In this document: positions 1 to 48,758 of the stretch, one piece after another | Layout: the number at the start of each line of letters is the position of its first letter | Numbering within the stretch: position 1 is the first letter of the stretch | NCBI GenBank assembly: GCA_021791995.1 | Contig: JAJYVN010000001.1 | Location: 1-48,758 of the forward strand | From: Bacillota bacterium | GTDB lineage: Bacteria; Bacillota; Sulfobacillia; RBS10-35; JAJYVN01 | Reading direction: 5' to 3' | DNA length: 48,758 nucleotides | The notes under the pieces: generated by a model | The model's database searches: none | What the model saw: only the letters and a program-made list of their open reading frames with translations | What the model was told of the DNA's origin: nothing | Translations under genes and position numbers: made by a program

Positions 1-492
1 CTTGGCCTGGCCTGGATCTACGGCATTGGGGTGCTCGTGCTGCTCGCGGTGCCACTGGCGGCGATAGCGGTGTACTACGCCGACAGTGTGAACAGGCGGA
101 CCTGGCTTCGCCGCTGGTGGCACCGGGCGACCTTCGTGCCGTTCTCGGCCATCGCCCTCTTCGGTTGGCTTCTTGGTGGCATTCCGGACGTCGCTCCGCG
201 GTGGCTCAAGGACGTTGCGGCGGTCATGCTGCATCAGTGGCACCTTGCTGGCGGAGTACCTGGAACGTGGGCGACGGCTGGGCACATGGCAGGCGAGCGA
301 CTCCTCTACGCGTGGTTCGCGAGCCTGGAGTTCGCCGGGGGGATGATCGGCCTCGAGTTAACCCTCGATCTTCTTGATTTGATCGTGAACGCGCTGCTCG
401 GCGGCCACGCGCGGGAGCAACTCACCGGTAAGGCGCCAGAGCGCGAGGCGGATCTGGGAAAAGCGGGGGTTGTCGATGACCTATCTGCTTGA
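1..492 (+). CDS. polytopic membrane protein, 5'-partial (frame open to window start)
   Basis: The frame of ORF 31..492 has no stop back to nt 1. Several hydrophobic helices (LVLLAVPLAAIAVYY, FVPFSAIALFGWLLGG, FASLEFAGGMIGL). Its end overlaps the start of the next gene, so it probably belongs to the T4SS operon. Confidence 0.45.
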   Translation, partial: LGLAWIYGIGVLVLLAVPLAAIAVYYADSVNRRTWLRRWWHRATFVPFSAIALFGWLLGGIPDVAPRWLKDVAAVMLHQWHLAGGVPGTWATAGHMAGERLLYAWFASLEFAGGMIGLELTLDLLDLIVNALLGGHAREQLTGKAPEREADLGKAGVVDDLSA

Positions 493-2413
493 TCAGATCA
501 TCCACTGGATCGCAGGTGCGGGCGTCTCGATTGCTGGTGATGTGGCCGGGTTCATCCTCGACATCATTGGGTGGATCCTGCTCCACCTGCTGGTCCATCC
601 GCTGATGTCGTACGTGATCGCGCCCCTGCTCGAGAATACGGTGTTCCACCCGACAACACTGACCGGAAGCGGTACCGTCGCCAAGATGGCGGGGAGCTTC
701 TGGCGGCTGTCGGCCGGTATCTCGGTCGGCCTCGCTCTGTTCGGCGGCTCTTGGGGCGTTTTCACGATGATGATTGGAGCCGTGGGAGAGAGGGCGCGAG
801 ACAGCCGGTCGTACATCGAGGCAGTGGTCGTCTATCTGTTCGTACTCATGGGCGGATTCTTGTTCATGAGCACGCTTCTGAGCATCGCCAACGTGGTGAC
901 GAAGGAACTCATTCAGACATCGTTCGCCATCTCCGCGTTCACGTCGAACACGGTCGTCGGCGCCGGGAGTGGCGTGGCGGCCGGGATCGCCTCGTTGCTC
1001 TACCCGGCGTCCTTGCTGGTGGTGGCGGGGTTCGTCGTGTGGTCGATAGCCGTGTGGATCATGCGTGAGGTCGACGTCATCTTCTATGTGGGGCTCTTAC
1101 CGATCACGGCGGCGCTGATGTTCGTGGGCAACCGCCAGGCGTTCGAGTGGAACTGGAACGAAGCCGTCGGCGCCGTGCTCTCCCAGATGGCCATGGCGGT
1201 GATGTGGTGGATCGCCTTCAGCCTGATGGGTGGCTCCTTCGTGCCGGCGGCTCCGACGAGAAACGCGGCGTTCGGAACCGAGATGCTAAACGTGCTGCTC
1301 GGCATCGGAGCGCTAACGCTGGTGACACGCGCTCCGTCCATGCTCCAGAACGTAACCGGGCACCGGACGGCGGGTGTGGCTGGCATGGCGATGGGAGTCG
1401 CCGCCGGGGCCCTGATGTCCAGAGGCGCACGGACGGCGATGAGCATGACGCCTGCAGGACAGGCGACGGAGATGATGGTGAAGGGACAGCAGGCCAAGGC
1501 CAAGGAGACGGTCGCGTCCTGGGGCAGTAAGGAGCACCGGACAGTTGGCGAGCGTGTGGCGGGTTCGCACACCGGGAAGGCCGTGGCCGGGCTTGCCGGC
1601 AAGGTCGGCTCCGCAGTCGGCAGCACCGCACCCGTGCGGGCCGGCAAGGCGGTTCTTGCGGGTGCGAAGGCCAAGGCGGGACAGATTGGCGCCTGGGCTT
1701 CCAGCGAAGAGAGCGGCGTGCTTGGTGACGCCGTAGCGCTTGCTGGGGGCGCGGCTGGCGGCGCGGCAAGAGTTGCTGGAGCCGCCCTTGACACTGGAGT
1801 CCGGGCAGCGCGTACGGCGGGCTCGCTCGCCTACCAGCCGCGGGCAACGATCGGACGCATGGCGACCCAGGCGCTGGGTGGGGCCGGCAAAGGCCAGTAC
1901 AACGTGGACACAGCTCGGTTGCGGGCGGAGCGGGAGGCACTTGGACCGGAGGCGACGGCAAACCTGCACCACATGAGTGTCGCCGAGCTCGACCAGCGGA
2001 TCGATACGCCAAAGACGGAGATGTATCCGAGGAAGGAACTGTGGAGCACAGGCGGCTCCGGCTCCGGTGGTGGATCGGGCGATCCGTCCGGCGGAGGGAA
2101 CGGCGGCGGCCCGAGCGGGTCGGGTGGTGTGCCGGGGTCGGGAACTCGCGATCCGGATGAGTTGCGTGCGCGGAGTGTTGAAGAGATGCTTCGTCACGAG
2201 CCAAAGGCGGCCGATCCCGATATGGCGAGCTTGGCGTCATCCACGCCACCGCCGGAGGACCGCACATCTGGAGCGCGGGCACACGATCTGCCGACTCCGA
2301 CCGAACCGCGCCTGGCGCCGGGCGTCGAACGGCGACGTCGGCAAGCGCGGCAAGGTCAGCAAGGAGCCCAGCGGCAGAATCCCAAGGAGCCACCACCGGA
2401 GCGTTGGGACTGA
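470..2413 (+). CDS. VirB6/TrbL-like polytopic T4SS membrane protein with a long Ala/Gly/Ser/Pro-rich C-terminal tail
   Basis: The N-terminal ~330 aa form many TM helices and lie upstream of the VirB3-like and VirB4 genes. The C-terminal half is low-complexity (GGSGSGGGSGDPSGGGNGGGPSGSGG). Alternative ATG at 476. Assignment rests on topology and gene context, not on a motif. Confidence 0.5.
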   Translation: MSMTYLLDQIIHWIAGAGVSIAGDVAGFILDIIGWILLHLLVHPLMSYVIAPLLENTVFHPTTLTGSGTVAKMAGSFWRLSAGISVGLALFGGSWGVFTMMIGAVGERARDSRSYIEAVVVYLFVLMGGFLFMSTLLSIANVVTKELIQTSFAISAFTSNTVVGAGSGVAAGIASLLYPASLLVVAGFVVWSIAVWIMREVDVIFYVGLLPITAALMFVGNRQAFEWNWNEAVGAVLSQMAMAVMWWIAFSLMGGSFVPAAPTRNAAFGTEMLNVLLGIGALTLVTRAPSMLQNVTGHRTAGVAGMAMGVAAGALMSRGARTAMSMTPAGQATEMMVKGQQAKAKETVASWGSKEHRTVGERVAGSHTGKAVAGLAGKVGSAVGSTAPVRAGKAVLAGAKAKAGQIGAWASSEESGVLGDAVALAGGAAGGAARVAGAALDTGVRAARTAGSLAYQPRATIGRMATQALGGAGKGQYNVDTARLRAEREALGPEATANLHHMSVAELDQRIDTPKTEMYPRKELWSTGGSGSGGGSGDPSGGGNGGGPSGSGGVPGSGTRDPDELRARSVEEMLRHEPKAADPDMASLASSTPPPEDRTSGARAHDLPTPTEPRLAPGVERRRRQARQGQQGAQRQNPKEPPPERWD

Positions 2414-2437
2414 GGGGGCGCTACGAGGCGCCCCCTC
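2412..2437 (+). terminator. GC-rich hairpin overlapping the stop codon (attenuator or weak terminator)
   Basis: gagggggcgc-tacgag-gcgccccctc is a perfect 10-bp stem with a 6-nt loop. It is followed by gctattggtt, which is only weakly T-rich. Confidence 0.4.
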
Positions 2438-2461
2438 GCTATTGGTTGAGGTGATGGTGCC

Positions 2462-2848
2462 GTGCAGGCGCGCGTTCCGGTGAACTACCGGCAATCGTTC
2501 AAGTGGTATGGGAACCTGGATGCGACTTCCATCGCGTTTGTCCTCGGCGGCGGCATGCTGGCGTTCAAGGTGCTGACGGGCCCCGCATCGTGGACGGTCA
2601 AGATTCCCGCCATGGCGGTATGTCTCGGCTTAGGTGCTCTGCTCGGTTTGGGCCGCTGGCCGCTCGAGTACGGGGACAACGCCGTGACCTGGCTGAGGCG
2701 GGCGATGACCTATCGCGGCCGTTTGCACAGCGCCCACTTGGTGCGGTCGCTGTCTCCCGCCGAGGCCGCGAGGCGAACCTGGGCATACGAGTCCAACGGC
2801 GGCGGTCGCGGTGCGGTGGGGGAGCGAACGCTGCGCGGTGCGGGGTGA
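2462..2848 (+). CDS. PrgI/VirB3-like small membrane protein
   Basis: 128 aa with two TM helices (SIAFVLGGGMLAFKVL, IPAMAVCLGLGALLGL), directly upstream of VirB4 as in Gram-positive T4SS loci. Confidence 0.5.
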   Translation: MQARVPVNYRQSFKWYGNLDATSIAFVLGGGMLAFKVLTGPASWTVKIPAMAVCLGLGALLGLGRWPLEYGDNAVTWLRRAMTYRGRLHSAHLVRSLSPAEAARRTWAYESNGGGRGAVGERTLRGAG

Positions 2849-2878
2849 TGAACGCTGTCGCGAAGGAGAGGTGATCTA

Positions 2879-5311
2879 GTGCTCAAGCTGTTGGCACCGA
2901 GGGTCGCAAAGACGGCCCCAGCGCCGCCTCGCGGTCCCCTGGACGTGCTGGTGGATGTGAAGGCTATCGAAGGTAGTGCCGTGCAACGCAAGGACGGCGT
3001 GTATGTGGGCATGGTGGAGGTCGAAGGTGAGGTGTTCGGGCTTCTCAGCCCGGAGGAGCAGAACGAACGCCTGGACGCCTTCGGGCGCGTGTTGAACGGA
3101 CTGCCATGGTCGGTGCAGATCACGTTGTTCACGGAGCCGGCGGACGTGACCGGGTACGCGGAGCAGATGGAGCTCGCGGCGTCCGAGTTAATGGAGGGAC
3201 CGCTCGCGACGGTGGCCGCGGCGCAGGCCGAACTGGCGCGTGACGTGTCGTCTGGCGTCCAAGCGGAATCGACGGTAATGACCATAACAGGCCGGACGTC
3301 CGCGGAGGCCGCCGACCGGGCACAACGCCTGGCGCGTACGCTCGAAGGCGTCGGCTTCAAGGCGCGGGTGTGCGGGGCGGACCGGCTGGGCGAGGTGCTC
3401 CAGACCGCTTATGGACACGCTGGGAGGGTCTCGTTGTCTGGCGTGATGGGTGGTGTGCAGGCGACCATCCGCCGCAGTGGTGGTGGCGTCGGAGCCAACG
3501 CGCCCAGGCTAGCGGAGGTCGTCTCGCCGGCCGCGGTGTCGGAGTCGCCCGGCATGCTGGACCTTGGCGGCACCTACGCGGCCACCTACGTAGCCGTAGC
3601 GTACCCGGGGACGGTCGGCAACGGCTGGATGGAGCCGCTCCTGCATTTCACGCGCGGGAACCTGAGGCGGCGGATCACGTTGCACGTGGCGCCGATCCCA
3701 ACGACCCAGGCGCTGAACGAGATCAACAAACAGCAGTCGAACCTCGACCTCTCTGCCTGGTGGTCGGCGAGGCAGGGGCGGCGGCCCGACGTCTATACGG
3801 ACGAGGCGCGGGTGGACGCGGACGAGCTGCGCCAGGAGCTTGCCCGCGGCTACCAGCGCATGTTCGACGTGACGGTGCTCGTCACGATCTTCGCGGATAC
3901 CGCCGAGGAGTTGCGTCAGGCTGGCGCGGACCTCAAGCAAGAGGCGGCCGGCCTGACGCTGGCCCTTCGCGAGTGCTACCTCGAAGAACTGCCGGCCTTC
4001 CGGTCGACGGTTCCGCTGGGGCTGTGCCTCATCGACCGGCCCCGGCCGTTGCCGACGGTTGTGACCTGCACGACCTTTCCGTTTACGGCGGGTGAGCTTC
4101 TGCACGTCGCCGGCCTTCTCTGGGGGGTCAACTTGCTGACGGGCAACGCGGTCGTGGTCGATCCGGCACGGGTGCCCCAGCCGCACCTCCTGTTCGTCGC
4201 TGCCACGCGCTCGGGCAAGTCGTTCGCGTTCAAGACCCTGGTGGCCCAACTCCTGGCCCTGGGCTGGGATGTGGTGGTGATCGACCCGTCGCCGGCCATC
4301 GACTATCAACGTTACACGGAGGCCCTTGGTGGCACCTACGTGCGCTTCGGCGTCGGCTACCCGCACCGGATCAATCCGTGCGAGATCCTTCTTCCGGTGG
4401 ATGCCTCACGCATGGACGATCCGGACTTCGGGCGACCTGTCTCGACCAAGGTGGCGTTTCTGAAGGCGCTCATCGAAATGATGGCCTACCCGGACGACAA
4501 GATGCCGGCCCAGGTCCGGGCGCTTCTCGAGGAGCCACTGTTCGCCGCGTACACCGAGAAGGGCATGACCGACGACTGGCGGAGCATCGTCGACACGAGC
4601 CACGCTTCGACCCGCCTTCGGGCCCGGCCGTCGCCGACACTGGAAGACGTGCTCAGGCATGTCGAGTCGGCGAAGGGGCTTGAGGACCTCGCTGTGCGCC
4701 TGAGGCCCTTCGTGAGGGGCACGCTTGGGATGTTCAGCGGGGAGACCAACGTCCGTACCGACGGCCGCCTCGTGGTCTTCAACGTGCAGGCGCTCGTGCA
4801 GACCGGAGGGACGCACCTCCAGACCGTTGCCTACGCCATGATCGCCGAGTACATCCAGACAAGGCTCCTCGCGTCGCGCAACCGGACTCTGGTCGGCGTA
4901 GACGAGGCACACCTACTTTTCCGGCGCGAGGACACGGCCCAGCTCGTCACGTTCCTCGCGCGCACGGCGGGCAAGCTCGGTGGAGCGGCGGCCATGATGA
5001 CCCAGAGCATCACCGACCTTGTGGGCGACCCGCACACCGGAGTAAGCGTACCGGGTGAGGCGCAGGCACGCGTGTACCTGGGGCAGGTCGGTACGACGCT
5101 GCTCCTTCGCAATCCGAGGCAGAACGATCGGGACCTGCTCGGTGAGGTCTACAACATCTCCGAGGCCGAGAAGCGCTTTCTCGGGCGGGCAAGGCCCGGC
5201 CAGGGTCTTCTGCTCACGGTCGACGACCGCGCGGTACTGGAGGTGGTCGCCCCGGATGTGCTGGTGCCGCTCCTACTGACGAATCCCGGAGAGGTTGGCG
5301 AGTCGGTCTGA
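2879..5311 (+). CDS. virB4: VirB4/TrsE-family conjugative T4SS ATPase
   Basis: 810 aa. Walker A is VAATRSGKSF and Walker B is LVGVDEAHLLF. The N-terminal region is typical of VirB4 (VGMVEVEGEVFGLLSPEEQ). GTG start behind GAAGGAGAGG. Confidence 0.85.
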   Translation: MLKLLAPRVAKTAPAPPRGPLDVLVDVKAIEGSAVQRKDGVYVGMVEVEGEVFGLLSPEEQNERLDAFGRVLNGLPWSVQITLFTEPADVTGYAEQMELAASELMEGPLATVAAAQAELARDVSSGVQAESTVMTITGRTSAEAADRAQRLARTLEGVGFKARVCGADRLGEVLQTAYGHAGRVSLSGVMGGVQATIRRSGGGVGANAPRLAEVVSPAAVSESPGMLDLGGTYAATYVAVAYPGTVGNGWMEPLLHFTRGNLRRRITLHVAPIPTTQALNEINKQQSNLDLSAWWSARQGRRPDVYTDEARVDADELRQELARGYQRMFDVTVLVTIFADTAEELRQAGADLKQEAAGLTLALRECYLEELPAFRSTVPLGLCLIDRPRPLPTVVTCTTFPFTAGELLHVAGLLWGVNLLTGNAVVVDPARVPQPHLLFVAATRSGKSFAFKTLVAQLLALGWDVVVIDPSPAIDYQRYTEALGGTYVRFGVGYPHRINPCEILLPVDASRMDDPDFGRPVSTKVAFLKALIEMMAYPDDKMPAQVRALLEEPLFAAYTEKGMTDDWRSIVDTSHASTRLRARPSPTLEDVLRHVESAKGLEDLAVRLRPFVRGTLGMFSGETNVRTDGRLVVFNVQALVQTGGTHLQTVAYAMIAEYIQTRLLASRNRTLVGVDEAHLLFRREDTAQLVTFLARTAGKLGGAAAMMTQSITDLVGDPHTGVSVPGEAQARVYLGQVGTTLLLRNPRQNDRDLLGEVYNISEAEKRFLGRARPGQGLLLTVDDRAVLEVVAPDVLVPLLLTNPGEVGESV

Positions 5312-5324
5312 GTGACATGATCGA

Positions 5325-5354
5325 GGCCCGCCCTGTGTGGCGGGCTTCTTCGTT
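5325..5354 (+). terminator. rho-independent terminator after virB4
   Basis: ggcccgcc-ctgtgt-ggcgggc(t) stem-loop followed by ttcttcgtt. Confidence 0.5.
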
Positions 5355-5413
5355 GGTGGCCCTTGGGGTGTGGTAGGTGCGCTTCGTCGATGTCAGAACG
5401 GAGGAATGACGGC

Positions 5414-7276
5414 ATGACGGTTCGCGTTCATCTTTGCTGTCCGGACCCGCCGGCCGGCGCCATCGCGGAGGTTATTGCGTCCGCCGAGGGCGTGATCGCC
5501 GGCACCTCCGCAGTGCTCGACGATCTTCTGCGGCAGGATCTGGACTGCGACGTGTTGGCGCTGGCCTCGATCACGCCCGGCAGCATGCCCACGGCGATGG
5601 CGGTCAGCCGTGTACGCGCCACGTGGCCGCGGGTGCGGGTGATCCTGCTTCTAGACGCACCCAACGAAGCCCTAACGGACGAGGCGATGAAGGCAGGCGT
5701 CTACGACTGGACCGTGGGCGACAGCCTATCGCATGAGCTGCCCGGACTCTTGCGGCAGCCGCGTAGCTACGCTGACGTGGTGGGAAACGTGGCTTCGCCG
5801 CCAGCGGCCCCGAGTGTGGAATTCGCATCGGGCGAGGTCCGCAAGATCGCGCTCGGCTTCGGCGCCAAGTACGTACCGATGGTGGAACGGCTCCTCGAGA
5901 CCTCGCACGCGGGGGAGTTCACGATCGCTGCTCGCGCCGAGACGTTCGAGGACTTAGTGCGCTTCATGACGCCGGACATCGACGGCGTGCTGACGATCTC
6001 CAACTTGCCTTCGGCGGGCGGCTTTGATTTGGAGACTCGCGTAAGGCTCTTGGCAGGGGCGGCGCGCCGGGCGCAGGTGGCGGTACTCCTGTTGCCTACC
6101 GACCTGCCGAGCGCAGACGCGCTTCTTGAACAGGCCGGCCTTCTCGCCTTGCGCGGAGAGACTCGAGCCGAAGGGCGTGTGTCGTTTCCCTCGACGGTGG
6201 TTGACCCGCTCTTCCGGCGCATGTCGCAGGCGACGCGGAAACTGGCCGGGGTACCGGTGCGTGACGAGCCAGTTGGCCGGCCCATATGGCGAGAGCCCGT
6301 GCGCGCGAGCCAAGCGGGCGTCGGTGTGGTAGGCACCTCTGTCCCGGGCGGGGGCACGATCTCGGTACCAGTACCGAGCAGGGTGATCGGGGTCTTCTCG
6401 GCCGCTACGGGAGTCGGGAAGACGAACGTGGCGCTGAACGTAGCGATTCTAGCGGGTCGCCTCGGTATCACATCCCTTCTGCTGGACCTGTCGACGTTGC
6501 CTCCGGGCAACGCTGCGCTGCGTCTTGGGTTTCCGCTCTCGGACCAGCCAGGTCTCGAGGCGCTCCTTCAGGGTGAATGGGACGACGACTTCTACCTGCG
6601 GCTGAAGCTGAGGTATGAGGATACGCAGACCTACACCCTCCGGCCGATCTCCGAACGCGTCCTCGGGACGTTGCGTGACGCCCGTCCAGGGGCGTTCGAG
6701 CGCCTAATCGAGTTCTCGCGGGCACAGTACGCGCTGACCGTCATCGACACGTCTCCGGTGCTCGACGACGAGAGCGTGCTTGTGGCGCTGGACCGGGCCG
6801 ACAAGGCGCTCTACGTGATCGACGCGACAGACGACCGGGTGGAGCAGTCCGTGGCGCGGCTCTCCTGGGTACAGCACTCCATGTCGGACCCTTCGCGGCT
6901 CACCATTGTCATCAACAAGGTCGGCCCGGGCGGATGGGCGCCTGCGGACATCCTCGACCGCCTGGGTATGCCGGACGCGCAGGCGATCGTGCTTCCGAGC
7001 GAGGAGGTTCGCCACCGGCGGGCTCTCATGGCCCACCGCCCGATCGCCATGGACGTTGGCCCACAGGACCCATGGGCGAAGTTGTTCGTCACGGTGGCAG
7101 GCGACCTCGTCTCCCTGGACCGCCGCAAGCGGTGGGTGGATCGGCCGACGCCGGCCCCGCGACGAGGCGGGCCCGATAGGCGTAAGGCTGACGTGTCGCA
7201 CGAGACGAGTGGGGACAGGGGGCTTGCGCGCATCGTGCGCTGGCTCGCCTCATCCTCGGACAGGGCGCAATTGTAG
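5414..7276 (+). CDS. cpaE: CpaE/TadZ-like pilus-assembly ATPase (MinD/ParA fold) with two degenerate receiver-like N-terminal domains
   Basis: Deviant Walker A VIGVFSAATGVGKTNVALNVA, with ViDT/VINK blocks. ATG at 5414 lies behind GGAGG. The N-terminal receiver-like domains lack the phospho-acceptor Asp, which is typical of TadZ. Confidence 0.75.
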   Translation: MTVRVHLCCPDPPAGAIAEVIASAEGVIAGTSAVLDDLLRQDLDCDVLALASITPGSMPTAMAVSRVRATWPRVRVILLLDAPNEALTDEAMKAGVYDWTVGDSLSHELPGLLRQPRSYADVVGNVASPPAAPSVEFASGEVRKIALGFGAKYVPMVERLLETSHAGEFTIAARAETFEDLVRFMTPDIDGVLTISNLPSAGGFDLETRVRLLAGAARRAQVAVLLLPTDLPSADALLEQAGLLALRGETRAEGRVSFPSTVVDPLFRRMSQATRKLAGVPVRDEPVGRPIWREPVRASQAGVGVVGTSVPGGGTISVPVPSRVIGVFSAATGVGKTNVALNVAILAGRLGITSLLLDLSTLPPGNAALRLGFPLSDQPGLEALLQGEWDDDFYLRLKLRYEDTQTYTLRPISERVLGTLRDARPGAFERLIEFSRAQYALTVIDTSPVLDDESVLVALDRADKALYVIDATDDRVEQSVARLSWVQHSMSDPSRLTIVINKVGPGGWAPADILDRLGMPDAQAIVLPSEEVRHRRALMAHRPIAMDVGPQDPWAKLFVTVAGDLVSLDRRKRWVDRPTPAPRRGGPDRRKADVSHETSGDRGLARIVRWLASSSDRAQL

Positions 7277-7288
7277 TGAGGTGAGGGC

Positions 7289-8803
7289 ATGGAGGAAGAA
7301 GCGGTACTGCACGATACCCGGCACGACCTTCGCGCGATCTGGGCAAACAGGCGGGGGTCCGCGCCGGCCTTAGGGGAGACCCGAGGGCCTGCTGCGCTCC
7401 AGGAGCAGCGGAGCATCTACGACCAGGCCGTGGACGAAGTGATGGACCGCATGGCGCGTGAACATGCCGACCTTCTCAGCAAGGACATCATCGGGGACGT
7501 GTACGCGCAGTTGCGCATCAAGACCCTGATCGCCCAATACGCCCAGGAGACGCGGACGGTCCGGCTCACGCAGACGGAGATCGACCACGTACGGCGGCGG
7601 TGCGAGGGCAAGATGTTCTTGCTGGGAGACCTGGCCGAGATCCTGAACGACCCGGACGTGCTCGAGATTCAGATGGTCTCGACGAGCGGCGTCCAGCGCG
7701 CTACGTCGCGCCGCCGGAGTCGCCCGTACGCGGAGGATCCCGCAGTCCGGTTCGCCCCCGGGACCGACCCGGTGAAGGAGCTTCAGCACTTCGCGGGACT
7801 CTACGGCACCAAGCTGGATGCCTCGACCCCGTACGCCACGTTCATGGCGGGCCCCTGGCGGGTGAGCATCCACATCCCACCGCACGTCATGCACGACTTT
7901 ACCCTCACCATGCGGCGAGGAGTCGACGACACGAACACGCCGACCCGCGAGCAGCTTCTGGCCCACGGGACGGTAGACGAAACCACCCTGGGGCTCCTGT
8001 ACGCCATCGTGGACAGCTTCCAGACCGCGGTCATCTTCGCCCCCCAGCGGTCGGGAAAGACCTTTCTCCAGACCCACCTCATCAACCACATCGACCCGAA
8101 CGACGGCAACACGGTCCTGATCCAGGACATCGTGGAGATCACGCCCACGGTGCCGGTGATGAGCATGTACGCCGTGAGCCGGCCGGAGAGCCCGATCGAC
8201 ATGCGTACCCTGAGCGCGTGGTCCCTGCGTGAAAGCGCGGTTCGGGTGGTCGTCGGGGAGATCCGCCTATGGGAGACGGTCGCCCTGATGGACACGGCGC
8301 AGCAGGGCACAGGCGCCCTCGCGACGGGCCACGCCACCTCGCCGCTGGAGATGACGCACCGGCTGGTGGACACGTACCTGCACACGACGGAGAACATCAC
8401 GGACGCCGTGGCCTTCCGCAAGGTCCACTCCGCGATCGACTTCTACATCGAGATGCAGCGATTCGAGGGTCCAAGGCGCAAGGAGAGCTTTCGGGTCCGG
8501 GGCATCTACGAGCTCCTTCCGACGGAGGGCGTGGTGACCGAAAGGGACTTCCGGCCGATCATCCTCTACCGGCACGAGGGCTTCGACCGGAAGACGGGTG
8601 AGGAGATCGGGCACCACGAGGTGGTAAACCCCCTCTCGCCCGACAAGTACGAGGCCATGCTTCTGCGCTCGAGCTACAAGGTGCGGGTGCCGGAGGCGGT
8701 TCGACCGAAGGAGGTGGCGACGCCTACCGCCTCGCCGGCCGACGATGCTGGCGGGGGCGTGGAGTCGATCGAACTGGACCTTGGAGAAGGGACCCCGGAA
8801 TGA
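7289..8803 (+). CDS. cpaF: CpaF/TadA secretion ATPase (VirB11/GspE superfamily)
   Basis: Walker A is APQRSGKTF, Walker B/Asp box is VVVGEIRLWE and the His box is ATGHATSP. It lies downstream of cpaE. Confidence 0.85.
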   Translation: MEEEAVLHDTRHDLRAIWANRRGSAPALGETRGPAALQEQRSIYDQAVDEVMDRMAREHADLLSKDIIGDVYAQLRIKTLIAQYAQETRTVRLTQTEIDHVRRRCEGKMFLLGDLAEILNDPDVLEIQMVSTSGVQRATSRRRSRPYAEDPAVRFAPGTDPVKELQHFAGLYGTKLDASTPYATFMAGPWRVSIHIPPHVMHDFTLTMRRGVDDTNTPTREQLLAHGTVDETTLGLLYAIVDSFQTAVIFAPQRSGKTFLQTHLINHIDPNDGNTVLIQDIVEITPTVPVMSMYAVSRPESPIDMRTLSAWSLRESAVRVVVGEIRLWETVALMDTAQQGTGALATGHATSPLEMTHRLVDTYLHTTENITDAVAFRKVHSAIDFYIEMQRFEGPRRKESFRVRGIYELLPTEGVVTERDFRPIILYRHEGFDRKTGEEIGHHEVVNPLSPDKYEAMLLRSSYKVRVPEAVRPKEVATPTASPADDAGGGVESIELDLGEGTPE

Positions 8804-9696
8804 CCGCAGCCGTTGTGGTGCCGGCATCGGTCGTTGTCGCCGCGGCATGGGGATACGTGGCCTTCGAGGAAGCGAACGCAGTCCTGAAGGCCCGGGTCGT
8901 CAGCGGGGTTCAGGCGCGCCCCCTGAGGGTGCGGATGAGGTCTCGCGTGACTGCGGCTCTGGCCACCGGAGCGCCTCTACCCGTGCGGGTCGCGGTGGGG
9001 GCCCTCCTGGGCCTGTCTGTGTACCTGCTTGGGGCTAACGTAGTCGTGGCTCTGATTGCCTGGGTCGTCGGCGCGACCGCCCTTCAGACGATCTCTCGCG
9101 CACGCGCTGCGATTCGCCACAGGCGGGTGGTCGAGCAGATGCCGGCGTTTCTCTCGGGGGTTCTGATGAGCTACCTGACGGAGGGGAGCCTGCCCCGGGC
9201 CGTGGAGAAGATGGCTCCCGACGTTCCGAACCCCTTGGGGGCCGTCATCCGTGGGGCGATCGCGCCGGTGCGGGCGAACGTGGGGGGGATGCGAAGGACC
9301 GTGGGTGAGGTCCTCTGGGATCAGGCCCTCGACCACGGCATCCGGAGCCTTCAGCGCCTCGCGCACACCCTGCAACAAGCCGAAAAGGGAGCCGCGAGCG
9401 CGGCCGTGTACAAGGCGCTCGAAGACATCGAGAAAGAGCTTCGGGAGGACGAGAGGCTTCAGCGCGGGCGCATCCTGGCGTCACGGCAATCGACCCTGAT
9501 CGTTCAGCTTGGGGCAGTGGGGGCGGGCGCGTTCTACGTCGCCCTCGGCCTCATGGGTTACGGGCGGATCATGCGCAGTGGATTCGGGGTCCTTGTCACG
9601 GCGGTGGCGGCGGCTCTGGTGGGCGTCAGCCTGCTGATCGCCTATGCCGCGGCGCGGCGTGCGGCGCCGGGTCAGGCGGCCCACAAGAGGGGGTAA
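8800..9696 (+). CDS. tadB: TadB-like (T2SS-F family) inner-membrane platform protein
   Basis: ATGA overlap with cpaF. N-terminal TM, soluble helical domain and C-terminal TM pair, as in TadB/TadC proteins. Confidence 0.7.
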   Translation: MTAAVVVPASVVVAAAWGYVAFEEANAVLKARVVSGVQARPLRVRMRSRVTAALATGAPLPVRVAVGALLGLSVYLLGANVVVALIAWVVGATALQTISRARAAIRHRRVVEQMPAFLSGVLMSYLTEGSLPRAVEKMAPDVPNPLGAVIRGAIAPVRANVGGMRRTVGEVLWDQALDHGIRSLQRLAHTLQQAEKGAASAAVYKALEDIEKELREDERLQRGRILASRQSTLIVQLGAVGAGAFYVALGLMGYGRIMRSGFGVLVTAVAAALVGVSLLIAYAAARRAAPGQAAHKRG

Positions 9697-9726
9697 CCGA
9701 CGCCGAGCGCCAGGGAACTGCCGCGT

Positions 9727-9741
9727 CGGAGATGCTCTCCG
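9727..9741. terminator. short hairpin between convergent tadB and sigI
   Basis: cggaga-tgc-tctccg, a 6-bp stem between convergent genes. Weak. Confidence 0.3.
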
Positions 9742-9755
9742 GCAAAAGAGTGGAC

Positions 9756-10489
9756 TTAACCCTTGTGGAGATAGCCCTTCAGGTGGGGGAATTCGCTGCT
9801 TGTCGCCAAAGCGACCGCGATGATGTCCCGGCGCTGCCGCTCAAGGGTCTTGCGGCTGACCGAGACAAGATCCTCTAGCGCTTTGAGTGGAAGTTCGTGG
9901 CGAGCGAGAAGGTGGTGCAAGAGTCGTGGATCGGCGGCCACCAGTTGACCGATGGCCATCGCGCTACGGCGGCTATCGTCGTGGCGAGGGCAGATTCGCA
10001 CCAATTCCTCAAGACTCAGGCCGAAGTGATGCAGGCGGGCCTCAAATCTAAGGATCTCCTCGCGTCGAGCCTCGGCTTCTTGGTCCTGGCGCCTTCCTCA
10101 ACCGTTGCCTGATCCTGGACGGACACGTCGGCGTAGCCTGCCTCGCCTTCCCGCTCCAGGTCTGACATAACCACCTCTGTCCGGCGGTGGCGGCGGTAGT
10201 GATCGACCAGGCGGCGCCGGATGACCTGCTGGGCGAAGCGAACGAAGCTTCGACCGCGATCCGGGTCGAAGCTTGTGATCGCCTCGTTGAAGGCGATCAG
10301 TGCAATGGCGGCTTCGTCGTCCTCCTTGTATATGTAGCGCCCCGTCGCGCGGGATGCCATGCGCAGGAGGAGGGGACCGTAGCGAACTATTAGCTGGGTT
10401 CGGGCTTCGTCATCCCCGGCCTTGGCTTGGCGAAGGAGTGTCGTGGTCGTTTCCGGGGTGAGATTGCGCGTGCATCCCAAATTGCGCAC
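9756..10489 (-). pseudogene. sigI: SigI-family sigma factor gene split by a frameshift
   Basis: ORF 10016..10489 carries sigma region 2 with the SigI-type block EDDEAAIALIAFNEAITSF. ORF 9756..10004 carries the SigI-type C-terminal HTH (LPLKALEDLVSVSRKTLERQRRDIIAV). The second frame is open up to 10097 (GRRQDQEAEARREEILRFEARLHHFGLSLEEL...), so the two frames overlap across 10019-10097. Confidence 0.8.
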
Positions 10490-10722
10490 CTCGCAGCCGG
10501 TGGATGCGGGTTGAAGGGTCGACGACGGGGCGGGCTGGGCGTGCTCAGGGCGCGGTCGGTAGTGGCGGGCCCTGGCTCAGGTACTGAAGCACGTGGCGTC
10601 CACCGAGCCCACAGGCACCTTGCGCCCGGTGGCGCAAAGACGCGGTGCCCTGATAGCCCCAACGAACAGGACGCAGCAGGTGGCAAGGCTGTTGGGGCCG
10701 CTCCGGCCCGGGGCTGGCCAAG

Positions 10723-10794
10723 CAGACGGCCACGCAGACGGCCACGCAGACGGCCACGCAGACGGCCACGCAGACGGCCACGCAGGGGGGCACT
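10723..10794. repeat. 12-bp tandem repeat GCAGACGGCCAC, 5 perfect copies plus 1 degenerate copy
   Basis: Read directly. Perfect copies start at 10723, 10735, 10747, 10759 and 10771; the sixth is gcaggggggcac. It lies in the ~400-bp divergent region between sigI (minus strand) and a signal-peptide ORF (plus strand). Confidence 0.95.
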
Positions 10795-10891
10795 CGTCGG
10801 CCACAGGGTTGTCCAGCGGCTCAAGGATGGAAACTCCAGCCGCGCCAGTCGCGTGGCAACGCCGGACCGCGCCGCCCCGGGGGGTGGGTGG

Positions 10892-11594
10892 ATGAAGCGG
10901 GCACGAGCCTTACCTGCCGCAATCCTGGCCATGCTCCTCATGGCCGCGGGCGGGACGCTGGCCGCGGCGCCCGCCCCGGGCACGCTGCTCAATGCGACGG
11001 ACGCGGTCGGCTTCCCGACCGTGAGGCCGCCGCGACCGCTGCCTGCGGGTTACGCCTTCGCGGTGGAGGATCCGACGACGACGCAGGTGCCGCCGTGGGC
11101 GAGCACGCCGCTCCTCCTCCCCGACGGCGGCAGCGTCGTCGCCCTTGCCGCCGCGCAACCAATGTGCGCGAGCCCGAGAGGAGGTTTGCCCGCCCGTCGC
11201 GTCCGTGCAGCGCTTCCCGCCCGGCGGCGGCCCGCCCGGTTAGTTCGACCTGCCGACCTGGACTTATAACCTGCTGAACAACGTGCCGGCGTGGGCCGGA
11301 GGTGCCATAGCCTTCCTCGAGGTGGCCGACTGGACCGAGGGACCGTACACGCCCACGTTCGGGCCGGTGCTCGTCCGCCTGGCCCCCGACGGGCGCCTTC
11401 TGTCACGCTCGACCCTCGCCCTGCCCAAGATGTTCGCAGGCGTCGCGAGCGGCACGCTCAGCGTGAGCCTCTACCCCTGCCAGGGCGGCCTCCTGCTCCG
11501 GCTCGTGGCGACCCCGGCCGCCGCCGGCGCCTCAAAATGGGCTACAGGGCGGTCTCACCGGAGAACAAAATCGCCGGCCTGCCCCGCTTCGTAG
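10892..11594 (+). pseudogene. possible frameshifted secreted-protein gene
   Basis: ATG at 10892 gives a signal peptide (MKRARALPAAILAMLLMAAGGTLAAAPAPG). After ~90 aa the frame turns Arg-rich and stops at 11269. A second frame (11244-11594) reads like protein (FDLPTWTYNLLNNVPAWAGGAIAFLEVADWTEGPYTPTFGPVLV...). Confidence 0.3.
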
Positions 11595-12299
11595 CCCTAC
11601 CCGTCTCGCTACCACCGGCGCACGCACGGACCGGTCCTTCGCGAGCGCGGGAACGAGCAAGACCGGGTGCCAGAGCGCCGCTCCGGGGACAGCCTGTCCG
11701 CGAACCGGCGCTCGTGGCGCGCCAGTGCGCGCGATTGGTTCTCGGTGCGGCGGGGCACGCCGGGTGTGCGTACAAGGACCGCGCGTGTAGCCCGCCCAGG
11801 TGTGCTCGCGCGCGTGACCGTGGGGCGTGGGCCCCTCGAAGACCCCGAGTTAGACCACGCTTTCGGCCGCGTGCACCTAGTGGCGCCAGTACTTGCCCTT
11901 GCGGCCCGTGTGCCAGTTGGCCGCGCTGGCATGCACGGCGTCGTCGTGACTGCCTCCATGCCGCGGTGCGCCGCGATTTTCGGCGCGTTCCCAATCGGAG
12001 TGCGCCGGCCGGGCTGCATCTTGAAACATCGGAACGCCGTCCCCTTGCATCGGGGATCATGGCCCGCTCGGTTGGTCGCTTCCTCGACTCGGTAGACAAG
12101 CTCGCGGCTCCGCCGCCGTATGTCTTTGCCAACTGGGATTAGGATTCCACCTCTGAACCAAAAGGTTGGCGTGCCGGTTACGCGAAACCACACACGCTGC
12201 GACGTCCGCGCACTTGGCCGAGGCGGCCGCTACGAACGGGCTCGTCTAGTGTGCAAACACCGTGGTCTGAGACCCTGCTTGGACCAACCACAGGAGGGG

Positions 12300-12983
12300 G
12301 TGAAGAACGTACGAATATTGGTGGTCGAGGACGAGCCCTCGATGCAGCGGGCGTTAAGGCGAGGGCTCGCGAAGTCCGGTTACGCAGTAGATGCAGCGGA
12401 CGATGGCTTGCAGGCCCTGGCGCTCCTTGACGTTCACCCATACGACGCAGTGGTCTTGGACCTCAATCTTCCTCAGCTCGACGGCATCGACACACTTCAG
12501 CGAATGCGCGCTGGCCATCCGGACGTTCGTGTCTTAATCCTGTCTGCACGATCGGATGTCCGCGACAAGGTTGCCGGCCTAGACGCAGGCGCCAGCGACT
12601 TCCTGGAGAAGCCGTTTCACTTCCACGAACTGGACGCCCGCCTGCGCGCGCTCTTGCGCAGGGCGTTTGTCCAGCGTGACAGCTGTCTAGCACACGGCGA
12701 TGTTCGGCTCGATTCACGACTGAGACGCGTAACCGCGAGTGGACAGCCTGTGCACTTGACGAACAAAGAGTACGCCATCCTCGAATACCTATTGACCAAT
12801 GCCGGAAGGATTGTGAGCGCTGAGGAACTGATCGATCATATTTGGAGCGGCGATACGGCTCTGTTCTCCAATTCCCTCAAGGTTCACGTGAGCACCTTGA
12901 ATAGAAAGATGGCAGGCGCTACCGCCGACCACTTCGCGATCAAAAATCTTCGCGGGGCTGGCTACTTCATTGCGAGGGAATAG
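12300..12983 (+). CDS. OmpR/PhoB-family response regulator
   Basis: GTG behind CAGGAGGGGG. Receiver domain (ILVVEDE, VVLDLNLPQLDG, SDFLEKPF) plus winged-helix output (LTNKEYAILEYLL). Confidence 0.9.
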   Translation: MKNVRILVVEDEPSMQRALRRGLAKSGYAVDAADDGLQALALLDVHPYDAVVLDLNLPQLDGIDTLQRMRAGHPDVRVLILSARSDVRDKVAGLDAGASDFLEKPFHFHELDARLRALLRRAFVQRDSCLAHGDVRLDSRLRRVTASGQPVHLTNKEYAILEYLLTNAGRIVSAEELIDHIWSGDTALFSNSLKVHVSTLNRKMAGATADHFAIKNLRGAGYFIARE

Positions 12984-12991
12984 AGGTTGCG

Positions 12992-14059
12992 ATGATTCCT
13001 TTGCGGCTACGCGTGTCCCTGTTCGCCGCCCTCGGGCTCGCAATGGCGGGCCTCCTCGTGGCAGCCTTCTTTGCGGCTACGACCGTCCACTTTCCTGCTT
13101 CGAGTGCTCATGTCCCAGGCGGAGCGAGGCACTCCGTCGTCGCCGTGAACCGTTACATATCACTCACCACGGTCACGTTGGGGTACGTGCTGATCATGCT
13201 TGCTGTAGGAGCCTGTGCGTCCTATCTCATTGCGGTCTTCGCCCTAAAGCCGGTGTCGGCCCTAGCGGCGGCCGTAGAGGCAATTGACGAGCATAACCTG
13301 TCTGCGCGCGTGCGTGTGTCGGAAGTAGGTGACGAGGTTTCTCGCCTGGGCCGTTCGTTCAACGACATGATGGCCAGGGTGGAACAGTCATTCGAGCGCC
13401 AGCGGCTCTTTGCGGTCAATGCTGCGCACGAGCTCAAGACGCCGCTCGCCGCCATCATTGCAAACCTCGAGGTGTTGCGAGTCGGTGACCGCCCAACCAT
13501 TGCGGAGTACGAAGCCGCTCTCGACGATGTCATGGCCGATGCCCATCGACTGGCTCGTCTGATCCAGGATCTGCTTGACCTGCAGAAAAGCCTGGAAAAG
13601 GACCAGTATGAGCACATCGGAGCAAGCGACCTGGTAGGCGAGGTCATCGCTTCCCTGGTGGATATCGCGGCGGCCAAGAACGTGTGCGTCGAAGAGCACC
13701 TTTCCGATGCCATCGTCGACGGCGACAGGGAGCTGTTGCGTCGAGTGTTCTTTAACCTCGTGGAAAACGCCGTTAAGTACAACAAGGACGGTGGCCGAGT
13801 GGACATCGAGGGGATCGGCGACGACACGCAGACCGTGGTCCGAATTCGTGACACCGGAATGGGCATACCCGAGGCGGACCTTGAGAAGGTTTTCCAGCCG
13901 CTTTACCGTGTGGAGCCGTCGCGGTCACGAGAGATGGGAGGTAGTGGGCTGGGGCTCGCCATAGCCAAGTCCATTGTTGAGCGTCATGGCGGGCGGATCT
14001 CGATGGAGAGCCGTCTTGGTCGTGGCTCCGAGGTAACGGTCACCCTGCCGCGATCTTGA
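12992..14059 (+). CDS. sensor histidine kinase (2 TM, HAMP, HisKA, HATPase_c)
   Basis: H-box AAHELKTPLAAI, N-box NLVENAVKYN, G-boxes DTGMGIP and GGSGLGLAI. Confidence 0.9.
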   Translation: MIPLRLRVSLFAALGLAMAGLLVAAFFAATTVHFPASSAHVPGGARHSVVAVNRYISLTTVTLGYVLIMLAVGACASYLIAVFALKPVSALAAAVEAIDEHNLSARVRVSEVGDEVSRLGRSFNDMMARVEQSFERQRLFAVNAAHELKTPLAAIIANLEVLRVGDRPTIAEYEAALDDVMADAHRLARLIQDLLDLQKSLEKDQYEHIGASDLVGEVIASLVDIAAAKNVCVEEHLSDAIVDGDRELLRRVFFNLVENAVKYNKDGGRVDIEGIGDDTQTVVRIRDTGMGIPEADLEKVFQPLYRVEPSRSREMGGSGLGLAIAKSIVERHGGRISMESRLGRGSEVTVTLPRS

Positions 14060-14354
14060 CCGGTGCCTAACCTTCGCGTCGACGACACGCCGCAAGGGCG
14101 ATGCACAAAAAGCCGAAGGGCGCGCAGACTCCCGTTTGACACCCCACTCCCGGACAGCCAAGCGGCCGTAGGCGCACGGCCCGCGGCCGACTTGTAACCA
14201 CTACGCCCGTCCCTTCCTCGTCAGGGTTTCAGGCGGTGTTGTGCGCTGCAACCGACTCGACCCCGCCACCCCCGATCTCCAGGTCATGTATCGGGACCCA
14301 TCGAGCAACAGGGGTATCGCATCGGGTACCTCCACCGATGCCGCGCCCCGCCCC

Positions 14355-14894
14355 TCATTCGCCGATCGGTTTGTACACGAGAAGCACGACGCCACTCCGA
14401 AGCGGCCTCGCCTCGGCGAGGCTCAATCGGGGGGCGCCTTCGAGTTCCTCGAACATATGCCGGCCTTTGCCAACCGCCACCGGCGTCAACAGGACATGGA
14501 TCTCATCGATGAGCCCGTGCGCCATGAGGGTCACATCGAGCGATCCGTTTCCGTACTTCACGAGATTTCGGTCATGTCTAACCTTTAGGTCGGCCACGAA
14601 GGGCGCGACCTCTCCCCCAATGACCGTGGCATTCCAGCCGGCAGAAGGCAGAGTTCGGGAAGCGACATACTTGGGGATGGCGTTCATGCGGTCCACGAAG
14701 GGACGCGGCTGCATCGCCGGATACGCGGCTGAGAGGCCCTCGTAGGTTCGCCGTCCCAACAGAAGCGCGTCGGCGGCAAGCACGCGCTCGGTGACGTAGG
14801 CGACATGCTCGTCATCCAAATATGGGAAAGCCCAGTCCACGGGGTCGATCTGCCCGCCCACACTGACATGCGTGATCTCGATCAACTTGCCCAC
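14355..14894 (-). CDS. dihydrofolate reductase-family (RibD C-terminal domain) protein
   Basis: 179 aa. LLGRRTYEGLSAAYP, NAIPKYVASRTL and NLVKYGNGSL are typical of this family. Confidence 0.8.
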   Translation of the reverse strand: MGKLIEITHVSVGGQIDPVDWAFPYLDDEHVAYVTERVLAADALLLGRRTYEGLSAAYPAMQPRPFVDRMNAIPKYVASRTLPSAGWNATVIGGEVAPFVADLKVRHDRNLVKYGNGSLDVTLMAHGLIDEIHVLLTPVAVGKGRHMFEELEGAPRLSLAEARPLRSGVVLLVYKPIGE

Positions 14895-15079
14895 TTGCGT
14901 CGCTCCTTTACGCGTTCGGTGAAGTGCCTTGTGCTGGGAGCCGGGTGGTGAACAAGAGCAGCGTGTCTTCGATGGTTGCCAGCCACCAAAACAGTACGTT
15001 GGCGAATGCTACTCGTCGAATCCCTCGGCTCGGTGAGATCGCGGAGCGGCGTTCATCGTAACGTGCTCTGTGCCCACGC

Positions 15080-15983
15080 CGCTTCTTCAAACTTGTACAG
15101 GCCGCGTCTGGTGGTAGGCGCGCTACATGGCGCTACCCGAGAGCGTGGTGCTGTCCGGCTTCGCAGCGAGCGTCTCGAGCACCCGCGGCGGGACGCGCAT
15201 GCCGACGGCCGCAAACGCCTCGTGCGCTCGACCGACCAGTGGCGTGCGCATCACGTATCGACCCCGCCTGGAGACGACCTCGCCCACCCCGGGGGGCCGC
15301 AGATCTTCCATCACGGCGTGGTAGTCCTTCTCGCTCAGGACCCCGGCGGTGCCGAGTGCCTGCCGGATCGCCATCTCCAGCACGTAGGCCAGGAAGCACA
15401 CCGCGACGTGCGCCCGGATCCGCCGGTCGACGTAGTGGTAGACCGGCCGCATCTCGAACGGCCCCTTGAGCTCGCGAAAGGCCCGCTCCACCCGGTACAG
15501 CTGGCGGTACGCCTTGGCGATCTCGGGCCCGGTGAGCGCGGTGTTCGCCCGCAGCACGTACTTGCCATCGTAGCGGCGGTGGCGCTCGATCGCCTCGCGG
15601 TTGAGCCGCACCGCCTCGCCGGTCAGGCGCACGTACGGCCGGTAGAGGGAGTTGCGAAGAAGGCTCGAGCCCGAGGGGTTCTTCTTCAACGTCGCCTTGA
15701 GCCGGGCCACGATCTCCCGCCAGCGCTCGCGGTCGTGGATCTCCTCCTCGGGGTTGTGCACGACGACGTAGGCCTCGTCGCCGATCGTGAGCTCCTTCAC
15801 CCGGATACCGAGGTCCTCGACCTCCTGCCAGCTGTCGCCCCGGTAGGACAGCGCAGCCTCGGGCTTGGCCGTCAGGCGCGACCCGACGACGTACTCGATC
15901 TTCGGCCACGTCGTGACGCATGACGCAGGTGGCAGACAAGGGGCTGGAGAGCAATCGCTCACCCCCGCGCGCAAGCGCTGCAC
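15080..15983 (-). mobile_element. truncated IS1634/IS4-like element (C-terminal half of the transposase only)
   Basis: ORF 15123..15983 aligns with the C-terminal part of the intact transposase at 20025..21689 (DGKYVLRAN...YRQLYRVERAFRELK...RPVYHYVDRRIRAHVAVCFLAYVL). The N-terminal DDE part is missing. A diverged end sequence (cttcaaacttgta...ggtggtaggcgcg) sits at ~15085-15115. Confidence 0.8.
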
Positions 15984-16052
15984 CCGCCTGTCTGCGACTC
16001 GGCGACATCACGGACACGACTGGGCGAAGGACGGCGGCGCCTCCGCGGGTTC

Positions 16053-16454
16053 TCAGTCGTGCGACCGGACAAGGGTCTTCCTGCGCAAGCGAAGGGCGCT
16101 CCAGGTGGCATCCACGGACACGTTGCTGACCACCCGGAAGGTGGTCTCGTCGGCGATCATCCGTGCGATGACGTCGCGGTTCAGCTCGGAGGCCACACCC
16201 GAGGCCTGCTTGGGGTAGGTGACCCAGAACACAGGGTCGCCCGCCGCCTTGCCGAACAGCGCAGGCACCGCCGCGCGCAGCTCGGCCGCACTCGTCACGA
16301 ACACCTGCACGAAGTTGAGCGGCGCGTCCTGGGAGCCGGGCGCCTCGACCTCGAGGTCGTATCCGGGAGGCGGGTTGACGACGAGGGCGGGCCCGCCCCT
16401 GTAGCCGAGTTTGCGGACGAGATCTGCTGCCACCCCACTACCTCCCACTCCCAC
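16053..16454 (-). CDS. hypothetical protein, DUF3052-like by pattern
   Basis: 133 aa. LVRKLGYRGG...VVNPP, FVQVFVTSAAEL, VFWVTYPKQASG and ATWSALRL resemble the DUF3052 family. Assigned from recollection, not searched. Confidence 0.45.
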   Translation of the reverse strand: MGVGGSGVAADLVRKLGYRGGPALVVNPPPGYDLEVEAPGSQDAPLNFVQVFVTSAAELRAAVPALFGKAAGDPVFWVTYPKQASGVASELNRDVIARMIADETTFRVVSNVSVDATWSALRLRRKTLVRSHD

Positions 16455-16648
16455 GCGGTAGTCGTCTCTTGCCGTGCGGCGTCTGTCACACAGCGCGGGC
16501 CATCGGGCCTAGCCGTCCCGCGCCCGGTCCGGCACGTTCCACCGACAGCGGTATACGTCCACAGCACCGGGTATCCCTTCATTGCGTCCAAATGCCGTTC
16601 TTCGGGGCGTCACGCACCGACGCTCCTCTTTTGCAGTCTCGACAAACA

Positions 16649-16768
16649 AGAGGAGGGGGTTCTGCGACACGGGCGCCCGCCTGGACACAGGGGCCGACGA
16701 CTTCCTGGAAAAGCCGTTCCATTGTCGTGGCGCTCACCCTGCCACGATCTTAACCGTCGTCTAACCGG
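16649..16768 (+). pseudogene. deletion remnant of a paralogous RR-HK operon
   Basis: aggagggggt matches the RR ribosome-binding site at 12291. ctggacacaggggccgacgacttcctggaaaagccgttccat matches RR 12579-12620 (LDxGAxDFLEKPFH). It is fused directly to gctcaccctgccacgatcttaaccgtcgtctaacc, which matches the HK 3' end at 14041-14075. Confidence 0.75.
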
Positions 16769-16840
16769 CCGGTCGGTATTGTCGTGTCACAACCGGGCTG
16801 GTCGAGGTTACACCCAGGGAGAGAGACGAGGTGTGGTCGC

Positions 16841-18385
16841 GTGAGCGTTGGCGGCGGGCACAACGGGGAACGCTTTGTGGCCTTGGTGTATGCCGAGACA
16901 AGACGGCTCTTCAGAACCCGCGGTGTGGTTGCGAGCCTTGTCATTGCCGTCGCTTTGATCCTACTGCCCGGGGTGCTCCTCGCCGGCCTTCTGGCGCTCC
17001 AGGGTCCCAGCGGACCCCTGAGTGGGCAAGTCGTGTTGGGACCCAACGGGGAAGCGGTCAAGGATGAGTTTATGTTCGTGCATCGCCCGCTGGTGGGCGA
17101 TGGAACGATTACTGCACGGGTTGCCTCCGTGAGCGGATTGATCACTTACCCGCCCCCTTTGAACGACCGCATCGTGGCCGGGGTCGTGCCATGGGCGAAG
17201 GCGGGGATCATCATGAAGAGTGGCCTGACTCCGGGAGCGCGCTACGTTGCGATGATGGTCACCGGAAGCCACGGCGTTCGACTGCAGTACAACTTCACGG
17301 GCGACGTTGCCGGTCTCGCCCCCAACGCATCCCGCGAATCGCCGATATGGTTGCGGCTTACACGGTCCGGCGACACATTCACCGGCTACGATTCAACAAC
17401 GGGCAGGCGGTGGACGCGCGTGGCCACCGTTCATGTCGGGCCGATGCCAGATACGGTTCAGGTGGGGCTGTTTGTCACGTCCCCGCACGATCTCACAGTG
17501 TCGGAGGGGGCAAGTCGCTTCACGAGCGCTACAGCCGTGTTCGGCCGCATTGAGCTCAGCGGCAAGATCAACGGCCGCTGGGCCTCGGTAGACCTTGGTG
17601 CGCCCAAGGGCCTACCGAGACACTTGCAGGGGCGCGCCGTAGAGGTCCGCGGTCGGTTCTCCGTCACTGGCTCGGGGGACATTGCGCCGCTCGGGCTCGG
17701 ATCTGGGTGGCCCATCGAGCGCAGTCTCATGGGGACGTTTGCCGGAATCATCGCGATCATCGCGGCGGCCACGGCATATGCCGCGGACGAAACCCACAAG
17801 AGGGAGGGTTCTGGGGGCCTGTCGGGGCGATTCGCGCGAGTCAAAGCACTCGCGGCGCAGAGCCTCACCATCGCGGCTGCAGGCTTCGTCGTCGGCGGTA
17901 TAGGGGCCATCCTAGCGGTTCCGCTGGGTGCAGCTCTGCTCAGTTCCAGCGGCAACACGGTGCTACCGGTCCCTCCGGCGACCGAACTACGCGTAATCCT
18001 CGGCACCGCTCTGTTGATGGCTTGGGCGAGTGCGTTCGCTCTGGGGCTGGCTTGGTGGACGCGCCGTCGCGTCGCCGCCCAGGTGGCTGGCCTCTCGTTG
18101 GTCGTCGTCCCGTACGTCCTGGCACGGATCGGCGCCGTGCCGCTCGGCGTATCCCGGTGGTTGCTGCGTGTCACGCCGGCCGCCGGGTTTGCGATTCAGC
18201 AGAGTCTGCCGGCCTACACTCAGGCGTTGGGCCCTAAGACGCCGCAACTTGGTTACTACCCATTGACGCCGTGGACCGGTCTTGCGGTAGCTGGTGCGTA
18301 CGGGGTGGCAGTGCTGGGCCTGGCCGCCGCGCTCGCATACCGCGCCGACCCCCACGCTGATGGCAGTCCTGTAGCAGCACGGTAG
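16841..18385 (+). CDS. ABC-2-type permease-like membrane protein with a large extracytoplasmic jelly-roll (ConA/LamG-like) domain; start uncertain
   Basis: N-terminal ETRRLFRTRGVVASLVIAVALILL is typical of ABC-2 permeases. A ~270-aa loop follows (GDGTITARV, WAKAGIIMKSG, VRLQYNF, IWLRLTRSGDTFTGY) and then 5 TM helices. No ATPase gene is adjacent. Alternative starts at 16784 and 16877. Confidence 0.55.
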   Translation: MSVGGGHNGERFVALVYAETRRLFRTRGVVASLVIAVALILLPGVLLAGLLALQGPSGPLSGQVVLGPNGEAVKDEFMFVHRPLVGDGTITARVASVSGLITYPPPLNDRIVAGVVPWAKAGIIMKSGLTPGARYVAMMVTGSHGVRLQYNFTGDVAGLAPNASRESPIWLRLTRSGDTFTGYDSTTGRRWTRVATVHVGPMPDTVQVGLFVTSPHDLTVSEGASRFTSATAVFGRIELSGKINGRWASVDLGAPKGLPRHLQGRAVEVRGRFSVTGSGDIAPLGLGSGWPIERSLMGTFAGIIAIIAAATAYAADETHKREGSGGLSGRFARVKALAAQSLTIAAAGFVVGGIGAILAVPLGAALLSSSGNTVLPVPPATELRVILGTALLMAWASAFALGLAWWTRRRVAAQVAGLSLVVVPYVLARIGAVPLGVSRWLLRVTPAAGFAIQQSLPAYTQALGPKTPQLGYYPLTPWTGLAVAGAYGVAVLGLAAALAYRADPHADGSPVAAR

Positions 18386-18970
18386 GCTCATGGGTTTTCC
18401 ATCACAAACGAGGGAGCCCCGATGAGTCGACGCCTCTGGCTCTGGACGACTAGGCCTCCTTGCTCTGGCACTGGCATCGCTTGGACACTGGTCCATGGAA
18501 GTCCTTGAGGGCCGGCCCGGCGCGGCCAGGCGCGACACTGCCAGGCGCGAGACTGCGGGGGCGGACGCCGGACCGCCACGGAACGATGCGGTCGCGTTGG
18601 CTGTCGTCGGTAATGTGGTTCACGTTCACTCAGTCAAGGGCACTGCTCACGCACTCGAAGTTCGGCGCCACGGTGGTCTTAACTCAGCTTCCGCATGTGG
18701 GAGTAAGTCGATCGGCGTGAATTGCGGCGGGCGGAGACATGTCGTCGACGTCGGTGCCGAGTGCCTCAAGAGTGCAGGCGCTGTGGAGCAGGACGGCGGT
18801 CCGTTGAGACCATTCCTGACCATGGTGACGGACCTTGGGAAGCAGATTGGTGCGAGGGCCTCAATAATGACGCGGTCGGATGGGGCGGGGAGGACCGCTT
18901 GTCCGGGAGAACGAGCAGCTTCTGGTCCTTCAGGGCGGTGCGCACGCTATCGCACGTCGACGGCGCCGCA

Positions 18971-19609
18971 GTGCTGGTCATCCGTTGGCCTGCACAAGCT
19001 GATCCTCGGTATACCTTACCGTCAGAACAGGGGGCAAATTGTCTGTACAGTTCAGTCCTTGAACTCCTCATATTCAGCATTCCGTCCGTTGTATATGTTC
19101 GGAGGTTACAGAATCGGGGCAAGAGCCGCCGCGAGGCTTGGGCCGCTGTTGGGTGGCAACCGGGCCCCCTAACGGGATACTGGATCGCTATCGGTGTCCT
19201 AATAGCCCTCACGCCGATCATCTATCTCGCCACGCGGTCTATACCTGTCGCGATCCTATATAGTCCTCATGTCGTCATCAGCGAAAGCGCGACCGGGTCC
19301 GGTATCGTTGCGAGCAGCTTGCTGGCACTGGCCGAAGAAGTATTGTTCCGCGGGCTCATAGCCGGCAGGTTGCTTGACCGATACGGATTTATGGTCGGCA
19401 ACGGTCTTCAGGCTCTAATATTTCTGGCTCCACATCTCCTGCTGCTACTCGTCAGCATTACATTCTGGCCTCTCGCGCTAGTGCAGTTCATAGCTGGATG
19501 GCTGCTGGGGGCGGTACGTTATAAGTCAGGTAGTATCTTGCCAGGTTGGTTGGCGCACGCTGGTGCGAACGTATTGGCTCCGCTCCTGTTTGCGCTGCTT
19601 GTGAAATAA
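18971..19609 (+). CDS. CPBP-family intramembrane glutamic endopeptidase (CAAX protease-like); start uncertain
   Basis: Motifs EEVLFRG, FLAPHL and HAGANV. There is no ATG in the membrane part, so the GTG at 18971 was chosen. This stretch is visibly more A/T-rich than its neighbours. Confidence 0.75.
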   Translation: MLVIRWPAQADPRYTLPSEQGANCLYSSVLELLIFSIPSVVYVRRLQNRGKSRREAWAAVGWQPGPLTGYWIAIGVLIALTPIIYLATRSIPVAILYSPHVVISESATGSGIVASSLLALAEEVLFRGLIAGRLLDRYGFMVGNGLQALIFLAPHLLLLLVSITFWPLALVQFIAGWLLGAVRYKSGSILPGWLAHAGANVLAPLLFALLVK

Positions 19610-19832
19610 CTCAGCCTCCCCGCGTCATCTTTACTTGGCTCTCGGCCCAATTCCGCCACAGTCCCGGGGGGTGCCTACGTATCCCGCCCCTTCGTCGGTG
19701 GGCTGGCCTTCGCCGTCGGGCGGCTTGGTTGGTACAGGCGCTCGGATCGGCGGTGGCGGCGCAGCTTGCGGTGATGTCCGATCGCGAGATGACCGCGTAC
19801 TACCGACGCGTTGCTTCCGGACGACCACGTGG

Positions 19833-21787
19833 TGTTCAAGGCTCGGGAGCCCGACCCGAGTTCGACAGTTGCGACCCCTCTGGCGCTCACGGCCGGAGGG
19901 GTCGATCGCGTAGTGGCGCGGTTTCTGGGGTCTCACGTAGGCACGAACGCCCGAAAACTGTAGGCACACGCCTATGGCACGTACGGTTGACTGTTAAACG
20001 GAAGTTCACGATAATGTAGGCAAGATGTATCTGCGATCGACCACCCGTACCAACAAGACCGGCGAGACGGTCCGCTACCTCCAACTCGCCGAGAGTGTCC
20101 GTGACCCCAAGAAGGGATACCCCGTTGCGAAGGTCGTCTACAACTTCGGCCGCGCCGACGAAGTCGATGAAGCCTCCCTCCGCCGGCTCGCCAAGAGCAT
20201 CACCCGCTTCCTGTCTCCCGAAGACGCTCTCGAGACCCAGGCCGAGTTGGACCCCGCCTCAGGCGACCTGCGCTTCGTTGAGAGCTTCCCGTATGGCCCG
20301 GCCTACCCCCTCGCCTCGCTGTGGCATGAGTTCGGCCTCGACGCCGTGATCATGGACCTGGTCAAGGACCGCAAGTTCAGCGCCCCGGTCGAGCGCGCGA
20401 TTCTGGCCATGGTCGCCGGTCGAGCGCTTGAGCCGGGGAGCAAGCGCGCCACCGCCGAGTGGCTCGATGGTCACGTCGCCATCCCCGACGTGGACCAGAT
20501 CCCCCTGCACCAGCTCTACCGCGCCATGGACGTGCTGATCGAGGCGGAGGAGGACCTGCAGCGGCGCGTGTTCGAGCGCGTCGCCCACCTGTTGAACCTC
20601 GAGGTGGACCTGCTCTTCTTCGACACGACGTCCACCTACTTCGAGACCGAGGGGGAGGACGAGTTCCGCCGCCGCGGCCACTCCAAGGACTCGCGCCCCG
20701 ACCTGGCCCAGGTGGTGATCGGGCTCGCCGTCACCCGCGAGGGCATCCCGATCCGGGTCTGGACGTGGCCGGGCAACACGACCGACGTGACGCGGATCAA
20801 GACCGTGCGCGAGGACCTTCGGGGCTGGCGGCTGGGGCGGGTGGTCCAGGTGGTCGACCGGGGCTTCGTGTCCGAGGCGAACCTGCGTGAGATGACACGC
20901 GGCGGCGACCACTACATCGCCGGGGTGAAGATGCGCCAGGGCAGTGCCGGCGTGGAGGAGGCGCTGTCCCGACCGGGCCGCTTTCGGAGCGTGCGCGACA
21001 ACATAGAGGTCAAGGAGATCTGGGTGGGGAGCGGCGAGAAGAGGCAGCGGTTCGTCCTGGTGCGCAATCCCAAGGATGCCGAGCGCGACCGCAAGACCCG
21101 CGAGTCGATCGTGAAGCACGTGACCGAGGCGATGGCGGCGATCCGCGAACTCGAGGTCGGGCATGTGAAGGCGGCGTGCGAGCTTGCCGCCCATGAGGTC
21201 TACGGGCGGTACGTGAGGCTGAACGAGAAGACGGGGCGGCTGAGCCTGAACCGGGAGCGGATCCGCGAGGAGGAGCGGCTGGACGGCAAGTACCTGATCG
21301 GCACGTCGGACGACACGCTGACGGCGGAGGACGTGGTGCTGGGCTACCGGCAGCTGCTTGAGGTGGAGGACGCCTTTAGGACGCTCAAGACGACGCTCGA
21401 GCTGAGGCCGCTCTACCACCGCCTGGAGAACCGGATCCGCGCGCACGTGGTGCTGTGCTGGCTGGCGCTTATGTTGGTGCGGATCGCCGAGTACCGGACG
21501 GGCGAGACGTGGACGGAGATCCGCCACGAGCTTGGGCGGATGCACCTCGGGCGGTTCGAAGGTGACGCTGGGACGGTGTGGCGGCGCACCGAGACGCGGC
21601 CGGCGCAGGCCAGCCTGTTCACGGCTATGAAGGTGGCGGAGCCGCCCGTGGTATTGCGGATCGAGCGCGCGCGCGGGAGGGCGATGTAGTAACACGACAC
21701 CCCTAGGCCAAAGAGCCCGCAAAGCCTTGCGGGGCCTGGCTTTGCGGGCTCTTCATGTGCCTACCAACTGTCGAAGTCGGGCCCGAG
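19833..21787 (+). mobile_element. complete IS1634-family insertion sequence
   Basis: Imperfect terminal inverted repeats: ctcgggagcccgac..ttcgacagttg (19842-19871) and gtaggcaca (19960-19968) pair with tgtgcctac-caactgtcgaagtcgggcccgag (21756-21787). ACGTGG occurs at 19827-19832 and 21788-21793 and is a candidate 6-bp target duplication. Confidence 0.75.
20025..21689 (+). CDS. IS1634-family (IS4-like DDE) transposase
   Basis: 554 aa. FFDTTSTYFE, VVDRGFVSEANL and DGKYLIGTS...YRQLLEVEDAFRTLK...RPLYHRLENRIRAHV. A 16-bp perfect hairpin (21711-21753) follows the stop. Confidence 0.9.
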   Translation: MYLRSTTRTNKTGETVRYLQLAESVRDPKKGYPVAKVVYNFGRADEVDEASLRRLAKSITRFLSPEDALETQAELDPASGDLRFVESFPYGPAYPLASLWHEFGLDAVIMDLVKDRKFSAPVERAILAMVAGRALEPGSKRATAEWLDGHVAIPDVDQIPLHQLYRAMDVLIEAEEDLQRRVFERVAHLLNLEVDLLFFDTTSTYFETEGEDEFRRRGHSKDSRPDLAQVVIGLAVTREGIPIRVWTWPGNTTDVTRIKTVREDLRGWRLGRVVQVVDRGFVSEANLREMTRGGDHYIAGVKMRQGSAGVEEALSRPGRFRSVRDNIEVKEIWVGSGEKRQRFVLVRNPKDAERDRKTRESIVKHVTEAMAAIRELEVGHVKAACELAAHEVYGRYVRLNEKTGRLSLNRERIREEERLDGKYLIGTSDDTLTAEDVVLGYRQLLEVEDAFRTLKTTLELRPLYHRLENRIRAHVVLCWLALMLVRIAEYRTGETWTEIRHELGRMHLGRFEGDAGTVWRRTETRPAQASLFTAMKVAEPPVVLRIERARGRAM

Positions 21788-22208
21788 ACGTGGAGCTCGG
21801 GGTGCACTTCCGCTGCGACGGTACGAGGGATCAGGCTGACCTTCGACTGATTAACCGGCCCCGCCGATGTGCGCGCCCACCGGGGTCCGCCTCGCCGCTA
21901 CGCGCCCTTGCGACGCGTTCGCCGGCGGCGCGGTCCCTTCGTGTTCCCATCAGGAGGTGACACGGTTGGGCGCATGGACGGACAGCGCCTTGAGGCTCGC
22001 TTCCCGTGTGACCCTCACGGCCTCCGGCCCGGTCACGTTGCTAGGTGTCAACGGCTGGCCGGAACGCGCAATCGCTAAGGACGCCGAAGAGGGGCGCGTC
22101 GCGGAGGCGCCCGTTCTGGTGCCTCCGATGGCAGCCGGGGCCGTTCGACCGGGAAGACCCACACCGTGCAGCCGGGGTACCTCAGGGTCCTTCAGGTTAT
22201 GGAAGTAG

Positions 22209-23048
22209 GTGAATAAGGTGCTGGTCAGGGTCTTGCTCTCTATCGCGGCCGGCGCGAGCGCCGGCTTGAGCCTCTACCGGGCCGTCGAGGTATCCGACTT
22301 GGTCCTCCGCCAGCGCGGCCAGGGGATGGCGTCCGGTGCCCGGCTTCGGACGCTGGGTGACGCAGGTTGGGCGCTGATCTTCCGACTGTGGGGACCGAAC
22401 AGTGAGGAGGTATGCCGGTCGGTCCACATGGACCCCGTGCTCCTGCTCAGGATTCAGCTCCTGGTCTCCCTCATGCCGGCCGGACTCCTCGGCTTTCTCA
22501 TGCGCCTTCCGTGGCCCATCGTGGTCGGTGTGTCGGCCGCCGGGTTCGTGCTCTTGCCGCGCGCCATCCTCAACAGTGAGGTGTCCGACAGGCGGACGCG
22601 CATCCTGGCCGAGCTTCCGGATACGCTGGGGCCGATGCTTGAGGTGGTGCAGCTGACGGGGGACCCCATCCAGGGCGTTCGGGCGGGGTTGCCCTACACG
22701 GATCCGAAGGGCGCGCTCCGTGAGGAGTTCATGCGCGTCCTGAGTGAGACGGGAGCTCACCATGACTTCCCGCTAGCGATTGAGCGCTGGGCGGAGCGCG
22801 TCGGACATCCGCTCGCGAAGGACGTCGCCCGGATCCTGGTGGTCGGCTTTCAGCGCCGGCTTCACGCCCAGGCGCTGGAGGACGTACGGGACAAGCTCGC
22901 CGCCATCCGCGTCATGATCGTCGAGGCCGCGACCGCGGCGATACCGAACTACATGGCCGCCGCCGGCGGCGCGCTCTTCATGGGCTTTGCCGCGCTGCTG
23001 CTGATACCCGGATACGTCATGCTGCACTCCGGATTCGGGCTCTTGTAG
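22209..23048 (+). CDS. tadC: TadC-like (T2SS-F family) platform protein
   Basis: 279 aa with the same architecture as tadB. ELPDTLGPMLEVVQLTG is a T2SSF-type helical domain and the C-terminus has a TM pair. Confidence 0.7.
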   Translation: MNKVLVRVLLSIAAGASAGLSLYRAVEVSDLVLRQRGQGMASGARLRTLGDAGWALIFRLWGPNSEEVCRSVHMDPVLLLRIQLLVSLMPAGLLGFLMRLPWPIVVGVSAAGFVLLPRAILNSEVSDRRTRILAELPDTLGPMLEVVQLTGDPIQGVRAGLPYTDPKGALREEFMRVLSETGAHHDFPLAIERWAERVGHPLAKDVARILVVGFQRRLHAQALEDVRDKLAAIRVMIVEAATAAIPNYMAAAGGALFMGFAALLLIPGYVMLHSGFGLL

Positions 23049-23157
23049 CGCTGGCTGTGCGTTGCCGCCCAAGGTCCCCACGTCGAACGGGGCTGCGTTC
23101 GTAAGGCACGTACCACACCGAAGAGATCACACTGGCGGTGGGGCCTCGGCAGTCGGG

Positions 23158-23454
23158 CTACCGAAGGACTTCGACGAGTGCGGATACGGTGGGAGCGCCT
23201 TCAAGGGCCGATCCGTTGCGGTACAGGCGACAGGACCAAACGTCTGCCGCAGCGTGAGGGAACGGATCGTCGCCGTTTACCAGGATCGTCGGCGAGCCGT
23301 GCATACCGGCAGCACGCGCCTCGGTGGGGTTGGCCACTAGGTGAAGTCGAACGTCTACGTCGCGACGGCCCACAATCTCCAGGGCCGCCTCCAGGCGTTC
23401 CCGCGCCAGACGCCAGTTCGGGCAATGGTCGAAGTACACAACCTCAACGTCCAT
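23158..23454 (-). CDS. thioredoxin-fold protein (single-Cys, MerR-associated type)
   Basis: 98 aa. VVYFDHCPNW and SPTILVNG fit the thioredoxin/glutaredoxin-like topology. It is divergent from a MerR-family gene. Confidence 0.6.
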   Translation of the reverse strand: MDVEVVYFDHCPNWRLARERLEAALEIVGRRDVDVRLHLVANPTEARAAGMHGSPTILVNGDDPFPHAAADVWSCRLYRNGSALEGAPTVSALVEVLR

Positions 23455-23480
23455 GCGTCACCGCCACCTCCTCGATACGG

Positions 23481-23512
23481 ACCTTAAACCCTCCCCTATA
23501 CTGGAATGTCAA
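23481..23512 (-). promoter_or_regulatory. MerR-type promoter with an over-long spacer driving the thioredoxin-fold gene
   Basis: The minus strand reads TTGACA, then 20 nt, then TAAGGT, followed by GAGGAGG and ATG. The spacer contains an imperfect dyad ACCCTCC-N8-GGAATGT. Spacers of 19-20 bp are the hallmark of MerR-activated promoters. Confidence 0.6.
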
Positions 23513-23519
23513 GAGGGTG

Positions 23520-23939
23520 ATGCGTGTGCTCATCGGCGAACTTGCCGAACGATCTGGCCTAACGACCAAGGCCATACGGTTCTACGAGGAGCAGGGCCTG
23601 TTGCAACCTGCTACGCGCACACGGGCCGGGTATCGCGTCTACGGGGAGGACGCACTCGATCGCCTGGCCTTCGTCCGAGCGGGCCAGGCCGTTGGCTTCA
23701 CGTTGGGCGAACTACGCGAGGTGGTCGTCTTTCGCGATCGCGGCCAAGCGCCGTGTACCCATGTTTCGGCGCTGCTGGAGCAGAAGGCGGCCGAGGTCGA
23801 CGCCCGCATCGCGGAGCTCGTGGAGCTCCGAGGGGCGCTGGAGGGCCTGCGTGATCGCGCCCGGCGCCTGCGCCCTGAGGACTGTCCGGCTTCGACCGTC
23901 TGCCATCTGATCACGCCGGCGTCGACACGGAACCATTGA
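23520..23939 (+). CDS. MerR-family (metal-responsive type) transcriptional regulator
   Basis: MRVLIGELAERSGLTTKAIRFYEEQGLL is the HTH, followed by a coiled-coil dimerisation helix. Cys residues sit in the effector region (APCTH, DCPASTVCH). Confidence 0.9.
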   Translation: MRVLIGELAERSGLTTKAIRFYEEQGLLQPATRTRAGYRVYGEDALDRLAFVRAGQAVGFTLGELREVVVFRDRGQAPCTHVSALLEQKAAEVDARIAELVELRGALEGLRDRARRLRPEDCPASTVCHLITPASTRNH

Positions 23940-23958
23940 CCCAAGAGCGAGTCCTCAT

Positions 23959-24007
23959 GGGGCCGCCCTTCAGCAGACCAACTGCTGAGGGGCGGCCCCT
24001 CTTTCAT
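23959..24007 (+). terminator. strong rho-independent terminator after merR
   Basis: ggggccgcccttcagcag-accaa-ctgctgaggggcggcccc is an 18-bp stem with one G.U pair, followed by tctttcat. Confidence 0.8.
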
Positions 24008-24031
24008 AGGCACTTCAGGCCTAAAGTGCCT
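24008..24031 (+). promoter_or_regulatory. 8-bp perfect inverted repeat 25 nt upstream of the pilin start (operator or 5'-UTR hairpin)
   Basis: aggcactt-caggccta-aagtgcct, read directly. Function not established. Confidence 0.4.
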
Positions 24032-24055
24032 AAGTTCAAGGTAGGGGGAGAGAAC

Positions 24056-24310
24056 GTGAACAAGGTTCGCGCGGCCTTGTCGGCACGATTCGGACGCGGC
24101 AGGCTGCGGCGGCTGCGGTCGGACCGTGGCGACTGGATGACCTACATCAACTGGGCGATCGGCATCGGCGCGGGGATTCTCGTCGGCTACGGGGTCCTGA
24201 ACTACCTCGTCCCCGCGGTCAACGGCGGCATGCAGGGGCAGACGACCTGCTTCTTCGGTTCCAACAGCGGCTCGGTCAACACCTCGTGCCAGCAGGCGCC
24301 TACGTCTTAG
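24056..24310 (+). CDS. Flp-like (Tad) prepilin, non-canonical leader
   Basis: 84 aa with GTG behind GGTAGGGGGAGAG. The basic leader ends ...LRRLRSDRG, followed by DWMTYINWAIGIGAGILVGYGVL. The size, the position before tadV and tadE, and a leader shared with two other locus proteins support the call. Confidence 0.55.
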   Translation: MNKVRAALSARFGRGRLRRLRSDRGDWMTYINWAIGIGAGILVGYGVLNYLVPAVNGGMQGQTTCFFGSNSGSVNTSCQQAPTS

Positions 24311-24375
24311 GGCGATAGGCGGAACAGGGGGCTCGGTGCGCCGGGCCCCTTGTTCGTTGGTTGGGGGGATGCACG

Positions 24376-25014
24376 ATGTCGACCTTGGGCCGCCTGCTTA
24401 CGTACCTCTCCGGAAGTGCGGCCGTTCTGGTGCTGGGTGGCGTGCTTGCGCGGGTGCAGCCCCGGCTTTGGCCATGGATGCTCCCTTACCTCGCCTTCGA
24501 GGTGTCCACGGCGGTATTTGCGTTCATCTCCCCGAAGGCCCGGGTACCGGCGTGGGGCTGGACGGAGACCCTGGTGCCGAGCGTCGCGACGTGGCTCTAC
24601 GTGGTGGGCTTTGCGGTACTTCATGGAAGCCCTGTATCGAACCCGTGGGTGCGCGGTGCGTCAGAAGGTCTATCACTCGTCGGGTACGGGCTCGGCACCT
24701 GGGCTCTCTTGAACCTCAGGACGGCGTTCTCGGTCCTCCCCGAGGTACGCACGCTCGTGGCCACGGGACCGTACCGGTTCGTGAGGCACCCGATGTACCT
24801 GGCGTACTTCCTGATCACGGCAGGTTCGGTGGTCGCCGAGCCGAGCCCGTCGCTGCTAGCAGCGGCAGCCGTATGGGCGGGCCTCATGTACGCGCGTGCC
24901 AGGGTGGAGGAGCGCAAGCTCGCGGCGAATCTGCCTGGGTACCTTGGCTACGCGGCTCGAACGGGTGCGCTTGTTCCGGGCCTTGGTCGCCTCATGCCGG
25001 AGGGGAATCCATGA
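24376..25014 (+). CDS. ICMT/PEMT-family membrane methyltransferase
   Basis: Multi-TM protein with TGPYRFVRHPMYLAYF and the EER block of the isoprenylcysteine carboxyl methyltransferase family. Its stop overlaps the tadV start (ATGA). Confidence 0.75.
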   Translation: MSTLGRLLTYLSGSAAVLVLGGVLARVQPRLWPWMLPYLAFEVSTAVFAFISPKARVPAWGWTETLVPSVATWLYVVGFAVLHGSPVSNPWVRGASEGLSLVGYGLGTWALLNLRTAFSVLPEVRTLVATGPYRFVRHPMYLAYFLITAGSVVAEPSPSLLAAAAVWAGLMYARARVEERKLAANLPGYLGYAARTGALVPGLGRLMPEGNP

Positions 25015-25457
25015 CGGCGGCCGACGCGACGATCCTGACGGTCGCGCTTGCCGCCGCATCCGTGTGGGACATCCGGGTGCGACGCATCCCCAACCCCCTG
25101 GTCATCGCGGCCGCGGTGCTCCTGGTGGCAGCGGATCTGGAGGGTCTCTCGTTCATGACGACCGCGATCCGGGCGGGAAGTGCCGCCGTGCTACTCGGCC
25201 TATGGCTTCTGGTGCCTACGGGCATGGGCGCCGGGGATGCGAAGCTCCTGGCCGTGTGCGCGCTCGGCGGTGGCCCGTTTCTGGCCCTGGTTCTGTTCTT
25301 TGGGTCCGCCGTGACCATGGCCTTGTTCGCGCTCGCGCGGTGGGTAGCGACGTGGGGCCGCGTGAGACTCGGCGGGGCGCTTCCGATGGCACCGTTCGCG
25401 GGAGTCGTTTGGGTGGTCGTGCTGACCGGGCTGGTTGGCGTGCCGCACCGGTTCTGA
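25011..25457 (+). CDS. tadV: A24-family prepilin peptidase (TadV/CpaA type, no methyltransferase domain)
   Basis: 148 aa. The catalytic Asp contexts are SVWDIRVRRIPN and GMGAGDAKLL. Confidence 0.85.
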   Translation: MTAADATILTVALAAASVWDIRVRRIPNPLVIAAAVLLVAADLEGLSFMTTAIRAGSAAVLLGLWLLVPTGMGAGDAKLLAVCALGGGPFLALVLFFGSAVTMALFALARWVATWGRVRLGGALPMAPFAGVVWVVVLTGLVGVPHRF

Positions 25458-25490
25458 GGTTCGACGCAAACGCCAGGGAGGGAGACGGTA

Positions 25491-26015
25491 TTGGAGCGGC
25501 TCAGGAGGCTGCGTGACGACGCGGGGTTCTTTGGCCCCTTCGGGCCCTATGTGGTGGGCCTGGTGCTGGTAGGTGCGAGTCTGGCGCTTGTCTCGGCGTT
25601 CACCGCGGTGAACGGGCTGTCTCACGACCAGGGCGCGTACGCGGGTGTGCTGTCGGGGGCGGCCAACAGCGCCGCGAGGGACGTGAACGTCCAGGCGCTC
25701 GCCGGTGGGCAGGTCGAGATCGACACGACCAAGGCTCCGACGGCGTTCACGGACTATCTCGTATCCGAGGGCGGGCTGACCAAAACGTCGCCGGGGATCT
25801 TCCAGGCCAGCGCGACGTCGTCGGGTCAGACGGCGGGCCAGACCCCTACGGTCAGCGGCCTTTCGGTGTCACCGTCGCCCTCGACGACTGGCGTACTGGC
25901 GCAAGGTTGGGCGGCCGACGTCTTGCCCCTCCCGGTGCTCGGCACCATGACCGTGCGCCTTCCCGAGAGTGTTAGCGTTGAGCCGCAGGCGAGGCTTGCG
26001 GACACCGTCCCGTAG
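25491..26015 (+). CDS. TadE-like pseudopilin
   Basis: TTG start behind AGGGAGGGAG. The leader MERLRRLRDDAG is followed by a hydrophobic helix, matching the pilin leader. Confidence 0.6.
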   Translation: MERLRRLRDDAGFFGPFGPYVVGLVLVGASLALVSAFTAVNGLSHDQGAYAGVLSGAANSAARDVNVQALAGGQVEIDTTKAPTAFTDYLVSEGGLTKTSPGIFQASATSSGQTAGQTPTVSGLSVSPSPSTTGVLAQGWAADVLPLPVLGTMTVRLPESVSVEPQARLADTVP

Positions 26016-26550
26016 GGCTCGGGTGGAATGCACGTACCGGAGTAGCCCGTCGGTCCCTATGGCGCAGGATGGCCGTACGGATCGGTGTCGGCCTCCATCC
26101 AGATCTCGATTCCGGAGGCTGTCAGGCTGGACCGACGGGCGATCGGTACTCCAATCGCCATCCATAGACAAGGCGACACGTACTCATGTGGTGGAGAAAT
26201 GGCGTGCCGTAGGCGGTTCGGTACAGGAACGCCAAGGCGCGCGCTTCGATTTCCTCTTGGGTCACGTTCGTACCACCTGGAGTTATGGTCGGGGGCACGG
26301 TATGGCCTGGGACCTGCGATGGTTCGGCTCGCTAGGCACTGACGACCCTGCTTATGCGCCATCAATCGCCGGAGGCAGCTTAGTCGACGAGGTCGTTGCT
26401 GAGGCCCGAGTACCTAGCGGCGGCCTGAGCCTGGACGGCGCGCAGCGCCCGACTTGCGCAACACCCTCGCGGCATCGCGCATCTCCATCACGGCCCTAGC
26501 TCCACGCCTTTGAGGAGTGTAGTGCGGTGATCCCGCATTGGTCGTTGCGG

Positions 26551-27120
26551 CTAACGCCTGGACCGGAACGTTGCTAGTTGCCTAGTCACGCCAGTTACCT
26601 GGCGACGATATCGAATCAAATCCACACTAGCGCCAAAGTGCAAGACCATTGCTGCCTCAGACAACTGGCGTCTAGCAGCCCAGAGCAGTGCTGGCCGCGG
26701 CAACTGTAGACAACCGCCTAGCCAACTGGCTTCTGCTTCCTGTTCCTCGTCGTAGTCCCGGAGAGGGTAAGGGAACTCGCTTATCTGGAGAACCATCGAG
26801 GGCTCGTGCTTGCACAGCAAGTGGGCGAGCTCGTGCATGAGGTCGCTCTGTTGTCTCGTCTTTGCGTGCTCTGTATTCCTAATAATTACGGGCTGATCTC
26901 CAACGGAAATTGTCAAGGCCGACCAACTGGACGGATCGGTGAATAGCAATTGCCAAAGTGTGACCGCGTCCATACCGGGAATGTCATGTGGGCCGACGAG
27001 GAAAACACCTAGATGGGAAGCCAATTGTTCGGCTGCTAGGGGATCCTGGGGGTTTAGGTCAAGAGCACGACGCAAGTCCACCGCCCACGCCTCGGATTGG
27101 GTCTTGAATCCTCTTTGCAT
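26551..27120 (-). CDS. ImmA/IrrE-family zinc metallopeptidase
   Basis: HEXXH in DLMHELAHLLCKH. It lies 2 nt downstream of an XRE repressor gene, the immR-immA arrangement. Confidence 0.85.
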   Translation of the reverse strand: MQRGFKTQSEAWAVDLRRALDLNPQDPLAAEQLASHLGVFLVGPHDIPGMDAVTLWQLLFTDPSSWSALTISVGDQPVIIRNTEHAKTRQQSDLMHELAHLLCKHEPSMVLQISEFPYPLRDYDEEQEAEASWLGGCLQLPRPALLWAARRQLSEAAMVLHFGASVDLIRYRRQVTGVTRQLATFRSRR

Positions 27121-27122
27121 GT

Positions 27123-27515
27123 CTATCGCGGACTTGGCTGGGGCCAGTCTCCCCGCCCGGCAGCCTCAAACGCTAAACGGATCATAGTTACCAAGGCCTC
27201 CACTGTTTTGGGATCCAAAGTACGTTGAGCCCGAAGGTGCGCTGTAATTATATCAACATCCGTTGCCGCTGCTTTTTGCGGTTCTGAGCTAACGCTGAGA
27301 TTGTGTGCGAGGTGGTCTGGGGAGACGCCGAGCCACCGGCACAGGCGCAGGAAGGTGTTCAGATCGGGTACATGACCCCTTTCGATTCGTGACAGGGTCG
27401 AGGCGCTGATGCCTCCGATCTCCTTCGCCGCCGCTTGGAGCCCGCGATTACCACGCTTCGTTCGGATCAGCGCAGCTAGTTCAGCAAGGTTCACATCAGA
27501 CACAACTGTGCCCAC
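27123..27515 (-). CDS. XRE-family HTH repressor (ImmR-like); start uncertain (27503 or 27515)
   Basis: LQAAAKEIGGISASTLSRIERGHVPDLNTFLRLCRWLG is a Cro/C1-type HTH. Confidence 0.85.
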   Translation of the reverse strand: MGTVVSDVNLAELAALIRTKRGNRGLQAAAKEIGGISASTLSRIERGHVPDLNTFLRLCRWLGVSPDHLAHNLSVSSEPQKAAATDVDIITAHLRAQRTLDPKTVEALVTMIRLAFEAAGRGDWPQPSPR

Positions 27516-27549
27516 CCTTCCCGTCGCATGAATAAGACGTATTGCGCTC

Positions 27550-27587
27550 TTGCAAGGGGATGGGGTCCTTGCGTATAATGTACGCAA
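27550..27587 (+). promoter_or_regulatory. near-consensus sigma-70-type promoter plus palindromic operator for the Ubl operon
   Basis: TTGCAA (27550-55), 18 nt, then TATAAT (27574-79). The perfect palindrome ttgcgta-taatg-tacgcaa (27569-87) overlaps the -10 box. Extra TTGCG/TGCAA half-sites occur at 27542, 27601 and 27609. Confidence 0.6.
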
Positions 27588-27656
27588 CACGTGTCACGGA
27601 TGCAACACTTGCGATTCGGAACGTGGGGTGACCAGTGTGAGAGGGGGCTGAAAGAA

Positions 27657-27884
27657 GTGGCCGACGGCGCCAAGTACGAGGTGGACATCGAGGGCCGTTT
27701 CTACCCGTGGGATTCAGACGACATCACGACCAAGGACATCATCCGGTTGGCGGGCTTTGCGGCTGGCACCCAAATCATCGAGGTCGATGGCGACAACAAC
27801 CAGCGGACCTTGGGGCCCGAGGAGGTTGTCGAGTTGAAGCCTGGTCATGGCTTCGCCAAGCGACACCGGTTTCGCCGGGGTTAG
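27657..27884 (+). CDS. ubiquitin-like (multiubiquitin/beta-grasp type) protein ending in a free Gly (BilA-like)
   Basis: 75 aa from the GTG behind GAGGGGG (the ORF track starts at 27591). The pattern YEVDIEGRFYPWDSDDITTKDIIRLAG...VVELKPGHGF fits a beta-grasp fold. The C-terminus is ...RHRFRRG followed by the stop. Confidence 0.7.
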   Translation: MADGAKYEVDIEGRFYPWDSDDITTKDIIRLAGFAAGTQIIEVDGDNNQRTLGPEEVVELKPGHGFAKRHRFRRG

Positions 27885-27888
27885 GGCG

Positions 27889-28266
27889 ATGACGCGCATT
27901 GAGCAGGAGTTGGTTCTCCTGCGCTCCAAGTTCCCGGATGCAGCCTTGCAAGGTCAGTGGGTACTGCTGCCGAGCTATCCTGTACCGAACCCCGGGTGGG
28001 GCGCCGACTCCGTCAAGGTCGCCTTCCCAATCCCCGCCGCCTACCCAGCCCAGAAGCCGTATGCCTTCTACGTCTCACCCCCTCTTAGGGTGGGCGCCTC
28101 GATCCCCGGAAATGCCACTGAGGCGTCTGATCCGGTCTTCGATGGGGAATGGACCAAGTTTTCATGGGACTGTCAGGACTGGTCGCCGGCGGCGGAAGTC
28201 GCGGGAGGCTCCAACTTGCTGCACTGGGCGCTAAGCTTCCACGAGCGCCTAAAGGATTACTCATGA
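27889..28266 (+). CDS. prokaryotic E2-like (UBC-fold) protein (BilB-like)
   Basis: 125 aa, starting 4 nt after the Ubl stop. VKVAFPIPAAYPAQKPYAFYV resembles the E2 core. There is a single Cys (FSWDCQDW). Supported by context between Ubl and JAB/E1. Confidence 0.65.
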   Translation: MTRIEQELVLLRSKFPDAALQGQWVLLPSYPVPNPGWGADSVKVAFPIPAAYPAQKPYAFYVSPPLRVGASIPGNATEASDPVFDGEWTKFSWDCQDWSPAAEVAGGSNLLHWALSFHERLKDYS

Positions 28267-28796
28267 CCATCGAGGTCCGACTGACGTCGGAGGAGTGGAT
28301 TCTACTCCGTCAGCATCTGTTTCAGAATTCCAAGGAGCATGCCGCGTTTGCCTTTTGCAAACTGGCGCGGGGAGACGACGGAGTGGCCCTGGTATCGGAG
28401 GACCTATATCTTGCCGTCCGGTCGGACTTCGAATTGCAGTTGGAATACCATATTACGCTTAGCGATGAGACCCTTGCGCGGCTGATTAAGAAAGCGTGGG
28501 ATCATGACCACTGTATTGTGGAGTTTCACTCCCATCCAAAGTCCCCCGGTGGGGTGAGTTTCTCGCCGAGTGACCTTGATGGGCTAGCAGACGTCGTTCC
28601 GTACATCGGTTGGCGGTTACGGGGACGGCCATACGCAGCGGTCGTTGTCGGACTCAAGGAGATAGACGCCTTGGCCTGGGTCGATGACTTCACGGTTCCG
28701 CAGCGACTGGATGTGGTGCGAGTGGGCAATGACAAGCTGCTACCAAGTCAGATTACTATATCTGAACTGGAGGGCGACTATGGGGAGATTCAGTAG
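28263..28796 (+). CDS. JAB/MPN+ (JAMM) metallo-isopeptidase (BilC-like)
   Basis: Glu in NSKEHAAFAF, and HSHPKSPGGVSFSPSD matches HxH-x9-S-xx-D. ATGA overlap with the E2 gene. Confidence 0.9.
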   Translation: MTIEVRLTSEEWILLRQHLFQNSKEHAAFAFCKLARGDDGVALVSEDLYLAVRSDFELQLEYHITLSDETLARLIKKAWDHDHCIVEFHSHPKSPGGVSFSPSDLDGLADVVPYIGWRLRGRPYAAVVVGLKEIDALAWVDDFTVPQRLDVVRVGNDKLLPSQITISELEGDYGEIQ

Positions 28797-29637
28797 GCAG
28801 ATCCTTCTGTTCGGCGACGAGGGGCAACAGGTCCTTAGCAACATTCGGGTCGCGATCATCGGGCTAGGCGGGCTCGGGAGCCATGTTTCGCAGCAACTCG
28901 CATATCTAGGCATTCGCAAGTTCGGCCTTGTGGACGGCGACATGGTGGAGGAGACCAATCTTAACCGCTTGATCGGCGCTACCGCCGACGACGTCCCAGC
29001 AAGTCGGCCGAAGGTGGACGTCGCCGAACGTATGATCAAAGCGGTCGATCCGGAAGTCCAGGTAGAGCGGGTTGGTAAGTCGTTCATCTCGCTGGAGGGC
29101 CGCGCCCTGCTTAGCGAGGCCGATTTTGTCATCGGCTGTGTCGACAATGACGGCGCGCGCCTTGCGCTCACGGCTGTATGTGCGGCGCTTCACAAGCCCT
29201 ATATGGACGTGGCTACTGACATCGACCCGGATGACACGCCGATCAACTATGGAGGTCGTATCATCTTCGCTAAGGGCGCCTCCGGCTGCTGTCACTGTCT
29301 GGGCGCCCTCGACGATCGTGAAATAGAGCGTTGGATGGGGAGTGAGGACCAGCTCGCGGCAGACGACAGAATCTACGGGAGTGGTGCAGCGGGGCCTAGT
29401 CCCTCGGTTGTTTGTCTCAATGGCGTTCTGGCCTCGGCGGCCTGTCTGGAGTTCATGGTCGAGGTCACAGGCCTACGGGAAGCAAACCGTTGGCTTGAAT
29501 ACGACGGTCCGTCCGGGAAAATGCGAGTTGACTCCACCGTTCCCACAGGCTGGTGCCCGTACTGTGAGTCCTTTAAGTACGGCAGCACTGAGTATGTCGA
29601 CTGGATGCTATCCCGCCTGCCGCAAACTCATCGTTAG
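28780..29637 (+). CDS. ThiF/MoeB/E1-like adenylyltransferase (BilD-like)
   Basis: IIGLGGLGSHV (nucleotide loop), ETNLNRL and GCVDNDGARL. Cys pairs CCHC and CPYC. 17-nt overlap with the JAB gene. Confidence 0.9.
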   Translation: MGRFSRQILLFGDEGQQVLSNIRVAIIGLGGLGSHVSQQLAYLGIRKFGLVDGDMVEETNLNRLIGATADDVPASRPKVDVAERMIKAVDPEVQVERVGKSFISLEGRALLSEADFVIGCVDNDGARLALTAVCAALHKPYMDVATDIDPDDTPINYGGRIIFAKGASGCCHCLGALDDREIERWMGSEDQLAADDRIYGSGAAGPSPSVVCLNGVLASAACLEFMVEVTGLREANRWLEYDGPSGKMRVDSTVPTGWCPYCESFKYGSTEYVDWMLSRLPQTHR

Positions 29638-29853
29638 CGGATGGTCCAAGCCGGGTTCGGCTTACTGTGCACTTGTCTTGGATGCAGTTGCTGCCGTACC
29701 CGCATTAGGCCGGCGTAGTAACTCCGGAGTGCCCCTGGCCTGGCCCGCGATTGCAGGTCGCCGACGTCGATCACCGGATGCGCCAATTTTACCGTGCGAC
29801 TGGTAGGAAGTGGGTCGCCCGTGCCGAACAGTGTCGGCACGGGGAGGTGCTCC

Positions 29854-30480
29854 GTGCACGGAGGCATCGTTCGCCAGATCGACGAGCTCGGCCGCATCGT
29901 GATACCAGCGGAGGTCCGTAGGGTCTTCGGCATCGAGGACGACACGCGGGTCGAGATGTTCCTGGACGGCGAGAAGATCGTCCTCAAGGTCCATCGGCCG
30001 GGGTGCGTGTTCTGCGGTGGCGTGGAGGACACGCGCGAGTACCGGGGTCGGCACATGTGCCGATCCTGCGCTTTTCATGTGTTCACGGAGTTTGAGGGGG
30101 CGCCGTCAGAGGTGGGTTGGCCCGCGACGGCCGGCGGTGACGCTGGGGCACCGGGCGTATGGTCCCCTCTCCCGGAGCAGGCAGCGAGGGAATGGGTCGC
30201 GAAGGAACTCCGCCTGCGGGGCTGGCAAGTTGACGAATCCGGGCGCGCTGGGCGTTCCGTGGACTTGGTGGCCTGGACCGCAACTCGGACTTGGTACCTT
30301 CAGGTCAGGGCCTTCCAGGGCGGCCAGCCCGAGTGGCCCACCGGCCACCAACTCGGATGGCTTAAGGGCGCTGCCAGACGGAAGGATGCGACTGCTGTGG
30401 TGGCGTTTGTGCGTGCGTTGGCGCCGACTTGGGCGGTGGAGTTCTGGTCAGCGCACGCCTTTCGAAAGCTGGAGACTTAG
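29854..30480 (+). CDS. AbrB/SpoVT-type DNA-binding domain fused to a Cys4 ribbon and a YraN/PD-(D/E)xK-like fold
   Basis: GIVRQIDELGRIVIPAEVRRVFGIEDDTRVEMFLDGEKIVLK closely matches the AbrB N-terminal domain. CVFCGG...CRSC follows. The C-terminal AREWVAKELRLRGWQV...SVDLVAW...WYLQVRAF resembles the YraN-type nuclease fold, but with Q/R where E/K are expected. Confidence 0.8.
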   Translation: MHGGIVRQIDELGRIVIPAEVRRVFGIEDDTRVEMFLDGEKIVLKVHRPGCVFCGGVEDTREYRGRHMCRSCAFHVFTEFEGAPSEVGWPATAGGDAGAPGVWSPLPEQAAREWVAKELRLRGWQVDESGRAGRSVDLVAWTATRTWYLQVRAFQGGQPEWPTGHQLGWLKGAARRKDATAVVAFVRALAPTWAVEFWSAHAFRKLET

Positions 30481-30573
30481 CTTCGCCCCGGGAATCTCCC
30501 TTGGGACCGGCCCAGACGGCGGAGCGGCGATCCGTATGTACGGAGTATGCTTGCTACAGAGGGAGATGAGCCC

Positions 30574-32199
30574 ATGCCGCTGTTGAACTTCAAAGGCAAG
30601 ACGTTCGTGCAGAGTCATCACTTGACGGTACCCTACCACACGCTGGTGCCAGTACCGGAGAGGAGTCTGACGGAACAGGTTCGCCTCGATGACAACCTAA
30701 TCATTCATGGTGATAACCTTGCGGCTCTAAAGGCGCTCTTGCCCGTGTACGCAGGCAAGGTGAAGTGCATCTATATTGACCCTCCGTACAATACTGGCAC
30801 TGAAAACTGGATCTATAATGATAACGTAAATTCTCCAATGATCCGAGATTGGCTTGGCAGGGTCGTGGACAGAGAAGATCTGACGCGCCATGATAAGTGG
30901 CTGTGCATGATGACCCCGCGTCTTCGACTATTGCGCGAATTGCTCCGAGACGATGGCGCCATCTTCGTCAGTTGCGATGACAACGAGCAGCATCACTTGA
31001 GGATGCTGATGGACGTAGTCTTCGGAGAAACGAATTTTGTCGCCAACTTGATATGGCAGAAGAAGTATGCATCGGCAAACGACCATAAGTCCATTGCGCC
31101 GATGCACGACTTCATCGTGGTGTATCAGAAGTCGGACCTGTTCCATCGCAACCTGCTTCCTAGAACCGAGGACAAGGATCGGCAGTACCGCTTTGAGGAC
31201 GAGCGCGGGGTATTCCGGCCCGACAACTACACATGCAACAAGACAGCAGACGAACGGCCTAACTTGTATTACCCTATTGTCAATCCGAACACCGGTGACG
31301 AGATTTGGCCAAAGCGGACGGCAGTGTGGCGTTACACGAGAGCTCGGCATGAGCAGAATGTTGCGAGTGGTCTGGTCTACTGGGGGAAGGACGGGCGCGG
31401 CAGTGTCCCAGCCTTTAAGCGGTACAAGGCGGGCTTGCGTGGCGGTGGCGGCATTGTCCCAAACACCTGGTGGACATTTGACGTTGCCGGACACACAGAT
31501 GAAGCCAAGAAGGAGATCCGCGGTATGGGTCTCGAAGCTGATGAACTTGACTTCATTACACCAAAACCGAGCCGCCTCATTCAGCGTATTCTCCAGATCG
31601 CAACCGACAAGGACTCTATAGTTCTTGACGCGTTCGCCGGGTCTGGAACAACGGCGCATGCCGTCTTGGCCGCCAACAGACAAGACGGAGGCAGTCGCCG
31701 ATTCATCCTGATCGAGATGGAGGACTACGCTGATTCCATCACGGCACAGCGCGTGCGCCGTGTTATAAAGGGTCTTCCCGGGGCGAAGGATCGGGCGATG
31801 AGCGAAGGGTTGGGGGGGAGCTTCTCCTACTTTGAGGTGGGTCCGGCGATTGAGCCAGAGGGCCTGCTAACGGGTGAAGCCCTCCCCCCCTTCAGAGAAC
31901 TGGCGCGCTATGTCTTTTACACAGCGACGGGTGAGGAGTTCCGGCCCGAGGTATTAGACGAAGCCCGCCGGTTCATTGGCTCGAGCGGTGAGTACGACGT
32001 GTACCTTCTATACGAGCCAGACATTGAGAAACTCAAGTCGCTGGCACTCAACCTCGAGTTCGCGGAGCGCCTCGGCAAGCCGGCCGATGGGAAGAGGCGG
32101 CTTGTGTTTGCGCCCGCCCGTTTCCTCACTGACCGGTACATGGAGCAGTATCGGATCGAGTACGCTCAACTGCCCCACGAGATGTACAAGACCCGTTGA
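30574..32199 (+). CDS. mod: Type III restriction-modification methyltransferase (Mod; beta-class N6A/N4C)
   Basis: DPPYNT (motif IV) precedes DAFAGSGTTAHAV (motif I). It is followed 23 nt later by a Res helicase-nuclease gene. Confidence 0.9.
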   Translation: MPLLNFKGKTFVQSHHLTVPYHTLVPVPERSLTEQVRLDDNLIIHGDNLAALKALLPVYAGKVKCIYIDPPYNTGTENWIYNDNVNSPMIRDWLGRVVDREDLTRHDKWLCMMTPRLRLLRELLRDDGAIFVSCDDNEQHHLRMLMDVVFGETNFVANLIWQKKYASANDHKSIAPMHDFIVVYQKSDLFHRNLLPRTEDKDRQYRFEDERGVFRPDNYTCNKTADERPNLYYPIVNPNTGDEIWPKRTAVWRYTRARHEQNVASGLVYWGKDGRGSVPAFKRYKAGLRGGGGIVPNTWWTFDVAGHTDEAKKEIRGMGLEADELDFITPKPSRLIQRILQIATDKDSIVLDAFAGSGTTAHAVLAANRQDGGSRRFILIEMEDYADSITAQRVRRVIKGLPGAKDRAMSEGLGGSFSYFEVGPAIEPEGLLTGEALPPFRELARYVFYTATGEEFRPEVLDEARRFIGSSGEYDVYLLYEPDIEKLKSLALNLEFAERLGKPADGKRRLVFAPARFLTDRYMEQYRIEYAQLPHEMYKTR

Positions 32200-32222
32200 T
32201 GTGAGGGGGCGCATCCGGGTTG

Positions 32223-34721
32223 ATGGAACTGAAGGAGTACCAACAGAGAGCTCTGGATAGCGTCGAATCGTACCTGCGCCAGCTGAGAACCTGGCGGGAA
32301 GAGTACGAAGGGGCGAATGAACGACTACGCTCGGCAATGGACTTTCCAAAGGCAGCATGGGAGGGCGTCTCGAGAGGGCCTTACGAGTCGAAGGTGACAG
32401 GGTCTGGGGAACCCTTGCCTAATTTCTGCCTTAAGGTACCAACGGGGGGCGGGAAGACCTATCTCGCAGTGCGTGCGCTCGACCGTGTCCAGACCATATA
32501 CAGGCAGCGGCATTCGGGGTTGGTGTTGTGGATTGTGCCGACGGACCAAATCTATCGTCAGACGTTAATCTCGCTCCAAGATCGGACGCACCCATATCGT
32601 CAATTTCTCGACATCGCCACCGGCGGGCGTGTGCAGGTCGTCGAAAAAACGGACCACTTTACGCCACAGGATGTCCGTGAGCGGCTGGTTATCCTGCTGC
32701 TAATGCTGCCGTCCGCGAATCGCCGAGACAAGGAGACCCTCAAGGTATTTCAAGACGCCGCCGGTTTTGAGGGGTTCTTTCCGGACGATGGGCACCGTGA
32801 AGAACACGAGGCCCTCATTCAACGCTGGCCGAACCTCGACTATTTCGGGGCAGAGGCGGACTGGACGGGCAGACAGGTCAAGAGTTCGCTTGGCAACGTG
32901 CTTCGGATTCTCTCGCCAGTCATTGTCCTAGACGAGGGGCAAAGGGCCTACAGCGAAGGTGCGCAGACAACGATTCGCGGGTTTAACCCGTGCCTGGTGC
33001 TGGAGTTGTCCGCGACCCCACCGAAGGGAAGCAACATTCTGGTCAACGTCCGCGGGCGGGAACTGGATCAGGAGCAAATGATCAAGTTGGAACTGCATGT
33101 CGCGAACCGGGCAAGCACTGACTGGCGGGACACTCTTGCCGATAGCTTGTCTTGGCGAAACCTGTTGGAAGAAGAGGCTAGAAAGTACGGATCCGCCACA
33201 GGTACGTACATCCGTCCGATCTGTCTGATTCAGGTCGAGCGGACGGGAAGGGATCAAATCGAGGCCGATCACATTCATGCGGAACATGTCAAGGACGAAC
33301 TTATCAGGTCGCACGGAGTCCCTGAGAGTCATGTGGCTATCAAATCCAGTGAGAAGGACGACATCGAAGGCACTGACCTACTTTCACCTGACTGCGAAGT
33401 TCGATACATCATCACGAAGCAAGCTCTGCAGGAGGGCTGGGATTGCCCTTTCGCCTATGTGCTTACAGTCCTGGCCAACCCTTCGTCCAGGACGGCCCTT
33501 ACCCAGTTGGTCGGCCGCATCCTCCGGCAACCCTACGCCAGGAAGACCGGCGTTGAAAGCCTGGATGAGAGTTATGTGTTCTGCTTCCGGCGCGAAGCGA
33601 CAGAGTTGTCTAGGGATATCAAGCAGGGGCTTGAGGGTGAAGGTCTGGGGGACTTGGCGCAAAGCGTCGTGGTCTCCGATAAGGGCCCCCAGGATGACAC
33701 GCGCGAGCGCCGGACGGTAGGGATGCGCGACAGGTTCAAGCGGTTTGAGGGAAAGCTGTATCTTCCGAAATTCCTAATTCAAGAGGGAGCACGTGAAGAC
33801 GAGGTTAGTTACGAGATGGACCTGCTCCCGCGAGTGCGGTGGGAAGGCCTCTCTCTCGAACGTATCGCGACGCTCACTCTTTCAGAGAAGCATGTAACTG
33901 AATGGGAGCAGTCGTTCGGTTACGGCGACGACGGCGATACAGTTACCAGCCAGGACTCGGTTGTTGAGACTAATGCGGAGTTGAACGTGCTATTCCTGAG
34001 TCGGCGGATTGAGTCTCTGGTGTCCAATCCGTGGATTGCGAGAGCCATCGTCGATGAGGCACTCCGGACCCTACGGCGTCGCTACGCTGACGACCTCATT
34101 GCCGCCAATCAAGTTCTGATCGCCGATGAATTGGAAAAGACCGTTGCCTCAGAGCGGGACAGGCTTTGTGAGGGAGTGTTTCGCGAGCTCGTCGAGATGG
34201 GTGTCCTTCGCCTTGTTCTCATGAGCACCAAGGCGTACCGCGTGCCGGACAGTATCGAGATTCCCAAAGCGGTCCAGCCTTTGTACCACACTGATGGCAA
34301 ACAGATTCAGCTCAGCCTATACGAGGATCCGGTGCCTAAAGAGTGGTTTAACGAGACGTTGGAAGCGCCCGTCGCCCTTTGCCTGGATCGGCAGGAGAAG
34401 CTGCTCTTCTGGTTCCGCAACCTGTCCAGCCGGGATTACTTCTATGTGCAGGGATGGCGTAAGAACCGCATCTGGGCGGACTACGTTGCGGCCAAGCGTG
34501 CTGAAACCGACGAGCAGAACTATGACACCATTTACGTGCTCGAGACAAAGGGCGACCAGCTGGCCGGCAACGACGATACGCAGTACAAGACGAGTGTCTT
34601 CGACCTGTGTAACAAGCTCTCGTGGAACGCGGTCTGCGAGGAGTTCCCTGGCAAGAAGGTTCGGTTCCAGGTGATTAAGCAGAGCGAGTGGGAGCGGATG
34701 CTCAACGAACTACTGCGATGA
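32223..34721 (+). CDS. res: Type III restriction enzyme Res subunit (SF2 helicase plus C-terminal endonuclease)
   Basis: KVPTGGGKT (motif I), VVLDEGQRAY (motif II), QLVGRILRQ (motif VI), and a C-terminal D...YVLETKG PD-ExK block. Confidence 0.9.
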   Translation: MELKEYQQRALDSVESYLRQLRTWREEYEGANERLRSAMDFPKAAWEGVSRGPYESKVTGSGEPLPNFCLKVPTGGGKTYLAVRALDRVQTIYRQRHSGLVLWIVPTDQIYRQTLISLQDRTHPYRQFLDIATGGRVQVVEKTDHFTPQDVRERLVILLLMLPSANRRDKETLKVFQDAAGFEGFFPDDGHREEHEALIQRWPNLDYFGAEADWTGRQVKSSLGNVLRILSPVIVLDEGQRAYSEGAQTTIRGFNPCLVLELSATPPKGSNILVNVRGRELDQEQMIKLELHVANRASTDWRDTLADSLSWRNLLEEEARKYGSATGTYIRPICLIQVERTGRDQIEADHIHAEHVKDELIRSHGVPESHVAIKSSEKDDIEGTDLLSPDCEVRYIITKQALQEGWDCPFAYVLTVLANPSSRTALTQLVGRILRQPYARKTGVESLDESYVFCFRREATELSRDIKQGLEGEGLGDLAQSVVVSDKGPQDDTRERRTVGMRDRFKRFEGKLYLPKFLIQEGAREDEVSYEMDLLPRVRWEGLSLERIATLTLSEKHVTEWEQSFGYGDDGDTVTSQDSVVETNAELNVLFLSRRIESLVSNPWIARAIVDEALRTLRRRYADDLIAANQVLIADELEKTVASERDRLCEGVFRELVEMGVLRLVLMSTKAYRVPDSIEIPKAVQPLYHTDGKQIQLSLYEDPVPKEWFNETLEAPVALCLDRQEKLLFWFRNLSSRDYFYVQGWRKNRIWADYVAAKRAETDEQNYDTIYVLETKGDQLAGNDDTQYKTSVFDLCNKLSWNAVCEEFPGKKVRFQVIKQSEWERMLNELLR

Positions 34722-34967
34722 TCTGGGCACCGCTGGAGCGGTGGCCGTCCGGCATGTGGTCGGGCTTGTGCCAGTTTCTGGGGCGATTTTGTCTTGGGGG
34801 GTCTAGCGACTCAATGTGGGGTCGTCGGTGGCTTAGAGGCCCGTCATCGGTCGCCGTGGGGCCGTCGTAGGGACGATCCAAGTGTCAACGGTCGCCTCTG
34901 TGGGGTTGAGGGCGGGTAGCCAGGTAAGCTGAGCTCATTTCAGCGACCCAAGAGGAGGCATAGTGCA

Positions 34968-37535
34968 GTGCCGTTCGTAGGTAGGGAAATTCGCCCGGCG
35001 CCACCAGAATCGCCGGAGGTACTCTTCCGCGAACTGCCGCGGACGGGCCGGGGTGTGTCCGAACTGTGGATACACCAGGGTGACGTCCTGCGGGCCTATA
35101 GGGAGCGCCATGTGGACACACCGGACGTAGCAATCGAGCTTCCGACGGGCACGGGCAAGACGCTCCCGGGGCTTCTGATCGCCGATTGGTGTCGACGATT
35201 CCATGGTGAGCGGGCCGCGTACGCGGCTCCGACTCGTCAGTTGGCCCGCCAAGTCGTCCAGGCCGCAGAGCGCGAGGGAATCCCGGCGGTCTTGCTAGTG
35301 GGGGGCCATGGGTCGTGGGCAACCGCCGACGTGACGCGTTACGACGGGGCTCTGGCAGTGGCGGTGACTACGTACAGCACGGTCTTCAACAGCAATCCGC
35401 ACCTGGTTGAGCCTCGCCTCCTGCTCTTCGACGACGCCCACGCGGGGGAACAGTACGTCAGTGAGGCGTACGCCGTGCCCATCAGCATGGAGAGGGACCC
35501 CGACATCTATAACGCCCTCCTCACCGTTTTGAGCCCTGAGCTTCCCCGGATGTTTTTGAAGCGGCTCGGCGATCCAACGGGGGACCCGGGAGTTCGACAG
35601 GAGACGAAGCTCGTGGTGCCGCTTCGTGATCCTAGCTTGATCACAGCGATCGACGACGTCCTCTTCGTGCCGACTGCTTCAGAGGAGTTGAGGTTCCGTT
35701 ACGCTATGGTGCGCGGTCACTTGCCGGCGTGTCTCGTGTATGTAGCCTGGCATCAGGTGCTCATCCGGCCCTTTGTCCCGCCGACGTTCGAGAACAGGAT
35801 CTTCGCGCAAGCGAGGCAGCGGATTTACCTGTCGGCCACCCTCGGGGAGGGCGGGGAGCTTGAGCGCGCCTTCGGCCGTACGCCGATTGTCCGGTTACCC
35901 CTTCTCGGGACATCGGGCGCGCCGCGCTCTGGACGGCGGTTCTTCATCTTCCCGGACCTAGCCGAAGGTGCGGACCCCGATGACTTGACGCGCGAGGTCG
36001 TGAGCCAGGCAGGTAAGGCGCTCGTCCTCACGCCCGATAACGTAAGCGCACGGACTTACGCCGAGAACCTGGTACCTGCCGGGTGGCCGATCCTAGGTCG
36101 CGATGATGTGAGCGAGTCGCTTGAGCCATTGGCCCGGGCTGAACACGCGGTTTGTGGTCTGGCGAACCGATATGACGGCCTCGACTTGCCAGACCAGGCG
36201 TGCCGGCTAGTGATCCTTGCCGATCTCCCCTCCGCCCAGAACCTTCAGGAGCGTTTCTTGGCGACACGGGTCGGGGCCCAGGCCGCTCTCGCTGAGCGCG
36301 TACGCACTCGTGTGATTCAAGGCGGCGGGCGCTGTGCCCGCGGCCCACAGGATTGGTCGCTTGTGGCGGTGCTTGGGGCTGAAATCGCGAGCTACCTTTC
36401 TAGGCCGGAGGTTCGGCAGGCTATGGATCCGGAGCTTCAAGCGGAGATCGAGTTCGGTCTGGGGAACGCCCGTGGGAAGAGCGCCGAGGTGCTGGAGAAT
36501 GTTGGCATATTCCTCGAGCACGGCGATGCCTGGCGTGATGGGGCAGAGCCACGCCTTGCTGAATTCCGGGCAGGCGTGATACGGCAGCGGCCGGACGGGA
36601 CAGATGAGCTTGCATCGTCCGTGCAATCTGAGATCGAGGCGTGCATGCTTGCTTGGCATGGGCGGTTCGAGGCGGCCAGTACATCGGCCCAGGGGGTCGC
36701 AAGGGTTCTCGGGCGCTCCGAGGCTACGAGGCCGTACCGTGCTTTTTGGCTATATCTGTCCGCGCTTTGGCTGTATGAAGCGGGCCGGACCAAACCTGTA
36801 CTTCAGGCAGCGGCCCGTGACCTGCTACGCCAGGCATCAGAGGCGGCCCGCCCCGCCACATGGATCCGAGACATGGCACCTTTGCCCGATGACGTGCCGC
36901 AAGAGATAGAGCCGGAGGATCGTGCCGCAGTCGAGCAGATTTGCGCGCGCCTGGAGAAAGGCGTCAACCGGGGCACCCATGACGGCATAGTGGGTGGCAT
37001 GCTGGCGGGGCTTGCCGCCGCCGACCCTTCTAGGTACGAGCCGGCTCTCACCGAACTCGGTCGTCTTCTCGGGGCTGACGCATTCAAGCCACCCGGAGAG
37101 GGCGGCTGTGACTCCGCATGGTGTTGGGGGAACCATCTGTGGATTGCCCTGGAGGCCAAGAGTGACCAAAACCCTGACGGCCCCGTCTCCCTGGACAACG
37201 TACGGCAGGCGAACACAGCGCTGCCTCTCCTTGCCGGACACCGCAGTCTGGAGGTGCCGCCGTTTGGTAGCATTACGGTCGTTATCTCGCCCCGTGGCAC
37301 TGTGGCGCCCACTGCCGTTATTGCTGCAGAGCCGCAGCTGCACCTCGCCACGCCCGAACTGATTGCGCAACTCGGAGCCGATGCTACAGAAGCATGGCAG
37401 AAGCTCCTAACTCAGACTCCGGGTCTCACGGCCAGAGACCTCAGGGAGGTCACGATGGGGGTGCTGAGTGCGCACTCGGCGCTTCCGTCGCAGGTGCGCG
37501 ACCGGCTGACGCCGCACCCGATTCGTGGCCTATAG
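34968..37535 (+). CDS. DinG/Rad3-like SF2 helicase with a C-terminal PD-(D/E)xK-like domain
   Basis: ELPTGTGKT, LLLFDDAHAGEQY, LSATLGEGG, NRYDGLDLPDQACRLVILADLP and IQGGGRCAR. The C-terminal CDSAWCWGNHLWIALEAKSD fits D-x13-E-x-K. RBS is AGAGGAGG. Confidence 0.8.
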   Translation: MPFVGREIRPAPPESPEVLFRELPRTGRGVSELWIHQGDVLRAYRERHVDTPDVAIELPTGTGKTLPGLLIADWCRRFHGERAAYAAPTRQLARQVVQAAEREGIPAVLLVGGHGSWATADVTRYDGALAVAVTTYSTVFNSNPHLVEPRLLLFDDAHAGEQYVSEAYAVPISMERDPDIYNALLTVLSPELPRMFLKRLGDPTGDPGVRQETKLVVPLRDPSLITAIDDVLFVPTASEELRFRYAMVRGHLPACLVYVAWHQVLIRPFVPPTFENRIFAQARQRIYLSATLGEGGELERAFGRTPIVRLPLLGTSGAPRSGRRFFIFPDLAEGADPDDLTREVVSQAGKALVLTPDNVSARTYAENLVPAGWPILGRDDVSESLEPLARAEHAVCGLANRYDGLDLPDQACRLVILADLPSAQNLQERFLATRVGAQAALAERVRTRVIQGGGRCARGPQDWSLVAVLGAEIASYLSRPEVRQAMDPELQAEIEFGLGNARGKSAEVLENVGIFLEHGDAWRDGAEPRLAEFRAGVIRQRPDGTDELASSVQSEIEACMLAWHGRFEAASTSAQGVARVLGRSEATRPYRAFWLYLSALWLYEAGRTKPVLQAAARDLLRQASEAARPATWIRDMAPLPDDVPQEIEPEDRAAVEQICARLEKGVNRGTHDGIVGGMLAGLAAADPSRYEPALTELGRLLGADAFKPPGEGGCDSAWCWGNHLWIALEAKSDQNPDGPVSLDNVRQANTALPLLAGHRSLEVPPFGSITVVISPRGTVAPTAVIAAEPQLHLATPELIAQLGADATEAWQKLLTQTPGLTARDLREVTMGVLSAHSALPSQVRDRLTPHPIRGL

Positions 37536-37720
37536 AGGCATTCGGACGAATTCCCCGCCGAAAGAACGCCACGGAGGTCTGTGGTAAGGACGGATCTTCG
37601 TAGAGTGCGCAACGGTGCCAACCTGACATTTTTGGCTCACGGAGGTAACTCACCTGGTCGGTCCTGGCGAATACATTAGGTGACGCACTGGAGGGGGTAC
37701 CGATTACGCAAACACATCCA

Positions 37721-38755
37721 GTGCCAGCATATCCGCCTGCCGATCTGGTGAGCATTGTCCTGACAGGGGCCTCGATCGCAGCCACGCTGTTCGGCCTCGG
37801 GTTTGCAGTAGTGACATATTTCAATTGGTCCAATATTCGGGGCCGAGTACGAAGAGAGATTGGGCGAGTAAATGATATCGAGTCGGCAAAGATCAGCCGG
37901 CGGATGGATGACCTTGTTCGAGGTTATGGCCGTTACCTCATGGCTGTCCAAAACCTGAGCGATGCGGATGACTTCGAACGGGAAGCTCAAGTTGTTCAAG
38001 ATGAAATTAAGGAACTGTGGAACTTCTACGTATACTCCTGCGAGAAGCGCGTTTGGCCTATTGTAAAACGGCTCGGGAATGCGTGGTCCTGGTGGCAACC
38101 GAACCTGCTAACCGATGAGGACAGTGCGAACATTCTCAAGGCGCTACGGTCACTAAGCATGGCGGAAGCCAATCTTGGGTGGCACGATCCGTCAGCCATT
38201 TCGATGTGGCGTGGTATCTGCTACGCAATCTTGCGCGAACCAACGGCCGCTGTTGAGCGGTTTGAGTCCATCGCCGACCCGAGAATCCTACATCGTTTCA
38301 GGGGCTATCTTGACGTCATGTGGGGTTCGTGTCCGCAACCAGGAGAAGTGTATTTCGAAAGGCTGGCTCGTGCATTTGGATTGCAACCGCCCCTGAGAAG
38401 TTCGGAGAGAGATACCCTGGCGAGGCTGCAGCATATGCAGTACCAAGTTGGGGTTGCGCAGTTCTCGCAAGGAAGCTGGTGGTTGGGGGCCGACCGTGAG
38501 ACGGGGCGCCCGAGTTGGGTCGGCCTCGTCCCTCGAAGTGCGCAAGGTGAACCGGGCTGGCGGGTGGATTACCAGCAGCACTATCCGGAAGGCGGGGGCG
38601 GGGGACAGAGCCACACGGTTCCCTCCATCGAGGCCGGGGTAGAATTCATGCTTGACCGTTTTGTCGGGCTGGTGAGTGCCCCCTCGGAACTTCGGCAACG
38701 ATGGAATCGTGATATGGAGCCCGAAACTTACGAGTTTCCCGATTCAGTTGAGTAG
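37721..38755 (+). CDS. hypothetical membrane-anchored protein (one N-terminal TM); start uncertain
   Basis: LVSIVLTGASIAATLFGLGFAVVTYF is followed by a ~300-aa soluble domain with no recognised motif. It is more A/T-rich and same-strand after the helicase. A strong terminator follows. Confidence 0.55.
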   Translation: MPAYPPADLVSIVLTGASIAATLFGLGFAVVTYFNWSNIRGRVRREIGRVNDIESAKISRRMDDLVRGYGRYLMAVQNLSDADDFEREAQVVQDEIKELWNFYVYSCEKRVWPIVKRLGNAWSWWQPNLLTDEDSANILKALRSLSMAEANLGWHDPSAISMWRGICYAILREPTAAVERFESIADPRILHRFRGYLDVMWGSCPQPGEVYFERLARAFGLQPPLRSSERDTLARLQHMQYQVGVAQFSQGSWWLGADRETGRPSWVGLVPRSAQGEPGWRVDYQQHYPEGGGGGQSHTVPSIEAGVEFMLDRFVGLVSAPSELRQRWNRDMEPETYEFPDSVE

Positions 38756-38758
38756 AAC

Positions 38759-38790
38759 GCCCGGCCAGGCGGCCGGGCTTGTGCCATTTT
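38759..38790 (+). terminator. rho-independent terminator
   Basis: gcccggcc-aggc-ggccgggc is a perfect 8-bp stem, followed by ttgtgccatttta. Confidence 0.75.
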
Positions 38791-38822
38791 ATGGGGACGA
38801 TCTAGTCTTGGACCGTGGGGGG

Positions 38823-39812
38823 ATGCGTGTGCGTTTCCGAGGAGTCTTCGGAGCCGTGACGGCCGGCGCTCTGGTGGCGACTGTCCTGAGCGCGACCACT
38901 GCTCAGGCGGCCGCGGCGTCTTCCTGCCGACCACGGCCAGGGAGCGAGGCATGCCTGTCGTACCTGTTCGCGGACGGTGGGGCGCACTTTTCTGCCGCCC
39001 AGTGGCGAGCGGACATCGCCCGGGCAAGTCGCCCCAACCAGGCTCTCTATGCCAAGTACAAGAGGTTGTTCGACGAGGCCAAGACTGCGGCTGAAAAGCA
39101 GAAGATCCTCGCGAAGTACGACGCGCTGGCGCACGGGTCCGCGGTCGGACCAAATACACCCATGCCTTCGATGCGGACAACCTACGCGGTGTGCCGCCAC
39201 CTACTGGTGAGCCAAGGGTACCGGTACGCCCCTGCCATGTGTGCCCCGTGGTACGCGAACTTCCAAGTCATCACGGGCTGGCAACTGCAGGAGGGGAACG
39301 GCCAGGTGGACATCGAGGTCTTTGGCTATTCCCGTTCGGGCGGGCCCAAGGAGACGGGCCAAATTGCCTTTCTGCAGTTCCCAACCAACCCGCATCTACC
39401 GGACGGTGGGGCCTGGACTGCCATGGATTCGCCACTGCCGTTGATCGCGTGGTTCCGGCTTGTACGTTCGCAGAAGTACGACCCCGCAATGCTCAAGGTC
39501 AAGGACACCTCGGGCGGAACGCTGGCGACCAACGAGTCGCTTAGCGCCGCGCAGTTCCTTGGGTTTTGGGGCTATGGGTACGCGCCGACCGAGTTCTCAG
39601 TTGAGGCGCGTCGCCTGATGGCGACTGCAGGGTTCAACCCCGTTGAGGCAGGGGGGCCTGATGTCTTGCCCGGCCACGCCTGGCCAGCGTTCACAAGTCG
39701 TGCGCTGACTCCATCCGTGTTGCGGACTGCTGGTTGGGAGTATGTAAATTGGCCGGAAAGGGCACTTGGCGGTGGGGGGCTTCCGGGCCTGTACGCCCAC
39801 GGTAGCGCCTAA
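38823..39812 (+). CDS. secreted protein of unknown function
   Basis: Signal peptide MRVRFRGVFGAVTAGALVATVLSATTAQAAAA. 329 aa, bracketed by terminators. Confidence 0.65.
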   Translation: MRVRFRGVFGAVTAGALVATVLSATTAQAAAASSCRPRPGSEACLSYLFADGGAHFSAAQWRADIARASRPNQALYAKYKRLFDEAKTAAEKQKILAKYDALAHGSAVGPNTPMPSMRTTYAVCRHLLVSQGYRYAPAMCAPWYANFQVITGWQLQEGNGQVDIEVFGYSRSGGPKETGQIAFLQFPTNPHLPDGGAWTAMDSPLPLIAWFRLVRSQKYDPAMLKVKDTSGGTLATNESLSAAQFLGFWGYGYAPTEFSVEARRLMATAGFNPVEAGGPDVLPGHAWPAFTSRALTPSVLRTAGWEYVNWPERALGGGGLPGLYAHGSA

Positions 39813-39827
39813 GGCTTGGCGACGACG

Positions 39828-39863
39828 AACCCGCCCTCGAGTGTGGGCGGGTTCTTGTTTTGT
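39828..39863 (+). terminator. rho-independent terminator
   Basis: aacccgccc-tcgagtgt-gggcgggtt is a 9-bp stem, followed by cttgtttt. Confidence 0.8.
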
Positions 39864-39881
39864 CAGGGAGGAGGTATCTGT

Positions 39882-42872
39882 GTGCATCGATCGCTCCGAA
39901 CTTGGGCTGCGGTGTTGCTGTCGGTCGTCCTAGTTGGGGGCATGGCTTATGCGTCATCCGACGTGATCGCGCCCGGCGGCGGTGGTGTATCTGTGGACAA
40001 TGCCTTGACCTTTGGAGTTGATGCTGGCCGTGCGCGGACGGTGAATAGTGACACGTATTCGGCGGGTACGGCGTACCCGAGCACCACCGGTACGTCCGGC
40101 TCGCAGCAATCCACAGGAGCACCGGACTTCGTTCCCGCGCCAGGCTTTGCGACGGCGTTGACCGGATCCCTCTGCTCGTTCTCGACACCGGTTGTATCCG
40201 GTAGCATGGCGTATCAGTACGCATTTGCGGCAGCTGGGGCGTGTGGGCCCAGGACGGCGGCGAGTTCGACAGGTGTGCTCTACGCAATGGACCTGTCGGC
40301 GACCCGGCCGGCAAACGCGTGGGGCGGATACGTTTGGACGGTTCCTTCGTCGTCCCAAATGACGTCGTGCAACGGCTCTGCACCCAATATGGCGGGGGTC
40401 TCGGCGCCAACGATCGACCCGACAGGACAATACCTCGCCATCGGAGCAGGGTGCGTGATGTATTGGGCTTCGCTATCGTCTCTGCAGCCGGGCTCCGCTA
40501 CCGAATCCGTCGCGTCACCGGGCAGTGGCTGGCAACAGAAGACGATTCGCGGTGAGACACCGAACGCGGGCAACGAGGTCGCCATGAGCCCGATCATTAC
40601 GCAGCCGTATACGGTGGCCTATAGCAGCGGGCTCGGATCGGTGTCGGTGTCGACGCCTTACGCTTGCGTAGGTGGCTGGGACGGTGGCATGGCTTGTGCC
40701 GCTATGGCTAGCAAACCAGGCGAGAGTCCGCCGCCGACCGTTCAGTGGGTCATCCCGACGACGGGCTCAAACAAAGATGGCCCCTCTGGCTATCCCATCA
40801 ACTGGATCGGAACGCCACAGAGTCTCGACAACGGCGGCCATGCGATTCTGACCTCGAGTCCGAGTTGGGACCCCCAGGCGAGCGTCAATGGATCCACTGG
40901 CGCCGTGGTATTCGGGATCAACGACGGGTCCGCCGGACCGGGTGCGGTCGTCTTCCTGGACCCGTTGTCGGGCGCCTCCACTATCGTCGTGCTGTCATCC
41001 GGGTTCGACGGGTTGCCGTCCAACGCCGCTGGCATCTCGTCGTCGGTGGTCGTCTATGAGTACGGCACCGGGAGCCCGGCCGACGGAACGGTGATCGTTC
41101 CCGACAACTATGGCGACCTCTACGAGATCAGCCCGGCGGGTCGCCTGCTGGCCTCCATGACTTCGGTTTCTGTCACCGCCCGAGTATCCTGTACGGCGCT
41201 GCCCTGGGACATCAGCGATCTGGCCGTTGGTAAGTACAGCATCTACGCGGTCGAGCACTGCCTGCAGACGGTCGATCGCTTCGGGGTGGCACCCTCGGGG
41301 GGTACCATTGCGCAGGTCGCCACCTACACCTCGAGCACGGGCTACTTCGACGGCGCCTACTCGCCCACGGTGGTTCGGTGCGCTGCCACCGCGTGTCCGT
41401 CCACCAGCACCGTCCCCGGTAGCGACGACGCGTACCTGTTCCTGAACGACAGGTCCAACATGTACGTCCTGCCGATCGGGGCGAACGCCAACGCCTCGGG
41501 CACGATGTCCGTCGCCCCGATCGGGCCCACGACTGGTAGCCCGCCGTTCGTGGCTGCCCTCCCGGACGCGGGCGTGAACCATACGCTACTCCTTTGGAGC
41601 AACGCGGGAGGCGGTGGCTTCGACTACTGGGCGCCCACCGTGTACGGGCCGGATTCGACCGGCGGTTCGGAGATCGTGAGCCTCACGGTGAACGGCCCAT
41701 CGGCCACAAGCGTGACGACGAGTGTGAACACCGCCGTCACGTTCGACATGACGGCAAGCCTGCCGAGCATCGGGCAGTGCGACCCGGTCTACAGCACCAT
41801 AGCGCCCAACGAGACCTGCCTGAACCTGTGGGAGACGACCGGCGGCGCTCCGGGTATCGTGGCCAGCTCGAACCAGTCGGCCGTTCAGGCGCCGTACCCG
41901 ATCACGGAGACGGGACCGAGCAGCTGGACCACATCGCTCGCCTTCGCGCAGCCCGGCACGTACCACCTGTACAGCGTTCTGATGAACAACTCGACCACCT
42001 GGGTGGGCGGGATCGAGCCGGGCCAGAGCCAGGTCACGTCCAACAACGTGACCGTCACGGTGGAGCCCTCCGGATCGAACCCGAGTCCCGCCCCGACATG
42101 CAGCACGCCAAGTTCCACTGGCTGGAACACGCCGGCGAACTGCGTGGGGTCGCTGCCGACGCCGGCTGCCGCCCAGGTGTCGGGGACCCTCACGATGGCC
42201 GTGGGGGATCAAGGCAGTAGCTACTCCCCGGTGTTTGATCCCAACTGGAGTCCCACGTCGGGTATGCCCGATCCGTGCATCACGCCGTCCGTCACGTGCA
42301 ACAGCCCCTACGTGGCCTACCTGCCCCAGCAGTATGGCCTCTTCGGGCAGCACTTGCTGGTCCGGGTGAACCCACCGGCGTACGCGTCCCGGCCGCCAAC
42401 ACTCAGCTCGCCGCCTACCGGGTACACCCCCCGCGTCTGCGACGTGTACTTCCCCTCTTCCGGCCAGGACTACGTGGCACTGCCGCAGGGCATCTCGGAG
42501 GAGACCGGCCAGCCGTGGACCCAGGAGTGGGACCCCCTCAAGAGTGCGGGGTCGTACCTGTACGGTACGGTGCTGGTCGACTGGGCGTGGTGGCCACCGC
42601 TTCCCACCGGCAGCGTCGTGGGTCCCGGGGACCTGACGTCGCACTGGGTTGCTGACGTGTACCGATGGATCTACCAGCGTGTGCAGACCGGAACCGACAG
42701 CAACGGTAATCCGGTGTACGAGTGGGTGCCAACCTGCACGAACCAGGGGCTCGAGAACGGCGCGACCAACCCACAGGTGAACCCGGCCCAGGGGGGTCAG
42801 GTGTACGTGTGGGGGGCCAGGATCGTGCTACTGCCGATCACGACGCACGAGCTCCTCTGGGGGCTGCCGTAG
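39882..42872 (+). CDS. large secreted Ser/Thr/Gly/Pro-rich surface protein (996 aa), function unknown
   Basis: GTG behind GGGAGGAGG. Signal peptide VHRSLRTWAAVLLSVVLVGGMAYASS. No LPXTG motif and no enzymatic motif was recognised. Confidence 0.75.
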   Translation: MHRSLRTWAAVLLSVVLVGGMAYASSDVIAPGGGGVSVDNALTFGVDAGRARTVNSDTYSAGTAYPSTTGTSGSQQSTGAPDFVPAPGFATALTGSLCSFSTPVVSGSMAYQYAFAAAGACGPRTAASSTGVLYAMDLSATRPANAWGGYVWTVPSSSQMTSCNGSAPNMAGVSAPTIDPTGQYLAIGAGCVMYWASLSSLQPGSATESVASPGSGWQQKTIRGETPNAGNEVAMSPIITQPYTVAYSSGLGSVSVSTPYACVGGWDGGMACAAMASKPGESPPPTVQWVIPTTGSNKDGPSGYPINWIGTPQSLDNGGHAILTSSPSWDPQASVNGSTGAVVFGINDGSAGPGAVVFLDPLSGASTIVVLSSGFDGLPSNAAGISSSVVVYEYGTGSPADGTVIVPDNYGDLYEISPAGRLLASMTSVSVTARVSCTALPWDISDLAVGKYSIYAVEHCLQTVDRFGVAPSGGTIAQVATYTSSTGYFDGAYSPTVVRCAATACPSTSTVPGSDDAYLFLNDRSNMYVLPIGANANASGTMSVAPIGPTTGSPPFVAALPDAGVNHTLLLWSNAGGGGFDYWAPTVYGPDSTGGSEIVSLTVNGPSATSVTTSVNTAVTFDMTASLPSIGQCDPVYSTIAPNETCLNLWETTGGAPGIVASSNQSAVQAPYPITETGPSSWTTSLAFAQPGTYHLYSVLMNNSTTWVGGIEPGQSQVTSNNVTVTVEPSGSNPSPAPTCSTPSSTGWNTPANCVGSLPTPAAAQVSGTLTMAVGDQGSSYSPVFDPNWSPTSGMPDPCITPSVTCNSPYVAYLPQQYGLFGQHLLVRVNPPAYASRPPTLSSPPTGYTPRVCDVYFPSSGQDYVALPQGISEETGQPWTQEWDPLKSAGSYLYGTVLVDWAWWPPLPTGSVVGPGDLTSHWVADVYRWIYQRVQTGTDSNGNPVYEWVPTCTNQGLENGATNPQVNPAQGGQVYVWGARIVLLPITTHELLWGLP

Positions 42873-42887
42873 GGGCGGACTGACATC

Positions 42888-42924
42888 GGGCTGGGCTTTC
42901 GGGCTCAGCCCGTCTTTGTTGGTT
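42888..42924 (+). terminator. rho-independent terminator
   Basis: gggctgggc-tttcgg-gctcagccc is a 9-bp stem with one G.U pair, followed by gtctttgttggtt. Confidence 0.6.
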
Positions 42925-42953
42925 GGCTCATCTCGTCTGTGAAGGAGCGGATC

Positions 42954-43604
42954 GTGTTGGCCCGTTGGAAGATCTTCGTTGGAGCCTTGGTCGCGGTGGT
43001 CTTGACCGGGGCCGTGTTGAGCTCGGCATCTCAGCACGCTGTCCGCAAGTCTGTGGTGCAGGTGAACCCGGGGACGAAGGGGACCTCGGCAAATCAAGCA
43101 TCGACGGCCCCTTTGGGCTTTGGCCTGCCCATGTGGGCCAATTACCGCCTGATCCCGGTCTGGACGCTTGCGGGGCAGCCCATGTACGTGAACGCGTCCG
43201 TCATGCCGGTTGTGTTCTTTGAGGCGAGCGACCCGGCGCCTGCCGAGCGTGTGGTGGCGGAGATGAGCAGGTTACCTGGGCCGCACCCGGTGGCCCTGGT
43301 CGCCACGGGGTTCCCGAAGGAGTCGCTGTCCGAGGCTGAGACACAGGGAAGGCGTGTTGCAGCCAGCGCCTTGCATGGCGCGTCGATCCTTCTGCTTCAG
43401 GGGCCGTGGGCCACGTTTGGTCAGACGCTGCCCATGCTGGCCTACCTCGGGCACACGGCCACCAACCCGGTGGTGGTGAGCTTCTCGAAGAGCGTCCCCG
43501 TGCCCGTGCTGAAGCGGGCGTTCGCCGACACGGTTGCGGGCATCTATCAGGGCCCGGTACCTACGGCCACGAAGCACGGATCCAAGAAGGGGGCAAAGTC
43601 GTGA
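42954..43604 (+). CDS. membrane-anchored protein of unknown function (first gene of the cpaB operon)
   Basis: GTG behind GAAGGAG (the ORF track starts at 42939). N-terminal anchor WKIFVGALVAVVLTGAVL. GTGA overlap with cpaB. Confidence 0.6.
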   Translation: MLARWKIFVGALVAVVLTGAVLSSASQHAVRKSVVQVNPGTKGTSANQASTAPLGFGLPMWANYRLIPVWTLAGQPMYVNASVMPVVFFEASDPAPAERVVAEMSRLPGPHPVALVATGFPKESLSEAETQGRRVAASALHGASILLLQGPWATFGQTLPMLAYLGHTATNPVVVSFSKSVPVPVLKRAFADTVAGIYQGPVPTATKHGSKKGAKS

Positions 43605-44461
43605 GACGCCGTACGGCCGCGTTTGTCGGTCTTGCCGTGGCTGTCTTGCTGTCGGCCCTTCAGGTTCTCCTGTGGCGGGCGTCCATCGTGCCGACCGTGT
43701 ACGTAGCGGTGTCCAAGGCGCCCTTGTCGGCGCTTACGGCCGTCAACGCCGCGGACGTGGTGCCCAAGCCAATCCCGGCGACGGCGGTCCTTCCCGGCAT
43801 GGTCACGTCGTTCGCGCGGATCGCCCATCTGTATCCCCTGCACGACATCCCGGCTGGGGTGTACCTAACGTCGGCTGACTTCGAGAGCGCTCCGCTTCGC
43901 GATGGCCTTTGCCCTGGCGAGGTGTCCGTCACCGTACCCGTCCAGACCGCCGCCAACGCGGAGGGCGTCTATCCCGGCATGTACGTTGAGGTGACGCAGC
44001 CGGCCGCCGGGAACACGCCGACCGCCTCCAGCGGGCAGGGCGTGGTCGTGGCGACGGGCCTTCGGGTGATTGCGGTGATGACATCGAGTGGCGCACCCAT
44101 CAGCCAGGCGGCGCCGCAGTCTGGGTTTTCGGGACTAGCGAGCTCCGATACGCCGTCCATGGTGGAACTGGCCGTGCCTATGGGGAGCGCGCCGGCGTTC
44201 ATCAACGCGTCCGCTCACGGCGAGCTGGTCTTCTCACAGGATCCGTGGACCGGTCCGACCCAGGTGTGTACCGCATCCGCGACCGGTCAGGGGCCTGGGC
44301 CTGGAACGGTAGTTCCTCCGCAGGTGTCCTCTTCGGGAGCGCCTGGTCTGAGCGCATCGTCCCAGCCCGGCTCGCGCGTCGGTGCTGAAATTGGCTCCAC
44401 CGGCGGATCCCGCGTCAGGCCGGGCAGTTCGCCGACCGGCAAGTCCTCGCATAAGGGGTGA
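43601..44461 (+). CDS. cpaB: CpaB/RcpC-like Flp pilus assembly protein (SAF domain)
   Basis: N-terminal TM, then VYVAVSKAPLSALTAVNAADVVPKPIPATAVLPGMV (SAF-like) and a beta-rich domain. The Pro/Ser/Gly tail is typical of the family. Confidence 0.7.
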   Translation: MRRRTAAFVGLAVAVLLSALQVLLWRASIVPTVYVAVSKAPLSALTAVNAADVVPKPIPATAVLPGMVTSFARIAHLYPLHDIPAGVYLTSADFESAPLRDGLCPGEVSVTVPVQTAANAEGVYPGMYVEVTQPAAGNTPTASSGQGVVVATGLRVIAVMTSSGAPISQAAPQSGFSGLASSDTPSMVELAVPMGSAPAFINASAHGELVFSQDPWTGPTQVCTASATGQGPGPGTVVPPQVSSSGAPGLSASSQPGSRVGAEIGSTGGSRVRPGSSPTGKSSHKG

Positions 44462-47400
44462 TCGTGATGGCTACGCTCCTACGGCGATTGCGCTCCGAGG
44501 CCGGTGACTTCGGCACCTACATCGCCGGAGTCATCACCGTCATTCTGATCGGTGTCGCCTTCGGGTTGGGTGCCAACGTGGTTCACCTCGTCTCTGGGCA
44601 GGGGACGCTCACGAACATGGCGCAGGCCGCCGCGAAGGAGGTCGCCATTCAGGGCTGCCTTACGTCCCAGGACGTGAGCGCGGTCCAGAACCAGCTTCAG
44701 AGCCTCGGGTGGAATTCGGCAAACCTGCACACCTCGGCGTCGTTCTCGGCAACTCAGCCGCAAGGCAACTACGGCTCGACCGTCACCGTGGGCATGGACT
44801 ACAACATGCCCATCGTCATGTTTGGGACGATCAAGGCAGGATCCTGGCTGCTATCGGCGACGGGGAGCGCGCCCATGCAGTACGTGCAGCCTGTCGGAAC
44901 GTCGAGCTCGACTCCGGTGTGCCCGGGCACCTCGTACTCGGGCAGCACGACGCCCGTGGCCGAGGTGTACACGGACACCATGAGCGCGAGCACGAACCCG
45001 TCGGCCGGGACGCTTACCTTCACCCAGGGATCGTACTCCCCGGCGTCGGGCTCGAGCGGGTCCTCCAGCACGGGTTCGGGCGCTGTGACCATGACCCTTG
45101 CCGCGTCGCCGGCGAGCACGACTGTAGGCGGAACTGTCGAGTTCACGGGTCAGGTCATGGACGGCTCTACGCCCCATGCTGGTGCCACGGTGAACATCTC
45201 AGGCGGCGGCGCCGCGACCACGGCTATGACCGACAGCAACGGCGACTACCAGGCCGCGCTGTCGTTTACGGCGACCGGGACGTTCACCATCACGGCGAGT
45301 ACAGGCGGCGCGACCACCACGACCCAGGTTACGGTTGCCGCGGACAGCCCGGCGCAGGTCACGGTGAGCGCCCAGACGCCGGTGGCGGATGGGTCGAATG
45401 AGGTCATCTACGCAACGGTCACCGACCAGAACGGCAACCCCGTGGCGGACGGGACCCAGGTGCAGGTCTCATCCACGGACAGCACGGACGTCCCGAGCCA
45501 GACGCTCACCACAAGCAACGGTGAGGTTGCCCTGGGAGTGAACTGGACGCAGGTGGGGACGTGGACGGTGACCTTCACGTCGCAGGGTGTGTCGGGCAGT
45601 GCTTCCGTGACCGTGCAGCCCGGAGGGGCGCAGAACCTAGCCCTTTCGGCCTCCCCGGACCCCGCGACGGCGGGGCAGCAGGTGACCATGTCCGGGACGA
45701 TCACGGACTCCGAGGGCAATCCGGTGGCCACCGGAACTTCGGTCACGGTATCCTCCCCGACGGACCCTGCGGAGTGCCCCAGGCAGACCGTGACCACGGG
45801 AAGTGGCGGGGCATTTAGCGCGACGTGTTCCTTCACGGTGGCCGGTAGTCAGAGCCTGAGCGCCACATCGGGATCGGCGACCGGGAGCACGACGGTGACG
45901 GTTACGGCGGGGGCCGCGAGTCAGTTCGTAGGCGTGGCGCTGGCCCCCAATCCAGTCGACTCCGGCTCTGAACTCTCGGCCGCCGGTACCCTCGAGGACC
46001 AGTACGGCAACGCGGTGTCCGGAGCTACGGTCACCATGTCCGGTGCAGGGGCGATCGCCGGTACCACGACGACTGCCTCGAACGGCGCCTTCGCGGTCAA
46101 CATCACTCCGGCGAGCACCGGGCAGCAGACGATAACGCTTGTGTCCGGAAGCGCTACCTGGACCGGAACGGTTACGGTGAACTCCCCGAGCAGTTCGGAC
46201 GTTGTGGCGGCCTGGATCGGTACTCCGGGAACAACCCAGGTATCCGTGCCGGCCGGAAGCAGCGTGACGCTGGGCATGACAGTCACGTCCGGCGGAAGCG
46301 GCGTCTCGGGTGAGCAGGTCACCTTCACGGAGCCCTTCGTGTCAGGTGGGGGCACGTGGACGTGTACGACCGGAGCCAACGGCGAGTGCTCGGTTGCGGC
46401 GACGGGGTTTACCCAGACCGGCGACATTGTGGTGCAAGCGGCCATCCCGAACGGGGAGACGTCGGATGTCCAGGTCGAGGTTACGGCTGGGGCGCCCGCG
46501 AACATCGCGGGCTTTGCTTGCTCACCCACGATCCTTGGCGCCGGAAGCACGACGTCGTGCTCTGGCACCGTGACGGACGCCTACGGCAACGCTGTGAGCG
46601 GCTCAACGGTGTTCGTCTCCGGAGGCGGTGGTACCGCCTCGCCGGTGACCAGCAGCACAGGGTACTTCAACACCACGTTGACGATCACGGCCGCCGGCAC
46701 GGACACGATCACCGCCAAGGACGGGAGCGCCACGGCGTCCACGACAGTCACGGTCACGGCGGGAGCGCCCGCGGGTGCGATCGTTACGGACCCGGCCAAG
46801 GGCGGAACGTACTACTACGGGGAACCGTTCCAGGTCACCGTGCAGCTCGCGGACCAGTACGGCAACCCCATCACGAGCCTCCCTTCCGGTGAGGATTACT
46901 CCATCGGCATCGCGAACGCGGATAACGCGGGCAATGCCGGTCCTTACTGTGACCTCGTCGGGCCGACAAGCACCACGTACTGCACCTGGCAGATTGGTGG
47001 CTACGGGGCCGCGCCCGTGAACGTCCCGTACACCGGCTACGGCTATCCCTACAGCAACTGGGGATCCGGGCCCGTAGGGTCGGTCACCGGGCCGGACTCG
47101 GGGACCTGGGTACGCGACTCCGTGGTGGTGAACAGCACCAACTACGGTGTTGGGTACTACTCGGGGAGCACGTCGGTCCTGAGCGATTCGTCCTACGGCT
47201 GTATCTCCGCTGACAACATGTGCAGCGGCTTCTGGTACCTGGCGCCGCAGTACACGTGGACGGGAACGACGTGGTATACGGCGTTTCAGGAGGCGGCCGG
47301 GCAGGAAAGCGCTGATACGTCGGGTGATGGCGGTATCAACTACGAGGTGCCTTCGCAGATCACCGCCGGGTTCGCCGCCGGAGAGGACTCGGCGCTCCCC

Positions 47401-48162
47401 CCTCTGCCTGCATCCTCGGTACCTGGAAGCACGGTCACCTTCACGGAGCAGACCTTCATGCCGAGCCAGGTGTACCTGACCGTGTCCAACCCCACGGCGC
47501 TTCGTGATAACGAGATCGAGGTGGGAGGGGCGTACGGCTACCAGGATGCCGGGAACTACTGCGCCACCGTCTCGCAGACCAACCCCTACGGCGTTGCCCT
47601 CAACGTTGGCATCATGCAGGATCAGCCGAACCAGCAGGGCAAGGGCAACTTCTTCGACATCTCGCCGGGAGAGGCCACGATAGCGAATGGCGGAAGCGCG
47701 GTCGTCTGCGGCGGATCGTCGAACGGCATCACCAGCTACCCCACGGAAGCGCCGCACTCCATCATCGTGGCCGCAGCACCGTTAGGAGAGTCGCCGTTCC
47801 TACCTGGGGTGTCGTCCAGCTACGCGTCCACCGCGGTGGTGTGGGGCTCGACGTCCTACGGCGAGTGGTACATGTCGCCGTCTGGGGCGGCCTACGAGAA
47901 CGGGAATACCTGGGTACCCGTGACCTTCTACCTCGAGGAGGCTGGGATCACGGGTGCGGTTGGCCAGACCGAGTCTGTGTCATGCACGGGCTACAGCGGC
48001 GACCAAGTCACATGCCCGGGTTCGGTGACGGTGACAAGCAGCGCCACGCCGTTCACGGTGGACGTGTACGTCCCTTATGGGACCGTGTACGGCAACGTGA
48101 TGGTGAACGTCACGGTTGGCCCTGGGGAAGTCGTCTCAACCGACGTGAACTTTTACAATTAG
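44458..48162 (+). CDS. giant TadE/TadG-like pseudopilin-adhesin with tandem Ig-like domains
   Basis: The leader LLRRLRSEAG followed by DFGTYIAGVITVILIGVAF matches the pilin leader. About 7 Big_1-like repeats follow, then a ~400-aa C-terminal domain. Alternative ATG at 44467. Confidence 0.8.
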   Translation: MIVMATLLRRLRSEAGDFGTYIAGVITVILIGVAFGLGANVVHLVSGQGTLTNMAQAAAKEVAIQGCLTSQDVSAVQNQLQSLGWNSANLHTSASFSATQPQGNYGSTVTVGMDYNMPIVMFGTIKAGSWLLSATGSAPMQYVQPVGTSSSTPVCPGTSYSGSTTPVAEVYTDTMSASTNPSAGTLTFTQGSYSPASGSSGSSSTGSGAVTMTLAASPASTTVGGTVEFTGQVMDGSTPHAGATVNISGGGAATTAMTDSNGDYQAALSFTATGTFTITASTGGATTTTQVTVAADSPAQVTVSAQTPVADGSNEVIYATVTDQNGNPVADGTQVQVSSTDSTDVPSQTLTTSNGEVALGVNWTQVGTWTVTFTSQGVSGSASVTVQPGGAQNLALSASPDPATAGQQVTMSGTITDSEGNPVATGTSVTVSSPTDPAECPRQTVTTGSGGAFSATCSFTVAGSQSLSATSGSATGSTTVTVTAGAASQFVGVALAPNPVDSGSELSAAGTLEDQYGNAVSGATVTMSGAGAIAGTTTTASNGAFAVNITPASTGQQTITLVSGSATWTGTVTVNSPSSSDVVAAWIGTPGTTQVSVPAGSSVTLGMTVTSGGSGVSGEQVTFTEPFVSGGGTWTCTTGANGECSVAATGFTQTGDIVVQAAIPNGETSDVQVEVTAGAPANIAGFACSPTILGAGSTTSCSGTVTDAYGNAVSGSTVFVSGGGGTASPVTSSTGYFNTTLTITAAGTDTITAKDGSATASTTVTVTAGAPAGAIVTDPAKGGTYYYGEPFQVTVQLADQYGNPITSLPSGEDYSIGIANADNAGNAGPYCDLVGPTSTTYCTWQIGGYGAAPVNVPYTGYGYPYSNWGSGPVGSVTGPDSGTWVRDSVVVNSTNYGVGYYSGSTSVLSDSSYGCISADNMCSGFWYLAPQYTWTGTTWYTAFQEAAGQESADTSGDGGINYEVPSQITAGFAAGEDSALPPLPASSVPGSTVTFTEQTFMPSQVYLTVSNPTALRDNEIEVGGAYGYQDAGNYCATVSQTNPYGVALNVGIMQDQPNQQGKGNFFDISPGEATIANGGSAVVCGGSSNGITSYPTEAPHSIIVAAAPLGESPFLPGVSSSYASTAVVWGSTSYGEWYMSPSGAAYENGNTWVPVTFYLEEAGITGAVGQTESVSCTGYSGDQVTCPGSVTVTSSATPFTVDVYVPYGTVYGNVMVNVTVGPGEVVSTDVNFYN
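45082..46930 (+). repeat. about 7 tandem protein-level Ig-like (invasin/Big_1-type) repeats of ~90 aa
   Basis: The recurrent block is [D/E]xxGN[PA]V[AS]xG[TA]xVxxS...xTxxxGxAxxxxT...G..T[IV]T[AL]...TVTV[TQ]AG. The copies are diverged at DNA level. Confidence 0.7.
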
Positions 48163-48207
48163 CCCGCAACAAGGCCGCAAGATCCGACCCCTCGGGCCAC
48201 CGACCAG

Positions 48208-48251
48208 GCGCCCCCCTCCCTGGCGGAAGGGGGGCGCTCTTGCTTGGTTTT
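48208..48251 (+). terminator. rho-independent terminator of the cpaB-adhesin operon
   Basis: gcgcccccct-ccctggcgga-aggggggcgc is a perfect 10-bp stem, followed by tcttgcttggtttt. Confidence 0.8.
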
Positions 48252-48406
48252 GCTCAGCCCTACTCGTGACAGGGGGATGAGACGATGGCCCACGGTCCTG
48301 CCGGGCTCGACGGGTCCCGCGTCCTGCATGCCGTGTTCGAACGCGAGGTGCTGGTGGCGATGAGTCTACAGCCGATGATGGCGGTTGCCACCGGCCTTGG
48401 CGGCGC

Positions 48407-48758
48407 ATGAGGCCCTCTTCCGCATTCCACGTGGCGCCGGCGTGCAGCCGCCAGTGCCGTGGGAGAAGGCCGGGAGGGGCTGGTTCTAGACGACCTCAAG
48501 GACCGGTGGCCGCCACCTGCACCGAGGCCTTGGGCGTGGATGGCCTGCTGTCCGTCAAGGCTCAGCAGCTCAGCGGCATCGCCGTGCGGTGGCGCCAGGT
48601 GCCACGCGCCGTCGTGGGCGTCGCCGAGGTGGCCAGGGTCACGGAGGCTGCCGTTCGGGCCATTAGGGCTGCCACAATACCGTTCGCCGTTGACAATCTG
48701 AGCGCGGGGCACGCGAACGCGCGAGAGCTCGTCGCTCTCGGCCCTGGCGACGTGAAGT
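48407..48758 (+). CDS. possible 3'-partial ORF running off the window
   Basis: This frame is open from ATG 48407 to the window end (…VAATCTEALGVDGLLSVKAQQLSGIAVRWRQ…AVDNLSAGHANARELVALGPGDVK). It is absent from the ORF track because no stop is reached. No motif recognised. Confidence 0.25.
   Translation, partial: MRPSSAFHVAPACSRQCRGRRPGGAGSRRPQGPVAATCTEALGVDGLLSVKAQQLSGIAVRWRQVPRAVVGVAEVARVTEAAVRAIRAATIPFAVDNLSAGHANARELVALGPGDVK

Follow-up and report, generated by a model that had tools for sequence, protein, structure and literature searches.

The question raised by this locus is whether an N-terminal motif shared by three of its proteins is the leader of prepilins processed by a single peptidase and, if so, whether the motif itself marks a new kind of Tad pilus. 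The DNA analyzed is a stretch of 48,758 nt with a G+C content of ~65% (hereafter the window, i.e., the whole stretch). The motif RRLR[SD][DE].G is found in an 84-aa pilin (24056-24310, which reads MNKVRAALSARFGRGRLRRLRSDRG/DWMTYINWAIG), in a 174-aa protein first called TadE-like (25491-26015, MERLRRLRDDAG/FFGPFGPYVVG) and in an adhesin of 1234 or 1231 aa (44458, or 44467, to 48162, ...LLRRLRSEAG/DFGTYIAGVI). The preliminary description of this DNA had located the three leaders, with the Gly codons at 24128-24130, 25524-25526 and 44503-44505, and all of these positions were reproduced here. When the window was translated in six frames, only these three matches were observed, against an expectation of 0.015 from amino-acid frequencies or of 0.023 from dinucleotide-Markov simulations (300 runs, with at most one match in each). 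In all three genes the motif lies 12-25 residues from a start codon with a good Shine-Dalgarno site (GGGGGAGAG before the GTG at 24056 of the pilin, AAGGGG before the adhesin), and a hydrophobic stretch directly follows it. The codons chosen differ among the three leaders (e.g., CGG/AGG/CGA and CTG/TTG), hence it is the protein sequence that has been conserved, and both a DNA repeat and gene conversion were rejected as sources of the likeness. The form of a class III signal peptide, i.e., a hydrophilic or basic leader up to a Gly followed by about 20 hydrophobic residues, was observed without exception in the three window proteins, in the 7 pilin relatives and in the 9 minor-pilin relatives. 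No pilin model of Pfam or NCBIfam was reached by any of the three, nor did scans of their relatives give a pilin family. As to the length of the pilin, an automatic gene call made elsewhere had placed its start at an upstream ATG, giving 117 aa; the 84-aa reading that had been proposed is the right one, for the orthologues are also 84 aa long and begin with MDKVRATL or MNKARATL. The features discussed below are collected in Table 1.

Table 1. Positions of the predicted pilus genes and of their parts in the window, with the evidence for each assignment.
Feature	Positions	Strand	Evidence
TadZ/CpaE-like ParA-type ATPase	5363-7276	+	NCBIfam CpaE_hom_Actino 2.4e-7, under cutoff; 37% identity to AAA_31 of L013 and L014
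TadA/CpaF-like secretion ATPase	7289-8803	+	Pfam T2SSE 6e-10; TIGR03819 3.8e-16, under cutoff
TadB-like platform protein	8800-9696	+	hhalign against Rhizobium T2SSF-family protein 74%, E 2.8e-5; phmmer 1.9e-6
TadC-like platform protein	22209-23048	+	Pfam T2SSF 0.009, weak hhalign; directly after tadB in L013, L014 and L019
Prepilin leader, 25 aa, MNKVRAALSARFGRGRLRRLRSDRG, to predicted cleavage Gly	24056-24130	+	GTG start, Shine-Dalgarno; orthologues start alike
Mature Flp-size pilin (predicted), 59 aa, DWMTYINWAIGIGA...	24131-24310	+	Asp+1, Trp+8, Gly+11, without Glu5
ICMT/PEMT-family membrane methyltransferase	24376-25014	+	Pfam PEMT 1.3e-9, ICMT 2.2e-8
TadV-type A24 prepilin peptidase, 148 aa, without methyltransferase domain	25011-25457	+	Pfam Peptidase_A24 2e-13
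Minor-pilin leader, 12 aa, MERLRRLRDDAG	25491-25526	+	TTG start after GGGAGGGAG; G(-1) invariant in 9 family members
Mature minor pilin (predicted), FFGPFGPYVVG...	25527-26015	+	G/x-phi-G-P-phi-G invariant
CpaB/RcpC-like protein, directly upstream of adhesin	43601-44461	+	TIGR03177 1.7e-10, Pfam RcpC 1.3e-5, both under cutoff
Adhesin leader, 13 aa, MATLLRRLRSEAG, or 16 aa from GTG 44458	44467-44505	+	ATG 44467 or GTG 44458
Mature adhesin (predicted)	44506-48162	+	Pfam Big_1 3.4e-26

The genes around the three proteins form what is, judged by profile matches and gene order, a very divergent Tad-type pilus locus. All scores of the machinery lie under the curated cutoffs; the assignments of TadA (~25% identical to CpaF), TadB, CpaB and the peptidase are supported by them, and those of TadZ and TadC come from sub-threshold scores together with gene order. 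Contigs that carry relatives of these proteins gave five further independent loci. In the compact loci L013, L014 and L019 the order is tadZ-tadA-tadB-tadC-(peptidase)-pilin-...-TadE-like, whereas in the window tadB and tadC are split by ~12.5 kb (9697-22208). This insertion carries an OmpR/histidine-kinase pair (12120-14059), a DUF1349/ABC-2-like membrane protein (16784-18385), a CAAX protease (18722-19609) and a DDE transposase (20025-21689). The 533-aa membrane protein at 16784 (ETRRLFRTRG/VVASL...) was considered as a fourth substrate, and was rejected on account of its location inside the insertion and its resemblance to ABC-2/DUF1349 proteins. Between the minor pilin gene and a conserved 378-aa gene there is, in addition, a defence island (26551-37535) with an M78 peptidase and an HTH protein, a ubiquitin-like set (Multi_ubiq, Prok-E2_E, a JAB-like protein and ThiF), a MazE-domain fusion, an N6_N4 methylase with a ResIII helicase, and a DEAD-like helicase. 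The presence of Mrr and a methylase at the same position in L014 (7185-9375) suggests an insertion hotspot. Since both the 12.5-kb insertion and the defence island split the tad operon, its genes may not be expressed together.

Directly upstream of tadZ (470-5311) lie the genes of a polytopic membrane protein of 647 aa and of a VirB4-like ATPase. The latter matches the CD1110 family with 228 bits, under the cutoff of 325, and its best plasmid matches are from Firmicutes and Actinobacteria (22-29% identity). No secretin gene was observed among the window ORFs scanned. This result and the monoderm type of the VirB4 context indicate that the host is probably monoderm and that the pilus locus probably lies on a mobile, conjugative element. 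The location of the VirB4 gene and of the membrane protein gene upstream of tadZ suggests that the Tad-like pilus may belong to a monoderm conjugation module. More speculatively, and rather improbably, it could be a mating pilus or an adhesin of a Gram-positive conjugative element. An ArdC-like gene is found near the Tad-like locus in L014.

The peptidase gene sits between the pilin gene and the TadE-like gene. Its product is divergent, and the best NCBIfam match, a weak one, is to archaeal EppA (1e-5); Asp20 (in WDxRxRxIPN) and Asp76 (in GAGDAKL) are invariant, and these two catalytic residues are aligned with those of a Rhizobium prepilin peptidase. The stop codon of the preceding methyltransferase gene overlaps the start codon of the peptidase gene (ATGA). 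L008 has this gene pair as well (461-1491, 61% identity), and L001, L013 and L014 are devoid of it. TadV-type peptidases are devoid of the N-methyltransferase domain of PilD, so that the methyltransferase might modify the cut N-terminus; a literature search found no paper naming both protein types, i.e., a TadV-type peptidase and an ICMT/PEMT methyltransferase.

The relatives of these proteins are few. The pilin gave 3 matches among 5.8 billion clusters, and a full HMMER search found the 174-aa family in 8 clusters among 1.84 billion representatives. The scan of GTDB genome contigs with the TadE-like alignment and with the ATPase gave no relative, that of viral contigs no locus and that of metagenomes 2 loci only; the pilin alignment was too variable for a contig scan. 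The conservation described below is that of small samples, 7 pilins and 9 minor pilins.

The shared leader had been described as non-canonical. In order to place it, the Flp, TadE/F and TadG-related genes of 7 annotated plasmid Tad loci (3 Microbacteriaceae, 3 Streptomyces and 1 Rhizobium) were taken as a comparison set. The last 7-8 residues of the window leader, [RK]-L-R-x-[DE]-x-G, were found to be those of an ordinary Tad leader as judged from its counterparts in Microbacterium (AKLRDDRG/ and AKFRDDKG/), Streptomyces (ALRNDRG/ and TLRDDRG/) and Rhizobium (FAREEDG/), as well as in LRDEERG/. The strict motif, which had also been put forward for mining further substrates, misses orthologues with LRRERG/, KLRPERG/, RLRSQRG/, VVSEVG/, RRLRSTAG/ and GLGSTVG/. 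Hence the strict form is, in the sequences aligned here, strain-specific, and the relatives keep only [RK]-L-x-x-[DEQST]-x-G.

The other alleged peculiarity was the residue at +5. The cleavage site of Flp is G/XXXXEY (PMC4322843), and Glu5 has been called absolutely conserved in bacterial type IV pilins (PMC10710030). For cleavage it is the Gly at -1 that is critical, and Glu5 is always dispensable (PMC4471445). It is true that in the window +5 is Tyr or Phe (Y, F and Y in the three proteins, never Glu) and that +1 is Asp in two of them; Glu5 was found in 0/17 sequences when the pilin and minor-pilin relatives were added, +5 in the pilin relatives being Y, A or P. Nearly all the TadE/F proteins of the comparison set carry Glu5 (one Microbacterium TadE has Gln at +5), and so do 6/7 of its Flp proteins. 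However, an aromatic +5 is not aberrant as such: all of the bona fide TadG-related proteins (6/6) have Phe or Tyr at +5 and are devoid of Glu5 (e.g., VATIYFV, SITPFFV, SLSIYLL and AMSVFAL). In the exceptional Flp case, plasmid pC1c of Curtobacterium sp. C1 (L021 926-1138), the Tad locus is otherwise a canonical actinobacterial one and the gene at the Flp position encodes ...EERSEHGGEVIGWILVV; this Flp-like protein (...SEHG(G)/EVIGWILVV) has no Glu5 and an acid at +1 or +2. Flp-like pilins without Glu5 are thus not confined to the lineage of the window.

The 174-aa protein is homologous to the TadG-related proteins and in register with them. When the profile of its family was aligned with that of TadG-related proteins by hhalign, a match of 95% was obtained (E 3.4e-8, 87 columns), with G(-1) and the aromatic residue at +5 in register, so that the family is, by profile comparison, a remote homologue of TadG-related proteins. 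The TadE model (PF07811) was matched by 0/9 members, which lack the Glu5 of G/XXXXE[FS]; canonical TadE proteins run alongside gave 1.6e-8 to 5e-3. The Pfam Tad model (PF13400) gave a best E value of 6.9, with one member of the nine, against 4.4e-6 for a bona fide member. The traits of TadG-related proteins (e.g., WP_005052691.1, from a Microbacterium paraoxydans plasmid), namely a leader of the type ...R-[DN]-[DE]-x-G (or, more narrowly, ...R-[DN]-[DE]-[RK]-G), an aromatic +5 without Glu5 and homology in the N-terminal helix, are all found in the 174-aa family, whose helix also carries the Q-x-AY...AA-x-AAR-x-V motif. What sets the family apart, beyond its failure with the two Pfam models, is the invariant, insert-like G/x-phi-G-P-phi-G: in the 9 members G(-1), G+3 and P+4 do not vary, and no acid lies near the N-terminus. 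On these sequence traits TadG-related-like is a better name for the family than TadE-like. The AF2 model of the family (9 sequences) was poor (pLDDT 46.7).

Directly upstream of the TadE-like gene, a conserved protein of 250-300 aa with the motifs VSTWH and GExHRRRAQRRMFG is encoded in the more distant relatives L010, L011, L013 and L014. The window is devoid of it, and in the closer relatives L008 (2580-3137, - strand) and L009 (792-1349, - strand) an HExxH membrane protein, encoded on the opposite strand, occupies that position instead.

The N-terminus of the adhesin resembles the TadE-like family (hhalign 76%, E 2e-5; tblastn 33% identity, E 1e-4). Its effector part is a run of Big_1/CarboxypepD_reg Ig-like repeats, and no LPXTG motif was found in the protein. 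Large TadG/CpaL-type proteins contain a pilin module and are predicted to stand at the tip of the Tad pilus (bioRxiv 10.1101/2025.02.12.637803). The adhesin is comparable to CpaL/TadG and to PilB and PilC of Streptococcus sanguinis in that a large adhesive protein carries a prepilin-type N-terminal module from which the register-keeping residue is missing, with a predicted placement at the pilus tip (bioRxiv 10.1101/2025.02.12.637803); it differs from them in its Ig-like repeats, which stand in place of a vWA or lectin domain. Taken together, the +5 pattern of TadG-related proteins, the hhalign match of the 174-aa family and the likeness of the adhesin N-terminus indicate that two of the three supposedly non-canonical substrates follow the TadG-related norm, the Phe/Tyr at +5 of these two larger proteins being, by alignment, that of an ordinary TadG-related N-terminus.

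The true oddity, as far as the alignments tell, is the family of the major pilin. Around the predicted site the alignment of the 7 pilins is free of gaps: L(-6), G(-1), W(+8) and G(+11) are invariant, and the leader consensus is R-L-R-x-[DEQ]-[RKN]-G. The mature N-termini are DWMTYINW (in two), DWQTYINW, SWMDYINW, EISTALMW, DGSTPFFW and TSGEPVYW. In none of them (0/7) is the Glu5-Tyr6 pair of the Flp motif present, the window pilin reading G/DWMTYINW, yet each has exactly one acidic residue between +1 and +6, located at +1 in 5 pilins and at +4 in the 2 that have no acid at +1. In L008 the change D1S is paired with T4D, a single case. One helical turn separates +1 from +5, and +4 adjoins +5; the D1S/T4D pair fits the idea of a shifted acid that stands in for Glu5. 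It is conceivable, and we propose it with low confidence, that the acid near the N-terminus and the invariant Trp+8 take over the roles of Glu5 and Tyr6.

In size the pilin is a Flp. The predicted mature protein of 59 aa falls within 40-60 aa and is devoid of a globular C-terminal domain; in the AF2 model (3 sequences, pLDDT 57.3, hence of low confidence) one helix starts at residue 26, which is Asp+1, and is followed by a short beta-hairpin. Cys65 and Cys78, both conserved, map to this C-terminal hairpin in the low-confidence model. No Pfam, NCBIfam or PDB sequence match was obtained with the pilin, and the pilin and minor-pilin profiles gave nothing meaningful against PDB sequences. The Flp models of Pfam and NCBIfam did not match the pilin, and likewise failed with 2 bona fide Flp genes, from Microbacterium and Rhizobium plasmids. 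As in the Flp/Tad major pilins (Flp1 of A. actinomycetemcomitans, PilA of C. crescentus and the Flp proteins of actinobacterial plasmids), a long basic leader runs to [DE]-x-G, the mature protein is short (~45-60 aa), without globular domain and without Pro22 (PMC4322843; PMC10710030), and the gene lies after tadC, beside that of a TadV-type peptidase without methyltransferase domain. Unlike them, the window pilin has no Glu5-Tyr6 and no Pfam Flp_Fap match; it has instead the acid at +1/+4, the invariant Trp+8 and Gly+11 and, in its close clade, a C-terminal hairpin with two Cys. Archaeal type IV pilins, which are cut by PibD, FlaK or EppA, also often lack Glu5, and they share the basic residue at -2 and a peptidase without methyltransferase domain (PMC4471445), but the gene set of the window is bacterial and Tad-like (TadZ, split TadB/TadC, CpaB, a monoderm-type VirB4, and MerR and OmpR regulators).

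The reading that we consider the likely one is that the three proteins have in common a class III (type IV prepilin) signal peptide, processed by the TadV-type peptidase, and that the pilus system they belong to is of the Tad type (type IVc), rare and deeply divergent. That a single prepilin peptidase of a Tad-like locus acts on all three, as was first proposed, is very probably correct. The data show the sequence features, their conservation, the homologies and the peptidase with its catalytic residues; how cleavage and assembly proceed, what part the two larger proteins play and whether the shifted acid has a function is what we infer from them. The three proteins would insert into the membrane with the basic leader remaining in the cytoplasm, and the aspartyl peptidase would then cut after the invariant Gly. 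The TadA ATPase and the TadB/TadC platform proteins would polymerize the 59-aa pilin into a filament, in which the TadG-related-like protein would be a minor or tip pilin, and so probably would the adhesin, by means of its pilin-like N-terminal module.

It is less likely, though it deserves to be weighed, that only the 84-aa pilin is cleaved and that in the TadG-related-like protein and in the adhesin the N-terminus stays on as an uncleaved signal anchor, the motif being a topology or targeting signal of membrane-anchored assembly or adhesion factors. TadG-type processing is not established even in model systems: a review lists TadG as a component of the cytoplasmic-membrane sub-complex (PMC10191384), and Flp1, TadE and TadF are the only TadV substrates that the title of Tomich 2006 names. 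Furthermore, the orthologue search with the adhesin N-terminus gave no match in which the conservation of the site could be followed. In the minor pilins, however, G(-1) is invariant in 9/9 despite the variation in length and sequence of their leaders, and the minor-pilin leader is as near to that of the pilin as the leaders of the pilin orthologues are to one another. In addition, CpaL/TadG has a predicted CpaA site, and TadG is present in pilus fibre preparations (bioRxiv 10.1101/2025.02.12.637803). These points speak against uncleaved anchors.

The view taken in the preliminary description, that of a divergent Tad subtype with its own code RRLR[SD][DE]xG, a co-evolved divergent peptidase and a pilus without any charge interaction of the Glu5 type, appears improbable. 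It would account for the absence of Glu5 from 7/7 pilins and 9/9 minor pilins and for the divergence of the peptidase, with its weak EppA match, and the leaders of pilin and minor pilin do tend to match within a genome (RLRS..G in L008, GE.G in L014). Shared ancestry can nevertheless explain this last pattern, and leader co-evolution within genomes was rejected for that reason and because 6 genomes are too few. Moreover, the strict motif is lost in orthologues and its relaxed form is that of an ordinary Tad leader. [quoted passage not shown] Finally, it is most improbable that the RR-bearing N-termini have nothing to do with prepilin processing and serve as signals of the Tat or Sec route, or resemble one another by chance, since their superficially Tat-like twin arginine before a hydrophobic stretch is lost in orthologues (HKLRPERG, YRLTSDKG and VVSEVG), which led us to reject a Tat signal, since they show no FLK-type Tat consensus and no AxA site and have acidic residues abutting the hydrophobic region, since an A24 peptidase is adjacent and the Tad gene set present, and since three copies of the motif stand against 0.02 expected.

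What is new, under the class III signal peptide reading, is the major pilin of a rare Tad-like lineage, which has the size of a Flp but not the Flp motif; the leader itself is of an already known type. Pilin finders that require Glu5 or Pfam matches would miss this lineage, and the strict motif would miss even close relatives. The structure of the Caulobacter Tad pilus left the role of Glu5 in Tad pili unexplained, and a family with an acid at +1/+4, together with the D1S/T4D change of L008, provides a natural test of whether the N-terminal charge, and its position, matter. As a speculation that we regard as rather unlikely, this Tad-like lineage could have given up Glu5 for an acid at +1/+4, maybe with the translationally coupled ICMT/PEMT methyltransferase modifying the fresh N-terminus, so that the N-terminal charge of a type IV filament would be dealt with in a different manner.

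Two further proteins of the window, of 378 and 1018 aa (38676-42872), carry Sec-type signal peptides and no Pfam domain. Their homologues lie beside Tad-like genes in distant relatives (L013 9652-10554; L014 9666-13586) with 28-37% identity: that of the 378-aa protein comes next in the compact loci L013 and L014, and L014 also has that of the 1018-aa protein. The two proteins might be partners that are secreted to act with the pilus system, or its cargo.

Follow-up and report, generated by a model that had tools for sequence, protein, structure and literature searches.

The systems closest to the locus considered here include CapH/CapP, the CBASS regulators of E. coli MS115-1 and Thauera sp. 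K11 (Lau et al. 2022, EMBO J). Repressor–protease control of ubiquitin-like (Ubl) operons is, as a general principle, already published for this pair. CapH/CapP was listed with the 6a and 6e ubiquitin-related operons (Lau et al. 2022, 10.1101/2022.04.27.489752), and divergent capH-capP genes were reported at 15% of Type II Bil operons (Chambers et al., PMC10557695) and at 31% of 544 Bub operons (Ye et al., PMC11601596). An earlier note on the DNA analysed here held that signal-induced control of a Ubl system would be unusual; this view does not hold in the light of the reports on CapH/CapP beside 6E/Bil/Bub operons, published between 2022 and 2024. The window, i.e., the whole stretch of 48,758 nucleotides that was analysed, contains a minus-strand gene pair, which is likely a CapH/CapP-like (ImmR/ImmA-sized) repressor–protease module controlling the divergent Ubl-E2-JAB-E1 operon and probably its own promoter too, with repression exerted via operators and induction via proteolysis. 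Gene content, conserved pairing and orientation, a conserved operator architecture and protein–DNA covariation are all seen at this locus and among its relatives.

The first gene of the pair encodes a CapH/ImmR-like XRE repressor of 126 aa (27123–27503, minus strand; HTH_3, 1.2e-9), and the second one a short CapP/ImmA-like M78 zinc peptidase of 189 aa (26551–27120, minus strand; Pfam PF06114 Peptidase_M78, 1.5e-12). These domain matches bear out the earlier description of an XRE repressor and a HEXXH protease, co-oriented, 2 nt apart and divergent from the Ubl operon. The TAG stop codon of the repressor gene is located 2 nt from the ATG of the peptidase gene, so the XRE gene lies directly upstream of a co-oriented PF06114 gene, the HTH plus HExxH pairing by which CapH/CapP is recognized. 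The GTG start of the repressor at 27503 is backed by an alignment of 31 homologues. A named NCBIfam family was found neither for the regulator pair nor for the Ubl, E2 or JAB proteins of the divergent operon.

The peptidase carries the motif HELAH (H96-E97-x-x-H100), together with E128/E130, and these residues are conserved in the 32 homologues compared, in which R89 is invariant. Its AlphaFold model (pLDDT 89) ends in a helical C-terminal region; residues 142–188 form four helices, without an alpha/beta GAF domain. A PDB sequence search with this protein gave zero matches, and CapP and IrrE surfaced only by fold search, in which the top matches of the model were CapP (7t5t), PprI with ssDNA (8sln) and IrrE (3dte). 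The short form is a property of the whole clade, with peptidase lengths of 183–204 aa. A cysteine-switch loop is absent, as there are zero Cys residues from H105 to E128, and the conserved C137 comes after the third Zn ligand. Such a loop is present in 33% of CBASS CapPs and is not strictly defining. The published ssDNA groove of CapP and IrrE needs residues of the GAF domain, which forms half of the groove. The missing GAF domain and cysteine-switch loop imply that the published mechanism of activation by ssDNA is not simply transferable to the protein encoded here; with no GAF domain in the peptidase, the trigger could be ssDNA bound differently or another signal.

The repressor has an N-terminal HTH (residues 6–71) and, beyond a variable linker, the conserved C-terminal motif AHL|RADRTLDP, with a helix after it. 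In the alignment of 31 homologues, L90 and R91 are conserved in at least 90% of sequences, and the structure model together with the alignment places a conserved helix (residues 98–117) after them. By analogy with CapH, the cleavage site is most likely L90|R91. The fold matches of the repressor model include DdrO, the N-terminal domain of CapH, and ImmR. It might also be considered that XRE is an uncleaved autorepressor or operon repressor and that M78 hits another substrate, being either the toxin of an Xre-COG2856 toxin–antitoxin-like pair or a protease directed against phage or Ubl-pathway proteins. XRE-COG2856 pairs have indeed been proposed as toxin–antitoxin-like modules, the GAF sensor domain is missing from the peptidase, and in PADLOC both proteins weakly match RmrA. 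However, the repressor retains the hydrophobic|Arg motif at L90-R91, the type of site that is cut in CapH, the peptidase retains R89, which is invariant and corresponds to the R90 by which CapP contacts ssDNA, and the nearest solved folds, those of CapP, PprI and IrrE, all belong to repressor-cleaving enzymes. We regard an uncleaved repressor as very unlikely, and cleavage of the repressor by its neighbour as the better reading.

The pair shares a promoter region with the Ubl operon on the opposite strand, a divergent layout that is typical of CapH/CapP and recurs in the relatives. This intergenic region is 153 bp long. The earlier note had given it as about 140 bp, with a promoter TTGCAA-N18-TATAAT reading into the Ubl gene; the length needed correction, whereas the promoter stands. 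Its -35 hexamer TTGCAA (27550–27555, plus strand) and -10 hexamer TATAAT (27574–27579, plus strand), both from a promoter scan, constitute the only sigma-70-like match on either strand between 26300 and 28000. The position is conserved, as the relatives contain the same TTGCAA/TTGCGC element 16–18 nt from a TATNAT box. Transcription of the Ubl operon is predicted to start near 27586. For the repressor gene, a convincing consensus promoter was not found in the window, and its position is taken from relatives alone. An Rfam search of 26000–30600 returned zero matches.

The likely operator unit becomes apparent when approximately 77 related promoter regions are compared. The conserved unit in these regions is a palindrome of 16–18 bp, (T)GTTKC-N6-GMAAC(A), present in two to four copies at fixed positions. 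The sequence GTTKC-N6-GMAAC occurs 30 times perfectly and 100 times with one mismatch in the relatives, as against 0.015 and 1.2 in shuffled sequences, and the choice between GTTGC and GTTTC half-sites covaries with residue 34, where the recognition helix starts (Fisher 4e-11, not corrected for phylogeny); since these loci are mutually related, the shuffle and Fisher P values overstate their independence. The promoter regions of the window and of the relatives align collinearly, and the sites in the window, at -103, -85, -53 and -35, correspond to those of the relatives at -100, -81, -53 and -34.

Four operator-like sites may be recognized in the window. The best predicted operator, O1 (GTATAATGTACGCAAC, 27573–27588), covers the -10 box and scores 14.9 bits with the position weight matrix (PWM) of the family, ranking first in the window and sixth in the 3.1-Mb genome; it is homologous to a conserved GTTGC-N6-RATAC element of the relatives. 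The second one, O2 (GTGTCACGGATGCAAC, 27591–27606; 14.3 bits), would occupy roughly +5 to +20 in the predicted transcript, differs from the consensus by one mismatch, and ranks second in the window and ninth in the genome. Together, O1 and O2 form an 18-bp direct repeat, 18 bp apart. Only 35 sites of at least 12 bits were detected in the entire 3.1-Mb genome, including these two, and besides the tandem O1/O2 they are scattered single sites. The other two are less close to the consensus. O3 (ATTGCGCTCTTGCAAG, 27541–27556) overlaps the -35 hexamer of the Ubl promoter with two mismatches from GTTKC-N6-GMAAC; it is weak with the family PWM (below 5 bits), includes the invariant GCAA columns of the promoter-region alignment and corresponds to the -53 site of the relatives. 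O4 (GTCGCATGAATAAGAC, 27523–27538), a weak operator-like site with three mismatches from the consensus, is the fourth best in the window at 8.6 bits, aligns with the -34 site of the relatives, and coincides in position with their -10 box for the repressor gene. Extra TTGCG/TGCAA half-sites had also been noted earlier, and their excess is real: the 153-bp region contains seven TTGCR or YGCAA half-sites, with 0.55 expected (Poisson 2e-6), a number that is exceeded by no 153-bp stretch of the 48.7-kb window and reached in 0 of 5000 shuffles. Together with other sequence features, this excess is more than chance would yield.

The earlier note proposed as the operator a perfect palindrome over the -10 box, TTGCGTA-N5-TACGCAA. 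An inverted-repeat search confirms the repeat at 27569–27587, and an operator, O1, is indeed predicted at the -10 box; the 7-N5-7 arrangement as its unit was not upheld, as the gap in the relatives is 6 nt. It could still be argued that this 19-bp palindrome is itself the operator of one XRE dimer, with the other TTGCG/TGCAA pentamers as auxiliary half-sites. It is perfect and placed over the -10 box, no other match in the window has fewer than three mismatches, and the sole other perfect copy in the 3.1-Mb genome (C72:477-495) is found inside the argS coding sequence. That second copy encodes DIAYHIRK, does not score highly with the family PWM and was judged a chance occurrence. However, the histogram of half-site spacings in the 77 related promoter regions has a single peak, at N6, and the spacing of the palindrome is at background: TTKC-N11-GMAA was counted 4 times and GTTKC-N9-GMAAC 0 times, compared with 38 and 30 for the N6 spacing. 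Moreover, the recognition helix SASTLSRIE is identical to that of the relatives, so the same geometry of 11 bp from centre to centre is expected. In the promoter-region alignment, the arm nearer the -35 box has an unconserved outer GCAA; conserved sites include the right arm of the palindrome but no more than part of the left one. The 19-bp palindrome is thus an unlikely operator in its own right; in the sequences compared, it amounts to an extension of O1 that is specific to the window, the conserved unit being the N6 site.

The relatives also inform on what such modules control. The search yielded 154 homologues of XRE with 37–63% identity, and wherever the contig allows (88 loci) an M78 gene follows the XRE gene within a few nt. 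The clade is composed of short (~188 aa) CapH/CapP-like, ImmR/ImmA-sized modules from metagenomes and plasmids, divergent from Ubl/E1 (Bil/Bub-type) operons and type II CBASS. In a census of 41 non-redundant loci with sufficient upstream DNA, Ubl/E1-type cargo was present in at least 17, eight of them with Multi_ubiq-DUF6791-BubE and nine with Ubl-E2-JAB/E1 or ThiF, and clear type II CBASS cargo in 2; close XRE homologues are adjoined by type II CBASS in the loci L015 and L032. A Rhizobium plasmid in RefSeq has multiubiquitin-E2-ThiF divergent from HTH and ImmA/IrrE peptidase genes. Most orthologues of the exact four-gene cargo are accompanied by other regulators, which indicates that the pairing is modular and not obligatory.

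The module of the window is located within a low-GC island (58–60% vs ~67%), which it shares with a type III R-M system and a helicase. This setting, a horizontally acquired island, together with the gene order, the sizes of 126 and 189 aa, and a GAF-less peptidase similar to those of ICEBs1 ImmR/ImmA, may suggest that the pair serves immunity in an integrative element or prophage, controlling excision or lytic genes and adjacent to the Ubl operon only incidentally. The short GAF-less M78 protease after an XRE gene is found here; the mobile-element setting is not. There are no integrase, excisionase or phage genes near the pair, no tRNA gene in the 48.7-kb window and no XRE homologue in 50,697 phage genomes at E<=1e-8. 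In the relatives, the divergent neighbour is repeatedly a Ubl/E1 or CBASS operon, and the operators span the shared promoter region. An incidental neighbourhood is thereby extremely improbable, and the Ubl operon is preferred as the target of the module.

This operon consists of four genes on the plus strand, all of them unfused, both here and in the orthologous operons. The first product is a Ubl of 75 aa with a Multi_ubiq beta-grasp domain (27657–27884; PF14452, 1.1e-5), which ends in RRG directly before the stop codon with its C-terminal glycine already exposed; its orthologue in L096 ends in KFRRG. It is followed by an E2-like protein of the Prok-E2_E family (27889–28266, 125 aa; PF14462, 1.4e-8), the gene for which is also present in L096, L098 and L100. 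A JAB/JAMM peptidase of 177 aa (28263–28796; weak PF14464 match) is encoded by a separate gene overlapping by 17 nt that of the E1, a small single-domain protein of the ThiF fold (28780–29637, 285 aa; PF00899, 5e-41). The best solved relative of the latter is the E1 part of Citrobacter BubCD (9ea5), with ThiF and MoeB also among the best. A frameshift in a fused JAB-E1 gene was considered and rejected: the orthologous operons contain the same two overlapping genes, with separate JAB genes of 174–176 aa, and E1 has a normal ThiF N-terminus. Fusions of JAB and E1, 457–495 aa long, do occur in several relatives.

The operon fits neither of the two described types. It has no BubE gene and no fused Ubl-E2, JAB-E1 or E2-E1, by which Bub operons are recognized, and its 285-aa E1 with one ThiF domain is not that of a BilABCD operon as defined in PMC11601596. 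For BubE (DUF6527, PF20137), no match was obtained in the 48.7-kb window, and the only match of the genome is on contig C170, which bears a second Ubl system; control of that system in trans was considered and dismissed, as an operator-like site is absent there. With PADLOC, none of the four cargo proteins gave a Bil/ISG15-like match. Scanning GTDB genome contigs with E1 brought up no orthologous operon, all matches being distant ThiF relatives; the orthologous operons came via protein look-ups instead. In 400 genomes of the same phylum, E1 was present only in the window's own genome, which points to horizontal acquisition. An operon with unfused Ubl-E2-JAB-E1 genes, without BubE and with a small E1 is a modest new point.

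How the module might work can be proposed as follows. From the conserved sites we infer that XRE dimers or tetramers bind the (T)GTTKC-N6-GMAAC(A) palindromes, predicted on the -10 box (O1), just past the predicted start (O2), on the -35 box (O3) and near the repressor promoter (O4). With the repressor in place, RNA polymerase would be kept off the two back-to-back promoters. Upon a stress signal, the M78 zinc peptidase would, by analogy, cut the repressor in its C-terminal oligomerisation region, Leu90|Arg91 being the likeliest position; the cut repressor would lose DNA binding and the Ubl operon would be induced. Rather than serving housekeeping, the operon is very probably inducible and responds to stress or phage. 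It provides a further argument for counting the ubiquitin-like pathways of bacteria among their defence and stress systems.

What this locus adds is modest: a GAF-less peptidase, an operator code that can be proposed for the clade, and an unfused four-gene cargo. A stronger version, which we consider possible and put forward only tentatively, is that GAF-less peptidases of ~188 aa answer a different signal or partner than CapP and IrrE, that the operator code of two to four sites with a G/T choice set by residue 34 is undescribed, and that the unfused BubE-less Ubl operons with a small E1 form an undescribed family. If a different trigger is involved, examples could be ssDNA bound by a dimer, RecA as for ImmA, a phage protein, or the metal or redox state. 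With the operator consensus and the site map, regulated promoters may be predicted across this large CapH/CapP-like clade, which extends to hundreds of metagenomic members and to plasmids of Rhizobium, Hymenobacter and others.

When the locus is set against the known systems, the cargo shares with Bil the gene order Ubl-E2-JAB-E1, and with Bub the Pfam families Multi_ubiq and Prok-E2_E as well as the best solved E1 relative, from Citrobacter BubCD. However, the Bil E1 has an IAD-AAD-CYS organization and the one encoded here is a 285-aa single adenylation domain; unlike in Bub, the four genes are unfused, with no BubE/DUF6527 gene in the operon. With regard to the regulators, the module resembles DdrO/IrrE (PprI) of Deinococcus in its palindromic operators, in similar folds (8sln, 3dte) and in the cleavage, proposed here, of an XRE repressor by M78 within the C-terminal dimerisation domain. 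IrrE differs in having a GAF domain, a genome-wide regulon and an unlinked repressor gene, whereas the two genes are adjacent here. The likeness to ICEBs1 ImmR/ImmA of Bacillus subtilis and to phi105-type pairs lies in the order of repressor and protease genes, few nt apart, in their similar sizes, in a short GAF-less M78 protease and in derepression by proteolysis of the repressor, as proposed here. The difference is in the cargo, a Ubl conjugation operon; integrase, excisionase and conjugation genes are not controlled here.

The comparison with CapH/CapP reveals several differences. In sequence, the peptidase resembles CapP only weakly (PADLOC capP, E=0.0016). CapP is a protein of ~280 aa with a C-terminal GAF domain, whereas the 189-aa peptidase consists of the peptidase domain and a helical linker, and the CapH site of E. 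coli, 22 bp long, lies upstream of the -35 box, whereas the sites predicted here fall on both promoter boxes, -35 and -10, and on the transcription start. Other features are shared. In both systems, the XRE HTH repressor has a C-terminal oligomerisation region and its gene precedes that of an M78 HExxH peptidase, and the pair is divergent from a defence operon with which it shares the promoter region. The Zn ligands are H96, H100 and E128/130, compared with H96, H100 and E129 in Thauera CapP, and the arginine equivalent to R90 of CapP is kept. Finally, the predicted cleavage at L90|R91 would match the hydrophobic|Arg type of the reported CapH cut, F82|R83.

The association of an XRE/M78 pair, a repressor gene and a zinc peptidase gene similar to CapH/CapP and of ImmR/ImmA size, with a divergent ubiquitin-like (Ubl) operon is a real, well-preserved feature. 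The layout read earlier from the sequence, in which an XRE gene and an HEXXH protease gene lie 2 nt apart and divergent from the Ubl operon, is present in full and supported by Pfam. The M78 peptidase gene (minus strand, 26551-27120; 189 aa; Peptidase_M78/IrrE N-terminal-like, 1.5e-12; HELAH) has its ATG 2 nt from the end of the XRE gene, located on its upstream side (minus strand, 27123-27503; 126 aa; HTH_3, 1.2e-9). The XRE reading frame is open as far as 27590, and the alignment of 31 homologues places its start at GTG 27503, preceded by the ribosome-binding stretch GGGAAGGGTGGG. On the plus strand, 153 bp from the XRE gene, the tightly packed cargo begins, composed of genes for Ubl (27657-27884; Multi_ubiq, 75 aa, ending RRG-stop), Prok-E2_E protein (27889-28266), JAB peptidase (28263-28796), and a ThiF-type E1 of 285 aa (28780-29637). 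The module belongs to a stretch of lower GC content at 26-40 kb (57-62% vs. about 65-68%), which also carries a type III R-M system and a DEAD/ResIII helicase gene. Neither phage- or ICE-like genes flanking the pair nor a tRNA gene were found in the window, and no integrase was found among ORFs scanned at 22-44 kb. An AbrB/MazE-domain fusion protein is encoded between the Ubl operon and the R-M system (29794-30480), with paralogues on contigs C233 (44% identity over 209 aa), C349, and C50 of the same genome.

The spacer between the XRE gene and the Ubl operon contains the only match to a sigma-70-like promoter on both strands of 26300-28000, TTGCAA-N18-TATAAT (27550-27579), directed toward the Ubl gene. 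This promoter, already proposed in the earlier note, is borne out by relatives, in which TTGCAA/TTGCGC and TATNAT boxes, oriented toward the cargo, are separated by 16-18 nt and the -35 regions of the two divergent promoters sit back to back; no good consensus was found in the window for the repressor gene's own promoter. The spacer is rich in TTGCR/YGCAA pentamers (7 vs. 0.55 expected), a number unsurpassed by any 153-bp stretch of the 48.7-kb window and reached in 0 of 5000 shuffles. Upstream regions of relatives share a common architecture despite very different base composition. Their conserved unit, GTTKC-N6-GMAAC (a palindrome of 16 bp, in extended form TGTTKCA...TGMAACA), occurs in 77 non-identical 200-nt upstream regions 30 times perfectly and 100 times with one mismatch (0.015 and 1.2 in shuffles). 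The distribution of half-site spacings peaks sharply at N6 (30 pairs), and everted pairs give a second peak, at N3 (22), that corresponds to two tandem sites about 19 bp apart.

Four candidate operator sites follow this code in the window. O1 (27573-27588, GTATAATGTACGCAAC, 14.9 bits) covers the -10 box, and O2 (27591-27606, GTGTCACGGATGCAAC, 14.3 bits) lies 18 bp downstream of it; these are the top two window sites for a position weight matrix made from relatives, ranking 6 and 9 among just 35 positions of at least 12 bits in the whole 3.1-Mb genome. O3 (27541-27556, ATTGCGCTCTTGCAAG, 2 mismatches) covers the -35 box, and O4 (27523-27538, GTCGCATGAATAAGAC, 8.6 bits) is close to the repressor gene. 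Their distances from the XRE start (-85, -103, -53, and -35 for O1 to O4) recur in many relatives, with sites near -81, -100, -53, and -34. Fifteen promoter regions align collinearly with MAFFT; the invariant columns fall within the half-sites, O1's ATAC, and the GCAA at the centre. Half-site sequence covaries with residue 34, where the recognition helix begins: proteins with Ala there, the window's XRE protein among them, have a mixture of GTTGC and GTTTC half-sites (89:114), and those with Pro, Val, Ile, Ser, or Phe have almost exclusively GTTTC (7:87; Fisher 4e-11, uncorrected for relatedness of sequences). Such covariation would be expected of an XRE protein that recognises this motif. The earlier note had placed the operator over the -10 box, where O1 indeed lies; however, the unit it named, the perfect palindrome TTGCGTA-N5-TACGCAA (27569-27587), needs correction. 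Its half-site centres are 16 bp apart, compared to 11 bp in the conserved unit, a spacing at background level in relatives, and in the arm closer to the -35 box the outermost GCAA is unconserved. It is therefore best regarded as an extension of O1 specific to the window. Of its left arm, only GTA (27573-27575) falls within O1, and the right arm contains O1's conserved GCAAC half-site. The additional half-sites noted earlier are present and are the halves of O2 and O3. The sole other perfect copy of this palindrome in the genome (C72:477-495) is inside the arginyl-tRNA synthetase gene argS, where it encodes DIAYHIRK, and was judged to be a chance occurrence; an unrelated XRE-family gene comes after argS.

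Homologues of the XRE protein (154, identity 37-63%) are nearly all 112-137 aa long, with an invariant S-x-S-T-L-S-R-I/V-E-x-G in the recognition-helix region. Alignment and the structure model show a variable linker, a conserved C-terminal AHLRADRTLDP, and then a helix. No homologue was found at E<=1e-8 in 50,697 phage genomes. In the 88 loci retrieved via this protein, every contig of sufficient length has the M78 gene within a few nt after the XRE gene. Divergent neighbours were compared at 41 non-redundant loci having 2.2 kb or more of upstream sequence; they are a Multi_ubiq-DUF6791-BubE (Bub-type) operon in 8, a Ubl-E2-JAB/E1 or other ThiF-containing operon in 9, clear type II CBASS (CD-NTase-Cap2-Cap3) in 2, and a weaker CBASS-like match in 5, with 17 not classified. 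RefSeq annotation of a Rhizobium ruizarguesonis plasmid likewise has a multiubiquitin protein, an E2-sized protein, and a ThiF adenylyltransferase opposite a divergent helix-turn-helix regulator and an ImmA/IrrE family metallo-endopeptidase. At two loci, the pair-controlled Ubl-E2-JAB/E1 operon is followed by co-oriented CBASS genes, patatin and CD-NTase (L011:1182-3622) or SMODS, E2-CBASS, and SAVED (L012:1-2076), which could mean that two systems are co-transcribed from one regulated promoter. The suggestion that signal-induced control of a Ubl system would be unusual does not hold, as the association is already published: CapH/CapP was listed with 6a and 6e ubiquitin-related operons (Lau et al., 10.1101/2022.04.27.489752), and capH-capP was reported divergent from 25/162 Type II Bil operons (Chambers et al., PMC10557695) and at 168/544 Bub operons (Ye et al., PMC11601596).

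The CapH/CapP mechanism is the best-supported model for the pair. CapH is a repressor whose DNA binding requires dimerisation, and CapP, activated by ssDNA and DNA damage, cuts it at F82|R83 (Lau et al., 10.1101/2022.04.27.489752). By analogy, the XRE repressor would occupy sites at the -35 and -10 boxes and in the early transcribed region until the M78 peptidase cleaves it within its C-terminal oligomerisation region, with a cut predicted at the conserved L90|R91; the cleaved repressor would leave DNA and the Ubl operon would be induced. Such a proteolytic derepression switch is a sound reading. The inducing signal is the weakest part of the model. In a 2026 preprint (PMC13228613), ssDNA is placed between the peptidase and GAF domains, in a groove to which the GAF domain contributes key residues. 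The window peptidase keeps the R90-equivalent R89 but lacks a GAF domain.

The M78 peptidase has 322 homologues, the best 120 of which are nearly all 183-204 aa long; R89, H96-E97-x-x-H100, H105, and E128/E130 are conserved and C137 is near-invariant. Its confident AlphaFold model (pLDDT 89) consists of the peptidase domain and four C-terminal helices equivalent to the HTH-like linker found in CapP and IrrE, and the closest solved structures are Thauera CapP (7t5t), Deinococcus PprI with ssDNA (8sln), and IrrE (3dte). Neither a GAF domain nor a cysteine-switch loop is present in the model; the protein is therefore ImmA-like in size and architecture, and a short CapP by its fold and genomic setting.

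Four-gene operons orthologous to the cargo are widespread (E1 identity 40-64%). Metagenomes, archaeal records included, commonly contain unfused versions with an E1 of 260-295 aa, and some versions have a JAB-E1 fusion (435-465 aa). None of 400 other genomes from the same phylum has the window-type E1, which fits horizontal acquisition. When neighbourhoods of the orthologous operons were compared, as the earlier note had proposed, XRE/M78-type pairs were found at some loci, divergent but unrelated at L096 and with a co-oriented XRE and M78-like protein at L100, but other regulators at L097 and L098. At the latter (L097:967-1982, L098:2340-3321), the Ubl operon is preceded by genes for an HTH protein of 135-155 aa (...RVSQI(L/F)SG.ENLTLRS(L/F)AA...) and a conserved 183-188-aa protein without a Pfam match (...NAWPYWREYLSSTLNRA...), perhaps a further two-gene type of regulator for such operons. 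Given these varied regulators, regulator and cargo are exchangeable modules. A second, different Ubl system is encoded in the same genome (C170:1645-3447): Multi_ubiq, DUF6791, a 133-aa protein, and BubE (DUF6527, PF20137 at 5e-25), 45-50% identical to the Bub-type cargo regulated by relatives of the pair. Upstream of it lies a ClpP/SppA-like serine protease gene; no CapH/CapP is adjacent and no operator-like site was found there.

Three points are worth recording: the inferred operator code with its putative four-site layout, the GAF-less peptidase clade, and the unfused, BubE-less cargo. The last fits neither the Bil nor the Bub definition exactly. With Bil it shares gene order, but the Bil definition requires an IAD-AAD-CYS E1 (PMC11601596) and the window E1 is single-domain, its best solved relative being the E1 half of Citrobacter BubCD. 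With Bub it shares Pfam families, whereas the fusions and BubE that define Bub are absent from 27657-29637.

Follow-up and report, generated by a model that had tools for sequence, protein, structure and literature searches.

The window analysed here (the whole 48,758-nt stretch of DNA) contains two neighbouring open reading frames on its forward strand, at 34968-37535 (855 aa) and 37721-38755 (344 aa), both of which had been described in the initial annotation. We refer to the first, a helicase-nuclease gene of the hna family, as hna and to the second, whose membrane-anchored product belongs to a very rare family, as gene 2. The hna gene has a GTG start codon with an AGGAGG sequence 9 nt 5' of it. 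Directly upstream lies a Type III restriction-modification (R-M) system (30547-34721, forward strand), as had been claimed before: its Mod (30547-32199) and Res (32220-34721) genes matched MTase_III (E 8e-196) and REase_III (E 2e-167) in PADLOC, and N6_N4_Mtase and ResIII in Pfam. It is a separate system within one island, which is composite and comprises a Bil-like ubiquitin-like system, the Type III R-M system and hna. A scan for sigma-70-type promoters between 34000 and 40000 returned none, such a scan being uninformative for a high-G+C actinobacterium.

The N-terminal part of the 855-aa protein (residues ~1-480; 34968-36410) comprises the HEL1 and HEL2 domains, which form an ATPase core of the SF2 DinG/XPD-like type that lacks an Fe-S cluster. 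All helicase motifs named in the initial annotation were located, namely GTGKT (61-65), DDAH (155-158), SATLG (289-293) and QGGGRCAR (451-458). The ATPase core residues are Q37 of the Q motif, K64/T65 of Walker A, D155/D156 of Walker B and QGGGR (451-455) of motif VI, and Q37, GTGKT, DDAH and QGGGR are invariant among 31 homologues. Between Walker A and Walker B, C75 stands alone and does not form part of a four-cysteine Fe-S cluster.

The C-terminal domain, NUC (residues ~685-855; 37020-37535), is a PD-(D/E)xK nuclease domain containing E691, D715, E729, K731, R746 and Q747. The nuclease signature proposed earlier is present as an exact D-x13-E-A-K (D715...E729-A-K731). Across the same 31 homologues, which share 46-61% identity, D715 and K731 never vary and E729 hardly does, and E691, S732, R746 and Q747 are likewise conserved; judged from this alignment, the conservation of the signature is far beyond that of a chance motif. 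In the structure model of the protein (pLDDT 85), the tail adopts a PD-(D/E)xK fold, which answers the question of whether it would model as a nuclease. The tail had, however, been given as a single stretch of ~250 aa, whereas the model places a domain proper of ~170 aa after a helical region of ~200 aa.

PADLOC, phmmer, profile and Foldseek searches agreed in assigning the 855-aa protein to the Hna family. The matches in both sequence and fold bear out its reading as a defence gene, and an "Hna-like" guess made in passing in the initial annotation was correct. The PADLOC scan suggested there matched the helicase-nuclease over its full length to PDC-S28 (E 1.2e-87, residues 13-829), the second PDC-S28 model being the nearest. 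Since a fragment of S. meliloti Hna scored E 3e-263 against the PDC-S28 models, PDC-S28 and Hna are one family. S. meliloti Hna is SMa2245, with structures deposited as PDB 9YHN, 9YKJ and 10UJ. Against the PDB Hna entries 10uj, 9yhn and 9ykj, phmmer gave E 6e-33 for the 855-aa protein, and the family profile matched the PDB Hna chain at E 6e-52 over residues 9-751. The best Foldseek match of the structure model was the Hna monomer 9yhn (E 3e-34, TM 0.59/0.61), followed by the chains of 9ykj; DinG, XPD and CasDinG came behind at ~1e-10, with TM values of ~0.35 versus ~0.6 for Hna. Furthermore, the residues whose function was tested in Hna have invariant counterparts in the aligned 855-aa protein: Q37 corresponds to Q39, K64/T65 to K72/T73, D155/D156 to D162/D163 and K731 to the catalytic K729, the roles of these ATP-site residues and of K729 being taken from the Hna paper (10.1101/2025.11.12.688083).

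Homologues of this protein number >1500 and are uniformly ~855 aa long. We found 161 plasmid records with homologues, 120 of them conjugative or mobilisable, and R-M, OLD/Gabija-like, AbiJ, integrase and transposase genes abound among those that flank the homologues. No conserved neighbour emerged, as the largest neighbour cluster occurred in 5 of 80 loci, and the genes directly 3' of Hna are heterogeneous across loci. A hidden divergent partner was also considered, the candidates being ~12 Hna loci in which an ORF of 330-370 aa, near gene 2 in size, follows immediately 3' on the same strand. By Pfam and alignment, these ORFs proved mutually unrelated, which led us to reject such a partner; they include a Mu transposase, a methyltransferase, Mrr, a pPIWI-associated nuclease, an AbiJ-like protein and GPDH.

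The product of gene 2 exceeded a Kyte-Doolittle value of 1.6 only in hydropathy windows starting at residues 7-16, which gives one TM helix at residues ~9-33 and confirms the single N-terminal helix claimed before. As the positive charges come after the TM helix, most of the protein is probably on the cytoplasmic side. Searches of Pfam, PADLOC, NCBIfam and PHROG returned no match, in agreement with the earlier statement that the protein has no recognisable domain. Its structure model (pLDDT 77) suggests a helical, TPR-like region along with a small β domain, with no catalytic signature. Foldseek searches of this model against PDB and BFVD gave no match at E <0.05, and partial fold matches of the TPR-like and WGR/Pur-like types were weak and were not trusted.

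An exhaustive search of 1.84 billion representative proteins recovered four true remote relatives of gene 2; a further candidate, P0126, was rejected as a repeat-protein false positive. Gene 2, a dark-matter protein, belongs to a real, conserved protein family with five known members and is not a spurious ORF. A word-indexed search recovered gene 2 alone, a profile search for further relatives added nothing new, and nothing was found when the family alignment was compared with metagenome and viral collections or when gene 2 was searched by tblastn against phage and plasmid collections. One of the relatives is a lone, opposite-strand, "moron-like" gene between two SSB genes on a prophage-like contig; another adjoins a phage-integrase fragment, and another has ordinary genes on either side, namely an MFS transporter and an IF-2B family gene. 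A helicase was found beside none of the three relatives with readable flanks, the fourth lying on a 1.3-kb contig without visible neighbours.

We read gene 2 as independent cargo of a mosaic defence island. A possible, though doubtful, alternative is that gene 2 is an independent module derived from a mobile element, serving by itself in defence or superinfection exclusion, that came to lie beside hna by chance. The occurrence of its relatives on the prophage-like contig and next to the integrase fragment fits such a role, as does the company of the Bil-like, Type III R-M and Hna systems in the island, and a membrane anchor joined to a cytoplasmic repeat domain would be a common layout for a sensor or effector. 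Against it, however, stand the empty PADLOC, PHROG and Pfam searches, the empty phage and plasmid searches and the absence of a significant fold match, as well as the relative lodged between the MFS transporter and the IF-2B family gene. In addition, five members are too few for association statistics.

The initial annotation had instead proposed that hna and gene 2 form a two-gene defence cassette closed by a hairpin and a T-tract. The hairpin is present 4 nt past the gene 2 stop codon (38759-38778, forward strand) and, in RNA folding, has a perfect 8-bp stem, GCCCGGCC-aggc-GGCCGGGC. The T-tract that follows is weak, though (TTGTGCCATTTTAT), and a terminator scan did not call the hairpin, which probably forms the stem of a terminator whose U-tract is poor. 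A repeat search and pairwise alignment further revealed a ~47-nt direct repeat (family D2), terminator-like in RNA folding, in two forward-strand copies spaced 4013 apart. Copy 1 (34753-34800) lies just past the Type III res stop codon and is preceded by a degenerate form of the gene 2 hairpin at 34747-34765. Copy 2 (38766-38812) overlaps the 3' arm of the gene 2 hairpin and almost reaches the start of the next gene. The 23-nt core of the repeat occurs twice in the window versus 0 expected by chance. Neither the JGI metagenome contigs nor any other fetched locus contained the flanking repeat motif. In a comparison aimed at an empty site or strain variation, every contig with an identical Res protein or gene 2 was 99.9-100% identical over the region.

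The repeat suggests that the two bracketed genes arrived jointly, and gene 2 probably entered in one DNA segment with hna; it points to shared acquisition, not to shared function. A lack of co-occurrence elsewhere had been named beforehand as a refutation of the cassette, and such a lack is what the searches show. When 80 Hna loci outside this genome were searched by tblastn, 0 contained a significant relative of gene 2, nor did either of the two closest relatives of this Hna have one beside it; conversely, the gene 2 relatives with readable context do not lie near a helicase, and Hna has no conserved neighbour. Gene 2 is not a conserved partner of Hna, and the pair is not a new two-gene system.

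This leaves a lineage-specific arrangement, in which the membrane-anchored product of gene 2 would be an accessory of Hna (effector, sensor or anchor), transcribed and mobilised with it as a cassette; we consider this improbable. The two genes lie on the same strand, separated by 185 nt whose predicted RNA structure is no stronger than that of shuffled sequence (z -0.33) and in which RNA folding found no convincing terminator, so that co-transcription and some local functional link are conceivable. Furthermore, the gene 2 family is real and conserved, the ~47-nt repeat brackets both genes jointly and is found nowhere else in the window, and one relative of gene 2 lies amid two SSB genes, SSB being the known trigger of Hna. 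On the other hand, besides the lack of co-occurrence in either direction, the slot 3' of Hna is taken elsewhere by unrelated cargo, and S. meliloti Hna works alone, as hna by itself restores resistance, and hna is horizontally transferred (PMC12445080). No good Shine-Dalgarno sequence was found before gene 2 at the usual spacing. Finally, gene 2 is A/T-richer, as had been noted before, with a G+C of 56.4% (GC3 59.7%) versus 64.4% (GC3 70.8%) for hna, the window reaching 66% outside the island, and the difference between the two genes points to separate origins. It is quite unlikely that gene 2, as founder of a very rare membrane-tethered family with a cytoplasmic TPR-like region, was recruited in this lineage as an add-on of Hna, either tethering to the membrane or modulating the SSB-sensing nuclease or serving as a second effector, within a cassette bounded by the duplicated terminator-like modules.

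That the helicase might be no defence nuclease but a housekeeping repair helicase of the DinG/XPD type or a CasDinG of type IV CRISPR is scarcely credible: it would account for the weak local matches to the Helicase_C_2, typeIV_DinG, Csf4 and dinG_rel models and for DinG, XPD and CasDinG being the next-best structural matches behind Hna, but TIGR01407 (dinG_rel) reached 14.3 bits versus a cut-off of 547.7 and TIGR03117 (CasDinG/Csf4) 16.9 bits versus 400, the PADLOC typeIV_DinG match is partial (E 5e-12, residues 269-486), the TM values are far lower than for Hna, the Fe-S cysteine cluster is missing, a C-terminal PD-(D/E)xK domain is present, and the distribution is sporadic, frequently plasmid-borne and set in defence islands.

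Taken together, we conclude, with a probability of roughly 0.85, that the 855-aa ORF encodes an actinobacterial Hna, acting as a stand-alone abortive-infection defence protein, with gene 2 outside the system. Its family membership, conserved catalytic residues, fold and lack of a conserved partner gene are established here, while we infer its activity, its trigger and the abortive-infection outcome from S. meliloti Hna. The latter is a 3'-5' ssDNA exonuclease that is inactive as an ATP-bound dimer and is released by phage SSB, and its exonuclease activity, SSB activation and abortive-infection phenotype are known only from that protein (Hooper et al., 10.1101/2025.11.12.688083, PMC13381803). 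By analogy, in the uninfected cell the DinG/XPD-like ATPase core of the 855-aa protein would bind ATP through Q37, K64/T65 and D155/D156 and be held as an auto-inhibited dimer. Upon infection, a phage ssDNA-binding protein, together with rising ssDNA, would release the monomer, whose PD-(D/E)xK domain (D715, E729, K731) may then degrade ssDNA in the 3'-5' direction. Degradation of ssDNA would halt replication of the phage but sacrifice the infected cell.

For annotation, the outcome is that the composite defence island contains a divergent actinobacterial Hna. Moreover, the unnamed PADLOC candidate PDC-S28 is equated with the named and structurally solved Hna, which aids readers of PADLOC output.

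Among other helicases and helicase-nucleases, Nhi and HamB of Hachiman resemble the 855-aa protein in combining a helicase-type ATPase with a nuclease in anti-phage defence. Nhi contains an SF1 helicase in a reversed domain order, and Hachiman is a two-protein system of HamA and HamB. The PADLOC scan of the 855-aa protein gave no Nhi match, and HamB appeared only as a marginal local match (E 0.44) in the PDB sequence search. Both Nhi and HamB are cited as SSB-responsive in the Hna paper, which also compares Hna to ExoDinG with regard to 3'-5' ssDNA exonuclease activity and no DNA unwinding (10.1101/2025.11.12.688083). ExoDinG, DinG, XPD and CasDinG (Csf4) share with the 855-aa protein the two-lobed SF2 ATPase core and the helicase motifs, but the latter differs from them in its C-terminal PD-(D/E)xK nuclease and in having no Fe-S domain. 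In ExoDinG, the nuclease is an N-terminal DnaQ-like exonuclease.

The closest likeness is to S. meliloti Hna itself, with which the protein shares its length (855 versus 845 aa), the HEL1-HEL2-NUC order, the Q motif, Walker A, Walker B, motif VI and D...ExK residues, and the absence of an Fe-S cluster; both are encoded by single genes without a conserved partner, horizontally mobile and located in defence islands. However, the identity between the two is only ~21-25%, and the protein belongs to an actinobacterial clade. Given this divergence and its proximity to the second PDC-S28 model, biochemical details may differ from those of the S. meliloti protein. In Hna, the dimer-interface residues T30, D31 and P34 of a HEL1 loop and the ATP-binding R36 mediate ATP-dependent auto-inhibition (10.1101/2025.11.12.688083). 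Here, R36 is replaced by W34 while Q39 is kept as Q37, and T30, D31 and P34 are not conserved, the sequence reading R28-G-V-S31; the dimer loop aligns to residues 27-31, which are predicted to be disordered (pLDDT <50). Because of these replacements, ATP-dependent auto-inhibition through a dimer is not assured in the 855-aa protein. Divergent orthologues of this kind, with R36 replaced and the dimer loop changed, could serve to test how general ATP-dimer auto-inhibition and SSB sensing are in the Hna family.

Both open reading frames lie on the plus strand where the initial annotation had placed them, the helicase at 34968-37535 (855 aa, GTG start, with AGGAGG 9 nt upstream of the start) and gene 2 at 37721-38755 (344 aa, GTG start). 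All four helicase motifs were located (GTGKT at residues 61-65, DDAH at 155-158, SATLG at 289-293 and QGGGRCAR at 451-458), and the nuclease-like D-x13-E-A-K signature of the tail corresponds to D715...E729-A-K731. In an alignment of 31 homologues with 46-61% identity, D715 and K731 are invariant and E729 nearly so, which indicates that the signature is under selection and excludes a chance match. E691, S732, R746 and Q747 are likewise invariant or nearly so in the same alignment.

Pfam returned only generic DEAD, ResIII and Helicase_C_2 pieces for the helicase. PADLOC matched it full-length (residues 13-829) to the candidate single-gene system PDC-S28 (E 1.2e-87) and returned nothing for gene 2. 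A search of solved structures retrieved an 845-aa chain, 10uj/9yhn/9ykj, with E values of 6e-33 for the single sequence and 6e-52 for the family profile. This chain is Hna, the single-protein abortive-infection system of Sinorhizobium meliloti (Hooper et al., bioRxiv 10.1101/2025.11.12.688083; Nat Commun 2026, PMC13381803). A fragment of S. meliloti Hna, rebuilt from the alignment to the PDB chain, scored 3e-263 on PDC-S28, so PDC-S28 and Hna are the same family. An AlphaFold model of the helicase, built on the family alignment (mean pLDDT 85), gave the Hna monomer as its top Foldseek match (E 3e-34, TM 0.59/0.61), while DinG, XPD and CasDinG were far weaker (E ~1e-10, TM ~0.35). The helicase-nuclease is a member of the Hna family, and its earlier interpretation as a defence protein holds.

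The initial annotation had further proposed that the helicase and gene 2 form a two-gene cassette with a membrane partner. Four lines of evidence agree against such a system, and the proposed new architecture is not supported. We compared 80 Hna loci taken from reference genomes; most belong to Actinomycetota, and the others to Chloroflexota, a cyanobacterium and an archaeon. A relative of gene 2 was present in none of them (0/80), and the commonest neighbouring gene cluster occurred in just 5/80. A hidden partner was considered at about 12 Hna loci, where a 330-370-aa ORF lies just downstream, and was rejected as those proteins are mutually unrelated. By itself, hna reportedly restores phage resistance, and it has been transferred horizontally extensively (PMC12445080). 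Its flanks are rich in Type I restriction-modification (R-M), OLD/Gabija-like, AbiJ, MADS, integrase and transposase genes, and in a plasmid collection Hna homologues were found in 161 records, 120 of them conjugative or mobilisable. The two closest relatives of the helicase share 59-60% identity with it. One adjoins HEPN/DUF499 genes; the other, P0004 (59%; L098 and L099), has a RES-Xre toxin-antitoxin pair and a TrwC relaxase as neighbours, an arrangement suggestive of carriage on a conjugative element within the same community. P0004 comes from the metagenome samples that also contain the organism studied here (ERZ27237183, ERZ27237285) and represents a second Hna homologue there, a divergent one.

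The converse comparison, starting from gene 2, gave the same picture. A word-indexed search of 5.8 billion proteins retrieved gene 2 only, while HMMER, run exhaustively against 1.84 billion representatives, yielded four true remote relatives with 27-30% identity; a fifth match was rejected as a repeat-protein artefact. No further relatives emerged from profile, metagenome, viral, phage and plasmid searches. None of the three relatives with readable flanks has a helicase neighbour (0/3), and the contig of the fourth is too short for any neighbours to show. The first, P0125 (contig L085, 4296-5477), stands alone on the plus strand with an SSB gene on either side; the prophage-like block around it is on the minus strand and includes genes for a sigma factor, an HTH protein and a phage L5 gp82-like protein. 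Hna has been published as being triggered by phage SSB (Hooper et al., 10.1101/2025.11.12.688083, PMC13381803), and this position may be a coincidence. The second has an MFS transporter on one side and an IF-2B family gene on the other, and the third adjoins a phage-integrase fragment.

Gene 2 itself is indeed without a recognisable domain, with no match in Pfam, PADLOC, NCBIfam or PHROG, and contains the single N-terminal transmembrane segment originally described (about residues 9-33). Because its positive charges come after this helix, we infer that most of the protein probably lies in the cytoplasm. Its structural model (pLDDT 77) comprises a transmembrane helix running on into a long helix (residues 8-78), a helical TPR-like bundle (residues 82-248) and a small β domain (residues 252-319), and had no significant match in the PDB or BFVD. 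The conserved residues are for the most part aromatic or hydrophobic, and no catalytic pattern was seen among them. We consider gene 2 to be independent island cargo, with a possible role in defence or exclusion. [quoted passage not shown]

The hairpin described as closing the pair has a perfect 8-bp stem (38759-38778, GCCCGGCC-aggc-GGCCGGGC), but its U-tract is weak and a terminator scan did not call it. The initial annotation did not include a direct repeat of ~47 nt (~85% identity, spacing 4013 bp), with a hairpin ahead of each copy. One copy lies just downstream of res (34753-34800; with hairpin, 34747-34800) and the other just downstream of gene 2 (38766-38812; with hairpin, 38759-38812). 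Two copies of its 23-nt core are present in the window, where zero would be expected by chance. Hairpin and repeat look like a duplicated terminator module marking a cassette boundary. Such homologous terminator-like modules bracket the 4-kb segment holding hna and gene 2, which is consistent with the segment having arrived as a single block downstream of the R-M system. The bracketing is no sign of a common function; hna and gene 2 are 8 points apart in G+C, gene 2 being the A/T-richer, as first noted (56.4% versus 64.4% for the helicase and 66% for the window outside the island). Contigs with the same Res or gene 2, and a repeat search of metagenome contigs, yielded neither an empty site nor a variant strain bearing on the segment's history.

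The surrounding island (~26000-39000) has a G+C content of ~59.7%, against 66% on either side. It is bordered by a prepilin peptidase gene (Peptidase_A24, 24336-25457) on one side and, on the other, by secreted proteins and then an RcpC-like gene, and thus seems to interrupt a Tad/Flp-pilus-type locus. In its left part, minus-strand IrrE/ImmA-like peptidase and HTH genes (26551-27590) precede multi-ubiquitin (27657-27884), Prok-E2_E (27847-28266), JAB (28149-28796) and ThiF/E1 (28684-29637) genes, which form a Bil-like ubiquitin-like conjugation operon of a kind reported to be anti-phage. An AbrB/MazE-domain protein (29794-30480, 208-228 aa), encoded directly ahead of the Type III mod gene, may regulate that R-M system, whose Mod and Res genes stand immediately upstream of the helicase, as reported initially. 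Beyond gene 2, the next gene (38781-39812; no Pfam match) has a called GTG start at 38781, inside the second repeat copy; an ATG at 38823, which gives the typical signal peptide MRVRFRGVFGAVTAGALVATVLSATTAQA, is the more likely start.

Finally, we compared the helicase with the residues mutated or described in the Hna papers. In the profile alignment, Q39, K72/T73, D162/D163 and the catalytic K729 of Hna correspond to conserved Q37, K64/T65, D155/D156 and K731, and the helicase contains no Fe-S cysteine cluster, in agreement with the absence reported for Hna. Family membership, catalytic residues and fold were computed here for the protein itself; by analogy with the Hna papers, it would act as a 3'-5' ssDNA exonuclease lacking unwinding activity. 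Bound ATP would stabilise an auto-inhibited dimer, phage SSB and ssDNA made in infection would set active monomers free, and unrestrained DNA degradation would then abort the infection. Auto-inhibition is the least secure element of this mechanism, because R36 of Hna is replaced by W34 here, and this protein does not keep the dimer-loop residues T30, D31 and P34. The system is thus of an already-known kind, Hna, to which this locus adds one further family member.
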